Part shown: positions 1 to 43,013 of the stretch, one piece after another
Position numbering within the stretch: the first letter of the stretch is position 1
Layout: each line of letters opens with the position of its first letter
IMG/VR virus record: IMGVR_UViG_3300046733_000343
DNA: 43,013 nt
Source of the DNA: a virus
Direction: 5' to 3' (one strand)
Position numbers and translations under genes: made by a program
The notes under the pieces: generated by a model
Databases searched by the model: none
What the model was told of the DNA's origin: nothing
The model's input: the letters and a program-made list of their open reading frames with translations, nothing else

Positions 1-91
1 AGGAGAAGGACGCTAAGATGGTTGAAGAAACCGAGGTTGCGGAACCGTCCACCGAGACCGAAGTAATCGAGGACGATAATGCGGTGTCGTC
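1..91. repeat. Terminal overlap, copy 1 (identical to 42923-43013)
   Basis: The string aggagaaggacgctaagatggttgaag...gcggtgtcgtc is present at both window ends. It begins in the RBS and runs into the scaffold ORF. Confidence 0.95.
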
Positions 92-968
92 TGCCGCAGA
101 AAGCGAAACCGAAGCGGATTTGTTGAGCGTCATACAAGACGCGATGCAGCCCGAAGAGGAAACAGAGTCGCACTCTGAGAACGAGGTTGAGGAACCGGAT
201 ACGCTTGTAGCTGAATCTGATGCTGAAAACGATGAAGTAGTCGATGATGCAGAGGATTTTTCTGACGAACCGTTTCATAAACATCCACGTTTTAAGAAAG
301 TATTGGAAGAACGGAACTCATACAAGGATAGTGCTGAAAAGTTTAACGTGATGCAGAATTACCTGATGGACAACCAACTGTCTGGTGACGAAGCCGCAAA
401 AGGTTTGGAGATCATGGCTTTGATGAAAGCCGATCCAATGGCCGCACTTGATGCTCTAAAACCGTATGTGCAGAATTTATCCCAAGCAGCTGGAATTGTG
501 CTGCCGAAAGATATTCAGACCCGTGTTGACGATGGCTACTTAGACGAGGATGCGGGACGCGAGTTGGCGGTTGCGAGAGCTGGAGAGCAAAGGGCTAACG
601 CCCAAGTAAATCAATATGCCCAAGCGCAGCAACAGAACGCCGCGCGGCAGCATATTAACTCGCTGGCTGAAACGGTGACTGCGTGGGAAGAAAAAGCCCG
701 ACAGTCCGATCCAGACTTTAACCTCAAGCAAGAAGAAATTGATGACCGAATTAGGGTTATGGTTTCGGAGCGAGGAAGGCCAAATACGCCGCAAGATGCA
801 ATATCGATGGCGAAAGAGGCTTATGATGCGGTCAACACCCGCTTTCAAACGCGCTTTGCAGACCGACGCCCAATTAAGACGGCATCTGGTGGCAAAATTG
901 GAGGAAGCCCACAAGCGGAACCACAGTCGTTACAAGATGCGATTGCCAATGCTTTGGGCAACTCATAA
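18..968 (+). CDS. Scaffolding protein (acidic; T7 gp9 position)
   Basis: ATG at 18 is preceded by AGGAGAAGGA. The first ~85 aa are extremely Glu/Asp-rich, followed by Gln/Ala-rich helical sequence. The gene lies between portal and capsid. Confidence 0.6.
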   Translation: MVEETEVAEPSTETEVIEDDNAVSSAAESETEADLLSVIQDAMQPEEETESHSENEVEEPDTLVAESDAENDEVVDDAEDFSDEPFHKHPRFKKVLEERNSYKDSAEKFNVMQNYLMDNQLSGDEAAKGLEIMALMKADPMAALDALKPYVQNLSQAAGIVLPKDIQTRVDDGYLDEDAGRELAVARAGEQRANAQVNQYAQAQQQNAARQHINSLAETVTAWEEKARQSDPDFNLKQEEIDDRIRVMVSERGRPNTPQDAISMAKEAYDAVNTRFQTRFADRRPIKTASGGKIGGSPQAEPQSLQDAIANALGNS

Positions 969-985
969 CACGTTAGGAAAGTAAG

Positions 986-2038
986 ATGGCTTTTAGTTCA
1001 GCCGAATTGGACAACATCGCTAACGCTGCCCTCGATTACTACATCGATAAAGGCAACGTTTATTCACAATCACTGCAAGACAAGCCTTTGCTTAAAGCAA
1101 TGGACTCTGGGGCTAAGACATTCCCAGGGGGCAAGGGTGAAATGAGTGTAGCCGTAAAAGGTACTTACACCACTTCAGTTTCTGGATATACGCATAACGA
1201 TACAGTAACTTATGCAAACCCAGCAAACATCAAGCGCGCAAACTACTCATGGAAAGAGCATCACGCTGGTATTTCCTTGACGCTGACCGAACTTAAAAAG
1301 GACGGCATTAGCGTTACTGATAGCACCACATCTTCTGGTGTTTCCAACCACTCTGGGCGCGACCAGACTGTTCTTGCAAACTTGTTCGAAGACAAGCTCG
1401 ACGACATGATGGAAGGGTACACGCGCGGTATCAATGACTTCCTTTATGGCGACGGCACGGCAGACGCTAACGCGATTGCTGGTATTCAGACTTTGGTTTT
1501 GGATGATCCGTCTGCTGTTGGTACTACTGTCGGCGGATTGTCTACCGTGTCAAATACATGGTGGCGCAACCGTTCTAACGTTGCGATTGCGACAACCTCA
1601 ACAGGCCAAGAGCTGATTGAAACTCTTCACTCAGAAATGCGCCAACTCAAGCGTTTTGGCGGCAAGCCTAACGTTGCTGTTTGTGGTTCAGCGTTCCTAG
1701 ATCGTCTTGGTGACGAACTTCGCCGCAATGGTAACTACTCGCAGACTGGCTTCTCACGCGGCCAGAACATCGCAATGGGCGAGATCAGCTACAACGGTCT
1801 GACATTCGCTTATGACCCGACGCTCGATGATCTGACTATTTCTGGAAAAGACCCCAGCAAGCGTTGCTATATCATCGATTCATCTAAGCTGTGCATGTAC
1901 TACATGGACGGTGAAAAGATGAAGCGTCACAGCCCTGCGCGTCCAGCGGATCAGTACGTTATGTATCGTGCTATCACTACTACTGCGGCACTTTCAGCAA
2001 CACAGCTGAACTGCCACGGTGTTTATGAAATTGCATAA
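986..2038 (+). CDS. Major capsid protein
   Basis: 350-aa ORF immediately after the scaffold in a portal-scaffold-capsid order, followed by a strong GC stem-loop. The assignment is positional plus general resemblance to podovirus coat proteins. Confidence 0.7.
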   Translation: MAFSSAELDNIANAALDYYIDKGNVYSQSLQDKPLLKAMDSGAKTFPGGKGEMSVAVKGTYTTSVSGYTHNDTVTYANPANIKRANYSWKEHHAGISLTLTELKKDGISVTDSTTSSGVSNHSGRDQTVLANLFEDKLDDMMEGYTRGINDFLYGDGTADANAIAGIQTLVLDDPSAVGTTVGGLSTVSNTWWRNRSNVAIATTSTGQELIETLHSEMRQLKRFGGKPNVAVCGSAFLDRLGDELRRNGNYSQTGFSRGQNIAMGEISYNGLTFAYDPTLDDLTISGKDPSKRCYIIDSSKLCMYYMDGEKMKRHSPARPADQYVMYRAITTTAALSATQLNCHGVYEIA

Positions 2039-2045
2039 TTTCAAA

Positions 2046-2068
2046 GGGGGGGCGCATTGCGCCCTCCC
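2046..2068 (+). terminator. GC-rich stem-loop after the capsid gene (attenuator or RNA-stabilising hairpin; no U-tract)
   Basis: GGGGGGGCGC (2046-2055) pairs with GCGCCCTCCC (2059-2068) with one G-U pair and an ATT loop. What follows is atcacaatt, not a T run. Confidence 0.45.
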
Positions 2069-2088
2069 ATCACAATTAGGAGGAAACT

Positions 2089-2505
2089 ATGTTTCAACTT
2101 TGCAGATGTACGGTCGCTATTGGTGGGGATATTCGTAGCGTTGTACCAAAAACCCAAGTTACGCCAGCTGAAATAATGCTGCTGCAATCAATTCACGGCG
2201 CTGATGCTGTGACAAACATTCGTGTCATAGGCGAACTGGATTCTACAGTAGACCAAGAGCGCAACCGGCTTGGCAGCTTTTACAAAGATGAAAAAGTTGT
2301 CGGCATGTTCAACCAGTTTGGTGATTTGCCTGCTACTTTAGAGGCTGCGCGCATCCCAAGCGAGTTGCTTGATCCGTCCTGGAAGCCGGAGCCTTTGAAG
2401 CCGATTAAGAGAAGGGCAACTAAGAAGCGCGCCCGTACCGCAAAGGGGCATTTCGTTAAAGATGACCCTGCAACGCCTGAGAACGAGGCATTTGTCGAGG
2501 AATAG
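2089..2505 (+). CDS. Hypothetical virion-module protein with a basic C-terminal segment
   Basis: AGGAGG lies 6 nt upstream of the ATG. 138 aa, with KRRATKKRARTAKG near the C-terminus. Confidence 0.6.
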   Translation: MFQLCRCTVAIGGDIRSVVPKTQVTPAEIMLLQSIHGADAVTNIRVIGELDSTVDQERNRLGSFYKDEKVVGMFNQFGDLPATLEAARIPSELLDPSWKPEPLKPIKRRATKKRARTAKGHFVKDDPATPENEAFVEE

Positions 2506-2508
2506 ATC

Positions 2509-3225
2509 ATGGCTAGAGGTACGTCATTAGGACAGCTGATTGATGATTTGAGAGCGGAAGTTGGTCATTCCTTGCAGCCGAATTTAGGCAAGGCGACACG
2601 CGATGTTTTCATTAACATGCTGCAAAGAACGCAAAGGCGGTTGTGGGACGACTACAGCTGGCCTTTTCTTTCCATTACGCGCGACATCGCGATTAGTGCT
2701 GGGCAGCGTTACTATGACGTACCTAATGATCTAGTGTTTGAGCGCATCGAGCGCATGGAAACAAAACACGGAGATTACTGGTCAAAGCTCAAATATGGCA
2801 TTACCGCAGAACACTACAATCAACATGATAGTGATCGCGGCATTCGCTCGTCACCTATTCGTCGCTACGACGCATACGAAAACAATCAGATCGAAATGTG
2901 GCCGATCCCTTCTAACAACTCTGATGCTGCAACAGGCACAGACAGTGTTCGCGTTCATGGCATCAAGAATTTAAGTCAGTTTACCGGCGAGGCCGACACT
3001 GCGGATTTGGATGACCAGCTGATTGTTCTCTATGCTGCGGCAGAAATTCTGGCGCGTCAAAAGCAGGCTGATGCTCAAAACAAAATTGCGCAGGCTCAAG
3101 CGCATTACGCGCGTCTTAAAGCGCGTATGGCTAAGACTGAAACCTTTGTCATTGGCGGCGGTGAGCCAGACGGCATGTATCGCCCTAAAGGCCCACCATT
3201 GATTGCCACAACAGGAAATAGCTGA
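2509..3225 (+). CDS. Virion protein, head-tail adaptor / tail tubular A-like (position-based)
   Basis: 238 aa. It occupies the T7 gp11 position between the capsid and the large nozzle-like ORF, and its stop overlaps the next start (TGATG). Confidence 0.45.
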   Translation: MARGTSLGQLIDDLRAEVGHSLQPNLGKATRDVFINMLQRTQRRLWDDYSWPFLSITRDIAISAGQRYYDVPNDLVFERIERMETKHGDYWSKLKYGITAEHYNQHDSDRGIRSSPIRRYDAYENNQIEMWPIPSNNSDAATGTDSVRVHGIKNLSQFTGEADTADLDDQLIVLYAAAEILARQKQADAQNKIAQAQAHYARLKARMAKTETFVIGGGEPDGMYRPKGPPLIATTGNS

Positions 3226-5291
3226 TGCCTTATATTTTGGTCGAAGACTTCCGTGGCGGCTTAGATCGTCGGCGCATGAATGTCACAGCCGCTCCGGGTA
3301 CTTTGATCGAGCTAAAGAACGCGCACATCACGCGAGGTGGTGAGATCGAGAAGCGCCCAGCGTTTGTTGAGCTTGTTACTTTGCCAACTAATACCATTGG
3401 TCTAGCCGCTTCTGCTGGCCAGATTTACACCTTCGGGTCTGATGCAGCGTCTAGCGTCACTTTCCCAGCTGATACGCCGTCTAACGTGACTTACATTAGG
3501 TTGCAGCATCCTAGTGGCGAAGAACTGACTAACGTTTTAAAAGCAACGTTTTATAACGGTAAGGTATATGCAGCTGCGCAATTTGCCGATGGCCGAATAT
3601 ACCATTACTTTGATGGTGTGCGGATTACTGATTGGTTTGATGGTCGTGCGCGCAATACATTCGAGGTGACTGCCGGTACTGCTGGCGGGACTGCCGCTAC
3701 AGCTTCTTTCGAGGTGACTGGCGGCACAAGCAACCCTGGTGACGAGTTGCGGATTTTGCGGATTAACGCTGTCGATCTAATTAGTAGCCCTGTGTCTCAC
3801 AACGGCTCGAACAACCTAACAGCGTCTAATGTTGCAGCGGCTATTACCTCTGGCCCTAGCGACTACACAGCTCAAGCGGCTGGCAACGTGGTTACGATTA
3901 CAGCGCCTGCGGTCGGCATTACATATAACGGATACCAGCTTACTGCCGAAGTTGATGGGGCATTTACTGTTGGCAACATTTCTCACGCCTCTGGCGGTAT
4001 TGATAATGCTATAACAGCTATTACCGTCGATGGCGTTAACCTTATCGGAAATCAGGTGACTTGGGAGACTTCGCATACCTACACAGCACTAAAAATTGCG
4101 GAAGCTATAAATGATTTTGCATCTGGTCCTGAGTACGAAGCGACAAGCGTTAACCAGTTTGTAAACATAATATCTAAAGAAAGCGGATCGTCTCAAAACA
4201 ACAAGGCGGTGTCTATCACAACGAGCGGAAACGTCACTACAGCGTTTGACCCTGTTTCGCAGACTTACTTAGACGGCGGCGCTGATGCCTCTACAATCAA
4301 CGCATACAGCCCTGGGGCTTTTGTCATCCCGGTCAAAACAAAGATGTACGCGCTGTCAGACAGTTTGCTTCACTTTTCCGCGATAGATGATCCGACAGAG
4401 TGGAACGACACAACGTTGGGCGCGGGTTTTATCAACCTTGCTAACCACTCACGCGGTTCTGAAGACCTCAAGGCGATTGCGACATACTTTGACAATATTG
4501 CCGTTCTTGCTGAAGAGGCGATACAGATTTGGTTTGTTGATGCTGACGAAGCCCTCAATCAACAAATACAAGTTTTGCAAAACACTGGAACGATTGCGCC
4601 GGATAGTGTTGTCGAGTTTGGCGAGAACGACGTGTTCTACTTGTCGCTGTCTGGACTGCGCAGTTTGCGTTCACGCGACAGCTCCAACGCCGCGTTTGTT
4701 GGTGACATTGGCAACCCTATTGACGAGCTGATTGTTGACCAAATCCAAGCAAACCGATCTGTTGCAGAGCTGGCAAAGGCGACGCTCGAGCAACGTGACG
4801 GACGTTACATACTCGCTATCGGCAGCAAAATGTATGTGTTTAGCTTCTTTCCTTCATCTAAAGTGTCAGCTTGGTCCGTTTACGAGCCTGGGTTTGTTGT
4901 GGATCAATGGGCATATGATGGTCGGCAGACTTTATGCAGAAGCGGCAACAAGCTCTACTCATTGGGCGGTGAGAACGGCAACATTTATGACAGCTGCGAG
5001 GTTGTTGTTCAGATGCCGTTCTTGGATGGCAGCAGCCCAGCAACGTTTAAGGATTTAACGGGTATTGACGTCACTTGTGAAAACGTCTGGACAGTTTCGA
5101 TAGCCACTGATCCGCAAGATATAACGGCGTTGGAGGAAGTGGCGACAGTTTTCAAGACGACTTACGGGTTGGGGCGCGCAGCGGTCAACGGTTATACTAC
5201 GCACGTTGCTCCCAGATTGACGTGTGAAAAGCCAGGTCCAGCAAAGCTAGGAAACCTGGCAGTCCACTATACATCAGCGGAGAGTGGTTAA
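3225..5291 (+). CDS. Virion protein, tail tubular B / nozzle-like (position-based)
   Basis: 688 aa in the T7 gp12 position. It is translationally coupled on both sides (TGATG and TAATG). Confidence 0.45.
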   Translation: MPYILVEDFRGGLDRRRMNVTAAPGTLIELKNAHITRGGEIEKRPAFVELVTLPTNTIGLAASAGQIYTFGSDAASSVTFPADTPSNVTYIRLQHPSGEELTNVLKATFYNGKVYAAAQFADGRIYHYFDGVRITDWFDGRARNTFEVTAGTAGGTAATASFEVTGGTSNPGDELRILRINAVDLISSPVSHNGSNNLTASNVAAAITSGPSDYTAQAAGNVVTITAPAVGITYNGYQLTAEVDGAFTVGNISHASGGIDNAITAITVDGVNLIGNQVTWETSHTYTALKIAEAINDFASGPEYEATSVNQFVNIISKESGSSQNNKAVSITTSGNVTTAFDPVSQTYLDGGADASTINAYSPGAFVIPVKTKMYALSDSLLHFSAIDDPTEWNDTTLGAGFINLANHSRGSEDLKAIATYFDNIAVLAEEAIQIWFVDADEALNQQIQVLQNTGTIAPDSVVEFGENDVFYLSLSGLRSLRSRDSSNAAFVGDIGNPIDELIVDQIQANRSVAELAKATLEQRDGRYILAIGSKMYVFSFFPSSKVSAWSVYEPGFVVDQWAYDGRQTLCRSGNKLYSLGGENGNIYDSCEVVVQMPFLDGSSPATFKDLTGIDVTCENVWTVSIATDPQDITALEEVATVFKTTYGLGRAAVNGYTTHVAPRLTCEKPGPAKLGNLAVHYTSAESG

Positions 5292-5797
5292 TGTTTTTAC
5301 GCCATGCGGAGCCTCAAGACATTTTCACAGTCGCTCGAAATATGCGTGAACGTGACTTCCAAGAAATATCAGCACTTAGATATGACGATGATCGAAATGA
5401 AATGGCATACAACATTACCAATCAAATTGCAGAGTTTGAAACAGTATATGTTGTTGGAGATACGGAGCCAGTTGCAATTGTTTCATATCTTCCTGTTCGA
5501 CCTGGTGTCTGGAATTTGGGGATGTTTGCGACTGACAGGTTCAAAAGTGTAGGACTTTACCTGACAAAGCGCATCATTCGAGATATAATACCAGCATTAG
5601 ATCGAGCCAAAGCGCATCGGGTCGAGGCGTTCAGTATCGAAGGTTACGACGAAGTACACAGTTGGCTGGATTTTTTGGGGCTTGAAGAGGAATGCACGTT
5701 GGAAAGCTACGGAAAAAACGGTGAGGATTTCAAGGTTTTTTCTTGGGTGCGGTCAACAGAAGACAGTGTTGTCTGGCGCAATCGGAGGTTGAATTAA
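5291..5797 (+). CDS. Internal virion protein A-like (T7 gp13-like / GNAT-like fold suspected)
   Basis: 168 aa. The N-terminus LRHAEPQDIFTVARNMRERDFQEISAL resembles the gp13-family pattern from memory. It is the first gene after the nozzle-like ORF. Confidence 0.4.
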   Translation: MFLRHAEPQDIFTVARNMRERDFQEISALRYDDDRNEMAYNITNQIAEFETVYVVGDTEPVAIVSYLPVRPGVWNLGMFATDRFKSVGLYLTKRIIRDIIPALDRAKAHRVEAFSIEGYDEVHSWLDFLGLEEECTLESYGKNGEDFKVFSWVRSTEDSVVWRNRRLN

Positions 5798-5798
5798 T

Positions 5799-6413
5799 AT
5801 GTGTTTGGGTGGTGGCGGAGACGACTTTCTAAAAGACGAGTACGCTCGGCAAAGAGCCGAAGAGGAAGCTCGGCAAGGGCGGATAACTGAAGGCAAGGCG
5901 GCTATCGACGCCGCAATGGCTGGTTACGACGATGACTTTTATGCCGGTCAAGCGCAGAATTACATAGATTACGCGACACCTCAGATTGAGGATCAGTACA
6001 CGGATGCGATGGGGGGCTTGATCCGCGCTTTGTCCAGAAGTGGCATGTCACAAAGTTCTGTTGCCGCAAAACGTAAGGCTGATTTGCAAGAGAAGCTTAA
6101 CAACGCCCAAGTTGATGCAGCTCGACAAGGTGAAGCATTTGCTAACGACACGCGATCAGCGCTTGCAGGTGTGAAGAATAACCTCATAGCCCAGAACCAA
6201 TCTTTAGCTGATCCGACTTTGATTGCCAGTATGGCGGCAAACCAAAGTAATGCAGCTTCTCAATTGCCGTCTTACAATCCAGTTGCTCAGATATTTGCCG
6301 ATGCGACTTCAGGCTTGGCGACGCAGAGCCAGTTAGAAGCGCGCGGTAAAAATAGATATAATATGGCTGAATTGTTCAGCCTCGACGGCGGGTCAGCGAG
6401 GAACGTAGGCTAA
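5799..6413 (+). CDS. Internal virion protein (hypothetical)
   Basis: 204 aa, Ala/Gln-rich and helical, in the coupled structural operon (stop/start TAATG with the next gene). Confidence 0.5.
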   Translation: MCLGGGGDDFLKDEYARQRAEEEARQGRITEGKAAIDAAMAGYDDDFYAGQAQNYIDYATPQIEDQYTDAMGGLIRALSRSGMSQSSVAAKRKADLQEKLNNAQVDAARQGEAFANDTRSALAGVKNNLIAQNQSLADPTLIASMAANQSNAASQLPSYNPVAQIFADATSGLATQSQLEARGKNRYNMAELFSLDGGSARNVG

Positions 6414-8116
6414 TGAAGATTATGCAACTTTCTAAGCGCAAGGGTGAGACTGGCGGCGCTCCACGTCAGACTGAAATCATGGGTCAGCCGCACATGCTGG
6501 CGTATATAAATGAAGCTGAACGCCAGATGCTTAAACGGGCAGGGGGTAGCGAACTGCCCGGCCCAGAAGGCGTACCTTCATATATAAGCTGGTCAGATAT
6601 TGGCAATGCCATTAAAGATACTTTTTCTGAAATCACATCCGGTGGTGCAGCGCATACAGAGACCTACAACGGTAGCAATGACAGCAAAATTGCGCCAAAG
6701 ACATCGATTAGACCTAGACCAAGACCCGCATCAATCGAAAACAACAACAACGACAATGATAGCGATTCCACAATACCGGTAGAGCAGCAAGCTGTCATTC
6801 CGACGGCTCAAAATCAAGGCGTTCGTAAGGATGCTGTGGACAAGATACTTGTTGAAAAGTACGGCTGGACGATGGGTCCAAACGGGGATGCGTTAAGTCC
6901 CGCCCAGGCTGCTGCACTACCCCAAACAAATCCGTCTACTGGAGACGCAAACAAGGGGATGGCTGAAAGTATGTTGGGAGTTGGTGTGTTAAACGCCGGC
7001 GGAAAAACTGTCCCAGAAGAACCAGCCAATCCGGGCAACCCGCCAATTCTTCAAAACGACGGTTCTACCGGAAAATATACAGTCGCTGGCGCACTCGATC
7101 CCAGTCAGCCAGCAAGCGTGGCTACGAATGAGGATGGATCGATTTACTACCCGACCGATAACGAAGTTAACAATGCAAATACTCGAGGTGTTGATAACCT
7201 TATTAACACTGGTGATGATAGTGGTCTGATACGGATAGATGCTCCAACCGGCCCCGGTGGTAATGTGACATATACAAACGGAAACGGTGTCACAATCGCC
7301 GGTCCAGAAAAGCCAATAAATACAATTAATGAAGATGGCGATTACACAGCCGGAGGCGGATCAACAGTTACTACTGGCGGCGGTGGCGGTACAACAATTA
7401 CCGGCGGAGGCGGTGAGGACAGCACTCCAGCACCGCCCCCAGTCAACCAGGCACTCCTAGACGCATTAGCAAGACGTGATGCTGCATTATCGACACAGAT
7501 GGGCAACATTGGAACGGCATTCGGCTTCTCGAATGACGATTACTACAATCAGCTAGGTACAGATTACCGAGAAGGTGGACTATCAGAAGCATTTACAACG
7601 GCTTATGATGATGCCACTCGCGGTATTTATGATACCTTTAAATCTGCTGGTATGCTTACGCAGCAAGGTGTTGACGACTCTATGGGTATCCTGGCTAGTG
7701 CCGAAGGTGGCGAAGAGGGCCGCATCGATGGTATTGTCAATCAGTACACCACAGCCAATCGCAATTTTGTTAATGACGGGCGCACCGGCATGGAAGGTAC
7801 GTTGTCTGGCTTTGTTACTGAAACTGAAGACATACCGACCATCGATGCGCAGACTGCTCAAATCCTTGGCTATGATGTTGCAGGCAATGCGCAGCCGTTC
7901 AAGACACCCAAAGAACAAGAGGTTGTGGATTTCTTCACTGACTTCGTGAAGCGGTCCTACGATCCAAGTTACAATGTTGATCCGACAGCGGTTGCCAGTG
8001 GTGGCCCAAGCCGAGTTTCCGGCTCCGTTGACCAGCTTGGCGCTGGTACTCAACCCTCGACTATTGCTGGTATTTTGGACCCAGTGGCAGGCGGCAGCGT
8101 GAAGGTGATAGGCTAA
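6413..8116 (+). CDS. Internal virion / ejection protein (hypothetical) with Gly-rich tract
   Basis: 567 aa. N-terminal motif GQPHMLAYINEAERQMLKRAGGSELPGPEGVPSY, a TGGGGGTTITGGGGEDSTPAPPP tract, and coupled starts on both sides. Confidence 0.5.
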   Translation: MKIMQLSKRKGETGGAPRQTEIMGQPHMLAYINEAERQMLKRAGGSELPGPEGVPSYISWSDIGNAIKDTFSEITSGGAAHTETYNGSNDSKIAPKTSIRPRPRPASIENNNNDNDSDSTIPVEQQAVIPTAQNQGVRKDAVDKILVEKYGWTMGPNGDALSPAQAAALPQTNPSTGDANKGMAESMLGVGVLNAGGKTVPEEPANPGNPPILQNDGSTGKYTVAGALDPSQPASVATNEDGSIYYPTDNEVNNANTRGVDNLINTGDDSGLIRIDAPTGPGGNVTYTNGNGVTIAGPEKPINTINEDGDYTAGGGSTVTTGGGGGTTITGGGGEDSTPAPPPVNQALLDALARRDAALSTQMGNIGTAFGFSNDDYYNQLGTDYREGGLSEAFTTAYDDATRGIYDTFKSAGMLTQQGVDDSMGILASAEGGEEGRIDGIVNQYTTANRNFVNDGRTGMEGTLSGFVTETEDIPTIDAQTAQILGYDVAGNAQPFKTPKEQEVVDFFTDFVKRSYDPSYNVDPTAVASGGPSRVSGSVDQLGAGTQPSTIAGILDPVAGGSVKVIG

Positions 8117-8745
8117 TGTGTGATCCAACTCTAATAGCAAGTATCGGCGCTCAAGTGATTGGGCAGCAAGTGCAAGGCAATGCGATCAAAGACGCAAACG
8201 CTGGCAAAGCCCTTCTTATGCGAGAAAACGCAGAACAGAACCGGCAGCTGGAAGATACCCAACGCGCGGCGATCCAAGAAGCTGTTGTCGCAGCCGACTC
8301 CACAGCTGGGAAGCCGGGCATGGAGGCTGCTGCTGTTGATTTATCCAACATACTAAAAGCCGCAATAACGGGCGGTGGAGCGCAGACAAACACAAGAACC
8401 AGCTCTGCGCCCCAAATTGTGCGTGATGCAGAGGCAGCTGCGGCTCAAACGGCTATGATGAAAGCGAACCAACGAGCAAGTGCAATCGCAAGCCTGGACG
8501 CCACAAGTAAATACTTAGGAACAACCATTGCGCCTAAGATTGCCGATGCAGCCGCTATAGGCGGCATGACTGGCAACTTCATGAGCGGCAACAGCGCCGT
8601 TACTGACACCGGCCTTCAATATGCAGCATCCAAGGCATACTCACCGATGGCTCAAATACTTTCTGGTGCAGGCCAAACAGGGATGGCCTACGGCATGTAT
8701 GACCCCGACAAAGTTCCAACCGATAAAATAGTCTCGACAGCGTAG
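8116..8745 (+). CDS. Internal virion protein (hypothetical)
   Basis: 209 aa, Ala-rich. TAATG coupling with the upstream gene. Confidence 0.5.
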   Translation: MCDPTLIASIGAQVIGQQVQGNAIKDANAGKALLMRENAEQNRQLEDTQRAAIQEAVVAADSTAGKPGMEAAAVDLSNILKAAITGGGAQTNTRTSSAPQIVRDAEAAAAQTAMMKANQRASAIASLDATSKYLGTTIAPKIADAAAIGGMTGNFMSGNSAVTDTGLQYAASKAYSPMAQILSGAGQTGMAYGMYDPDKVPTDKIVSTA

Positions 8746-8755
8746 AGGATTTACA

Positions 8756-10027
8756 ATGCCACGCCAAAACCCCTACATGATGGACCCTTTGCTGGCTCAA
8801 GGCTTTTCGAATTTGACGAAGGCTCTGATCGGTGATCCCGAAACAGATTATCAGGTGGCTAGGACAAACCGGGTCAACGAGCTTTTGCCTTTGGAAAAGC
8901 AACAAATGCAAGCGCAAATAGGTGGTACTAATGCTAGTGCAGCTGCGGCTAGGGCTTTGGAGACACTCCGTCAAGCGCAAACGTTGACTGAAAACCAGTT
9001 GCGCGACCCCCGTGTGCAGACGGAACTTGCCAACGCGAAGGCGACATTAGCATTAGCAGGCGAAAGGGACGCAAGTGCGGCATTCATCGGATCGCAGCGA
9101 GCTACAGAAGAGGCTCTTCGCACTCCAAGAGTCGACAAAATTAACGCAGAAGGCGCTGCCGCTACTGCTTTGGAGCAATCTAGGTTAGCGGATGCAATGT
9201 TTAGGGGAGCGCAGACCGCTACAGAAACTGCTCTTCGTACTCCAAAAGTTGGTAAAATTAATGCAGAAGGCGCTGCCGCGACTGCTTTAGAGCAATCTAG
9301 GTTAGCAGATGCAGCGCTTGCGGGAGCGAAGACTACTACAGAAACTGCTCTTCGTACTCCAACAATTGGTAAAACTAATGCAGAAGGCGCTGCCGCGACT
9401 GCTTTGGCTGCCGAAAGAAACTCCGCAGCAGACCTTAACAGAGCCAAGGCCGAATCCGAAGGCCGAATAATTCTTAACGCCGGTCAGACAATCGTGACTA
9501 CAGGTGCTGATGGGCAGCAACAAGAATACACTGCTCCAGAGACTGTCGAGGTAGTTTTAGAGCCTGGGGAGGAAGCCGTTGTTATAAATGCAGACGGCTC
9601 ACAGACACGGCTAAAAGGACCGGCAGGGACCGGAGACCCGAAAGATGCTGCTGCTCTTCTTGAAGGCATCGACGGCCAGTTAAATACATTCTTTGAATCA
9701 GAGGCATGGAGTAAAGTAAGCCCAACTTTACTACGGCGCATTCGATCTTCGATGACAGCGGCAAGTAAAGGACAAAACCTTACAGATGCTGCGGAAAAAA
9801 TACAGGCACTAATGTCTGATACCTATAAGGGCCAAAACATTGTCGAGCTTCAAGGTGGTTGGGGTGACGGTGCAGCATTTTACGTTCCAGGATACATTCT
9901 TAATTTTATTTCAGATGCGATTGCGGACAACAGCACTCCTAAAGCAAGTGCAATTGCCAAGGAATACGGGCTTTCACTTCAAGAGTCTGAATCTGTATTG
10001 AAGTTTTTAGGGGTTGAAAATGGCTGA
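8756..10027 (+). CDS. Internal virion protein with three tandem 39-aa repeats
   Basis: GAGGA RBS. 423 aa containing the repeats TE(E/T)ALRTP.(V/I)(D/G)K(I/T)NAEGAAATAL.... Confidence 0.55.
   Translation: MPRQNPYMMDPLLAQGFSNLTKALIGDPETDYQVARTNRVNELLPLEKQQMQAQIGGTNASAAAARALETLRQAQTLTENQLRDPRVQTELANAKATLALAGERDASAAFIGSQRATEEALRTPRVDKINAEGAAATALEQSRLADAMFRGAQTATETALRTPKVGKINAEGAAATALEQSRLADAALAGAKTTTETALRTPTIGKTNAEGAAATALAAERNSAADLNRAKAESEGRIILNAGQTIVTTGADGQQQEYTAPETVEVVLEPGEEAVVINADGSQTRLKGPAGTGDPKDAAALLEGIDGQLNTFFESEAWSKVSPTLLRRIRSSMTAASKGQNLTDAAEKIQALMSDTYKGQNIVELQGGWGDGAAFYVPGYILNFISDAIADNSTPKASAIAKEYGLSLQESESVLKFLGVENG
9104..9420 (+). repeat. Three in-frame tandem repeats of 117 bp (third partial)
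   Basis: Unit starts acagaa(g/a)(a/c)(g/t)gctcttcg occur at 9104, 9221 and 9338, exactly 117 nt apart. Confidence 0.9.
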
Positions 10028-13000
10028 CGGGTTTGGCAATCCATTTCTTGAAGAAGAAGATAAAAGCACTGATCCGTTTGAGAACCCTTTTTTAAAGAAA
10101 AAGAAAGATGGTTTTTCTAACCCATTTGTTAGCGACCTACCGGCGGAAACTGCAATCCCTCCTGTTGCGGCGATCAGTGAACCCTCCCCAAAAACTGACA
10201 TGCCGCCGGTAGACCCGACAGGTGGTTTCCGCAGCCCGACGTCTGGAGTGACTGAAACGAATGCGTTGCTGGCGCAGCAGATTGCAGATCAAAACCGCGC
10301 AGCGCAAATTGCTAATGCGCCTAATACAACTGAACTGGATTCTGTGTTTTACCCTAAGACTTTCGACCCGGCTGTTACCGGGCAGCAAGCATTAGAAACA
10401 GAACGCCAAAGGCTTGCAGATGTGATGGAACAACCGGGTCCAACGATTGCAAAGGCAGAAGCAAACGTAAACCCAAGCATATCACAGGTGCAAGGTCTTC
10501 CAGGAAACTACACCACGACCAGACAACCAGTTAGCGGGATGCCTATAAGTGATGCTGCGGCAGTAGACGAGATGGCTTTCGGCAACACCTACCAAATGCC
10601 GAACAATGCCGTTTCTCGCGGCACAGGACGGATGCTAGGTGTGTTCAATTTGTTTGCGCAGCAACTGGGTTTGAAAGATACCGGCGATTACATAGACCGT
10701 ATGCAAGAGCTTAATAGGATAATTCCAGAAGCTCCAAAAGACGTGCAAGATGGGCTGCGCGCAATCACAGACGAAAACAATACTTGGGGCGAAGCGTTCC
10801 GCGCTATGAAGGACAACCCTGGCGCTGTTCTCAGCGTTGTTGGCGAAAGCATTCCGCAAATGATCCCGAGCCTTTTAGCGGCTACAGGCACTACTCTGGC
10901 AACAGGTGGTAACATCTTTGCTGGAGCGGCAGCTGTTGGCGCAACGTCTGGCGCTATAGAGTTTGGTAATGTCCTTGATGAAGAGATTAGATCATCAGGC
11001 GTTGATTTAAACGATGATGCAGCAGTGCAAGAGCTGTTCGACAATCCAGAGTTTTGGGGTCGTGCTAGAGAGCGTGGCGCACGTCGCGGTATTGCAATCG
11101 GTCTCTTCGATGCTTTGTCGATGGGCATGGCTGGTAAGTTAGTCAACATGGCTAAGGTTCGCGGCAGCGGTCGCTTGGGGGTTGGCGGTGCGGCCACAGC
11201 TGAACTAGCCGGTGTGCAAGGCCCGTTAGGCAGTGTTGGCGAGTTTAGTGCGCAACTACTGGAACAGCAGGGCGGTTTCCGTGATGGCTTAAATCTTGGA
11301 GAGATTGCCTTAGAGGGCGTTGCTGAGATTGTTCCTGGCGCTGGTGAAGTTGCGGTTTCAACAACTGCGGGTGGTGATCCTGTCGCTCTTGCCGCAAAGC
11401 AAACCATGCTTGACATCGACAATGCTGAGTTTGCGACTACGCCAGAGCAAGAAGCTATTGCACTGTTGCAGCCGCAAGACATGCTTTTGGAAGAGCAAAT
11501 TGTTGACATGCAGATGCGCCTAAGATCACTGGGGCTGGATAAACTTGCATCAGTTTATGGAAGTTGGCTTGATCGACTGGACACAATAACCCCCAAAAAC
11601 CTAACGTTCTTGCGCACAAAAGTAGAAGAAGAAGAGCGCAAGGCAGCTGGCGTTGCCTCCCTAAACCCTCGAGTAGAAAACGTCATGCAGGATTATCTTG
11701 CAAAAGACGACTTAGAGCTTGCGCAGTTCAATGCAGCAATGAGCGACCCACGCACTAAGGACGTAATGGAAGACTTGGGGCGGAAGATGCAAATGATTGG
11801 GGACCGGCTACATGAGCTTGGCTATGACTATAAAACGGTTGCGTCAGACCCTAACGCTCCAGCTGCCATAAAGAAGGCAAGAGAGTTCCTGTCAAACGGC
11901 GGCATTGCAATGCGCCTGATGAAGCAGCTTAACGCTAACGTCAAAGGTTACAAAGGAAATCGCCAGGTCACAGATGAAGACTTAAACAAAACAATCGGAA
12001 GACTGCAAACCGCTTTAACCGTTGACGTTAAACCCCTTATTGAATCTGCCGTTCCCAATCCGTCAGTTCAGAGCACCATTGAAACGCCCACAGCTCCCGT
12101 AGCCGACGGTCCAATCCAGCCACCGTCGGCCAACTCGCAGCCGGTTAACGCGGCAAACCCTCCAGACTTGCCACCGCAATCGGCTGCACCTTCTTCTCCA
12201 AACGTTAAAACCGATGCACCTACAGCACCAGCGGTGCAAGAAACTGCGCCACCGCAGCCAGCGGCTCCTGTTGCAGAAGAGGCTCCAACCGTTAATCCGC
12301 AAGAGGCAGAGCCAGTGGGCCGAGAGGTTCCATCGAAGCCCGTCACCAGCGTACAAACGCCAGACGGACAGGCAAATTTCAATGTGCAGGGCAGGGTGAT
12401 CGAGCTTGCCGATCTAAAGCAGGCAACTGGCGACCTTCAACCGCGTGATCGATCAAGAAAAGAAAGCGCAGCATTAGCCAAAGAACGGGCAGGGTCCATG
12501 TTCAACCCAGCCCGGTTGCTGGATGATCCGACGTCTGGATCAGGAGCGCCGATCATTGCGCGTGACGGTACAATCATGTCTGGCAACGGGCGCGTCTTAA
12601 CTATGCAAGAGGTGTACGCAAGCCAATCGGATAGTCTCGCAAGCTACCGCGCTGCGTTAGAAGATGCTGGAATAAACACAGAAGGCTTTTCCCAACCAGT
12701 GTTTGTTCGGCAGCTGGCAGATGACATGACTGTGCAAGAGCTGAAGCGGTTTGCTGATTTGTCGAATACTGAGGCTCAAGCGCAGATGTCGATGACTGAA
12801 CGCGCAAGTCGTGACTCTACAAGATTAACGGATAGCAAGATCATCGATCTTTATCGCGGAGACTTTGACATCGATGCTGCCCAAAACCGGGGGTTTGTTA
12901 GCGAGTATGCAAAGAAAATTCTGTCACCTACGGAGCAAGGTGCATTCTTTAATAGTAAGGGCGAAATTAGCCAGGAGGGCATATCTCGCGTCAAAAATGC

Positions 13001-16000
13001 GATACTAGCATCCGCATTCGACAATCCAGATACGCTGGCAACCATGCTGGAAAGCAGCGACGAAAACATTAAAGCTATTAGTAATGCCTTCATGGCCGCT
13101 GCGCCTAAATTCGCACAGCTGAAAAAGCAAATTGCCGATGGTCGGACTGATGCGCAATTCGATATAACATCTGATCTGGCGGAAATGGCTAACTTAGTCA
13201 GCCGTTTGCGCCGTGAAGGGACTAAGCTGCAAGACTATTACAATCAGTCAGATATGCTTTCGCAACCGGACCCAGAGGTTCAGAGACTTGTTCGCGCTTT
13301 TTACAACGAAGGTCTTACCCGCGCAAATTCGACCAAGGCAATGAAGGATTTTCTGGATTTCTACACAACAGAAGCGTTACAGAAGGAAAGCGGCGGTCTG
13401 CTGCCAGATGAAACAACGGCATCAGATATAATTGAAGCTGGACGTCAACGTACTGAGGAGAAGCGCAGTGAAGCAAAAGGACAAAACCAGCCAGGACTTG
13501 AGCTTGCGGCATCAGGCAATGTCAAACGCGATGATGCGCGTGGCGAACAAGTACAAAAACGAAGAGATGCGGAAAGTGGCGAAAGAGCTGAAGCAGTTAA
13601 GCCAAGAGCCGAAAGCAAAGTAGATGACGCCCGATCCGAAAGTGAAGTGGAGCAAAGTCTCGAAGGTGTTGCAGAACTACGGGACACCGAAAGCACAAGC
13701 CCAGCCAATGCCGACACTCGAGAAGAAAACACAAGAGGCACAAAAGCTGGCCGCGTCACGATTGCGCAGTCCCAAACACTAAGGCAATCGCTTTACCGGG
13801 ATGCGTTTGATGATGCTGGATTTGACGTCAATACCGCAGTCAACCTACCAATTACCAATCAGTACAGAATATTGTCAAAACTGGTCAAAGAAAAGTTTGG
13901 CCTTAGTTTTGTTGAGAAGCCACAGCAAGGCGCTGGTTACGACCAAGTGAATGCTTTGCTCGATGCTTACCACAACTTACAGTGGATGACGCATACAATG
14001 GCAATGCCGAACAAAGCTATCGGCCTGGACGGTACGCTGGGCTTGGCGCTCCCGCAAAACGCTTGGGGCGGATACTTGGCCGCTTATGTGAATAAAGAAG
14101 CAACTACACCAGACTCATACCAGTCTGACGTGAACCCCGTAACTGGTCCAGTCATCTTAATGCCCGGTCGCTCGAACAGCTTCGCTCACGAATGGGGCCA
14201 TGCGCTAGACTACCATATCTTAGACCGGATCGGGAAAAACTGGGACCGAGGTGTCACTGGTCGTATCCGTACCAACCTTAAAAGTGGCGAAATGGTTTAC
14301 GCTGACAACGCGCCTCAGAATGTTGTCGAGGCAATGGGCGATCTTATGAACGCCATGTTTATGGACAACGCCGAGGTATCTGCCGAGATAATGAAGTTGG
14401 AAAGCGAAGTCGCAAGACTGCAAGCCAAGCAAGACAAGCGTACTAGCGGCAAACCTATTAAGAAGCTGGCCGACACGAAAGAACAGCTGCGGAAGTTACG
14501 CGAAGGTAGCACTAAGAAACCAATAGCTAAGTCGCAATACCGAAAGGATGCGGAGACATTTGCCACCGCAAACAAAAGTGACGTCAACTACTGGACCCGC
14601 CCAACAGAAATGTTTGCTCGAGCATTCGAGGCTTACATCGCCCGAAACGTGGAAGCGGCTGGCGGCAACACAGAGTTTATTTCATTTGAGAACGAAGCAT
14701 ACGAAATGGCTATGGATAAAGTTAAGGGTGGCGATGACCGCTTGGCGCTAACCTATCCTAACGACACTGACCGGATGCGGATATTCATGGCAATGGATCG
14801 GTTGATGGAGGAGTTGCGCGCTGACGTTATTCAAGAGGGTAAAGCCGCAGATGCACCCGGCGATACCGACATGATCGATGCGCAGGCAGAGTTTTACAAA
14901 GAAGTCGATCTGACAAAGAAAGAGCGCATCGGGATTATTGCCGATCAAAAGAGAGCCTGGAACGAACACAAGGTTATGCGGCAGAAGATTAGAAGCCGCC
15001 CACAGCGTTACAAGTCTGACTTAGCGCGCTTTCAAGATACAGCTGGTGTTGTCTTAATCAATACGAAGCGCGGCATCCTGTTTAACATGGCGAGTAGATA
15101 CAAAGATAATGCTCGCGCAAAAGCATTGATCGAGAGTGTCATCGCGCGGGTTGCTACCGATCCCGGCTCAACTGATAACCGCGTTACGGTATCGGGTGGA
15201 ACTTTTGAAGAGGCTGTGCGAGGCGCGTCTAGGCGTTACGCTGGTATATGGGCGGGATTGCTGGAGAAGCACAAGCTAGACAGCTTTGGCGCTTTAGATA
15301 ACAAGGAGCTCCGACTGTTCCTAACAAGTGATGAAACAACACAAGCAAATGCGCCAGACAGAATTAAGCGCGCAGCTGGTGACATCCGCAACAAGTTGCT
15401 GAACCCTATGTATGATTACATGCGTAAGAATGGTTTGGATGTAAATTACTTGCCAGAAGGCGGGTTCATGCCTCGCATGATGGACGCTCTTCTTGTTGCT
15501 GACAGTAAGGAAAACTTTGTAAACGGTAAGCCAGGAGAGAAAAAGCGCGGGGCAAAAGCGCTTTATTCTGACGTCATTTACGAAAATGAACTAGGCGTAA
15601 TCGACGTAGACGACGCAGAGCAAGCGTCGGCTTTGGTTAAAATGGCGAGAAGCCTTGAAGGCTCATTAGATGGAAGCACCGCAGATGCGGCTGCGGAACT
15701 AAAGTTTAAGCTGAAGCAAATAGAACGCGAAAGCGCAAAGCTGGATGATCCAGAGGTGGACCCAGGTGATGTTGAAGCCAGCATAATGCAGCTTCAAGAG
15801 GAAGTGGTGGACTTGCACCAACAGCTTTATGAAGATTTGCGTGATCCTTACAGTACAGAAGCTGCAAATGACTGGTATGATCGAATTGTGCGCCGTCAAG
15901 TTGGCGACATATCGCGTCACGGAGTGCAGGGTAGCTTCGCTAAATCTCGTAAGCTACCGCCAGAAGCCGACACATACATGGTGGATTTCTACCTCGATCC

Positions 16001-17651
16001 AACAGAAGCAATAACAAATTACATCTCAGGCGTTACGCGCAAGGTTGAGTATGAAAAACGCTTTGGCACAAAGACCGTTCCAAAAGGTAAGCGCCAACGG
16101 ACCAGTGGAAACTCTATCGATCCGGCAAGCAATGTTCACGACTTTATGAGCTACGTTTCTGAGGAAATGGCCGCAGCCGGCATGAAGGAACACGAAGTAC
16201 GCCAAATACAAAAAATTGTGGAAGTGGTTACTGGAACTGGAGCGCCAGCTGATTTTGCACTAGAAACCGTTTTAAATGCGCTTAATACGTTTGGCACTAT
16301 GGCTTTGCTTCCGAGGGCTGTCATATCCAGCGTTGCTGAACCGATGACGGCAGCTATTACAACTGGAAGCGTGACTGACGGGTTCCGTTCTTTTGCTTAC
16401 GCTCTGGACGAGTTTGCTACTTTTGTCAGAGGCCGGACAGCCAGAGAGCGCAAGCAATACTACAAACAGCTGGGCAGCGTATTGGGTGTGATCGATCTTC
16501 CAGAGAGCGGAGAAGTCATTGCAAACCGTGTCGGAGGTACAGCAGAGGACGATTCGAAAAACGCGCAGCGCCTTGGTCGATTCTTTTTTAGAACGGGTTT
16601 GGTCTCTATAACTAACGCGCAACGTCGTGGCAGCTTGCGGGTTGGAATACGCTACCTTGGTCAGCTTGGAGAGCAATACGCAAAGCCTGCCAGCCCAAGA
16701 ATGAAAGATCGAGCGCGTGAAGTTCTGCAAGACTTCGGAGTGCGTCCAGACGACATGGATCAGTTCGCAGATTTCATGATGAACCTGGAGAAGAATGAGA
16801 AAGGCATGTACGAAATTGACAGCATCATAGATCGATCTGGTGAGCTGTCAGACATGGGCGAGATACTGGCTCTTGCTACACGCCGGTTTACAGACCAAAC
16901 AATTCAAGACCCTAAGATCATTGACAGACCAATGTTTGCAGACAGCCCCGTGGGTAGAATTGTATTCGGCATCCAGTCGTTTGTTGCTGCATTCCAGCGC
17001 AATGTGCTGATTGCATCAGCAAAGCGTGTTCAGCGTGAATACGAAAATAGAGGCATAACGTCGGCAGCGCCTTACGCGGCCCTAAATGTTGCACTACCTC
17101 TTGGCGCGTTGTACTTGTCGCACACTCTTGTTTCTGCTGTACGCGAAATGCTGTTAAACCCCGACAAGTGGGAGGAAGAGAAAGAAGCCGACAACCTTGA
17201 AATGTACTTGCTTACTCTTGGCCTTTCTCGTTCTGGCTTCACTGGACGCATGGACCCGTTAATAAACGCAGCTACATCTTTAAAATACCAGTCAGACTTG
17301 TCGAACATGCTGGTAGGGGCTTCAGCTTCCTATTATGCCAGAGCCTTGCAAAGAATGATTTACCCGGCGTTGGGCACAAACAGTCCAAACACGGTATCTG
17401 CCGAGTACCAATTTGCCCGTGGTACTTATGATATGATTGTTCCGTTTGCTTTGAGTATCCTTGCCACGCACTCTGGGCTTGGCGGGGTTGCGCAAGCCGC
17501 AGCCGGCGCAACGGCAGCTGCTGGTTCGTCGCCGGGTGTTAAGCACTGGGTGCTGCGCAACGTAATATATCAACTTTATGATGAAGAGTATCGACCTGGG
17601 CGATCTGGGCGGAAAAAGAAGTCAGAGGAAAAGAAAGGCTTCAATCGTTGA
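10020..17651 (+). CDS. Giant multidomain internal-virion/ejection protein (polyvalent-protein-like; T7 gp16 position)
   Basis: Uninterrupted 7.6-kb ORF. ATG at 10020 (AGGGG 6 nt upstream) overlaps the upstream stop. Contains a ParB-like block (QPRDR at 12438-12452, SGNGR at 12579-12593) and a zincin block (HEWGH at 14187-14201, EMFARAFEAY at 14607-14636). Confidence 0.75.
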   Translation: MADGFGNPFLEEEDKSTDPFENPFLKKKKDGFSNPFVSDLPAETAIPPVAAISEPSPKTDMPPVDPTGGFRSPTSGVTETNALLAQQIADQNRAAQIANAPNTTELDSVFYPKTFDPAVTGQQALETERQRLADVMEQPGPTIAKAEANVNPSISQVQGLPGNYTTTRQPVSGMPISDAAAVDEMAFGNTYQMPNNAVSRGTGRMLGVFNLFAQQLGLKDTGDYIDRMQELNRIIPEAPKDVQDGLRAITDENNTWGEAFRAMKDNPGAVLSVVGESIPQMIPSLLAATGTTLATGGNIFAGAAAVGATSGAIEFGNVLDEEIRSSGVDLNDDAAVQELFDNPEFWGRARERGARRGIAIGLFDALSMGMAGKLVNMAKVRGSGRLGVGGAATAELAGVQGPLGSVGEFSAQLLEQQGGFRDGLNLGEIALEGVAEIVPGAGEVAVSTTAGGDPVALAAKQTMLDIDNAEFATTPEQEAIALLQPQDMLLEEQIVDMQMRLRSLGLDKLASVYGSWLDRLDTITPKNLTFLRTKVEEEERKAAGVASLNPRVENVMQDYLAKDDLELAQFNAAMSDPRTKDVMEDLGRKMQMIGDRLHELGYDYKTVASDPNAPAAIKKAREFLSNGGIAMRLMKQLNANVKGYKGNRQVTDEDLNKTIGRLQTALTVDVKPLIESAVPNPSVQSTIETPTAPVADGPIQPPSANSQPVNAANPPDLPPQSAAPSSPNVKTDAPTAPAVQETAPPQPAAPVAEEAPTVNPQEAEPVGREVPSKPVTSVQTPDGQANFNVQGRVIELADLKQATGDLQPRDRSRKESAALAKERAGSMFNPARLLDDPTSGSGAPIIARDGTIMSGNGRVLTMQEVYASQSDSLASYRAALEDAGINTEGFSQPVFVRQLADDMTVQELKRFADLSNTEAQAQMSMTERASRDSTRLTDSKIIDLYRGDFDIDAAQNRGFVSEYAKKILSPTEQGAFFNSKGEISQEGISRVKNAILASAFDNPDTLATMLESSDENIKAISNAFMAAAPKFAQLKKQIADGRTDAQFDITSDLAEMANLVSRLRREGTKLQDYYNQSDMLSQPDPEVQRLVRAFYNEGLTRANSTKAMKDFLDFYTTEALQKESGGLLPDETTASDIIEAGRQRTEEKRSEAKGQNQPGLELAASGNVKRDDARGEQVQKRRDAESGERAEAVKPRAESKVDDARSESEVEQSLEGVAELRDTESTSPANADTREENTRGTKAGRVTIAQSQTLRQSLYRDAFDDAGFDVNTAVNLPITNQYRILSKLVKEKFGLSFVEKPQQGAGYDQVNALLDAYHNLQWMTHTMAMPNKAIGLDGTLGLALPQNAWGGYLAAYVNKEATTPDSYQSDVNPVTGPVILMPGRSNSFAHEWGHALDYHILDRIGKNWDRGVTGRIRTNLKSGEMVYADNAPQNVVEAMGDLMNAMFMDNAEVSAEIMKLESEVARLQAKQDKRTSGKPIKKLADTKEQLRKLREGSTKKPIAKSQYRKDAETFATANKSDVNYWTRPTEMFARAFEAYIARNVEAAGGNTEFISFENEAYEMAMDKVKGGDDRLALTYPNDTDRMRIFMAMDRLMEELRADVIQEGKAADAPGDTDMIDAQAEFYKEVDLTKKERIGIIADQKRAWNEHKVMRQKIRSRPQRYKSDLARFQDTAGVVLINTKRGILFNMASRYKDNARAKALIESVIARVATDPGSTDNRVTVSGGTFEEAVRGASRRYAGIWAGLLEKHKLDSFGALDNKELRLFLTSDETTQANAPDRIKRAAGDIRNKLLNPMYDYMRKNGLDVNYLPEGGFMPRMMDALLVADSKENFVNGKPGEKKRGAKALYSDVIYENELGVIDVDDAEQASALVKMARSLEGSLDGSTADAAAELKFKLKQIERESAKLDDPEVDPGDVEASIMQLQEEVVDLHQQLYEDLRDPYSTEAANDWYDRIVRRQVGDISRHGVQGSFAKSRKLPPEADTYMVDFYLDPTEAITNYISGVTRKVEYEKRFGTKTVPKGKRQRTSGNSIDPASNVHDFMSYVSEEMAAAGMKEHEVRQIQKIVEVVTGTGAPADFALETVLNALNTFGTMALLPRAVISSVAEPMTAAITTGSVTDGFRSFAYALDEFATFVRGRTARERKQYYKQLGSVLGVIDLPESGEVIANRVGGTAEDDSKNAQRLGRFFFRTGLVSITNAQRRGSLRVGIRYLGQLGEQYAKPASPRMKDRAREVLQDFGVRPDDMDQFADFMMNLEKNEKGMYEIDSIIDRSGELSDMGEILALATRRFTDQTIQDPKIIDRPMFADSPVGRIVFGIQSFVAAFQRNVLIASAKRVQREYENRGITSAAPYAALNVALPLGALYLSHTLVSAVREMLLNPDKWEEEKEADNLEMYLLTLGLSRSGFTGRMDPLINAATSLKYQSDLSNMLVGASASYYARALQRMIYPALGTNSPNTVSAEYQFARGTYDMIVPFALSILATHSGLGGVAQAAAGATAAAGSSPGVKHWVLRNVIYQLYDEEYRPGRSGRKKKSEEKKGFNR

Positions 17652-17749
17652 GCAAAATAGATTTGGCCGGCCTAATTGGATTTGTGCTGGGAGCTGTTGC
17701 TGGATCATCGATCACCGTGGGCGCCCTAATGCTGCTTCACTGGTGGTGA
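17648..17749 (+). CDS. Possible 33-aa single-pass membrane peptide
   Basis: The TTG start overlaps the giant-gene stop (TTGA). It encodes MSKIDLAGLIGFVLGAVAGSSITVGALMLLHWW, one hydrophobic helix. It is very short and has a non-ATG start. Confidence 0.25.
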   Translation: MSKIDLAGLIGFVLGAVAGSSITVGALMLLHWW

Positions 17750-17848
17750 TGGTGTGGCAAAGACAGCGTTTCGACTTAAGCGCAAACAAAAGGTTAGTGC
17801 CGCCAATGCCACGGCCCTAGTTACGAAAATACGAATCAAATTTCAAGA

Positions 17849-17898
17849 GCGCAAATTGCGCCAAAAAACGAAAAACGGCACAATTTGCGCCGCTTTTT
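17849..17898 (+). terminator. Putative rho-independent terminator closing the structural operon
   Basis: GCGCAAATTGCGCC (17849-17862) pairs with GGCACAATTTGCGC (17877-17890), 13 of 14 bp, and is followed by CGCTTTTTG. Confidence 0.55.
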
Positions 17899-17949
17899 GT
17901 CCGTTCCTGTCGATCATATGTGGACCTCGATGCTCTGAAGTCCCTTATT

Positions 17950-18060
17950 TTAGGCTGTCGATTGTCGATCAACAACAGACAATCTGGTCGGGCTAGAACT
18001 ATCTACAAGATAGCACAACCGATTGAAGTTAATGTCGATATAAGCGATCAACAACATTTT
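17950..18060. promoter_or_regulatory. Candidate attP region (core-like palindrome plus arm-like direct repeats)
   Basis: Non-coding DNA next to the int 3' end. Palindrome CTATCT-aca-AGATAG at 17999-18013. CGATCAACAACA at 17966-17977 and 18045-18056. TGTCGAT occurs three times. Confidence 0.35.
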
Positions 18061-18090
18061 TTTGCGCCACTTTTTGGGCCAGCTTGGCAG

Positions 18091-19146
18091 TTACTCATGG
18101 ACGTCATCCAGATAGTCGGGAGCAAGATGCTCGTAATTTTTCCTGACTGTCTCAACCGTATCCCCCATGAATTTAGCTACTTTCTCGATTGGAACGCCAC
18201 GAGTAATAGCGCGCGTAGCCCATGTATGTCGAAACACATGCGGATGCAAATCATCTATGTTGAGGCTCTGACCCAAAGACCGCACCGCCTCGTAAAGTGA
18301 CGACGGCTTATCCAGCACATAATCGTTTATCGCCTCGCTCTTGGCGCGCTCCAGGACTGGTTTCAACATGGGGCTGATGGACAGGGCTGGCCGTCGTTTG
18401 ATCGATTGCAAGCGCCCCTGCGGATTAAACTGTATCTGGTTGCGCTCGATGCTGACTTGATCCCAGCGCAGCTGCTCGATGGCCGTCTTGCGCTGTGCTG
18501 TTTCCATTGCCAGCATAACGAACCGCCCAACCCTCGACATACGATTGGAAGGGCGTCGTCCAGGTCCGTTGATGACGTGGTTTGAGCAAGTATCCCGCAG
18601 TAACTGCACCTCGTCTTCAGTCAGCACTCGATCTCTAGGTGGCGACGGAGGCGGTAGATCGATATATGGGATGATCTCGCTAGAAATCCGCTGCTCTTTA
18701 GGCTCCACGCGCTCATTCATAAAGCGCAAGCAAGCGCGCAGCCGTTGCAGCTCACCGCGTATAGTGCCAGATGCTGCCTTGTTGGAGCCGATAATACCAT
18801 TAGCGCGCAGCTCAATAAACTTCTTAGCGTGTTCGCGTTCAATGGTGCTGACAGGCATGTTGCCAAAATACGCATTCAAGTTGTTTACGATAGCTGGGTA
18901 TCGGACCTCACTAAGCATACGCCCCTCGATCCACTGAGACATCCAAAGGTCTAAGCAAAACTCAACCGTTGGGTCTTTAACGACCTCAGTGTGCAGCTTG
19001 TAGTCCTTCAACCAACCCGAAAACCGCAGCGTTGCGACTTCCTGATCTGTCGTCCTAAGCGATACTCTTTTGCTGCGTCCGTCTTCTCGGAACGCGACAT
19101 ACCACTTTTCGTTTTTGTGTTGCTTGAGTTCTGGTGGCTTTGACAT
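18091..19146 (-). CDS. int: Tyrosine recombinase / phage integrase
   Basis: 351 aa. N-terminus KWYVAFREDGRSKRVSLRT, catalytic-region motifs AMETAQRKTAIEQLRW, LHPHVFRHTWAT and VRKNYEHL (R..HxxR..Y). AGAGG RBS. Confidence 0.9.
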   Translation of the reverse strand: MSKPPELKQHKNEKWYVAFREDGRSKRVSLRTTDQEVATLRFSGWLKDYKLHTEVVKDPTVEFCLDLWMSQWIEGRMLSEVRYPAIVNNLNAYFGNMPVSTIEREHAKKFIELRANGIIGSNKAASGTIRGELQRLRACLRFMNERVEPKEQRISSEIIPYIDLPPPSPPRDRVLTEDEVQLLRDTCSNHVINGPGRRPSNRMSRVGRFVMLAMETAQRKTAIEQLRWDQVSIERNQIQFNPQGRLQSIKRRPALSISPMLKPVLERAKSEAINDYVLDKPSSLYEAVRSLGQSLNIDDLHPHVFRHTWATRAITRGVPIEKVAKFMGDTVETVRKNYEHLAPDYLDDVHE

Positions 19147-19307
19147 CGTGATACCTCTATAAATTTCTCAACCGCTGCCTGGGGAATGCGAACAGCGGTG
19201 TTTGTCAGTCGAATGGTGGGGAGAAATCCGTTTGTTCTGTATCTGGTGATCGTCTTGATCGACACTGACAGCAAACGTGCAGCCTCCTTTTGCGTAAGAA
19301 GCTGCAT
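19008..19307 (-). CDS. xis: Excisionase-family HTH protein (xis-like); ORF runs 139 nt into int
   Basis: MQLLTQKEAARLLSVSIKTITRYRTNGFLPTIRL matches the excisionase/MerR-type HTH pattern. There is no stop before the int ATG at 19146, so the C-terminal ~46 codons overlap int out of frame. Confidence 0.55.
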   Translation of the reverse strand: MQLLTQKEAARLLSVSIKTITRYRTNGFLPTIRLTNTAVRIPQAAVEKFIEVSRCQSHQNSSNTKTKSGMSRSEKTDAAKEYRLGRQIRKSQRCGFRVG

Positions 19308-19311
19308 CGGT

Positions 19312-19725
19312 TTACCCTTTTAATATATTCATGACCTCGAGAGCCTTGGCTGCGGGAACCTTCATGTTCACGCGCAACCAGAAATTTTCGGCATCGCTCT
19401 CGATAGATTTGATTTCAAGCGTTGGCTGCTCGGCAGCGTTTGCTTGCGCGTCATAGTTAGGAAACAGCACGTCAACCTCAACATCTAGTGCGTCGGCCAA
19501 TTTGGTAAGGTTCTTTGGCGAAGGCACTGAACGGCCTCGGACGTACTGGCTGATCGAATCTCGACCCATCCCAGACGCGCGCGATAGATCGCTTTGTGAC
19601 ATGCGCTTTTGCATCATAAAATTGTACAGTCTTTTGCCAAATTCCTGTCTAGTGAGAATTTTTTGGCTGTAATCTATACTGTTGTCTGGGCTATTACCGC
19701 CCCTGGTCATTATCGATTTTGTCAT
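19312..19725 (-). CDS. cI-like repressor (XRE-family HTH)
   Basis: ATG at 19725 with GGGGAG RBS. FGKRLYNFMMQKRMSQSDLSRASGMGRDSISQYVRGRSVPSPKNLTKLADAL is a classic HTH_3 pattern. It is divergent from the cro-like gene. Confidence 0.8.
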   Translation of the reverse strand: MTKSIMTRGGNSPDNSIDYSQKILTRQEFGKRLYNFMMQKRMSQSDLSRASGMGRDSISQYVRGRSVPSPKNLTKLADALDVEVDVLFPNYDAQANAAEQPTLEIKSIESDAENFWLRVNMKVPAAKALEVMNILKG

Positions 19726-19878
19726 CTTACTCCCCAAGCAATCGACATCTTTTGACAGACAATGTGCATATATCTGCCAAATTGGCAATGTAATTTTTTT
19801 TAATAATTTACATTGACCCGCCACATGGGCTGTGCTTTTAATCACCAAATACGAATTTCTAACTACAAATGGCGCGTC
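19726..19878. promoter_or_regulatory. Immunity-region divergent promoter/operator segment
   Basis: Inverted repeat CAATGTAA (19786-19793) / TTACATTG (19808-19815) around a pure A/T 14-nt spacer. 13-bp palindrome TGCCAAaTTGGCA (19775-19787). + strand promoter candidate TTGACC (19813-19818), 18 nt, TTTAAT (19837-19842). Confidence 0.55.
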
Positions 19879-20112
19879 ATGAAGACAAACATATCTATTA
19901 ATACCAGACTTCTTGTCCGTGACTTCGGTGGGCTTACCGCAGCAACACACGGGCTAAACGAAGTAGGGCATCAAATCACTAAAAATGCAGTCGACAAGTG
20001 GCGCAGGCGTGAAAGCCTGCCGTCGGAGTCGATGCTGGCGTTTGCCGTGCTGGCAAAACAAAAGAACCAGCGTTTCGACTTGCTGGATTACTTAATAAGA
20101 AAGGGAGAGTAA
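19879..20112 (+). CDS. Cro-like / YdaS-type HTH regulator
   Basis: 77 aa, divergent from the repressor. LVRDFGGLTAATHGLNEVGHQITKNAVDKWRRRESLP fits the Cro/YdaS pattern. Confidence 0.6.
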   Translation: MKTNISINTRLLVRDFGGLTAATHGLNEVGHQITKNAVDKWRRRESLPSESMLAFAVLAKQKNQRFDLLDYLIRKGE

Positions 20113-20250
20113 CGTGACTTTTTTTCAACGCAGCATCAACACCGTGCTTAGCACAGCGAGGATACCTTCTAAAACTCGCGGCGGAAGCTGGTGGCCCACT
20201 TCAAGCTGGGCTTTTTCGACACGCGGCCCCACACAGCGGGGTTCGAGCAA

Positions 20251-20547
20251 ATGGACGACAACGTAATAAAATTAGTCAAAAACCAATTTGACGTAAGCTA
20301 TGATATAGCTGAGTTTGAGCAAGAGATGAAAGAACTAGAGATTCTTAGTCCAGCAAAAGTGCACATACAAACCTTAGTAGCTGACATCGCAACAAGCGAA
20401 AATGTTGACCTCGAGGTACGGCTGGACGCTGCGCGCGTTTTGCTAGAAAGCTCAGACCTATTTCCAATATTTTTTGAATTGGAAGGCGGTCACGAAATGC
20501 TCCAACAGATCATAAAGGATAAATTGCGTGATAGTGTATGGCATTGA
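20251..20547 (+). CDS. Hypothetical early protein
   Basis: ATG at 20251 within the 20191 ORF. 98 aa, acidic. The start choice is uncertain. Confidence 0.45.
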   Translation: MDDNVIKLVKNQFDVSYDIAEFEQEMKELEILSPAKVHIQTLVADIATSENVDLEVRLDAARVLLESSDLFPIFFELEGGHEMLQQIIKDKLRDSVWH

Positions 20548-21004
20548 TCCTGGCTTGTCTGGCGCAATAGCGCGCTTTGATCTGACGGAGGGCTTTCTTG
20601 AAATTCACGACATGCCAATCATGGAAGTGAATAAAAAGAAATCTGTATCTCCGCAGCTCGTTAGCGATATATTGCGTCAGCAACACGCTCCAGTTTACAT
20701 TGAAAAGGTGGGCGCTATGCCTGGGCAGGGTGTCTCTTCGATGTTCAGCTTTGGCCGCAGCTACGGTGTATTGCTGGGGTGTGCTGCTGGATTGCAAATG
20801 CCGACCACTGTTATAACGCCTGTCGAATGGCAGCGCGCGCTTAAATGCCAAAAAGGCAAAGACGGCAACAGGCAACGAGCCTGTGAACTATTCCCCGCAT
20901 ACAGCCAGCTGTTCGCCCGAAAGAAGGACGACGGCAGAGCGGATGCAGCTTTACTCGCCTATTATGGCGCTTTATTTGTCGAGAGTGTTGATTATGACGG
21001 ATGA
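20528..21004 (+). CDS. RuvC-like Holliday-junction resolvase
   Basis: IVYGIDPGLSGAIA (catalytic Asp motif), AMPGQGVSSMFSFGRSYGVLLG and C-terminal DDGRADAALLAYYG match the RuvC-fold phage resolvase pattern. GTG start. Confidence 0.75.
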   Translation: MIVYGIDPGLSGAIARFDLTEGFLEIHDMPIMEVNKKKSVSPQLVSDILRQQHAPVYIEKVGAMPGQGVSSMFSFGRSYGVLLGCAAGLQMPTTVITPVEWQRALKCQKGKDGNRQRACELFPAYSQLFARKKDDGRADAALLAYYGALFVESVDYDG

Positions 21005-21812
21005 CATAAACGGATTTATAACGCATGGGATCAAGCGGATCAGCGTGTCAAACGTGAACAAATTCAGAGAAGCCCCTGATGCGTGGGCTTGTCAATACTT
21101 GGGCGGTCATCGCTTTCCGACTGGCTGGGCTGCGGTCCAAGGCCAAGCCGTTGAGAGCGGTGTTGAGCTTGGACTGTTCGGCGGTGGCGGCATCGATGAT
21201 TGCGTCAAGGAAAGCATCGATCAACTTAAAAGCGCTTCGATGGTGCTGAACAACAGACCAGAGGAACTGGAAAAGCGCATTCCGATTGTCACGCGGATGA
21301 CTGAAACCGCACTCGAAAACCTTATGCCGCTCGGCGCACCAGAGAAGCCGTCAGAAGGCAAACGGCAGCACAGCGTTGGTATCGATGTGAGATTTCGAGA
21401 GGGTCCAGGCGGCACTGTACCTTTGTTGGGTTTTCTCGACTTTTACTATCCACAGCACAACCTCGTTGTTGACCTCAAAACGACGTCGAAATCGCCGTCA
21501 AAGTGGTCACTGGGGCACGGAATACAAGCTGCCGTCTATCAAAAAGCCATCGAAAGCATGACCGGCAAGAAGCCTGCCGTCAAATTCGCATACGCGCTGA
21601 CGCGAAAGAAAGACCCCTACGTCGAGTTGGAGCTGACCGACGAAGATGCGGCCGACTTTCTCAAGCAATTTAAACAAACGGTAATCCAAATGGAGGCTCT
21701 ACTTAGCATGACGGACGACAGCCAGAAGATCATTAGTGTGCTGCCGCATAATCCCGACACCTTCTATTGGAACAATGCCGAAGAAATCCGCAAGACATTC
21801 TACGGCTCCTGA
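20994..21812 (+). CDS. PD-(D/E)XK nuclease (RecB/Cas4-like exonuclease)
   Basis: ATG at 20994 overlaps the resolvase end. GFLDFYY...VVDLKTTSK...QAAVYQKA gives the D / D-x-K / QxxxY motif set. Confidence 0.7.
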   Translation: MTDDINGFITHGIKRISVSNVNKFREAPDAWACQYLGGHRFPTGWAAVQGQAVESGVELGLFGGGGIDDCVKESIDQLKSASMVLNNRPEELEKRIPIVTRMTETALENLMPLGAPEKPSEGKRQHSVGIDVRFREGPGGTVPLLGFLDFYYPQHNLVVDLKTTSKSPSKWSLGHGIQAAVYQKAIESMTGKKPAVKFAYALTRKKDPYVELELTDEDAADFLKQFKQTVIQMEALLSMTDDSQKIISVLPHNPDTFYWNNAEEIRKTFYGS

Positions 21813-22119
21813 TGCGTATTGGTTCACCGTCCAAAGCGACACAGAGCCTACGGTCTTAGAAGTGCTGTGGCTGCGGGTCATAGAACAAGCGTGGCGCGAC
21901 TGTCACGACATAGACAACAACGATGTCTACAAGGCGCGCGATGCTCAAGAAGCGCTTTGGTGGGTCATCGAAAACGACAATGACTTTGACGCTGTGTGCA
22001 ACCTCGCTGGCGTCAATCCAGACCAATTTCGTGCAGTCACGCTTAAATCTGTGACTGAACGATATGACCGGGCTTTCCTGGCCCAAGTGTTCGCCCAACA
22101 CTTTAATTTTGGGCGCTAA
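21775..22119 (+). CDS. Hypothetical protein
   Basis: ORF in the replication operon. The start is ambiguous (ATG at 21775 overlaps the upstream gene by 38 nt; GTG at 21862 is an alternative). Confidence 0.4.
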   Translation: MPKKSARHSTAPDAYWFTVQSDTEPTVLEVLWLRVIEQAWRDCHDIDNNDVYKARDAQEALWWVIENDNDFDAVCNLAGVNPDQFRAVTLKSVTERYDRAFLAQVFAQHFNFGR

Positions 22120-22143
22120 ACAACGGACTGCAAAGGATACTCA

Positions 22144-22737
22144 ATGCCGTTAAATTTTGTAAACGAAGGTGGTGGAGGCGCATTTGTGCGTTTCTCAGTA
22201 GAAGATAACGAGTGGCTGCGCTCAAGCGAAGGTGGCGATCTTAAAGAATTTGATCCGTCAAGCGGCGTTGTCGTTGACATTGCAAACGTTCAACTGGGCT
22301 GGCTCAAGCTATCCGGCGGACGTGATTGGGTTGAATGGCCCAGCAATGATCCGACAAAAGCACCTCGCCCCAGCGATCAGCACAAGCAAGGCTTTCTCGT
22401 AAAGATGTTCAGCAGCAAGCTGTTTGGTGACGAGCCTGTGCGAGAGCTTTGCACCAGTCAAACCGGCATGAATATCTTTATCAAGAAATTGTACGAAGAA
22501 TGCGAAGCCTCGCCTGACTTTAAGGCTGGCAAAGTACCAGCCATTGCAATCACCAAAGCCAAAGAAAAAATGAAGATCGGCGCTGGTTCCACGCGCGTCC
22601 CGCCATACGAAATCAAAGCATGGATGGACCGACCTTCTGAGTTAGCTGGCGGTTCGCCTGTGGCCGCAGCTCCAGCTCCTGATGTTTCGACCTCTTCCGC
22701 ATCAGGAGCCGACGACGACGTTTCCTTCGAAATCTAG
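22144..22737 (+). CDS. Putative ssDNA-binding protein (T7 gp2.5-like architecture)
   Basis: 197 aa with a low-complexity linker (GGSPVAAAPAPDVSTSSASG) and an acidic aromatic tip (ADDDVSFEI). It sits between the nuclease and the primase-helicase. The fold was not verified. Confidence 0.4.
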   Translation: MPLNFVNEGGGGAFVRFSVEDNEWLRSSEGGDLKEFDPSSGVVVDIANVQLGWLKLSGGRDWVEWPSNDPTKAPRPSDQHKQGFLVKMFSSKLFGDEPVRELCTSQTGMNIFIKKLYEECEASPDFKAGKVPAIAITKAKEKMKIGAGSTRVPPYEIKAWMDRPSELAGGSPVAAAPAPDVSTSSASGADDDVSFEI

Positions 22738-22748
22738 TCGTCATCACT

Positions 22749-22776
22749 GGGGGGCGGTTCGCTGTCCCCCTTTTTT
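22749..22776 (+). terminator. Rho-independent terminator
   Basis: GGGGGGCGG-TTCG-CTGTCCCCC forms a 9-bp stem (two G-U pairs) with a UUCG tetraloop, followed by TTTTTT (22771-22776). Confidence 0.75.
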
Positions 22777-22794
22777 ACTAACTTGGGGTCAATC

Positions 22795-24957
22795 ATGGCA
22801 GATAAATTAAGATGGGCGAAGTTCTGGGCCGACAAAGGCTTCAGTGTTGTACCAGTCCACTATGTAAAAGAAGGCGGATCATGCAGCTGTTCGGCTGGCG
22901 CGGGTTGCGACAGTCCAGGTAAACACCCAGCACCCTCACGCTGGAAGCGGTATCAAGAAAAACGTGCCGACGACGACCAGCTAGAAATGTGGTTCGAGGG
23001 TCGATTCAAAGATTACAATATCGGTGTGGTCACTGGCTCCATCAGCGGCAACGTGTATGCCGTGGATGTTGACGTCAGCGAAGGAAAAGTAGGGCAAGAA
23101 ACGCTCGACGATCTGTCGATGGCAAATGACGACATCCCAGAAACCTTTGAGCAGCGCACCGGATCAGGTGGAAAGCATATCTTTCTGCGCGCACCCGAAG
23201 GAACGGCAATCATTACAGGAAAAAACGTCCTGGGCGATGGTATAGACACGCGCGGCGAAGGCGGGTTCGTCGTCGTCGCACCATCTAATCACAAATCAGG
23301 TGGTAAATACCGCATCGAAGACTGGGCGCTGAACAACGAAATCGCAGACAGTCCCGAATGGGTGACGCAAATCAGCAAGACAGACGCAGCGCGATACGAC
23401 GACACAACCATTCAAGACAAGAAAACGGATATGTTTGGCGACCTCACGGATGGCCGCGAAGGTTACATGGTCGAGCTGATCTTGGGAACCATCCGAACAT
23501 GGTGGGTAACAAAAGGTGTGCTGCCGACAGTCGAAGAGCTGGTCGACGACGCTTGGCCCACGTTTGAGCTAAAAGCGAAAGCCCGTGGCTCGTCACTAGC
23601 AGACGATGGCCGTGGCAAAGACCTGTTCCAACGAAAGGCGTGGTATCAGCTCAAACGCGCAAACAACAACGAACTCCGCATCCTGCAAAACGTCGAGCCA
23701 GGATCGGAAGCAAATACTGGGGTGCAGTCGTTCACTGCTGCCTCCGGTATGTCCGAAAGCCCTTCGTCAGTGACCCCAAGTACGGACGAGGGCTTTCGGA
23801 TTTCAGATTGGGGCATGAACCGATACGTCGGGGAACCGCCAGAAATGGAATGGCTGATCGATGGCGTCCTCCCAAGGCGCGTACCCGGCCTTATTTCTGC
23901 GATTGGCGGTTTGGGTAAGTCGTTCATGCTCTTAGACCTTGCCATGAAAGTCGCGGGTGGCGATCAAGGAATGCACCGCGAAGACGCCCTTGGAGGGGAC
24001 GTCGTTCATAATGGCAAGGTCGTTTTTTTCGGGGCAGAAGACAGCGCCAATAGTATGCACAGACGCATATCGAGTATCGGAGGCCCGAACCTCAGAGATC
24101 GAGCAGCCGGAAACCTGTTTGTCGTACCAATGCCAGACGCAGGGGGGCCAACGCCGCTCATTGTCAACGCAATGGGCCAATACAGCGTGACACCCGCATT
24201 CGTAGAAATACGCAGGCAGTTGCTCGATCTTGGAGACATCGCGCTAATCATCATCGATCCGCTCCAAGCCTTTGCAGCTGCCGACATCAACACCGATCCA
24301 GCAGCAGCGCAATACTGGTGGTCGCTCATGTCCCACCTATGCGTCGAAACAGGCGCAAACATCCTAATCGCGCACCACATGCGAAAGGATGGCGCGTTCA
24401 ACATAACAAAGGCCAGCCAAGCCAGAGAAGCAATCAGAGGCACAACGGCGCTCGTTGATGGCGCAAGGTGGGCATACAGCCTCTGGGCAATGAATGAAGC
24501 TGACGAACTGGTCCTGGCGCAAAAGTTAGACATTGAAGCGGGTGTCGGCCAATGCGCCCAGGGTGCAGTCGTCAAGACAAACGACCAATGCGACATGCAC
24601 ATCCGCAGCTTCATTAGAGGCGAGACTGGACTGCTGGTTGATCGAACAATGGAAATCAGTGGAATCCTAGACGCGTCAACCAAGCTCGACAGAGGCCAGA
24701 CGCAAGCCGTTTTCGACGAAATTTATCGTCGCTGGAACACGTCAGAGCCGTTTTCAATGGCCGTCAACACGCAGCGCAGCCTCCAGAGCTTCCTGCACTC
24801 CGACTATGGAATGCCAAAACGCGCAGCCAAGTCATACATCAAGGCGTGGAGCGACCAAGGCTTCATAGAAAGCGCAGTCCACGACAGCAAAACAAAGACA
24901 AAGGGCATTAAAGTAATAAAGACGCCCGACCAGCAACAATGGAGGGCATACTCATGA
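22795..24957 (+). CDS. Bifunctional primase-polymerase (AEP) fused to RepA/DnaB-like helicase
   Basis: N-terminal half: GFSVVPV, AVDVDV (DxD), SGGKHIFL, IDTRGEGGFVVVAPS. C-terminal half: Walker A GGLGKSFMLLDLA, Walker B LIIIDPLQAF, and HHMRK. Confidence 0.85.
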   Translation: MADKLRWAKFWADKGFSVVPVHYVKEGGSCSCSAGAGCDSPGKHPAPSRWKRYQEKRADDDQLEMWFEGRFKDYNIGVVTGSISGNVYAVDVDVSEGKVGQETLDDLSMANDDIPETFEQRTGSGGKHIFLRAPEGTAIITGKNVLGDGIDTRGEGGFVVVAPSNHKSGGKYRIEDWALNNEIADSPEWVTQISKTDAARYDDTTIQDKKTDMFGDLTDGREGYMVELILGTIRTWWVTKGVLPTVEELVDDAWPTFELKAKARGSSLADDGRGKDLFQRKAWYQLKRANNNELRILQNVEPGSEANTGVQSFTAASGMSESPSSVTPSTDEGFRISDWGMNRYVGEPPEMEWLIDGVLPRRVPGLISAIGGLGKSFMLLDLAMKVAGGDQGMHREDALGGDVVHNGKVVFFGAEDSANSMHRRISSIGGPNLRDRAAGNLFVVPMPDAGGPTPLIVNAMGQYSVTPAFVEIRRQLLDLGDIALIIIDPLQAFAAADINTDPAAAQYWWSLMSHLCVETGANILIAHHMRKDGAFNITKASQAREAIRGTTALVDGARWAYSLWAMNEADELVLAQKLDIEAGVGQCAQGAVVKTNDQCDMHIRSFIRGETGLLVDRTMEISGILDASTKLDRGQTQAVFDEIYRRWNTSEPFSMAVNTQRSLQSFLHSDYGMPKRAAKSYIKAWSDQGFIESAVHDSKTKTKGIKVIKTPDQQQWRAYS

Positions 24958-25103
24958 CCGACTTCGAAAAACTCATGGTCGAAGCAATCAAGCGCCAAGC
25001 CGAAATCATGGTGCTGGACCTCAAAAAAAAGCCACAACGCCTCACGCAAGTTCAACGCGCGGAAAACATCGCCGCAATCGCAGAGAAGCTGATCCGTGAC
25101 TAA
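24954..25103 (+). CDS. Small hypothetical protein (49 aa)
   Basis: ATGA overlap with the primase stop. Helical sequence MTDFEKLMVEAIKRQAEIM.... Below the ORF-track size cutoff and read by hand. Confidence 0.4.
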   Translation: MTDFEKLMVEAIKRQAEIMVLDLKKKPQRLTQVQRAENIAAIAEKLIRD

Positions 25104-25263
25104 GTGGATCGATTGCCCGACATGCGACGGCGAAGGCGAATACCTCGTTGAAGTGCCAATGCGCCAGAGCTTCACCCGTGACGTCGGTGAATACGAAACC
25201 GAATGGGAAACCTGTGAAGACTGCAACGGAGAAAAGCAGATCGAAGAAGAGGCAGACGAATGA
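25096..25263 (+). CDS. Small DnaJ-type zinc-finger protein (55 aa)
   Basis: Hand-translated as (V)TKWIDCPTCDGEGEYLVEV...WETCEDCNGEKQIEEEADE. It has two CxxCxGxG-like knuckles. Its stop overlaps the next ATG (ATGA). The GTG start is uncertain. Confidence 0.45.
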   Translation: MTKWIDCPTCDGEGEYLVEVPMRQSFTRDVGEYETEWETCEDCNGEKQIEEEADE

Positions 25264-25625
25264 ACGAGATTTGTAGAACGTGCGGCATAAAGAACGAAAA
25301 CCCAGAATACAAAAACTGCGAAACTTGCCGGAAATACTGGAGAGAGCAGCAGCGGAAAGTCGATGGAAACGCCGCGAAGGTGGACCGGATGCAGTCGAAA
25401 ATCGCAACGCAAAGAAACGAAATTGCAATGCTAACGCGCAAGCTCGAAGCCGCAACAAAAGAGAAATTGCAGCTCCTAAACGACATCAAATGGATGCGGG
25501 GAGAAACACCCGAAAATCGTCACTTCCGCCAAAAATCTCGCACTTCCGCTGGCGGAAGTAACGCAGGGGAACCCTCGAAATTGGCGGAAGTGAAGGGGGG
25601 GAACCCCGAAAAATGGCGGAAGTAA
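25260..25625 (+). CDS. Zinc-ribbon plus coiled-coil protein; candidate origin-binding/initiator protein
   Basis: CRTCG...CETCR four-Cys ribbon, then a heptad-like helix. The last ~35 codons are encoded by the iteron array. Confidence 0.55.
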   Translation: MNEICRTCGIKNENPEYKNCETCRKYWREQQRKVDGNAAKVDRMQSKIATQRNEIAMLTRKLEAATKEKLQLLNDIKWMRGETPENRHFRQKSRTSAGGSNAGEPSKLAEVKGGNPEKWRK

Positions 25626-25731
25626 GAAATGAGACAGCTTCAAAATATGGGAAAAGTGGCGGAAGTGGGCGGAAGTGGGGCGGAAGTAAACCCCCGTACC
25701 CCCTATACATTACTTCCGCTACGGCGGAATT
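25522..25731. repeat. Iteron array, likely phage origin of replication
   Basis: GGCGGAAGT is perfect at 25551, 25583, 25615, 25658, 25668 and 25679, with GGCGGAAtT at 25723. Reverse copies ACTTCCGCC at 25522 and ACTTCCGCt at 25542 and 25712. Spacings are 32, 32, 43, 10 and 11 nt. Confidence 0.7.
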
Positions 25732-25755
25732 GTAATGAAAGGAAGGAGGTACGAC

Positions 25756-26367
25756 GTGACGACGAAAACAAGATATAGCGAACCAAAGAAGAGCCGAAAA
25801 AAAGTTGTAGCGGATGACAGCTGGAAAGCACCAAAGATGTTTTCGGATAAACGATCTGACATTTGTTACGCAGCTGTTCGATCCGTTGACAAGGTTGCCC
25901 GTGACTTGGAAATGAAATGGGGGATCGGAAAGCTGGAAGAACTAGCACCGCCTAAACTTGCCGTCGCATTCGAGCAAGCCAGACAAAACTTCTCTGATGC
26001 TGCGCTAGGCGATGATCACAATTACCTCGTCCAAAAAGCCGACAACCTGATCCAAGGATGGAAAGCCGTCGAAGCATACGCGATCAAAAATGGAAACAAC
26101 CCCGGTGATGCCGACGTCTGGTACGCAATCGCGCCGCCGGATGCCGGTGGTCACAAATTCGCAATCGTAAAACATGAAGCCGACACCGCAGCCGTAGATC
26201 GAACAGAATACCCAAAAGTCTACAGCCTCGACGAAATAGCGCGGATCATTAAGGCATTCGAAACTGACATGATTGCCAAAACCAAAGAAATATTCCCCGA
26301 CGCCAAAATTACAAAGATCACACCAACCACAAAAAAGGTTATACTCGATGACGAAATTCCCTTCTGA
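25756..26367 (+). CDS. Hypothetical replication-module protein ending in an SSB-tip-like DDEIPF
   Basis: GTG at 25756 lies 6 nt after AGGAGG (25744-25749); the alternative ATG at 25735 has no RBS. The C-terminus is ...KKVILDDEIPF. Confidence 0.6.
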   Translation: MTTKTRYSEPKKSRKKVVADDSWKAPKMFSDKRSDICYAAVRSVDKVARDLEMKWGIGKLEELAPPKLAVAFEQARQNFSDAALGDDHNYLVQKADNLIQGWKAVEAYAIKNGNNPGDADVWYAIAPPDAGGHKFAIVKHEADTAAVDRTEYPKVYSLDEIARIIKAFETDMIAKTKEIFPDAKITKITPTTKKVILDDEIPF

Positions 26368-26764
26368 CGAAATGGACGCAACACCATCACCCCGACAACA
26401 GATGCTCCGTGAAGCCGAACAGCTGGTGGCAAACGGACGAAACAAGGAATATGGAGACCCCACCACCAACATGCAAAGAACCGCAGAAATGATGGCGGCA
26501 TATCTGGGACATCGAACAGGCAGAGAGCTAGAGGCGCACGACGTTGCTGCATTCGGCATCATCCTCAAACTCGGCAGACTGGCACACGATCCAACAAAAC
26601 TCGACAGCTGGACCGATGTGGCCGGATATGCCGCTATTGGTTACGAGGCAATAAAAAAGGCTGACACGAATGCCAGCCTCTTCGATGCCCTTGCTGATGC
26701 GGTCAACTCTACTCCTCTTCCAAAAACACCTCGTCGCCAATCTCCTCCGGCAGCTCAACCGTAA
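26348..26764 (+). CDS. DUF6378-like phage protein (family sometimes annotated dATP/dGTP pyrophosphohydrolase-associated)
   Basis: NGRNKEYGDPTTNMQRTAEMMAAYLG...HDVAAFGIILKLGRLAHDP...DSWTDVAGYAAIGYEA fits the remembered family pattern. Alternative start at 26372. Confidence 0.45.
   Translation: MTKFPSDEMDATPSPRQQMLREAEQLVANGRNKEYGDPTTNMQRTAEMMAAYLGHRTGRELEAHDVAAFGIILKLGRLAHDPTKLDSWTDVAGYAAIGYEAIKKADTNASLFDALADAVNSTPLPKTPRRQSPPAAQP
26653..26679 (-). terminator. Possible terminator of the - strand cassette, embedded in the convergent + gene
   Basis: The - strand reads AGGCTG-gcattcgtgt-CAGCCT followed by TTTTT. It starts 30 nt past the stop at 26709. The stem is short. Confidence 0.35.
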
Positions 26765-26891
26765 CGACGCGATAACGGCACTTCTTACAGCGCCGCACTC
26801 GCCGGACAGTCGCAAACCCATATTTGAAATGGTGGCGGCTTTCTTCCGTGCCGGTTCTCGTCTTGCATTCTGGGCAGAGGATTATTGACAT
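26709..26891 (-). CDS. Stand-alone four-Cys zinc-ribbon protein (NrdR N-terminal-like / Ogr-Delta-like)
   Basis: MSIILCPECKTRTGTEESRHHFKYGFATVRRVRRCKKCRYRVVTVELPEE. The pattern CPxC..SR..VRRxRRCxxCxxR..T.E parallels the NrdR zinc ribbon. The start overlaps the upstream stop (TAATG). Confidence 0.6.
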   Translation of the reverse strand: MSIILCPECKTRTGTEESRHHFKYGFATVRRVRRCKKCRYRVVTVELPEEIGDEVFLEEE

Positions 26892-27277
26892 TATTGGCCC
26901 CAGTAAAACAAACCGGCAAACCAATCGACCGCCGCTTGCTCTTTCTCGTTTAAGTAAATTACTTGCTCCGGCTCATACCAATCTTGGTGAAACGCCTTTA
27001 CGCCTGTTGGCTCGTCGTGCTGGTCGAGATCACCGGCAATCCAGTAAGCAGGCCCACCAGTGCCAAGCATGATGCGAAACTCTAACGCTGTAAACTTTGA
27101 CGAATGGGCTTCCCATCCGCTGCGCACCTCACAGCTCAAAGGCAACTCACGCAGCCTGTCGCAGAGGCTCTCGGCCTTCTCATATTCGTCATATGCTATT
27201 TTCTTCTGGTATTCTTCGTAATCGGCAACCAGATCGGAAATCGTGCTGCGTAGTGTTGTTTTGCTATTGTCGCTCAT
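26891..27277 (-). CDS. Hypothetical protein (128 aa)
   Basis: ATG at 27277 with AAGGAA RBS. Begins MSDNSKTTLRSTISDLVADYEEY.... The longer 186-aa reading in the track has an implausible Trp/Cys-rich leader. Confidence 0.6.
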   Translation of the reverse strand: MSDNSKTTLRSTISDLVADYEEYQKKIAYDEYEKAESLCDRLRELPLSCEVRSGWEAHSSKFTALEFRIMLGTGGPAYWIAGDLDQHDEPTGVKAFHQDWYEPEQVIYLNEKEQAAVDWFAGLFYWGQ

Positions 27278-27350
27278 TGTGTGTTCCTTTTGTTTGCGCT
27301 CGATGTGATAACATCTAGGAACGCCCCCAGAGGGGCGCTCTCCGCTGTTG

Positions 27351-27482
27351 TCAGCCGCCAAATGCCAAAAGAGTGACCAGCATGACGCATAGCGCCAATA
27401 TGCCCACCAAATCCCCCAGCAGCTCCGCCGGGTTGCGTGTGTAATACTCAAAGGCTTCTTTGATCTGTTCCATAGTGGTCAT
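27351..27482 (-). CDS. Small membrane protein (43 aa)
   Basis: Hand-translated as MTTMEQIKEAFEYYTRNPAELLGDLVGILALCVMLVTLLAFGG, with one C-terminal TM helix, followed by the hairpin CGCCCC-tctg-GGGGCG. Confidence 0.4.
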   Translation of the reverse strand: MTTMEQIKEAFEYYTRNPAELLGDLVGILALCVMLVTLLAFGG

Positions 27483-27486
27483 GTCC

Positions 27487-27702
27487 TCATACTCCGGCAT
27501 TGTCGCTCGTATCTGTCAACAATGTTTCGATGTTTGCTTTGATCTGCTCAACGGTTGCGTCTGGCACAGTTGACGCAAAGCGCCCGACTTGCTCCATTGC
27601 ATCGGCAAAACGTTCATTGTTCGGCGCAGTGATTGCCAAAATTAACGCGTTGTGAAGTCCGTCGGACGGTGTTCTGAGCGGTTCGATCAAATGGTCTAGC
27701 AT
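27487..27702 (-). CDS. Hypothetical protein (71 aa)
   Basis: ATG at 27702 overlaps the upstream stop by 7 nt. Acidic and helical. Confidence 0.55.
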   Translation of the reverse strand: MLDHLIEPLRTPSDGLHNALILAITAPNNERFADAMEQVGRFASTVPDATVEQIKANIETLLTDTSDNAGV

Positions 27703-28451
27703 GATAATTCCTTTCTAGTGATTGATGCGGCCCGACCCCACTGGTCGGCCATTGCTGCGGCCAATGCCGGGTAAAACTTGCTGCGGATCTTCCAGCGATC
27801 TTTGCCGGGGGATGCCTTGTGGATGTCGTCCCGCGCTGTCGAGCCGTCCAGCGTCCCGGTCTTCTTTAGGTTGGGTAGGTTGCGCGTCCAAAAGCATGTG
27901 CGCTTCTTTACATTGTCCGGGCCATCTGGATCGGTGGCAAACTCCCAAGGCTGAACAGACTGCGCAAATGGCTCATAGTTGCGGATGCGCTCTTTTGCAT
28001 GTTTGTGCATCACTGGGTTTTCTATCGCCAAGCAAGGCACGTCAGCATTCCAAAGGTCACTAAACAGCTCCGCGCCTTCCTCAAGCTGCCGCCACATTTC
28101 TTCCAGCGTCTTGTTGGGTGGTGGGACGCTCAACCATCTGACGCCAGAGTTGCAAAGGCGAGTGCATGGCGGGTGGCCGATGAATACTAAGTCAAAATCG
28201 TCCTGGCTAATTACGTCCCGCACGTCGCCTTGGATGTGGCGATTACTTGGCGTGTCGCTGGGCAGAATGTCACAAGACCAAGTGTCGTAACCTTGGTCAA
28301 GAAAAGCCTGACGCACGATGCCGCTAGTCTCGCAGCCAACTAAAACCTTTGTGTGCCGCTTGGTTTCCTCAATCAGTTCTTCGAGGTCGGTCTGACGCTC
28401 CCCAACTTGGGAAGCGCTGCCTTGGTCAAATATATCGAATTGGTATCCCAT
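27696..28451 (-). CDS. Short DNA (cytosine-5) methyltransferase-like protein
   Basis: ATG at 28451 (TAATG coupling). VLVGCETSG (motif I-like), IGHPPCTRLCNSG (PC catalytic motif IV-like), LAIENPV (ENV motif VI-like). Only 251 aa, with no obvious target-recognition domain. Confidence 0.55.
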   Translation of the reverse strand: MGYQFDIFDQGSASQVGERQTDLEELIEETKRHTKVLVGCETSGIVRQAFLDQGYDTWSCDILPSDTPSNRHIQGDVRDVISQDDFDLVFIGHPPCTRLCNSGVRWLSVPPPNKTLEEMWRQLEEGAELFSDLWNADVPCLAIENPVMHKHAKERIRNYEPFAQSVQPWEFATDPDGPDNVKKRTCFWTRNLPNLKKTGTLDGSTARDDIHKASPGKDRWKIRSKFYPALAAAMADQWGRAASITRKELSC

Positions 28452-28753
28452 TACATCACCGCCAATTCTAGCGCGTGTGACTGTATGCGCTCGATGCTTT
28501 CCCAGTTGCGCACGTCGCTGTGGTCGCAAGTGCGCTCGGTGTAGTTCCATTCGATGCTTTGAGCCTTGCATGTCGTGTGCAGCTTGTAGGCGTCACAGTC
28601 TTCTTCGAGTGCGAATACTCTCTCGCCATCGATCACACTGGTATAAGAATAGTGGGTGAAGTCGTTGGCTGTCAGGCCAAGGGCTTTGACTGCTGATGCT
28701 GATACGATCAACCAGCCGTGGCCTGCGTCGCTTTCGTGTAGTACATTTAACAT
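28451..28753 (-). CDS. Hypothetical protein (100 aa), first gene of the - strand cassette
   Basis: MLNVLHESDAGHGWLIVSASAVKALGL.... AAAGGAAAC RBS upstream. Its stop overlaps the MTase-like start. Confidence 0.6.
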   Translation of the reverse strand: MLNVLHESDAGHGWLIVSASAVKALGLTANDFTHYSYTSVIDGERVFALEEDCDAYKLHTTCKAQSIEWNYTERTCDHSDVRNWESIERIQSHALELAVM

Positions 28754-28826
28754 AGTGTTTCCTTTGTTTGCGCTTGTTGATGCCTACGGTCGGCACCTGT
28801 CGACAAACTGCCAAAATGGCCGTTAG

Positions 28827-28855
28827 TTGTCAACACAGTTGTGCAATAGTATTAT
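28827..28855 (+). promoter_or_regulatory. Sigma70-like promoter upstream of terS (its -35 overlaps a - strand TTGACA)
   Basis: TTGTCA (28827-28832), 17 nt, TATTAT (28850-28855). The complement of 28828-28833 reads TTGACA facing the - strand cassette. Confidence 0.5.
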
Positions 28856-28890
28856 TGAGGCGGGAAACAGACAGGAGCGCAGCCGTGGGA

Positions 28891-29337
28891 ATGATTAGGC
28901 AGAGACAGGCGACGGACCAACAAAAGTCCTTCGTGCAGTATTTGGTCAGAGAGAATAAGAAGCCCACTGAAGCCGCACGAATGGCAGGCTATCTGCACCC
29001 AAAGCAGTCAGCCTATGATTTAACCCGCAATCCTTCCGTGATGCTGCTTATTCGGCAGGCAAGACAAACCCTCTATCAAACCGACCTTGCCAACTTGGCA
29101 GCTGATACGCTGCGCGTGGTGATGGTGGACCCTGATGCACCGGCGTCGGCCAAGGTTTCAGCCGCCCGCACGGCGCTCGAGCTGGCCGGAGACCTCAACA
29201 AGAACGGTGACGGTGCAGCTGATGGCCGCAGCCTCGCCGAAATGACACCCGATCAGTTGGCAAGTATGATCGATCGTTGGGAAGCAGAGCGCGCCGATAT
29301 GGCAAAAGACGTGACAGCGGCGCAAAACGACGAATAA
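28891..29337 (+). CDS. terS: Terminase small subunit
   Basis: QQKSFVQYLVRENKKPTEAARMAGYLHPKQSAYDLTRNPSVMLLIRQA matches the Terminase_2-type HTH pattern (KQ..F...Y...N.T.AA..AGY...A..L..NP.V...I). Confidence 0.7.
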   Translation: MIRQRQATDQQKSFVQYLVRENKKPTEAARMAGYLHPKQSAYDLTRNPSVMLLIRQARQTLYQTDLANLAADTLRVVMVDPDAPASAKVSAARTALELAGDLNKNGDGAADGRSLAEMTPDQLASMIDRWEAERADMAKDVTAAQNDE

Positions 29338-29509
29338 ACGTAATCAAAACAACGGATCGAATGGTGCAAGTGGGACCATTTGCGCTGCGGGGGATAGTAG
29401 TGCGGCCCCCGACCGACCCCACCCCCCGGCATGGTCCGACACCCTGGCCTCAGTGTATTATGGACGTCTCTACAAATTTTGTGGAATTTTGAACATTTCA
29501 CTCGTTTTG

Positions 29510-29538
29510 TTGATTGCTGCGCGCAACAGCGGTATAAT
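29510..29538 (+). promoter_or_regulatory. Strong sigma70-like promoter for the fibre/lysis/terL operon
   Basis: TTGATT (29510-29515), 17 nt, consensus TATAAT (29533-29538), 20 nt before the ATG at 29559. Confidence 0.6.
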
Positions 29539-29558
29539 GCAAGCAACATTAACGGATA

Positions 29559-29747
29559 ATGGCGGACGTTATGGGTTTGTACGATAACATGAATGCACAG
29601 AAGAAGTCTGGCAAGTCTCGGTCCAAGTCGAAGTCGACGATCAGCCCCGCGGCATACGCCGATATGAAGGCTGGTTTTCCGAATAGCAAGAAGAACAAGG
29701 CCAAGAAGTCGGCATCACGGACCAGCAAGGCTATGGGGTACAGCTGA
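29559..29747 (+). CDS. Small Lys/Ser-rich basic protein (62 aa)
   Basis: KKSGKSRSKSKSTISP...NSKKNKAKKSASRTSKAMGYS. The stop is coupled to the next start (TGATG). Confidence 0.6.
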   Translation: MADVMGLYDNMNAQKKSGKSRSKSKSTISPAAYADMKAGFPNSKKNKAKKSASRTSKAMGYS

Positions 29748-29899
29748 TGCAGTCTAACCCACGTCGTCTTATGGATAAGCGCGTTGAGGATTTAGGTGTT
29801 GTTTCGCCTAGTCGCCGGCATACTGGCAAGCGTGTCACATTGAAGCGTTTAGGCAAGCTGTTGGGTTCGTCTGGACTGAAGAGCAAGCGGAGAGCTTAA
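29747..29899 (+). CDS. Small Arg/Lys-rich basic protein (50 aa)
   Basis: Hand-translated as MQSNPRRLMDKRVEDLGVVSPSRRHTGKRVTLKRLGKLLGSSGLKSKRRA. Coupled on both sides (TGATG and TAATG). Confidence 0.5.
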   Translation: MQSNPRRLMDKRVEDLGVVSPSRRHTGKRVTLKRLGKLLGSSGLKSKRRA

Positions 29900-32800
29900 T
29901 GGCACAACCACGAGATTACACACGGCAGTATAACTTCAACGATTATCAGGCTACGAGCCCCAGCGATCCTTTGCGCGGTTCTGAGGTTGACGGTGAGTTA
30001 AACGCGATCAAGCTGACGTTGGATGATTTGAATGCGAACATTGCGAAGATACAGCGCGACGATGGTAAGTTGGGCAACGTTTCTGTTCACAAGGATGCGT
30101 TTGACCAGGGTGCGTTAGCGATTATCAACAGTACGTTTACGCCACGCGGAAATTGGTCTGCGGCCGTTTCTTATGTTGTGAATGATGCTGTAAACTTCAA
30201 CGGTGCGACGTACGTTGCGACTGTTGCGCATACATCGAGCGCGGCTTTTGCGACTGACACGGCTGCATCACGTTGGTTGTTGATTGCGAATGCTGCTCTT
30301 GCTGGGACGAGTAGTTCTGTTGATAAATTTGAGGGCGACGGTTTAACGACTGCGTTTACGTTGTCGAACACTTATGCGAGTGAGACATCGTTTTTTGTTT
30401 TTGTTAATGGGGAGTTATTGAACCCTGTTGATGATTATACGTTATCCGGCACGACGTTAACGTTATATACGGCTCCTGGTTTGCCGACTGTTGCTGGCAA
30501 TGAGAATTTGATTGTTTGGGGTTCTAATGTTGTTGCGCAGGCGTCTCAGGATGCTGCGGAGGCTGCCGAATCGAATGCGAGTGGTTTTGCTGACGAGTCT
30601 GAGAGCTGGGCGTCGAAGACGAATGGCATTGTTGAGAGTACGGATTATTCGTCTAAGGCATGGGCGACGGGTGGTACTGGCGTTGATGCTGGTTCTGGTT
30701 CTGCGAAGGACTGGGCTACGAAGACTAGCGGTACGGTTGGCAACACGACTGAGTATTCATCGAAGTATTGGGCTACGCAGGGTGATGTACCCATTGTTGC
30801 GACGAACATTGCTGACGTTAATACTGTTGGCACGAATATCAGCAGTGTGAACACGGTTGCTGGTATTGACGCTAATGTTACGACTGTTGCGGTCATTTCG
30901 TCTGATGTTACCACGGTTAGCGGTATATCTGGTAATGTTAGCACTGTAGCTGGTATTTCGTCTGACGTGACCACGGCTGCGGGTGACAGCGTTGATATTC
31001 AGACGGTTGCTTCGAAGTCTGTAGAGATTGGTCGTCTCGGTACGGCTGATGCTGTTTCTGACATGAACACGTTGGGCACTGCTGCGATTGTTTCTGACCT
31101 TGATACTTTAGCTGACATATCGACTGACATTTCTACGGTTAGCGGAATTTCTGCTAATGTTACTACGGCTGCTGGTATTTCTGCTAATGTTACGACTGTT
31201 GCTGGTATTGCGTCTGACGTTACTACGGTTTCGGGTATAAACACTGCGGTTTCGACTGTCTCTGGCATAGCGTCTGATGTTAGTACGGTTTCTTCGAACA
31301 ACGCTAATGTTACGACTGTTGCTGGGAACAATGCCAATATTTCCACGGTTGCGGGTGTAAGTACGGACGTCACTACGGTCAGCGGGATTTCTGGCAATGT
31401 TACGACTGTTGCCGGTGTTTCTGGAGATGTTACGACTGTATCGGGGATAGCGTCTGATGTTAGTACGGTTTCGACGAATAATGCTAATGTTACGACGACT
31501 GCTGGCTCGATCACTAGCGTCAACACGGTTGCTTCGAGCATAGCGGATGTAAACACGGCGGCTTCTAACATTGGTGATGTGAGTACCGTTGCTGGCGAGA
31601 TTGGTGTAAGTGGTGTTGTTACGATAGTTGCGGCTGCGATTACTGACGTTTCCACGGTATCTGGTGATATAGCTTCGGTTATTACGGCTGCTAATGACTT
31701 GAATGAAGCGGTGTCTGAGATTGACACTGTATCCAATAGCATTGCGAATGTTGATACGGTTGGCATTAATATTAGCGATGTGAACACGGTTGCTGGTAAC
31801 AATGCGAATGTTTCCACGGTTGCGGGAAATACGACTAATATCAATACGGTTGCTGGAATTGACGCTAATGTTACGACTGTTGCGGGGATTTCTAGCGATG
31901 TAACTACGGTTTCTGGTATTTCGAGCGATGTCACAACTGTAGCGGCTGATGTGACTGACATTGGTACTGTGGCGGCGAGCATTGCCAGTGTGAATACGGT
32001 TTCTGGTTCAATCAGCGACGTCACCACTGTTGCTGCAAATATCAATAACGTAAATGACTTTTTTGATGTTTATCGCGTCGGAACTTCAGACCCGTCTACT
32101 GGCAATGATAACGGCGATTTATTTTACAACAGCTCTTCTGGTATTTTAAAGGTTTACAATTCCACGACGGCTGCGTGGGAGCAGGGCGTAACTGCTGGTT
32201 CTGGTTTTTTAGCCCTTACTGGTGGGCAACTTACTGGCAACCTTACCTTCTCTGGATCGGAAACTGTTGATGGCCGTGACTTGTCCGTTGATGGGGCGAA
32301 GCTGGATGGCATCGAGGATGGTGCTAAAGCCGATCAAACAGCGGCTGAAATACGGGCGCTTGTTGAAAGTGCTACTGATAGCAATGTATTTACAGACGCA
32401 GACCACACGAAACTTTCTGGCATCGAAGCTGGCGCTGATGTCACTGATACACCAAACGTGGTTGCAGCACTAACTGCGGGTTCAAACATTACCATTGCCG
32501 CTAACGGTACTATCTCTGGCGCTGCTCAGTACACCCACCCATCTCACCCTGGCGATGACATCAATATAGATACTGGTGCGTTGAGTGGTGCGACAGTTAT
32601 CTCTGACCTAGACTTTAACGTAACCACCGACACTTTAGGTCACGTTACGGATGCTAATGCTACTTTTTCTACCCGAAACATAACCCTAGCAAACTTGGGC
32701 TACACTGGCGCAACTAATGCCAACCATATAACCAATAACAACCAGCTAACCAACGGCGCTGGCTACACAACGTACTCGGCAAACCAGAGTTTAGATACGA

Positions 32801-33282
32801 GCAGCGCCCCTACATTTAATAATATCTATAACAACGATTGGTTCCGCAATAATGCAGCTAACGAAGGTCTATATAACCAAGCTACAGGCAACCATTGGGC
32901 TTCTAGCAACCAAAATATATGGTATGCAGCTAACGGTGGAACCTCATCACAAATAGAATTACGGACGAGTGGCAATTCCAGACGGGGTTCACTCTTCGCA
33001 AACAATTCTAATGAAGTTGGCATCTTAGATAGTGATAATAGTTGGGCAATAAAACACGTCCGTGACAGTCGCACAGAGTTTTTCATTAATAACAGCGAAA
33101 AGATGCAGCTTGATAGCTCAAACCTGACCGTACACCACGGTAGCGTTGTTCTCGGTGGCACAGGCCGCATTCAGGGTGTGGATACAGTTTCGTCTGGAAC
33201 TGACGCAGCAAACAAAAACTATGTGGATACTGCGATAGCTAGCTCTGGTGCCAGTATGGCTACAATGTACACTTATGTTTAA
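29899..33282 (+). CDS. Tail fibre protein
   Basis: The N-terminus YTRQYNFNDYQ...EVDGELNAIKLTLDDLNANIAKIQRDDGKLGN is typical of podovirus fibre N-domains. There is a CBM5/12-like segment (WSAAVSYVVNDAVNFNGATYVATVAHTS...RW), a long decapeptide-repeat shaft, and a C-terminal DAANKNYVD. Confidence 0.8.
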   Translation: MAQPRDYTRQYNFNDYQATSPSDPLRGSEVDGELNAIKLTLDDLNANIAKIQRDDGKLGNVSVHKDAFDQGALAIINSTFTPRGNWSAAVSYVVNDAVNFNGATYVATVAHTSSAAFATDTAASRWLLIANAALAGTSSSVDKFEGDGLTTAFTLSNTYASETSFFVFVNGELLNPVDDYTLSGTTLTLYTAPGLPTVAGNENLIVWGSNVVAQASQDAAEAAESNASGFADESESWASKTNGIVESTDYSSKAWATGGTGVDAGSGSAKDWATKTSGTVGNTTEYSSKYWATQGDVPIVATNIADVNTVGTNISSVNTVAGIDANVTTVAVISSDVTTVSGISGNVSTVAGISSDVTTAAGDSVDIQTVASKSVEIGRLGTADAVSDMNTLGTAAIVSDLDTLADISTDISTVSGISANVTTAAGISANVTTVAGIASDVTTVSGINTAVSTVSGIASDVSTVSSNNANVTTVAGNNANISTVAGVSTDVTTVSGISGNVTTVAGVSGDVTTVSGIASDVSTVSTNNANVTTTAGSITSVNTVASSIADVNTAASNIGDVSTVAGEIGVSGVVTIVAAAITDVSTVSGDIASVITAANDLNEAVSEIDTVSNSIANVDTVGINISDVNTVAGNNANVSTVAGNTTNINTVAGIDANVTTVAGISSDVTTVSGISSDVTTVAADVTDIGTVAASIASVNTVSGSISDVTTVAANINNVNDFFDVYRVGTSDPSTGNDNGDLFYNSSSGILKVYNSTTAAWEQGVTAGSGFLALTGGQLTGNLTFSGSETVDGRDLSVDGAKLDGIEDGAKADQTAAEIRALVESATDSNVFTDADHTKLSGIEAGADVTDTPNVVAALTAGSNITIAANGTISGAAQYTHPSHPGDDINIDTGALSGATVISDLDFNVTTDTLGHVTDANATFSTRNITLANLGYTGATNANHITNNNQLTNGAGYTTYSANQSLDTSSAPTFNNIYNNDWFRNNAANEGLYNQATGNHWASSNQNIWYAANGGTSSQIELRTSGNSRRGSLFANNSNEVGILDSDNSWAIKHVRDSRTEFFINNSEKMQLDSSNLTVHHGSVVLGGTGRIQGVDTVSSGTDAANKNYVDTAIASSGASMATMYTYV
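30796..32058 (+). repeat. About 40 in-frame tandem 30-bp (decapeptide) repeats in the fibre shaft
   Basis: Units such as ISANVTTAAG / ISANVTTVAG / IASDVTTVSG / INTAVSTVSG, consensus (V/I)(S/A)x(D/N)V(T/S)TV(A/S)G, with a few irregular units. Confidence 0.9.
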
Positions 33283-33293
33283 GGAATATCTAA

Positions 33294-34772
33294 ATGGCTA
33301 ATTCAGTAGGTCGTATCTATAACGCTACACTAGGAGACTCCCAACTTCAGTCGGATGGGGAGCATACACTTTTCACTACGAACAGTAGCACCAGTCAGAT
33401 AATTAAAGAGGTTAAATTTAACCTTGGGGCAGGTGTACGTCTTACAGGTGCTTACCTTGAAGTAAACGGACATAATGTAGCTTCAATTTCAGACTCAGGT
33501 ACTACTCTTACAGGCGAGATTATTGTCCCCCCTAATTCTACAGTAAAGCTAAAAGCACCTAGTACTTACCCTGTTTCTTTCTTTAAAGAGTATGAGATGA
33601 CTGTATCAGATAGTCCTCACTATCTTTATGTAAACACACAGGTTCGAGATCAAACTACTGGGACGGTTACAACCTCCCTTACTCAAAACAAAAGTAATGG
33701 CAATACAAGTAGCTCGAATGCTCAACAGTACATAGATATAGTTGACGCAAGAGGTTTTGCTCGGCGGGTCCCCGGTTCAGGTAGTTCTCTTTATCAACCA
33801 TTTTATTGGATGAGTGCAGTATACCATGACTCTAACTCAGTACAAAAGATAAATAGACACACAGCTCAAAACTATGGCGAAGGTCACTCGGGCTCCTACC
33901 CTATTCCTATTGAGACGGGGGCGAATGGTAGCTACAGGGGCTTTGCTTTTGATAGAGATATAAATCGCTCAATGTTTACCAATCCCTTGTCTGCGTCTAA
34001 CGGTGGACCGGAGCCAGTTCTAAACACAATAGACCAGCACTCAAATACATTTCAAGTAAGGGGTAGTCTTAACTATGGAGAGAACTCCCCCCAAAACTTC
34101 ACCAAGTGGAACGGCGTTGCAGGTTCAAGCCCAGCAACCGCTCAAGGCAATTTTAGCCCGTCCCTGACTAGCTCTTGGCCTCGGGCACACTGTATTGGTG
34201 ATTGGTACTTTTGGATACCTCATAGCGGCTATGGCAATCAAGTATACGGAGTTAGTCTCAAAACGGGGCAAATGTTTAACTTCAACGGTATGTCTAATTG
34301 GAATACTTCTGGTAGCACCGATTTTACTGTCTCAATTGACACCGCCAATGATAAGTTAGTTTTCTGGCGTCCCACTGGTGCTTCTTCAATAATTCGATCA
34401 ACGTCAAGTGATACCATTACTGATCTTGAGTCATCGACTCCGGGTGGAGTTTCCAGCAAGAGCGTTTCAAATACGACTGTATCTTTTCCTGGCGGAAACT
34501 ATGCCACAAACAATTTTGCTATGTGTCAACTGTCTGATCGCATGGACGGTGGATTCTGCTATAGAAACTCTAACGGCGCTCTTGTTTCCTGCGATTATGA
34601 TGGCAATGCATTGTACACTCACTCCACATTTGCAGGAATAGATAACATTACACCCTATAACGGCGGCTTATGGAAACGCACTATGGGTAAAATGAGCGCC
34701 GCCGAAATTAGCAGTGCCGGAATAAGTCAGCCTACTTTTGAAATCAGTGTATTCGGGTACACGGCAAGCTAA
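33294..34772 (+). CDS. Receptor-binding / tail-spike-like protein, paralogue A
   Basis: 492 aa, rich in Ser/Thr/Asn/Tyr/Gly. It shares DGEHTL, YLE(V/L).G.N, L.G..I..P.S..KLK, HD.NSVQ and P.SGY blocks with the next ORF. Confidence 0.5.
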   Translation: MANSVGRIYNATLGDSQLQSDGEHTLFTTNSSTSQIIKEVKFNLGAGVRLTGAYLEVNGHNVASISDSGTTLTGEIIVPPNSTVKLKAPSTYPVSFFKEYEMTVSDSPHYLYVNTQVRDQTTGTVTTSLTQNKSNGNTSSSNAQQYIDIVDARGFARRVPGSGSSLYQPFYWMSAVYHDSNSVQKINRHTAQNYGEGHSGSYPIPIETGANGSYRGFAFDRDINRSMFTNPLSASNGGPEPVLNTIDQHSNTFQVRGSLNYGENSPQNFTKWNGVAGSSPATAQGNFSPSLTSSWPRAHCIGDWYFWIPHSGYGNQVYGVSLKTGQMFNFNGMSNWNTSGSTDFTVSIDTANDKLVFWRPTGASSIIRSTSSDTITDLESSTPGGVSSKSVSNTTVSFPGGNYATNNFAMCQLSDRMDGGFCYRNSNGALVSCDYDGNALYTHSTFAGIDNITPYNGGLWKRTMGKMSAAEISSAGISQPTFEISVFGYTAS

Positions 34773-34782
34773 GGATAAAAAT

Positions 34783-36225
34783 ATGGCAGAGGCATTTAAA
34801 AAGCTGTTTGACAGTACTTTAAACGAAAACAATCTAAACGATGGTGAGCATACGCTATTAAGCGGTGGCAATAATAAAGTTATAAAAAGTATTAGCGTAA
34901 CCTCACCTGATATTGCACTAAAGAATACTTATCTTGAGTTGGACGGTGTAAACATCGGAGGCGTCAAGGTAGATGCAGGAGGTACTGCAACTTTAGAAGG
35001 GTATCAAATTCTAGCACCGACTTCGGTACTTAAATTGAAAACTAAAGACTTTCCTATAGTAGCCGAAAAAGTAATTGGCGTCTGTAATGACGGAACAAAC
35101 CTTCGTTATTACTCCTACATAGAGGATTCTTCTGGTAACGCAGTTAATACTTCAAACTCATCTCTAGAATTTCAATGGGAATCCTATGATACTGTTGGGT
35201 CTTTGTCTTACTCAGGCCAAGCTATTGATCTGATCTGGACGGGGCAGGCCGCAAACGGGACAAATAACATTTCCTACATTGCACATGATGATAACTCTGT
35301 ACAAACTTACTATATAACCCGAGCACTAGAAACTGGAGGGACGTATTCATATAGCCCTGCTCAAGGCTACCAAATGACTTATCAAAACTATAAGACTTTT
35401 GGCTTTCGTGACTTTAGAAAGGAAGTCTCAGCATCAGGCGCCGGACCAAGCCGTTCTGTTTCCTACACCAGGTTTTTCCATATGAATGGTTCGACTTTTC
35501 AGCAACATGATCCTTATAATTCCCCTAATACTTATAACGTGACTACCCACACAGCAAGCCCTTGGTGGACTACTTCCTCCCACCCTTCTCCACACCCTAC
35601 TTCCTCGTACCCCAGGGGTGGTGTGTACCACGATATGTATTGTTACATGCCTAGTAGCGGCTACTCTGGCTCGATATACATCAAGAATACTATCACTGGT
35701 GCATTCTATGAGGCACATCTACCAGTTGCTCTGCAATTTACCCACGGTAGTTTTGTATTGTCAGTAGATCACTCAAACGATGCTTGGTATGTGTACTACC
35801 ATAGTGCAAATAATACTCTTCACCAGCTTAAAGCCCCGTGGTCTTGGTCCGAAATGTTAGGTAGTACTGGAGCAGCAGCCCCTTCTGCCTCAAATACTAG
35901 AAAGCAAATAGCTTCTTCTGGCTGGGCGGAAACAAATAGCATTTCAGCGCCAGGACTGTATCAAAACTTTCATGGAGGGCAACTCGGTTACACAGCCACT
36001 GGTGGTGTTCGGTACAGAGATTCAAGCAATAAAATGTATACTTTAGATGTAACAGGTAGTCTGAAATATTCATATTCTGTAGATCCTAGATTTGGAAATA
36101 AGGGAGGTTCCTCTGGAATGCTTTGGCGTCACTACGGACATCCTATTCCTACCTCTGTAGCAAGCGCAGCGGGTCTAAATTCCGCAGATGTAAAAGTAAC
36201 AATCACCGGAATAGAACAAACATAA
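34783..36225 (+). CDS. Receptor-binding / tail-spike-like protein, paralogue B
   Basis: ATG at 34783 with AAGGA RBS. 480 aa, paralogous to 33294-34772. Confidence 0.5.
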   Translation: MAEAFKKLFDSTLNENNLNDGEHTLLSGGNNKVIKSISVTSPDIALKNTYLELDGVNIGGVKVDAGGTATLEGYQILAPTSVLKLKTKDFPIVAEKVIGVCNDGTNLRYYSYIEDSSGNAVNTSNSSLEFQWESYDTVGSLSYSGQAIDLIWTGQAANGTNNISYIAHDDNSVQTYYITRALETGGTYSYSPAQGYQMTYQNYKTFGFRDFRKEVSASGAGPSRSVSYTRFFHMNGSTFQQHDPYNSPNTYNVTTHTASPWWTTSSHPSPHPTSSYPRGGVYHDMYCYMPSSGYSGSIYIKNTITGAFYEAHLPVALQFTHGSFVLSVDHSNDAWYVYYHSANNTLHQLKAPWSWSEMLGSTGAAAPSASNTRKQIASSGWAETNSISAPGLYQNFHGGQLGYTATGGVRYRDSSNKMYTLDVTGSLKYSYSVDPRFGNKGGSSGMLWRHYGHPIPTSVASAAGLNSADVKVTITGIEQT

Positions 36226-36238
36226 TAAGGAGGCTATA

Positions 36239-36514
36239 ATGGCTTTATCATCAGGAAGTGGCGGCGGCATCACAATAGCTAAACAGGTAAGTGGTAATGT
36301 AGTGCTATATACGGTCCCGGAAGGGAAAACTTTTGAAGGGCATCTGTGGAATAACAGTAGTACGGGACCCGGTTGGATTAACGGGCAGCAACTGCGCTGG
36401 CCCTATAGCAGCAGCTATTTTGCACAAACCTATTTACCTATCACCTTAACCGGGGGTGATGAAGTTAAAGGTGATCCAAGCGGGGACACTTGCATCGTAG
36501 GGGTTGAAAAGTAA
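36239..36514 (+). CDS. Hypothetical small fibre-module protein (91 aa)
   Basis: AAGGAGG RBS. The stop is coupled to the next start (TAATG). Confidence 0.55.
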   Translation: MALSSGSGGGITIAKQVSGNVVLYTVPEGKTFEGHLWNNSSTGPGWINGQQLRWPYSSSYFAQTYLPITLTGGDEVKGDPSGDTCIVGVEK

Positions 36515-37029
36515 TGCACGAGTATCAATTAACCATACATGATGACTTGACTTCTACTTTGGTTTTTGGCTCCCAATCACCAGAGGAGGTAACTGATAGC
36601 GATAGCGACTTCACGCCTAATACGTTTGTTGCAAGCAGTCACATCAAGATTCCTAACTTTGATTTCTTATCAATGACTTCACCTGTTTTTAGATTTACTA
36701 CAGAAGAAATGGTTGAAGCATTTGTGATAGGGAATCAGAATCTTTTAAAATCTGAATCTAAGGGTGCGTTGTCTATCCCAACGACTCCAGATGAAGAAGC
36801 TGTGGAGGTTGCCCCTGAATTTCCAGAGATCATTGAAACTCAAGCAAACATTACCAGAAGCAAGCGGAACGTGCTTTTGATGGAATGTGATTGGACGCAG
36901 GCGTCTGACACTCCGCTATCAGATGAGGTAAAAGCTTTATGGGCTACATACAGAACAAGCCTTAGAGACCTATCTGGCAGTAGTAACTGGCCTTTTCTTG
37001 AAGAGGCTGATTGGCCTACTAAACCTTAA
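36514..37029 (+). CDS. Tail-fibre assembly chaperone-like protein
   Basis: The C-terminal KRNVLLMECDWTQASDTPLSDEVKALWATYRTSLRDLSGSSNWPFLEEADWPTKP matches the remembered phage fibre-chaperone pattern (R..LL..DW....D.PL....W..YR..LRD....WP). Confidence 0.5.
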   Translation: MHEYQLTIHDDLTSTLVFGSQSPEEVTDSDSDFTPNTFVASSHIKIPNFDFLSMTSPVFRFTTEEMVEAFVIGNQNLLKSESKGALSIPTTPDEEAVEVAPEFPEIIETQANITRSKRNVLLMECDWTQASDTPLSDEVKALWATYRTSLRDLSGSSNWPFLEEADWPTKP

Positions 37030-37064
37030 GTGTCGATTGATACGGTAAACAGAAAGACTGATAA

Positions 37065-37259
37065 ATGGACAAACGTACAGTATCATCCGCGCATGAACGG
37101 ATCGACGGCCTTGAGAAAGAGGTGATCGCTATAAAGACTGAGGTAAAAATCCAGTTTAAGGATTTGTTTGGTCGCGTGAAGCGTATGGAAAGCATTATGA
37201 TTGCAGCAACGGCGTCTATTATTGGGCTTTTAGTCGCCGTGTTGACAAAGATGGGCTGA
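37065..37259 (+). CDS. Small tail-anchored membrane protein (64 aa)
   Basis: Coiled N-terminal part and a C-terminal TM helix, IMIAATASIIGLLVAVL. Confidence 0.5.
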   Translation: MDKRTVSSAHERIDGLEKEVIAIKTEVKIQFKDLFGRVKRMESIMIAATASIIGLLVAVLTKMG

Positions 37260-37263
37260 AATT

Positions 37264-37740
37264 GTGGACCCGGTAAGCATCACCTTGATGGCTACTGGCG
37301 CTTACAAGACGCTCCGGGCTGGCCTTGATACTTACAAGGACATTTCCGAGATGGGGCAGTCTTTAGCAACCTGGGGTAAGGCGTGTGCCGACTTTAACCA
37401 CCTCGAGGAGCGGCAAAAGAACCCTCCTTTCTGGCAAAAAACATTCAAGGGGTCAGACGAAGAGACGGCAATTTTGATTTGGTCAAAAAAAGAAGAGCTT
37501 TCTCGAATGAGAAACGAATTGAAAGATTACATTTCATGGCATTACGGGCCAAAAAAATGGGAGGAAGTGCTAGGTATTGAGGCTCAAATGCGCAAACAGC
37601 GCAAAGATGAAATCTACCGCAAGCAAGCTCAAATAGATGCTGTGATTAACTTTGCTATCGGAACTGTGATTTTTGCAATTAGTGGGGGCGCTTTGTTTTT
37701 GTTTTTCTACTTCTGGGGCCAAAATCAGGGGCGTTGGTGA
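37264..37740 (+). CDS. Membrane-anchored protein (158 aa; C-terminal TM)
   Basis: GTG start (alternative ATG at 37288). C-terminal TM helix VINFAIGTVIFAISGGALFLFFYFW. Confidence 0.5.
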   Translation: MDPVSITLMATGAYKTLRAGLDTYKDISEMGQSLATWGKACADFNHLEERQKNPPFWQKTFKGSDEETAILIWSKKEELSRMRNELKDYISWHYGPKKWEEVLGIEAQMRKQRKDEIYRKQAQIDAVINFAIGTVIFAISGGALFLFFYFWGQNQGRW

Positions 37741-37904
37741 TGTGGTTTTTAGTCTGGTTTCAGGTCATGAATAACAACATTGAGCACTATCAACTTAATC
37801 AGTTCACAACTGAGAACGAGTGCAAAGAAGCTCTTGAGGATGCGAAAGTCTTAATAACCACCAGCCAAACGACGGTGTATTGTTTTGAGGTTATACCGGA
37901 ATAA
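37740..37904 (+). CDS. Small hypothetical protein (54 aa)
   Basis: TGATG coupling. Hand-translated as MWFLVWFQVMNNNIEHYQLNQFTTENECKEALEDAKVLITTSQTTVYCFEVIPE. Confidence 0.35.
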   Translation: MWFLVWFQVMNNNIEHYQLNQFTTENECKEALEDAKVLITTSQTTVYCFEVIPE

Positions 37905-38000
37905 ACGAGGGGATTACATTGTGTATGACGAGGATATGAGAGTTGTGATTATCACCCACCACAAACGTTATGCCATTGAGTATGCTAGGAGTTTGAAAAA

Positions 38001-38300
38001 ATGACTGAATATGATCTGAACAAGAACGGTAAGATTGACGCCGACGAGCGCGAGTTGATGCTTGAGGATCGTCGTTTGCGCATGGAAGATGCAGATCACA
38101 AGCGCGATGCTAAACTCCGGATGACGTGGTTCGCTTTGTTTGGTTTGTTGATTTATCCGGTCGGCATCGTTGCGGCAGATATGTGGGGATACGACACCAC
38201 AGGGCAACTTCTTGCTGACATCGCACCTACATACTTCATAGCCATTTCTGGGTTGGTTGCGGCTTTCTTTGGGTTCAGCGCAATGGGAGATAAGAAATGA
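38001..38300 (+). CDS. Two-TM membrane protein with N-terminal EF-hand-like loop (holin/antiholin candidate)
   Basis: AGGAG RBS. DLNKNGKIDADE (38013-38048), then hydrophobic helices WFALFGLLIYPVGIVAA and YFIAISGLVAAFFGF. Confidence 0.55.
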   Translation: MTEYDLNKNGKIDADERELMLEDRRLRMEDADHKRDAKLRMTWFALFGLLIYPVGIVAADMWGYDTTGQLLADIAPTYFIAISGLVAAFFGFSAMGDKK

Positions 38301-38692
38301 TGAACTTATTAACTTCAGCACTTGGTCCGGTAGCTAATCTTGCTGGCTCTTGGCTCCAGGGAAAAGCCGATAGAAACGCGGCAGCCGGCCAGTTGAAGCT
38401 GGTTGAAGCTAAAAGCAAAGCAAAGATACTATTATCCAAAGAGACATCCACTGCCGATTGGGAGCGGATTATGGCTGAAGGTACGCAGTCATCGATCAAG
38501 GACGAGGTGGTAACTTTTGCCGTCCTTATACCCGTCATTCTGTGCTTCATACCTGGGATGGAAGAAACAGTGAAGAACGGCTTCGACCGCCTTTCTGAGC
38601 TGCCTGAGTGGTACACATGGCTAGTCTTCACTGTATGCACAGCAGCGGTTGGCATTCGAGGTGGCAAGCAATTTTTCGGAGGTAAAAAATGA
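38297..38692 (+). CDS. Putative holin (multi-TM) immediately upstream of the endolysin
   Basis: ATGA couplings on both sides. Hydrophobic segments VVTFAVLIPVILCFIP and WYTWLVFTVCTAAVGI. Confidence 0.5.
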   Translation: MMNLLTSALGPVANLAGSWLQGKADRNAAAGQLKLVEAKSKAKILLSKETSTADWERIMAEGTQSSIKDEVVTFAVLIPVILCFIPGMEETVKNGFDRLSELPEWYTWLVFTVCTAAVGIRGGKQFFGGKK

Positions 38693-39234
38693 AAGAGAAC
38701 TGGGAAACGTTTTTTGAAATGCTGATAAAGCATGAGGGTGGCTTTACTGACGATCAGCGCGACAAGGGTAACAGCAAGGGTGACGGCCACGGCAACGAAG
38801 GCAGCACAATGCTTGGTGTTACTTCGTGGAACTGGGCGAAATATACCGGCAAGCCTGCACCGAAAGAAGTGATGCGTAAGCTGACCGTCGATGATGTTAA
38901 GCCTCTTTACAAAAAGAACTACTGGGATGCGGTTAAGGCAGATGATCTCCCTTCTGGTGTGGACGTAAGCTGCGCCGACCTTTGTGTTAACGCCGGACCA
39001 GGCCGCGCCGCCAAGATTTTGCAGCGTTCAGTGTCAGCAACGGCTGATGGTGCTATCGGACCTAAAACTATTGCAGCGGTGTATGACTTTGATCCTGTGG
39101 ACGTTCTTCACAAATATTATGATGGTCGTGAGGCGTTTTATCGCTCTCTCGACGATTATAAAATTTACGGAAAGGGCTGGAGTAGGCGCAATACTGAAAC
39201 TCTGGAAAAGGCGTTGGATTTAGCCAATGAGTGA
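38689..39234 (+). CDS. Endolysin, GH108-type muramidase with PG_binding_3-like C-terminal domain
   Basis: FEMLIKHEGGFTDDQRDKGN (GH108 catalytic-region pattern EGG..D...D.G) and VNAGPGRAAKILQRSVSATADGAIGPKTIAAV (peptidoglycan-binding pattern). Confidence 0.8.
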   Translation: MKENWETFFEMLIKHEGGFTDDQRDKGNSKGDGHGNEGSTMLGVTSWNWAKYTGKPAPKEVMRKLTVDDVKPLYKKNYWDAVKADDLPSGVDVSCADLCVNAGPGRAAKILQRSVSATADGAIGPKTIAAVYDFDPVDVLHKYYDGREAFYRSLDDYKIYGKGWSRRNTETLEKALDLANE

Positions 39235-40807
39235 AAACAAGCGTTTTGACGAGCTAGATAAAAAGATTGCATCGGCGCGCAGGCTTAAAAAAGCTATTGA
39301 GTGCCGGACTAGCTTTGTCGATTTTGTTAAGTACACGATGCCTGATGCTGATGATCCAGAGAACATTGACGAAAGCATGTTTAAAGACGCCAAGCACCAT
39401 AGAGCGTTGGCAAAAGTGCTAGAGAAGGTAGAGAAGGGCCACATTCCGCGTTTAATCGTATCTATGCCGCCCAGGCACGGTAAATCGGAGTTAGTTTCGC
39501 GTCGTTTCGTGCCTTGGGTGCAGGGTCGTGACCCGTACCGCAATGTGATCTTTGCTACCTATAACGAAGACTTTGCGAAAGACTTTGGTGCGGATGTCAG
39601 AAATATTATGACGTTGCCGCAATACAAGCATGTTTTCCCGAGCTTTGGGTTGCGCAAGGGCGGTGCATCGAAGTCGAGGATACAAACAACGTCTGGCGGC
39701 ATGTCGGTGTTTGTTGGTCGAGGTGGTTCGATCACTGGCCGTGGCGGCGATTTTGTTATTCTTGACGATCCGATTAAGGATAGCCTGGAGGCTAACAGCC
39801 CGACGTTGCGAGAACAGTTGTGGCAGTGGTTCACGCAAGTGTTGATGACGCGCCTTATGACAGCATCAGCATCTATTGTTATCGTTCAGACGCGCTGGCA
39901 TGAGGATGATCTTATTGGTCGTCTTACGGACCCCACGAACCCGCATTACAGCTCCGAGGAGGCTGCAAAGTGGAAGATTATTAACCTACCCGCCTTGGCG
40001 GAAGATGAAGACACTCTCGGCCGCAAGCCGGGTGAACTGTTGTGGCCCGAGCGGTTTGATATGGAGTTTATGGAAGCGCAACGGCGTCTTGATCCGCGTG
40101 GCTTCAGTGCTTTGTATCAAGGCAGGCCGACAGCGGAAGACGGTGATTTGTTTCGGCGCGAAAACATCAAATACTTTAATCGCAAAGACGTTCCAGACGA
40201 CATGCGTATTTACGCTGCTTCAGATCATGCTGTTGGGGTTGATAAGACGCGCAACGACGCGACGTGTTTGTTGATCGTCGGTGTAGACAGAAACGATGAC
40301 ATATTCTTGTTGGATTGCTGGTGGGAAAAGCGAACTACAGACAAGGTCGTGGACGCCATGTTGGAGCTGATGCGCAAGTGGAAGCCCCTAATATGGTGGG
40401 CTGAAAAGGGCCATATATCCAAGGCTATTGGTCCGTTTTTGCGCAAGCGTATGGGTGAGGAAAAGGTTTACTGCCGGATTGAGGAAGTCACGCCAGTAGC
40501 GAACAAGGTTCAGCGCGCACAGTCTATACTGGGCCGTATGGCTATGAATAAGGTATTGTTCCCGCGTCAATCTGTGTGGACTCAAAAGGCAACTGACGAG
40601 CTTTTAAAGTTTCCCAATGGGCGAAATGACGACTTTGTAGACACCCTTGCTTGGGTGGGAATGGGCTTGGCTCGACTAACCACCCCTGGAGGTGGTATAG
40701 TGAAGTCAGATAGCCGTCCAAAAGTCGGTACGCTAGCGTGGGTTAAGTGGGATTCTGCGCAACGCCGTAAGCAACAATTTTTGGAAAACAAGACTGGTGG
40801 TTGGTAA
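39227..40807 (+). CDS. terL: Terminase large subunit
   Basis: Walker A-like MPPRHGKSELVSRRF, Walker B-like FVILDDPIKD, coupling motif QTRWHEDDL, and a C-terminal nuclease region (IYAASDHAV...). It is followed directly by the portal gene. Confidence 0.85.
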   Translation: MSENKRFDELDKKIASARRLKKAIECRTSFVDFVKYTMPDADDPENIDESMFKDAKHHRALAKVLEKVEKGHIPRLIVSMPPRHGKSELVSRRFVPWVQGRDPYRNVIFATYNEDFAKDFGADVRNIMTLPQYKHVFPSFGLRKGGASKSRIQTTSGGMSVFVGRGGSITGRGGDFVILDDPIKDSLEANSPTLREQLWQWFTQVLMTRLMTASASIVIVQTRWHEDDLIGRLTDPTNPHYSSEEAAKWKIINLPALAEDEDTLGRKPGELLWPERFDMEFMEAQRRLDPRGFSALYQGRPTAEDGDLFRRENIKYFNRKDVPDDMRIYAASDHAVGVDKTRNDATCLLIVGVDRNDDIFLLDCWWEKRTTDKVVDAMLELMRKWKPLIWWAEKGHISKAIGPFLRKRMGEEKVYCRIEEVTPVANKVQRAQSILGRMAMNKVLFPRQSVWTQKATDELLKFPNGRNDDFVDTLAWVGMGLARLTTPGGGIVKSDSRPKVGTLAWVKWDSAQRRKQQFLENKTGGW

Positions 40808-42876
40808 TGAACGAAGAAATGATGATAGATACGGCAGACGAAGAGCGGCAAGAGCCTACACAACGCCGTAGTGCGTTAGTCAGTCAGTGGCTGGCAAAGG
40901 TCAAACACGCTAAAAAGTTTCACGAAAAGTCGTTCAAGCAGATGCGAACCGACATGGACGCCGTTCTTAATGGCTATGACGCAAAGAACTGGTCTGGTGA
41001 TAACTATGTTGCCAATATCTTGCAGCGCCATGTTCAACAGCGCACAGCCGCTTTGTATGCTAAAAACCCCAAGGCGGTAGCCAAGCGGCGCAACCGTATG
41101 TCCTATGAGGTTTGGGATGGCGATGCTGAAACATTGGCTCAGGCGTTTATGGCCTCTGAGGCGTCGTCGCAAAACGGATTACCTGTGCCGCCAGAAGCCT
41201 CGATGATTATTCAAGACTACATGAATGGCAAGAACGAGAGCAAGATGCTCGATAACGTCGCAAAGACGCTCGAAAATCTCTTTGACTACTACATGAAAGA
41301 ACAGCAACCAGCGTTCAAGGCGCAAATGAAAGCGCTGGTACGCCGCGTTATTACTACTGGTGTCGGCTTTGTGAAGGTTGGCTTTCAGCGTGACGTTGAT
41401 AGGGCGCCGGAAGTTGCGGCCAGAATTGCTGACGTACAGGCTCAAGTAGATTTTCTTCGCCGCGTAGCCCAAGAGGCCGAGAAGGGCGAAATCCAAAAGG
41501 ATGACCCAGAGATCGAAGAGCTTATGCTTTCGATGCAGACGCTACTTGAAGAGCCTATGGTAACTATTCGCGAAGGCTTGGTGTTTGACTTCCCAGAGGC
41601 TAATTCAATCATCATAGACCCTCGATGCCGTCAGCTGCGCGGGTTCGTTGGTGCGGAATGGATTGCCCACGAAATGTATTTAACGCCAGACGAAGTAAAA
41701 GAGATTTACGACGTCGATCTTAAAGACAAGTATCGCACATATGATATGAAGGGCCGGTCAACTGGCCCATACGATGAATACCGTCAGCGATCTTCGTATG
41801 ACGATATTAACGGTGAAGGCGCGCCTGATGGTCTGGTTCAAATCTTTGAGGTGTATGACCGCAAGACTGGCGTTCAGTATTGCCTTGCCGATGGTCACAA
41901 TGACTTCTTGCGTGAACCTATGGGGCCAGACGTAAAAGTCGAAACATTCTGGCCTATCTTCTCGTTGGTGTTCAATGAGATCGAGCATAAAGATCATCTA
42001 TATCCCCCATCAGACATCAGCCTTTTGATGCCTATGCAGCACGAATACAATCGGGCAAGGCAGGGTTTGCGTGAGCATAGACGCGCCAATCGTCCTAAGT
42101 ATGCAGCACCGGCTGGTGTTCTTGAGGATGTGGATAAGGAAAAGCTGGCTACGCACCCAGCAAACGCTGTTATCGAACTACAAGCCCTTGCAGCTGGTCA
42201 GAAGGTCAATGACGTTATTCAGCCGATAGGTCAGATTGGTATTGATCCGAACCTCTACGAAGTACGCACTATATTTGACGACATCCAGCTTGTTGTCGGC
42301 GCGCAAGAGGCTCAGTTTGGTGGGCTGTCCCGCGCTACGGCGACAGAGACATCGATTGCCGAAAGCGCGCGTATGTCAACGATGGGCGCAAATGTTGACG
42401 AGCTAGACAGCTTTATGTCGGAAATGACGCGCGCTGCCGGTCAAGTTGTTTTGGCTAATCTGTCTGTCGATGAAGTTAAGAAGATTGTTGGCCCCGGTGC
42501 TGTTTGGCCGGAGATGACACGCGATCAGATTATGGAAGAGATTTATCTGGAGATCGAAGCGGGATCGACGGGTAAACCTAACCGCGCAGCCGAGCTTGCA
42601 AACATTGAGCGGATTATGCCGTTCTTGCTGCAAATACCGGGTATCGACCCGAAGTGGCTGGCTAAAGAATTGCTGAAACGCCTTGATGACAAGCTCGAAC
42701 TTGACGCAGCGTTTGCAGATAAGATTCCTAGTATTGTTGCAATGAACCAAGCGCAACAACCGGGAACTGGTGATCCAGCTTTGCAGGGTCCACCAGGAGG
42801 GGGCGCAGATAATGCGCCGAGGCAGCTTCCAGGGGGCGGGGGAGGCCCAGCGCCGATGGGAGCTAATAACCAGTAA
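40807..42876 (+). CDS. Portal protein
   Basis: 689 aa. The ATG overlaps the terL stop (TAATG). It lies between terL and the scaffold and has a Gly/Pro-rich C-terminal tail. Confidence 0.75.
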   Translation: MNEEMMIDTADEERQEPTQRRSALVSQWLAKVKHAKKFHEKSFKQMRTDMDAVLNGYDAKNWSGDNYVANILQRHVQQRTAALYAKNPKAVAKRRNRMSYEVWDGDAETLAQAFMASEASSQNGLPVPPEASMIIQDYMNGKNESKMLDNVAKTLENLFDYYMKEQQPAFKAQMKALVRRVITTGVGFVKVGFQRDVDRAPEVAARIADVQAQVDFLRRVAQEAEKGEIQKDDPEIEELMLSMQTLLEEPMVTIREGLVFDFPEANSIIIDPRCRQLRGFVGAEWIAHEMYLTPDEVKEIYDVDLKDKYRTYDMKGRSTGPYDEYRQRSSYDDINGEGAPDGLVQIFEVYDRKTGVQYCLADGHNDFLREPMGPDVKVETFWPIFSLVFNEIEHKDHLYPPSDISLLMPMQHEYNRARQGLREHRRANRPKYAAPAGVLEDVDKEKLATHPANAVIELQALAAGQKVNDVIQPIGQIGIDPNLYEVRTIFDDIQLVVGAQEAQFGGLSRATATETSIAESARMSTMGANVDELDSFMSEMTRAAGQVVLANLSVDEVKKIVGPGAVWPEMTRDQIMEEIYLEIEAGSTGKPNRAAELANIERIMPFLLQIPGIDPKWLAKELLKRLDDKLELDAAFADKIPSIVAMNQAQQPGTGDPALQGPPGGGADNAPRQLPGGGGGPAPMGANNQ

Positions 42877-42922
42877 ATTTTTGCATTTTGTTGATAACTA
42901 CGATCAACAGATGTAAAATAAA

Positions 42923-43013
42923 AGGAGAAGGACGCTAAGATGGTTGAAGAAACCGAGGTTGCGGAACCGTCCACCGAGACCGAAGTAATCGAGGACGATA
43001 ATGCGGTGTCGTC
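42923..43013. repeat. Terminal overlap, copy 2 (identical to 1-91), including a truncated second copy of the scaffold gene start at 42940
   Basis: Exact 91-nt match to the window start. Confidence 0.95.

Follow-up and report, generated by a model that had tools for sequence, protein, structure and literature searches.

The window (the whole stretch of viral DNA analysed, 43,013 nucleotides, IMG/VR record IMGVR_UViG_3300046733_000343) carries a 91-bp exact direct repeat at both termini and therefore represents a complete genome of 42,922 bp. TerL, the portal, the major capsid protein, an SU10-type adaptor, a 688-aa protein and a phrog_308 internal virion protein are encoded in this order ahead of a giant gene, as are four more small or medium-sized proteins, while the integrase and repressor lie downstream on the opposite strand; no phage RNA polymerase gene was detected in the genome. 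As the initial annotation had stated, the giant gene closes the internal-protein run, being the terminal gene of the structural/internal-protein operon. This gene, its upstream neighbour and the features of its product are as follows:

8756..10027, + strand: p423, upstream gene, 423 aa (start/stop overlap, comparison with relatives)
10020..17651, + strand: giant gene, complete, 2,543-aa product (ORF listing, start-site inspection, homologues, synteny)
10020..10139, + strand: tandem short peptide motifs, aa 1-40, three FxNPF with charged spacers; predicted disordered
10140..10373, + strand: Pro-rich disordered segment (DLPAETAIPPVA...PPVDP), aa 41-118 (low pLDDT)
10377..12059, + strand: N-terminal helical module, aa 120-680 (AlphaFold model, phmmer)
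10602-11369, + strand: conserved Gly/Ala-rich core of the helical module, aa ~195-450
12066..12287, + strand: Pro/Ala-rich disordered linker, aa 683-756 (composition, pLDDT <50)
12372..12716, + strand: DdrB-like ParB/sulfiredoxin-superfamily domain, aa 785-899 (Pfam PF18763, model)
12717..13484, + strand: helical region after ParB, aa 900-1155, also in P1 DdrB
13485..13751, + strand: highly charged disordered linker, aa 1156-1244 (composition, pLDDT)
13752..14879, + strand: predicted zincin-like (gluzincin-type) domain, aa 1245-1620 (signature, LPD1, model)
14187-14201, + strand: HEWGH, aa 1390-1394 (motif position)
14571-14822, + strand: Pfam LPD1, aa 1518-1601 (E 4e-14)
14880..17648, + strand: large helical body of the core, aa 1621-2543 (model, Foldseek; gp16 / internal virion protein D class)
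16959..17141, + strand: most hydrophobic core helices, aa 2314-2374, candidate membrane-inserting segments
17433..17648, + strand: C-terminal hydrophobic Gly/Ala-rich helix (aa 2472-2491), then basic tail (RPGRSGRKKKSEEKKGFNR)

The ORF listing opens the frame at a TTG (10014..17651); the ATG at 10020, with an AGGGG motif 8 nt upstream, gives 2,543 aa to the stop at 17651, i.e. 17.8% of the 42,922-bp genome, in agreement with the earlier description of a single uninterrupted 7.6-kb ORF occupying some 18% of it. The two genes overlap by 8 nt, the stop of p423 being reached only after this ATG (ATGGCTGA), and are taken as translationally coupled. Full-length homologues (84-94% identity) are present on independent metagenome contigs, and the ORF is thus not an assembly artefact. 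Synteny around the giant gene is kept in seven related contigs (L004, L017, L018, L019, L021, L022 and L023), and Microcystis phage Mae-Yong1326-1 displays a matching gene order around its homologue.

Each block that had been listed along the giant protein was found at its expected place. The N-terminal FxNPF triplet is located at aa 5-9, 20-24 and 32-36, and most residues of aa 1-118 have a pLDDT below 50, the exception being a short predicted helix (aa 80-99); the sequence of the Pro-rich segment is kept in close relatives. A strict repeat test of the N-terminal motifs was positive for 62 of 128 proteins, compared to a shuffle mean of 1.2. A less expected observation was that relatives carry two to four copies of another motif at the FxNPF position. 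The module that follows (aa 120-680) is all-helical in the AlphaFold model (pLDDT ~80) and is matched by no Pfam family, while phmmer identified 1,045 representative clusters (E<=1e-3) in which the match lies near the N-terminus, mostly of giant proteins, ART-PolyVal and DarB-like architectures included. It was likewise less expected that some 1,000 clusters, consisting mostly of giant proteins, share an unannotated Gly/Ala-rich N-terminal module. The Gly/Ala-rich hydrophobic segments, previously put at about aa 270-480, were seen as moderately hydrophobic helices; across aa 251-450, Gly and Ala together account for 0.24-0.40 of the residues. Similarly, the Pro/Ala linker (first placed at about aa 690-790) reaches P+A = 0.52 across aa 701-750 and is disordered over aa 683-756 in the AlphaFold model, and the charged linker contains 36-42% charged residues over aa 1151-1250, with disorder and a pLDDT below 50 from aa 1156.

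The block between these linkers, described at the outset as ParB-like, is matched by Pfam PF18763 (ddrB-ParB) over aa 785-899 (E 8e-24, profile positions 4-120 of 121) and is modelled by AlphaFold as an alpha+beta fold (pLDDT ~88); of the ParB and zincin folds whose absence from profile and structure searches had been named as grounds for abandoning the annotation, that of ParB was therefore found. Its motif LQPRDR (aa 806-811) is conserved in the alignment of ParB-bearing members, and SGNGR (aa 854-858) is present in the family consensus and in P1 DdrB. BLASTP against P1 DdrB aligned ~310 aa (aa 804-1090, 28% identity, E 5e-23), such that both the ParB domain and ~200 aa of the helical stretch behind it are shared; a phrog_5143 match spans aa 778-1231, and BFVD structural matches to the helical stretch are 'DdrB-like domain-containing proteins'. 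Within the Dar anti-restriction system, DdrB is one of the head proteins (PMC9024508, PMC12810830, PMC5512222), and it was detected in P1 heads (PMC9024508). It is a 995-aa stand-alone myovirus protein working with separate DarA, Hdf, DarB and Ulx, whereas here the module resides inside a 2,543-aa podovirus protein. An HExxH motif is located further downstream in both proteins, but their zincin regions have no detectable similarity outside this motif.

In the giant protein, the HEWGH-containing region (aa 1245-1620) is predicted to be a zincin-like domain, an assignment that is partly supported. H1390, E1391, H1394 and the putative third ligand E1530, which is situated in PTEMFARAFEAY inside LPD1, do not vary among 45 homologues, the most distant of which have 26% identity, and LPD1 was found in 17 of 17 trimmed family members. 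The Glu-bearing half of the zincin corresponds to Pfam LPD1, a family listed with no assigned function in PMC5512222. The AlphaFold model of aa 1245-2444 places three short strands ahead of the HExxH helix. The zincin block of the initial annotation accordingly stands as regards the invariant HExxH...E signature and the strand-then-helix model, but not as regards comparison with known zincins: matches to anthrax lethal factor, although they land on both halves of the motif, stay below threshold (E 0.08 in the PDB; best E 0.007 for Pfam ATLF), and no solved zincin was among the Foldseek results when the entire 1,200-aa model was searched against the PDB (best E 0.095). Pfam MPTase-PolyVal matches neither the giant protein nor P1 DdrB.

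The same model (pLDDT 76.8, pTM 0.75) was compared with the BFVD. Matches at E 1e-6 to 7e-14 were obtained to a structural protein of Pseudomonas phage KPP25 (E 7e-14) and to internal virion/core proteins of phages LKA1, RSB3, JG068, BB8 and pEp_SNUABM_12, some of which are annotated 'internal virion protein D'. Among the 44 matches with E<=1e-3 some entries are unnamed or uncharacterised metagenomic ones, while nearly every named entry is a polyvalent LPD protein or an internal virion, core or structural protein from a podovirus. TM-scores to the annotated internal virion proteins are modest (0.2-0.5) and rmsd values large, which in such predicted models is as expected for flexible helical proteins, yet weaker than a domain-level superposition. 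The gp16-like slot first proposed is nevertheless consistent with these matches of the C-terminal 1,200 aa to predicted podovirus internal virion/core structures. Foldseek against the PDB returned no match for the core model, T7 core/ejectosome chains included (best E 0.095), and hhalign against T7 gp16 (probability 4%, E 0.01, 71 collinear columns) gave no demonstrable homology at the sequence level. Shared with T7 gp16 are the position as largest protein of the internal-protein run, the length (core ~1,300 aa, gp16 1,318 aa) and the layout, in which a long helical body comes after an enzymatic head; the giant protein differs in having no SLT and ~1,240 extra N-terminal residues with effector modules, and the present phage differs from the T7 gp16 phages in being temperate and in the phage RNA polymerase gene, of which none was detected. 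The ~900 residues after the zincin are mostly helical, as had been anticipated, but the hydrophobic helices near the C-terminus are only moderately so: Kyte-Doolittle maxima (19-residue window) are 1.3-1.45 in the long modelled helices of aa 2314-2374 and 1.3-1.5 when aa 2472-2491 is included, below the usual transmembrane cut-off of 1.6.

The closest proteins from isolated phages are a 2,441-aa protein of Mae-Yong1326-1 (UUJ74515.1), with 29% identity across aa 1194-2481 and an equivalent syntenic position, and the KPP25 structural protein (tblastn match over aa 1991-2409); the N-terminal halves of both differ from that of the giant protein. In the Mae-Yong1326-1 protein, Pfam yields LPD1 only and no ddrB-ParB, despite the label 'peptidoglycan transglycosylase'. 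At least 145 protein clusters possess the same ~1,300-aa core, preceded in different members by ParB, ART-PolyVal, SLT, GGDEF, glucosaminidase or M23. ParB, LPD1 and core together form a common architecture, found in most of these clusters and already labelled in Pfam; the suggestion that the domain combination is uncharacterised hence holds experimentally but not for the architecture.

The giant protein belongs to the phage polyvalent-protein class, as first proposed, and is probably built on a gp16-class ejection protein; the Pfam families ddrB-ParB and LPD1 were both established from members of this class. In Iyer et al. (2017, J Bacteriol; PMC5512222), phage-type polyvalent proteins are giant, multi-domain and encoded next to virion genes, with ddrB-ParB, LPD1, zincin, low-complexity linkers and effector swapping, the family-wide form of which is their defining behaviour; all of these are shared here, the zincin as a predicted one. 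What differs is the fusion of these polyvalent modules to a core of ~1,300 aa, the model of which resembles internal virion proteins of the gp16 class; in the passages of that paper covered by a term search, neither gp16 nor 'ejection' occurs. Such proteins have been described computationally before and are common in metagenomes, making this a solid, unsurprising find.

The implied novelty of a giant polyvalent virion protein at the end of a podovirus structural module did not hold, N4 vRNAP being one precedent. A second is provided by the temperate Burkholderia podoviruses Bcep22 (gp75) and JC1 (gp69), whose giant multi-domain proteins are likewise encoded by the terminal virion-module gene and take up about a fifth of the genome, although their effectors are a DarB-type methylase/helicase rather than DdrB-ParB. 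JC1 gp69, a 4,515-aa DarB-like protein at the end of the structural module, was found in virions by mass spectrometry and has been read as ejected anti-restriction cargo (PMC9144972).

We consider it probable that the phage is a temperate podovirus and that the product of the giant gene is its largest internal virion (ejection) protein, a chimera of a gp16-class core and N-terminal effectors. The chassis would be the C-terminal ~1,300 aa. It comprises the zincin-like head, in which the HExxH is complemented by a Glu from the LPD1 helix, and a long helical body that closes with helices of moderate hydrophobicity and a basic tail. At the N-terminus would have been added, in this order, disordered tandem motifs, the Gly/Ala-rich module, with which many other phage polyvalent proteins also begin, the Pro/Ala linker, the DdrB-like ParB with its extension and the charged linker. 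The protein would be packed in the capsid on the portal, alongside the smaller internal proteins whose genes immediately precede its own, and would exit through the tail before the DNA. Its helical core may then refold, as in T7 gp16, into a channel extended across the periplasm and inner membrane, so that the ParB-like effector would be delivered into the cell, meet the incoming DNA at the earliest moment and help it escape restriction (cf. the P1 Dar proteins DdrB and DarB); this anti-restriction role is tentatively suggested by analogy to P1 DdrB. The zincin may cut the flexible linkers of the giant protein, thereby freeing its modules, or may cut an envelope or defence protein.

A less likely, though credible, alternative is that the protein is ejected but that its zincin breaches the envelope instead of processing the protein itself. 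Its targets would be cross-links of the peptidoglycan, Lpp or some protein of the outer membrane or periplasm, and its role would parallel that of the N-terminal lytic transglycosylase of T7 gp16. The zincin heads the ~1,300-aa core as SLT heads the 1,318-aa gp16, in which a phage-specific enzymatic N-domain precedes a universal membrane/cytoplasmic C-part (PMC8954989); additionally, no Pfam peptidoglycan hydrolase was found in the giant protein or nine other structural-module proteins, and anthrax lethal factor, which is a protease and a secreted toxin, gives the closest of the weak sequence matches. However, members with an additional SLT, glucosaminidase or M23 keep the zincin intact, indicating that a wall hydrolase does not simply take its place; no resemblance to known families of peptidoglycan peptidases was found, and autoprocessing is favoured for polyvalent-protein zincins by Iyer et al. 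(PMC5512222).

It appears improbable that the core/ejection protein has a structural role alone, with ParB-like and zincin-like blocks that have degenerated into scaffolds devoid of catalysis or into parts that bind DNA, and that are not effectors. A listed role of P1 DdrB is to help DarB incorporation into the capsid (PMC9024508), T7 gp16-C binds DNA (PMC8954989) and DNA binding is frequent among ParB folds, but residues of catalytic type persist over wide divergence, in that the HExxH and E1530 are invariant and LQPRDR and SGNGR are kept in ParB-bearing members, and relatives exchange the N-terminal half for bona fide enzyme domains (ART, SLT, GGDEF), which argues for a cargo or effector role. 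More doubtful still is a non-virion cytoplasmic polyvalent protein or toxin, expressed late or in the lysogen (e.g. for superinfection exclusion) and merely adjoining the structural genes: the terminal gene before an integrase/repressor boundary is a frequent site of moron-type genes, but the predicted coupling to the preceding structural-operon gene, the fold matches to internal virion/core proteins, a position constant across divergent phages and the annotation of the KPP25 homologue as structural all oppose it. A tape-measure or other tail component is the least plausible, even though the protein is long and helical, its hydrophobic segments are rich in Gly/Ala, the BFVD yields a few matches to tape-measure/minor tail proteins that fall short of significance (E 0.3-0.7) and Alcaligenes phage Piluca homologues are annotated 'tail protein': tape-measure Pfam/PHROG matches are absent, the adaptor is podovirus-type, the genome contains no tail-tube or sheath genes, and all significant structural matches are podovirus internal virion proteins.

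Finally, p423 is the structural protein with the greatest variability among relatives, and its type partly tracks the N-terminal motif type of the giant protein.

The two ends of the window carry an exact 91-bp direct repeat (1-91 and 42923-43013), leaving 42,922 unique bases. These identical ends make the window a complete phage genome (42,922 bp) that is circularly closed. The gene layout was derived from PHROG and Pfam scans of the window proteins and is that of a temperate short-tailed phage.

Gene layout around the giant gene, following the circular map
39227-40807, terminase large subunit (PHROG/Pfam)
40801-42876, portal (PHROG/Pfam)
18-968, putative scaffold protein, lying after the portal across the cut of the linear record; without family match, and likely a scaffold judging from its position
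986-2038, major capsid protein (PHROG/Pfam)
2509-3225, SU10-type head-tail adaptor (PF24175, E 4e-13)
between the SU10-type adaptor and the phrog_308 gene, a 688-aa protein
5291-5797, 'internal virion protein' (phrog_308)
between the phrog_308 gene and the giant gene, four proteins of 204, 567, 209 and 423 aa (the 423-aa protein, p423, being encoded at 8756..10027, plus strand)
10020-17651, plus strand, giant protein
18091-19146, minus strand, tyrosine integrase
19312-19950, minus strand, HTH repressor

The giant gene ends the run of internal-protein genes and is separated from the integrase gene by an intergenic region of ~440 bp, which probably holds attP. Elsewhere, the genome encodes an exonuclease, a primase/helicase, a DNA methyltransferase and a 1,127-aa tail fibre, while no tRNA gene was found in it. 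The G+C content falls to 0.43-0.45 at 32000-38000 (genome ~0.50), a stretch that covers the end of the tail-fibre gene and the next two genes of ~490 aa each and that suggests a recently exchanged host-range cassette. Additionally, the capsid protein of a relative (locus L018, 974-2020) displays a weak match to SU10_MCP, and this match together with the PF24175 adaptor relates the head-tail connector of this temperate group to that of the phage SU10 lineage.

The giant ORF is listed as 10014..17651 from a TTG start; its start is most plausibly the ATG at 10020, as an AGGGG motif lies 8 nt before this ATG, and the overlap of the ATG with the stop codon of the gene ahead of it (ATGGCTGA) indicates translational coupling. 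The initial annotation had described one uninterrupted ORF of 2,543 codons occupying about 18% of the genome, and this was borne out, as the protein read from ATG 10020 has 2,543 aa and its gene makes up 17.8% of the genome. Full-length proteins with 84-94% identity to it are encoded on independent metagenome contigs, which excludes a chance reading frame as well as an assembly fusion. Its stop codon is overlapped by a 33-codon ORF with a TTG start (17648-17749, plus strand), which encodes a single hydrophobic helix (MSKIDLAGLIGFVLGAVAGSSITVGALMLLHWW).

Modules of the giant protein (aa numbers along the 2,543-aa chain)
aa 1-118, N-terminus, disordered in the model apart from a short helix at aa 80-99; FxNPF motifs followed by a Pro-rich segment
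aa 5-9, 20-24 and 32-36, three FxNPF motifs
aa 120-680, all-helical module (pLDDT ~80)
aa ~195-450 (window 10602-11369), conserved Gly/Ala-rich core of the N-terminal module
aa 683-756, disordered Pro/Ala linker (P+A 52% over aa 701-750)
aa 785-899, ddrB-ParB domain (PF18763, E 8e-24, profile positions 4-120 of 121)
aa 1156-1244, disordered, highly charged linker (36-42% charged residues over aa 1151-1250)
aa 1245-2543, core, i.e. zincin-like head and helical body
aa 1390-1394, HEWGH motif
aa 1518-1601, LPD1 domain (Pfam, E 4e-14)

All blocks named in the initial annotation were thus located at about the positions given for them. A ddrB-ParB domain (PF18763, 84.5 bits against a cut-off of 27.6) and a zincin/LPD1 domain (PF18796, 52.9 bits against a cut-off of 27) are joined in one phage-encoded chain with two further folded modules, and the modules are parted by disordered linkers; the gene lies among late/virion structural genes and the domains are shuffled in its relatives. 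No match to the giant protein was obtained with the Pfam MPTase-PolyVal model. The logic of constant and exchangeable domains that Iyer et al. (2017; PMC5512222) set out for polyvalent proteins is matched exactly by the constant ejection-type chassis and the exchangeable N-terminal enzymes observed here. The earlier interpretation was right in kind, as the protein belongs to the polyvalent class. The giant protein is a new, so far uncharacterised addition to a class that is known and populous, and does not represent a new kind of system.

The ParB block is related to DdrB of phage P1, which aligns with aa 804-1090 at 28% identity (E 5e-23), the alignment extending into the helical region that follows the ParB domain. 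The LQPRDR motif of the domain is conserved (alignment A3), and P1 DdrB also has SGNGR, which occurs in the family consensus. An alpha+beta fold is predicted for this part of the protein (pLDDT ~88), and the model was matched in BFVD by 'DdrB-like domain-containing' and polyvalent proteins.

With respect to the second hallmark domain, an alignment of 45 sequences with identities down to 26% shows no variation at H1390, E1391, H1394 and D1397, nor at Y1524, E1530, R1534 and E1537 of PTEMFARAFEAY. The AlphaFold model places three short strands before the HExxH helix (model residues 144-160), and E1530 (E286 of the model) lies on helix 284-302, 136 residues downstream of HExxH; this order of strands and helix with a downstream Glu in the model is that of gluzincins. 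A profile of the trimmed domain aligned HEFGHAVD of the anthrax lethal factor catalytic domain with HEWGHALD at a sub-threshold E of 0.08, and the Pfam ATLF model matched three of 17 members, likewise below threshold (best E 0.007), on the Glu-bearing helix. Profiles A1, A2 and A4 produced nothing significant against the PDB, the hits comprising coiled-coil and design noise in addition to the sub-threshold lethal factor, and a Foldseek search of the PDB with the whole 1,200-aa model, a multi-domain helical query and as such a poor probe, returned no match. Consequently, the assignment of this domain as a zincin, as the initial annotation had it, is well supported by motif conservation and predicted topology but is not independently confirmed at the fold level, since no solved zincin was matched. 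The Pfam LPD1 domain, which Iyer et al. place among domains of unknown function (PMC5512222), apparently represents that half of the protease-like domain which bears the zinc ligand.

The core was compared with the ejection proteins of podoviruses. The model of aa 1245-2444 (mean pLDDT 76.8, pTM 0.75) gave 44 Foldseek matches in BFVD at E<=1e-3, among which the annotated internal virion and core proteins, themselves predicted structures, scored E 4e-11 to 1e-6 at probability 1.0 with modest TM values of about 0.2-0.5.

BFVD matches of the aa 1245-2444 model
two uncultured-phage LPD proteins, TM 0.78-0.81
Pseudomonas phage KPP25, structural protein, E 7e-14
LKA1, putative internal virion protein, E 4e-11
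Ralstonia RSB3, internal core protein
Burkholderia JG068, internal virion protein
Bordetella BB8, 'internal protein D'
Erwinia pEp_SNUABM_12, 'internal virion protein D'
Aeromonas PS, internal virion protein C
Marinomonas CPP1m, 1,401-aa 'lysozyme'
Acinetobacter Acibel007, internal core protein, E 6e-3 (just above the cut-off)

The name 'internal virion protein D' is also that of T7 gp16 (1,318 aa), and the giant gene occupies the corresponding place as the last and largest internal-protein gene, downstream of the podovirus tail adaptor/nozzle genes. Position and predicted-fold matches agree with the proposed gp16 slot, but neither the T7 gp16 sequence nor a solved structure was matched: hhalign of the 45-sequence profile against T7 gp16 was not significant (probability 4%, E 0.01, 71 collinear columns), and Foldseek against the PDB gave no match for the core. 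Accordingly, the term gp16-class is used for the core in view of its position, its size and the likeness of its predicted fold to annotated relatives; it is not a demonstrated T7 gp16 homologue. The N-terminal lytic transglycosylase of T7 gp16, which is phage-specific and not universal, has no counterpart in the giant protein, in which no SLT or lysozyme domain was matched by Pfam. The most hydrophobic stretches (aa 2314-2374 and 2472-2491) reach Kyte-Doolittle maxima of only 1.3-1.5, so that these C-terminal helices are amphipathic or weakly hydrophobic and not classical transmembrane segments.

A search with the core (aa 1245-2543) recovered at least 145 clusters, most of them proteins of 2,000-2,300 aa labelled LPD1 and ddrB-ParB. 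Many members are encoded on contigs of 40-48 kb, i.e. of phage-genome size, and some, which presumably belong to prophages, on large bacterial contigs (Sphingopyxis, Cohaesibacter). Elsewhere in the family, ParB is replaced in the N-terminal half by ART-PolyVal, a lytic transglycosylase (PF01464 SLT), GGDEF, a glucosaminidase or M23. The ~1,300-aa 'core-alone' proteins were considered as a stand-alone gp16-like gene, which was rejected at the one locus examined: on the polished long-read contig L003 (7358-14128) the giant gene is frameshifted into pieces of 498, 77, 40, 153 and 1,375 aa, the 77-aa piece being a ddrB-ParB fragment and the 1,375-aa piece (P0065) the tail end of the giant gene. 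Short family members in databases thus need checking before they are read as natural stand-alone cores.

In T7, the proteins gp14, gp15 and gp16 sit on the portal in the packaged state and form a trans-envelope tunnel once ejected; the enzymatic N-domain of gp16 is phage-specific, whereas its universal part reaches into the inner membrane and the cytoplasm (PMC8954989). The Dar system of P1, which guards incoming DNA from type I restriction, includes DdrB as an internal head protein (PMC9024508, PMC12810830), and the temperate podovirus JC1 encodes a 4,515-aa DarB-like protein that ends the virion module and was detected in virions by mass spectrometry (PMC9144972). For the giant protein, the gene, the domains and their conservation, the synteny and the exchange of modules are demonstrated by the data. 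By analogy, it would be carried in the virion and leave it before the DNA does, with the helical core adding to the channel; the ParB-like module would thereby be brought to the site of DNA entry, where it could counter restriction. The zincin might cut the polyprotein at its flexible linkers, a cleavage that Iyer et al. propose for zincins of polyvalent proteins (PMC5512222), or might attack an envelope or defence target. That the zincin is itself an envelope-breaching enzyme is considered unlikely; this explanation stays alive because no wall hydrolase was detected when the giant protein and nine other proteins of the structural module were scanned with Pfam, but relatives endowed with SLT or M23 domains nevertheless keep the zincin. 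A tape measure protein was rejected, as there are no tape-measure Pfam or PHROG matches and the structural module is of the podovirus type.

Sequence and model evidence ties the computationally defined polyvalent proteins to the structurally studied ejection proteins of podoviruses, and in a large family the ejection protein itself would appear to be the vehicle that brings swappable early effectors into the cell. The giant protein being a member of a common family, its worth lies in annotation and experiment design and not in surprise: what is added is the polyvalent cargo on a gp16-class ejection protein, LPD1 as a part of the zincin, and the features of the N-terminal leader. Furthermore, the ParB module, the zincin, the defined linkers and the N-terminal leader represent constructs with which the delivery of anti-defence enzymes with phage DNA may be tested.

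The all-helical module at aa 120-680 has no Pfam match, and its Gly/Ala-rich core (Gly+Ala 24-40% over aa 251-450) is widely distributed. A word-prefiltered search with aa 101-690 returned only two matches, the pre-filter being swamped by Gly/Ala-rich sequence, and an exhaustive phmmer search was used instead. In this search, 1,045 representative clusters matched aa ~195-450 at E<=1e-3, and 293 did so at E<=1e-10, nearly always within their first ~500 residues; most of the matched proteins are 1,400-3,900 aa long. Pfam analysis of three of them identified classical polyvalent architectures in two (LPD22, module and ART-PolyVal in one; module, N6-methylase, Strawberry-notch helicase and LPD38, i.e. 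DarB-like, in the second), the third being without Pfam match. From these sequence comparisons, the module would seem to be an unannotated 'head' that is common among phage polyvalent proteins.

Ahead of this module, most relatives (among proteins P0001-P0170) begin with a short acidic-hydrophobic peptide that is repeated in tandem, in two to four copies, at the extreme N-terminus (window 10020-10139, aa 1-40, in the giant protein). The copies are alike within one protein and unlike between relatives, even between those of 84-94% identity, the variants including FxNPF, IFNPF, LGLSQKY, DALGFP, DEFGFPL, FFNAL, LDFRP, GLFDDLVP and SFDDLIP, among others. When a strict test was applied (a 5-mer starting in residues 1-10 and recurring 10-35 aa downstream with at most one mismatch), 62 of the 128 full-length proteins were positive, the shuffled controls giving a mean of 1.2 (maximum 6) and internal offsets 0-7. 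FxNPF is absent from the window's other structural proteins, which rules it out as a signal common to virion proteins. A multivalent docking or loading signal is possible, and p423, the product of the gene that overlaps the giant gene start, may be its docking partner. Between close relatives, p423 diverges far more than any other structural protein (49-50% identity against 90-99% for its neighbours). It contains three tandem repeats of ~40 aa (ALRTPRVDKINAEGAAATALEQSRLADA...), and in more distant relatives only its ~50 N-terminal residues are conserved (MPRQNPYQMDPLLAQGFSNLTKALIGDPETDYQVART). The type of p423 and the N-terminal motif of the giant protein are associated, NPF with type A and GFP with type C; a one-to-one pairing was, however, borne out only in part, as type B occurs with two different motifs. 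The observations on the motifs and on p423 are suggestive, though not proof, of a co-evolving docking signal.

The tandem peptides and the Gly/Ala-rich module may together form a leader borne by unrelated cargo (ParB, ART, DarB-like methylase/helicase), the repeated peptides docking multivalently on a fast-evolving oligomeric partner in the manner of encapsulin cargo-loading peptides. The twofold proposition that the first ~450 residues constitute an undescribed general leader that loads or translocates giant ejected phage proteins, and that LPD1 is the zinc-ligand half of a lethal-factor-like protease heading a widespread gp16-class ejection protein, is put forward as a rather doubtful but conceivable one.

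The gene order of the window recurs in seven related metagenome contigs and in Microcystis phage Mae-Yong1326-1. Among genome-derived sequences, the nearest relative (48% identity) is a 41.5-kb contig from the bin of a Pontibacterium MAG. Alphaproteobacterial genomes and Vibrio hannami contain copies that are more distant, a prophage of V. hannami KACC 19277 (locus L015) carrying a relative. A megablast search of phage genomes gave no match. Mae-Yong1326-1 (L001, OP028995, 8560-15885) encodes a syntenic homologue of 2,441 aa with 29% identity over aa 1194-2481 of the giant protein. This homologue is labelled 'peptidoglycan transglycosylase'; Pfam finds LPD1 only, and no SLT or lysozyme domain was matched in it at E<=1. 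Additionally, the structural module of Mae-Yong1326-1 is podovirus-like, unlike the 340-nm flexible tail reported in the abstract of the paper on this phage, and both the annotation and the morphology assignment merit re-examination.

Follow-up and report, generated by a model that had tools for sequence, protein, structure and literature searches.

The 43,013-nucleotide stretch of viral DNA analyzed here, referred to as the window, contains an array of ten short iterons at positions 25522–25731, downstream of a gene encoding a primase-helicase. Judged from its sequence, the array is likely the replication origin of the phage. The array and a helicase with a distinct C-terminal domain co-occur almost perfectly, with the array located downstream, and the presence of the array is independent of the zinc-ribbon open reading frame (ORF) that overlaps it, of the type of primase, and of the 203-residue protein encoded next to it. 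It is most likely the C-terminal domain, rather than other parts of the helicase, that contacts the iterons. The best reading of the locus is that of a self-loading primase-helicase-initiator with its origin downstream. The complete reading, in which the array is the origin, the iterons are bound by the C-terminal domain of the primase-helicase, and the enzyme loads itself, is in our judgment probable.

Organization of the iteron array

The 9-base motif GGCGGAAGT is present in ten copies in the array, seven of which are exact and three of which contain one mismatch (Table 1). The number and positions of the copies agree with the preliminary description of the window; however, only one of the three reverse copies, that at 25522, is perfect. 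No exact copy of GGCGGAAGT is found outside the array in the whole window. When one mismatch is tolerated, the window contains 22 matches, compared with 8.9 ± 3.0 in shuffled sequences (none of 100 shuffles reaches 22), and ten of the 22 are packed into the 210 nucleotides (nt) of the array.

The array has reverse copies of the iteron on its left side and forward copies on its right side, separated by an A/T-enriched spacer. The start-to-start distances of the iterons are 32, 32, 43, 10, 11, and 44 nt. The spacings of 32, 32, 10, and 11 nt had been recognized before as fitting helical phasing, which is also evident from the distances between adjacent copies in 78 unique arrays: 10–11 nt (210 cases), 20–22 nt (32), 31–33 nt (105), and 43 nt (26). 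The copies are helically phased, with spacings that are multiples of one helical turn. Two abutting inverted pairs, at 25542–25559 and 25712–25731, and a longer repeat of approximately 32 nt around the iterons, which has an identity of 75%, are present as previously described. In more distant relatives, the position of the left cluster is occupied by three reverse copies with 10-nt spacing.

The central spacer is 34 nt long and is also A/T-rich in related phages. Its A+T content peaks at 70% in positions 25620–25649, compared with 50.5% for the window. The A/T-rich gap of the preliminary description therefore exists, but the enrichment is modest; it is weak for an unwinding element and counts against the preferred reading. 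The non-iteron block AAACCCCCGTACCCCCTATACATT has a column conservation of 91% in 20 relatives and recurs in L023 and L026, which are the most distant ones. The degenerate forward copy at 25723–25731 overlaps a conserved TAGTAAT/TTGTAAT stretch that, in an alignment judged by eye, could be a −10 element.

Table 1 Features of the primase-helicase locus and of the iteron array in the window.
Feature	Position	Strand	Description
Primase-helicase, 724 residues	22783–24957	+	Prim-Pol domain (residues 15–193), AAA_25 domain (338–538), C-terminal domain; proposed initiator
Core of C-terminal domain, residues ~634–716	24682–24930	+	Predicted winged-helix-like; proposed iteron-binding module
54-residue ORF	24939–25103	+	Between helicase gene and array; conserved in close relatives
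55-residue ORF	25096–25263	+	Two CxxC pairs; weakly similar to DnaJ zinc finger; homologue in more distant relatives
121-residue ORF	25260–25625	+	CxxC..CxxC and coiled coil; 104 nt (~34 codons) inside array
Exact iterons	25551, 25583, 25615, 25658, 25668, 25679	+	GGCGGAAGT
Exact iteron	25522	−	GGCGGAAGT
One-mismatch iterons	25542 (−), 25712 (−), 25723 (+)		Variants of GGCGGAAGT
Left iteron cluster	25522–25559		Reverse copies 25522–25530 and 25542–25550; forward copy 25551–25559 abuts the second reverse copy
Two forward iterons	25583–25591, 25615–25623	+	Each 32 nt after the preceding forward copy
Central spacer	25624–25657		Sole A+T-enriched part of array; candidate unwinding element
Three tandem forward iterons	25658–25687	+	Starts at 25658, 25668, and 25679; 10- and 11-nt spacing
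Non-iteron block AAACCCCCGTACCCCCTATACATT	25688–25711		Single copy in window; conserved
Right-end inverted pair	25712–25731		Reverse copy 25712–25720 and degenerate forward copy 25723–25731
203-residue protein	25756–26367	+	GTG start behind GGAGG

A search of the whole window against Rfam has provided no match; the array thus corresponds to no known RNA. No DnaA boxes are located near the array, which counts against its assignment as an origin. The cumulative GC skew over the window, previously suggested as an indicator of the origin, has no inflection at the array and is therefore uninformative here. Single-stranded DNA of the segment 25510–25630 folds better than shuffled sequences (z = −4.8 and −5.5), and the folding of the segment 25650–25735 is not significant. 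A candidate ssi-type hairpin signal was dropped, because the folding of 25510–25630 is due to the inverted iterons only.

Conservation and distribution of the array

The same array layout is found in all 19 relatives whose contigs extend to the site and whose primase-helicases are 74–99% identical. The column conservation of the iteron cores is 96.8%, compared with 79% for the remaining array and 58–66% for the flanking coding sequences. The core GCGGAAGTA is retained in relatives in which the 203-residue protein is only ~50% identical, and the 8-mer GCGGAAGT does not vary between modules that share only 22–45% identity in their phage proteins. The array is a deeply conserved functional element that is under constraint.

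Scanning of IMG/VR for the motif has identified at least about 80 arrays in phages that are much more distantly related. At least two real arrays, found in MAGs of Burkholderiales and of Phaeospirillum, are present among the 120 matches listed from bacterial genomes, the rest of which are mostly single chance occurrences. The iteron itself served as the seed of these scans, and related sequences do not count as independent. The contigs bearing arrays have been assigned to Gammaproteobacteria (by matches to Pseudomonadales MAGs), Betaproteobacteria, and Alphaproteobacteria. A DNA search of INPHARED phages with the segment 22783–26400 gave no match, and no earlier description was found in the literature on the motif and on this type of helicase in combination with an origin. 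The previous suggestion of an iteron origin is borne out to the extent that the array is conserved, helically phased, and tied to a replication module in about 90 loci.

Primase-helicase and its C-terminal domain

The helicase domain of the primase-helicase matches the Pfam family AAA_25 with an E-value of 2.7e-35, and the protein belongs to primase and primase/helicase families of PHROGs. Its nearest relative in the PDB by sequence is RepA of plasmid RSF1010 (1g8y_A, E = 7.2e-14, residues 348–574); the protein has no Pfam match to D5/SF3 helicases. In the window, the array was described before as lying directly downstream of this gene; however, it starts 564 nt past the stop codon, and three small ORFs intervene. 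This gap counts against the preferred reading. The array is always positioned 3′ of the helicase gene, including in the Burkholderiales and Phaeospirillum MAGs, and its distance from the stop codon ranges from −63 to +18 nt in 24 divergent lineages.

In 86 of the 98 array loci listed, which are those with at least five iteron copies, an iterated profile detects the C-terminal domain of approximately 85 residues at the very end of one AAA_25 helicase. By contrast, it is present in none of 29 loci with two copies of the motif that occur by chance. In 11 of the 12 array loci without a match to the domain, the contig ends on the helicase side. The N-terminus of the protein differs according to lineage and is a Prim-Pol domain, a DnaG-type zinc ribbon plus Toprim domain, or unassignable. 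The helicase and its C-terminal domain are the sole constant partners of the array. Because the domain is always fused to the helicase, co-occurrence cannot separate its contribution from that of the helicase core.

The C-terminal domain is predicted to have a winged-helix topology. The AF2 model, with a mean pLDDT of 79 (85–92 in the core), contains three helices followed by a β-hairpin, and its top Foldseek matches are all winged-helix proteins (MarR/MepR, SlyA, IscR, LexA, ScpB, and the winged helix of KAT6A), although none of them reaches statistical significance (best E = 0.12). Searches of Pfam, PHROGs, and PDB sequences have assigned the domain to no family and provided no match, and a homologue search with the isolated domain has retrieved only seven fragments. 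The putative recognition helix is poorly conserved despite the invariant iteron, which counts against the preferred reading. The conserved residues are in the loop between helices H1 and H2 (PwS..QT..RY) and in the wing (K.KGLRV), so the mode of binding would be atypical for a winged helix.

The AAA_25 primase/helicase of Rhizobium phage RHph_Y3_1 is related and has a C-terminus that does not match, and the sequence starting 3 nt past the stop codon of its gene contains another iteron, TGGGAA[CT]G (TGGGAACG), 12 times within 190 nt. This is one case, and the single contrasting one, of matched specificity of domain and iteron. No obvious array is located downstream of the genes for the related helicases of Wolbachia phage WO and the Manatee Spring phage.

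Protein encoded downstream of the array

The 203-residue protein consists of a helical N-terminal domain, a small α/β domain, and a disordered tail that ends with the sequence LDDEIPF; this end, LDDEIPF or DDEIPF, is similar to the C-terminal tip of single-stranded DNA-binding protein (SSB). The protein belongs to no family according to searches of Pfam, PHROGs, and PDB sequences, and Foldseek has provided only trivial helical matches to its model. A homologue accompanies the array in about 80% of the loci listed. An iterated profile has not detected one in 16 arrays that have the helicase domain, several of which are followed by kilobases of sequence, and three of these 16 (L082, L126, and L133) encode a canonical Pfam SSB in its place. 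The 203-residue protein is a frequent but dispensable companion of the array.

The gene following the array had been named as a second candidate for the initiator gene. It is unlikely that the 203-residue protein is the iteron-binding initiator, or an essential accessory factor of the origin, recruiting the helicase in the manner of RepC and RepA at the oriV of IncQ plasmids. Its gene begins 15–60 nt past the array in the family of the window and, in each of the 70 loci where it occurs, has the same strand; the N-terminus of the protein is basic, the helical domain is conserved, and the SSB-like tip argues for a role in replication. However, 16 arrays have no detectable homologue, and SSB takes its place in three of them. 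Furthermore, the identity of the 203-residue protein decreases to 23–40% while the iteron is invariant, and its model has neither a DNA-binding fold nor a match in the PDB.

Possible regulatory, host-factor, and other functions of the array

It is quite unlikely that the array is mainly a transcriptional operator, acting on read-through or on a downstream promoter and bound by a phage protein, possibly the C-terminal domain, with the origin elsewhere. The array is located within a co-directional operon immediately before a conserved gene, its last inverted pair overlaps the TAGTAAT-like stretch, and the abutting inverted pair at 25541–25560 is predicted as a terminator-like hairpin of the minus strand. 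This hairpin, the only terminator-like match, is the iteron palindrome itself. However, a scan for σ70-type promoters has identified no site in the array. Ten phased sites distributed over 210 nt, with a central A/T-rich spacer, exceed the usual needs of an operator, and the array tracks the helicase gene, whereas the downstream gene varies and is separated from the array by −64 to 649 nt. The functions of operator and origin are mutually compatible.

Binding of the GCGGAAGT sites by a conserved host protein, and by no phage protein, could account for the invariance of the 8-mer among phage proteins as divergent as those described above and for the lack of conservation of the putative recognition helix. 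This is nevertheless very unlikely. The host protein would need to have the same specificity across Gamma-, Beta-, and Alphaproteobacteria, and the remainder of the window is not enriched in the motif. The almost perfect link of the array to the C-terminal domain, and the different iteron that accompanies the related helicase with another C-terminus, also argue against it.

The iterons of the phage lambda origin are located inside the gene of the initiator O, and the preliminary description proposed by analogy that the 121-residue zinc-ribbon and coiled-coil ORF is a cis-encoded initiator. The ORF ends within the array as described, contains two CxxC pairs, is conserved at the protein level in L001–L005, L017, and L019, and appears to be a real gene. 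However, the proposal is largely refuted by the distribution of the ORF and is highly improbable. Four different ORFs occupy the slot upstream of the same array in relatives of the phage: the 121-residue CxxC form, a 104-residue coiled-coil form without CxxC (the form without CxxC is found in L007–L009 and L015), and unrelated ORFs of 110 and of 97–99 residues (L016, L018, L020, and L022 have unrelated ORFs). The CxxC form is missing from most of these relatives, as it is from the distant array loci, except for a weak partial match elsewhere in L136. It has no family in Pfam, PHROGs, or PDB sequence searches. The ORFs in the slot extend 57–121 nt into the array, because GGCGGAAGT does not contain a stop codon in any frame. 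Since the overlap is explained by the stop-free motif and the ORF in the slot varies, the analogy to lambda O fails. The 121-residue ORF is a variable neighbor and no conserved partner of the array. The similarity of the adjacent 55-residue ORF to the Pfam family DnaJ_CXXCXGXG (E = 1e-4) fails the curated cut-off.

Centromeres of the plasmid R1 parC type contain about ten repeats with a period of 11 nt, comparable to the array, and a small-terminase-like gene is positioned 3 kb downstream (28768–29337), but the chance that the array is a partition or packaging (pac) site is very small: no ParA-, ParM-, or ParB-type gene adjoins it, the phage carries an integrase and a CI-like repressor and therefore integrates, and the array travels with the helicase across loci, not with the terminase.

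Comparison with characterized origins

The preferred reading, of an origin recognized by the C-terminal domain of the primase-helicase, has counterparts in other replicons. The Rep and PriRep proteins of staphylococcal pathogenicity islands (SaPIs) recognize short iterons by a C-terminal winged helix, and their helicase is sometimes fused to a primase (PMC9371898). The origins of SaPIs contain 6–12 iterons immediately 3′ of the rep ORF, with an A/T-rich center between opposed sets of iterons (PMC9371898). The organization of primase, helicase, and C-terminal winged helix, with the origin 3′ of the gene, is shared by SaPI Rep/PriRep, the α protein of phage P4, and ORF904 of plasmid pRN1 (PMC9371898; PMC2777425).

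The window resembles SaPIs in having ten iterons in inverted clusters around a central A/T-enriched spacer, 3′ of a helicase gene. By contrast, the helicase of SaPI Rep is of the AAA+ SF3/MCM-like type, whereas that of the window has a RecA fold and is AAA_25/RSF1010-RepA-like (SF4). The iterons of SaPIs are 5–6 nt long and those of the window 8–9 nt, the hosts of the phages described here are Proteobacteria, and no PDB chain is detectably related in sequence to the C-terminal domain. The small ORFs separating gene and origin in the window are another difference, although the array abuts the stop codon in the 24 lineages.

The order of primase, helicase, and C-terminal domain is the same as in P4 α and pRN1 ORF904, and the array family carries both types of primase on one scaffold of helicase plus C-terminal domain. 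However, the helicases of P4 α and ORF904 belong to superfamily 3 (D5/P4 type), unlike the AAA_25/RepA-like helicase. P4 relies on two sites located apart from each other, ori and crr, whereas the window has one array and no second cluster. The P4 winged helix, 1ka8, is absent from the sequence matches and from the top 50 fold matches of the C-terminal domain.

The IncQ plasmid RSF1010 has a homologous RepA-type hexameric helicase, an iteron-based origin, and a dedicated primase, RepB′. IncQ plasmids encode a separate iteron-binding initiator, RepC, and contain about three and a half iterons of 20 nt. By contrast, the iterons of the window are shorter, the helicase itself appears to carry the DNA-binding module, and no RepC-like gene has been found among the neighboring ORFs. 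The similarity to the lambda origin includes the overlap of iterons with coding sequence, the location in the early-right operon of a temperate phage, and an adjacent A/T-rich segment. However, the overlapped ORF is neither an initiator nor conserved with the array, an O/P-type pair of initiator and loader is absent, and the phage brings its own helicase-primase.

Proposed mechanism and implications

In the proposed mechanism, the winged-helix-like C-terminal domain of the primase-helicase would bind the 8–9-nt iterons, which are located on one face of the DNA helix in two inverted clusters flanking the modestly A/T-rich spacer. By binding there, the protein may form the RepA-like helicase hexamer on the DNA and melt the spacer, after which its N-terminal Prim-Pol domain would make the primers for synthesis. 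Recruitment of the host polymerase would presumably follow, with the help of the 203-residue protein and its SSB-like tip.

An origin of this kind is no surprise, since temperate phages are expected to have iteron origins beside their replication genes. Two linked proposals go further and are, taken jointly, tentative and rather doubtful: that the C-terminal domain and GCGGAAGT form a portable origin cassette, and that the 203-residue protein represents a new SSB-tip family. If the first is true, temperate phages of Alpha-, Beta-, and Gammaproteobacteria have exchanged the cassette while its 8-mer remained essentially invariant, and the helicase of the cassette represents a new class of self-loading SF4 (RepA-like) replicative helicases that require no separate initiator or loader. 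To our knowledge, RepA-like helicases are otherwise thought to require a separate initiator. If the preferred reading holds, the design of SaPIs, P4, and pRN1 has also evolved on a RecA-fold helicase similar to RSF1010 RepA. If the second is true, the 203-residue protein belongs to a new family without an OB fold and with a D-D-x-I-P-F tip, linking host SSB-interacting proteins to the origin. The presence of this SSB-tip protein beside the array provides a lead on how such phages recruit the host replisome. The invariant 8-mer is a simple sequence tag by which origins could be located in phage contigs from metagenomes, and the array and helicase would constitute an origin-initiator pair for a large, so far uncharacterized group of marine and soil temperate phages.

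Organization and conservation of the iteron array

The 43,013 nt of the window contain seven exact copies of the 9-nt iteron GGCGGAAGT, all of which lie within the array, and the array includes three further copies with one mismatch. When up to one mismatch is allowed, the window holds 22 matches compared to 8.9 ± 3.0 in shuffles, and 10 of the 22 fall inside 210 nt. The copy spacings (32, 32, 43, 10, 11, and 44 nt), two abutting inverted pairs, and the longer repeat of ~32 nt were found as given in a preliminary description of the sequence. The A/T-rich gap is also present; however, it is only modest, with a peak of 70% A + T compared to 50.5% window-wide. The array had been placed directly downstream of the primase-helicase gene, but it lies 564 nt past the stop codon, and three small ORFs intervene. 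A non-iteron block, AAACCCCCGTACCCCCTATACATT, separates the forward triplet from the last inverted pair; it could serve for priming or be bound by a host factor. Matches to the DnaA box (TTATCCACA) with at most one mismatch number 17 in the whole window, compared to 7.9 expected, a count attained in 0 of 100 shuffles. These matches are spread over the window, with a single exact box and none near the array.

In IMG/VR, 22 loci were identified whose primase-helicases have 71–99% amino-acid identity to that of the window. The array is present in 19 of them, and the remaining three contigs stop short of the site. Its layout is constant, with two to three reverse copies, forward copies ~32 nt apart, and an A/T-rich spacer, followed by a forward triplet with 10/11-nt spacing, a C-rich block, and a terminal inverted pair. 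Column conservation across the relatives is 96.8% in the iteron core, 91% in the non-iteron block, 79% in the remaining array, and 58–66% in the flanking coding sequence. Two loci (L023 and L026) retain the iteron core and the non-iteron block despite only ~50% identity of the 203-aa protein encoded after the array. Judged from these alignments, the array is a conserved element; it may have an additional regulatory role.

Features of the window, with positions and strands of the iterons
Feature	Position	Description
117-nt tandem repeat	9101–9405	2.6 copies, 87% matches; within ORF 8756–10027
2545-aa ORF	10014–17651	ddrB-like ParB domain (residues 787–901), LPD1 domain (1520–1603)
Integrase	18091–19146 (−)	
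CI-like HTH repressor	19312–19950 (−)	
Primase-helicase, 724 aa	22783–24957	Prim-Pol and AAA_25; helicase part matches RSF1010 RepA (PDB 1g8y)
Small ORF	25096–25263	two CxxC pairs; weakly DnaJ-zinc-finger-like
121-aa ORF	25260–25625	two CxxC pairs and coiled coil; extends 104 nt into the array
Exact iterons (+)	25551, 25583, 25615, 25658, 25668, 25679	
Exact iteron (−)	25522	
One-mismatch iterons	25542 (−), 25712 (−), 25723 (+)	
Non-iteron block	25688–25711	single copy in the window
203-aa protein gene	25756–26367	
1127-aa ORF	29899–33282	tail-fibre-like; CBM_5_12 domain at N-terminus
30/60-nt tandem repeats	30847–31352	long run inside the 1127-aa ORF; ...VTTVSGIS...-type peptide repeats
Exact DnaA box	42129 (−)	

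Genome context

The window represents the genome of a temperate phage, and no DNA-level likeness of the region to deposited phages was found. A rightward early operon encodes a RuvC-like resolvase, a PD-(D/E)XK exonuclease, and the primase-helicase, after which come the three small ORFs, the array, the gene of the 203-aa protein, and a DUF6378 gene. Other genes encode a methyltransferase, a small-terminase-like protein, the large terminase, the portal, and the major head protein. The 2545-aa ORF, located among structural genes, is of the "large polyvalent protein" kind known from phages and conjugative elements. Homologues of the proteins of the window carry the label "Pseudomonadales bacterium".

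The ORF upstream of the array is variable

The preliminary description proposed the zinc-ribbon ORF, or else the next ORF, as the initiator partner of the array, and drew an analogy to the iterons inside the O initiator gene of lambda. However, four different ORFs fill the slot beside the same array in the relatives: the 121-aa CxxC protein in close relatives, a coiled-coil protein of 104 aa that lacks CxxC in loci L007–L009 and L015, an unrelated 110-aa ORF in L016, and an unrelated 97–99-aa ORF in L018, L020, and L022, which argues against the zinc-ribbon ORF as the partner. Each form overlaps the array by 57–121 nt. None of the six frames of the iteron contains a stop codon, and therefore the upstream gene, whichever it is, runs into the array. 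The analogy to lambda O fails, as the overlap is, on this sequence comparison, a by-product. The small ORF with two CxxC pairs that follows the primase-helicase gene (55–72 aa including its equivalents) is also retained by relatives without the 121-aa ORF.

The helicase C-terminal domain accompanies the array

IMG/VR was scanned with the pattern GCGGAAGT-N2-3-GCGGAAGT, which matched at least 118 stretches; the motif itself was the seed of this survey, and many loci are akin, so that counts do not represent independent events. Among the matches listed, about 80 are real arrays with 4–14 copies of GCGGAA[AG]T within 300 nt, many of them adjoining a helicase only 22–46% identical to that of the window. 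The remaining listed stretches are two-copy chance matches and were used as a control. Spacings of adjacent copies in 78 unique arrays among the matches listed peak at 10–11, 20–22, 31–33, and 43 nt, corresponding to whole helical turns. Most of the matches listed in a scan of bacterial genomes are due to chance, but among them are real arrays in one MAG of Burkholderiales and one of Phaeospirillum. Locus L054 (IMGVR_UViG_3300037493_004247) contains seven GCGGAAGT copies with a strict 11-nt period at 1720–1793, and neither a helicase with the C-terminal domain nor a homologue of the 203-aa protein was found within 13 kb. These copies could form an unrelated tandem repeat; alternatively, the motif may be orphaned here or serve another purpose.

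In tblastn searches with three parts of the primase-helicase, several loci show only the last ~125 residues. An iterated profile seeded with residues 600–724 identified exactly one protein per array locus, always matching at the extreme C-terminus of a protein of 650–850 aa. Among the loci listed, the C-terminal domain (residues ~634–716) occurs in 86 of 98 with at least five iterons, 11 of the 12 exceptions being truncated on the helicase side, and in none of 29 control loci with at most two copies, counts that cover the domain and the helicase core jointly and do not separate the two. A phmmer search of the whole library gave 65 representative clusters, and the match is C-terminal in every full-length one. 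All of ten divergent domain-bearing members contain AAA_25 according to Pfam; their N-termini are Prim-Pol, DnaG-type zinc-ribbon and Toprim, or unassigned. The array is downstream of the domain-bearing helicase gene in every case among the loci listed, at −63 to +18 nt from its stop codon in 24 divergent lineages. In the family of the window, insertion of the small ORFs seems to have separated the helicase gene from the array.

The C-terminal domain is outside every described family, with no Pfam family and no sequence match in the PDB. The AlphaFold2 model of residues 600–724 (mean pLDDT 79, core 85–92) has three helices followed by a beta hairpin. The top Foldseek matches in the PDB are all winged-helix DNA binders (MepR/MarR, SlyA, IscR, LexA, ScpB, and KAT6A WH); the predicted fold class is suggestive rather than proven, because the best E value is only 0.12. 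One caveat is that conservation is highest in the H1–H2 loop (PwS..QT..RY) and the wing (K.KGLRV) rather than in the putative recognition helix.

Rhizobium phage RHph_Y3_1 (L144, MN988490.1) encodes a related AAA_25 primase/helicase with a C-terminus outside the domain profile. Its annotated DNA primase/helicase gene is followed, 3 nt past the stop codon, by 12 copies of TGGGAA[CT]G in either orientation, which lie within 190 nt at 4670–4858. The array, which has no annotation within the stretch of the record viewed, is probably the origin of that phage. This single case fits a role of the helicase C-terminus in setting iteron specificity. A clear array was found in neither Wolbachia WO nor a phage from Manatee Spring. 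At 2965–5271 of a spring-water phage (L266, MW202444.1), the RepA-like helicase gene is shorter, and a separate 128-aa ORF after it is annotated as "transcription initiation factor IIE", the name of a winged-helix family. This arrangement hints at a DNA-binding module that can also have a gene of its own.

The 203-aa protein

The 203-aa family comprises 38 clusters in a word-indexed search, all metagenomic, and has no Pfam domain. In each of the 24 aligned members, the C-terminus consists of an acidic stretch and then I/L-P-F, for example LDDEIPF, which resembles the C-terminal tip DDDIPF of E. coli SSB; other tips in the family are NDPIPF and GDDVPF. Among the loci listed, homologues detected by an iterated profile adjoin 70 of 86 arrays with the helicase domain, and 44 of 67 unique homologues end in acidic-x-[ILVM]PF. 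Three loci (L082, L126, and L133) have a canonical Pfam SSB in this slot, ending in DDVPF or DEVPF. The AlphaFold2 model (pLDDT 75) combines helices with a small alpha/beta unit, and no fold in the PDB matches it. The protein is thus a common but dispensable companion of the array, more likely an SSB-like adaptor than the iteron binder, and could act as an SSB analogue without an OB fold or as an adaptor to the replisome.

Proposed mechanism of replication initiation

A literature search found no paper on the iteron motif or on the helicase–array module. The combination of primase, helicase, C-terminal DNA-binding domain, and downstream iteron origin is a known design; however, its known examples contain SF3 or AAA+ helicases, whereas that of the window is SF4 and RSF1010-RepA-like. 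In IncQ plasmids, the RepA-type helicase needs a separate initiator, RepC. By analogy with SaPI Rep/PriRep (PMC9371898), and further with P4 alpha and pRN1 ORF904 (PMC2777425), we infer that the C-terminal domain of the primase-helicase would mediate binding to the phased iterons, that helicase hexamers would assemble on the two inverted clusters, and that the A/T-enriched spacer would be opened. Priming would be carried out by the Prim-Pol domain of the same protein, and the recruitment of the host polymerase may be aided by the 203-aa protein with its SSB-like tip.
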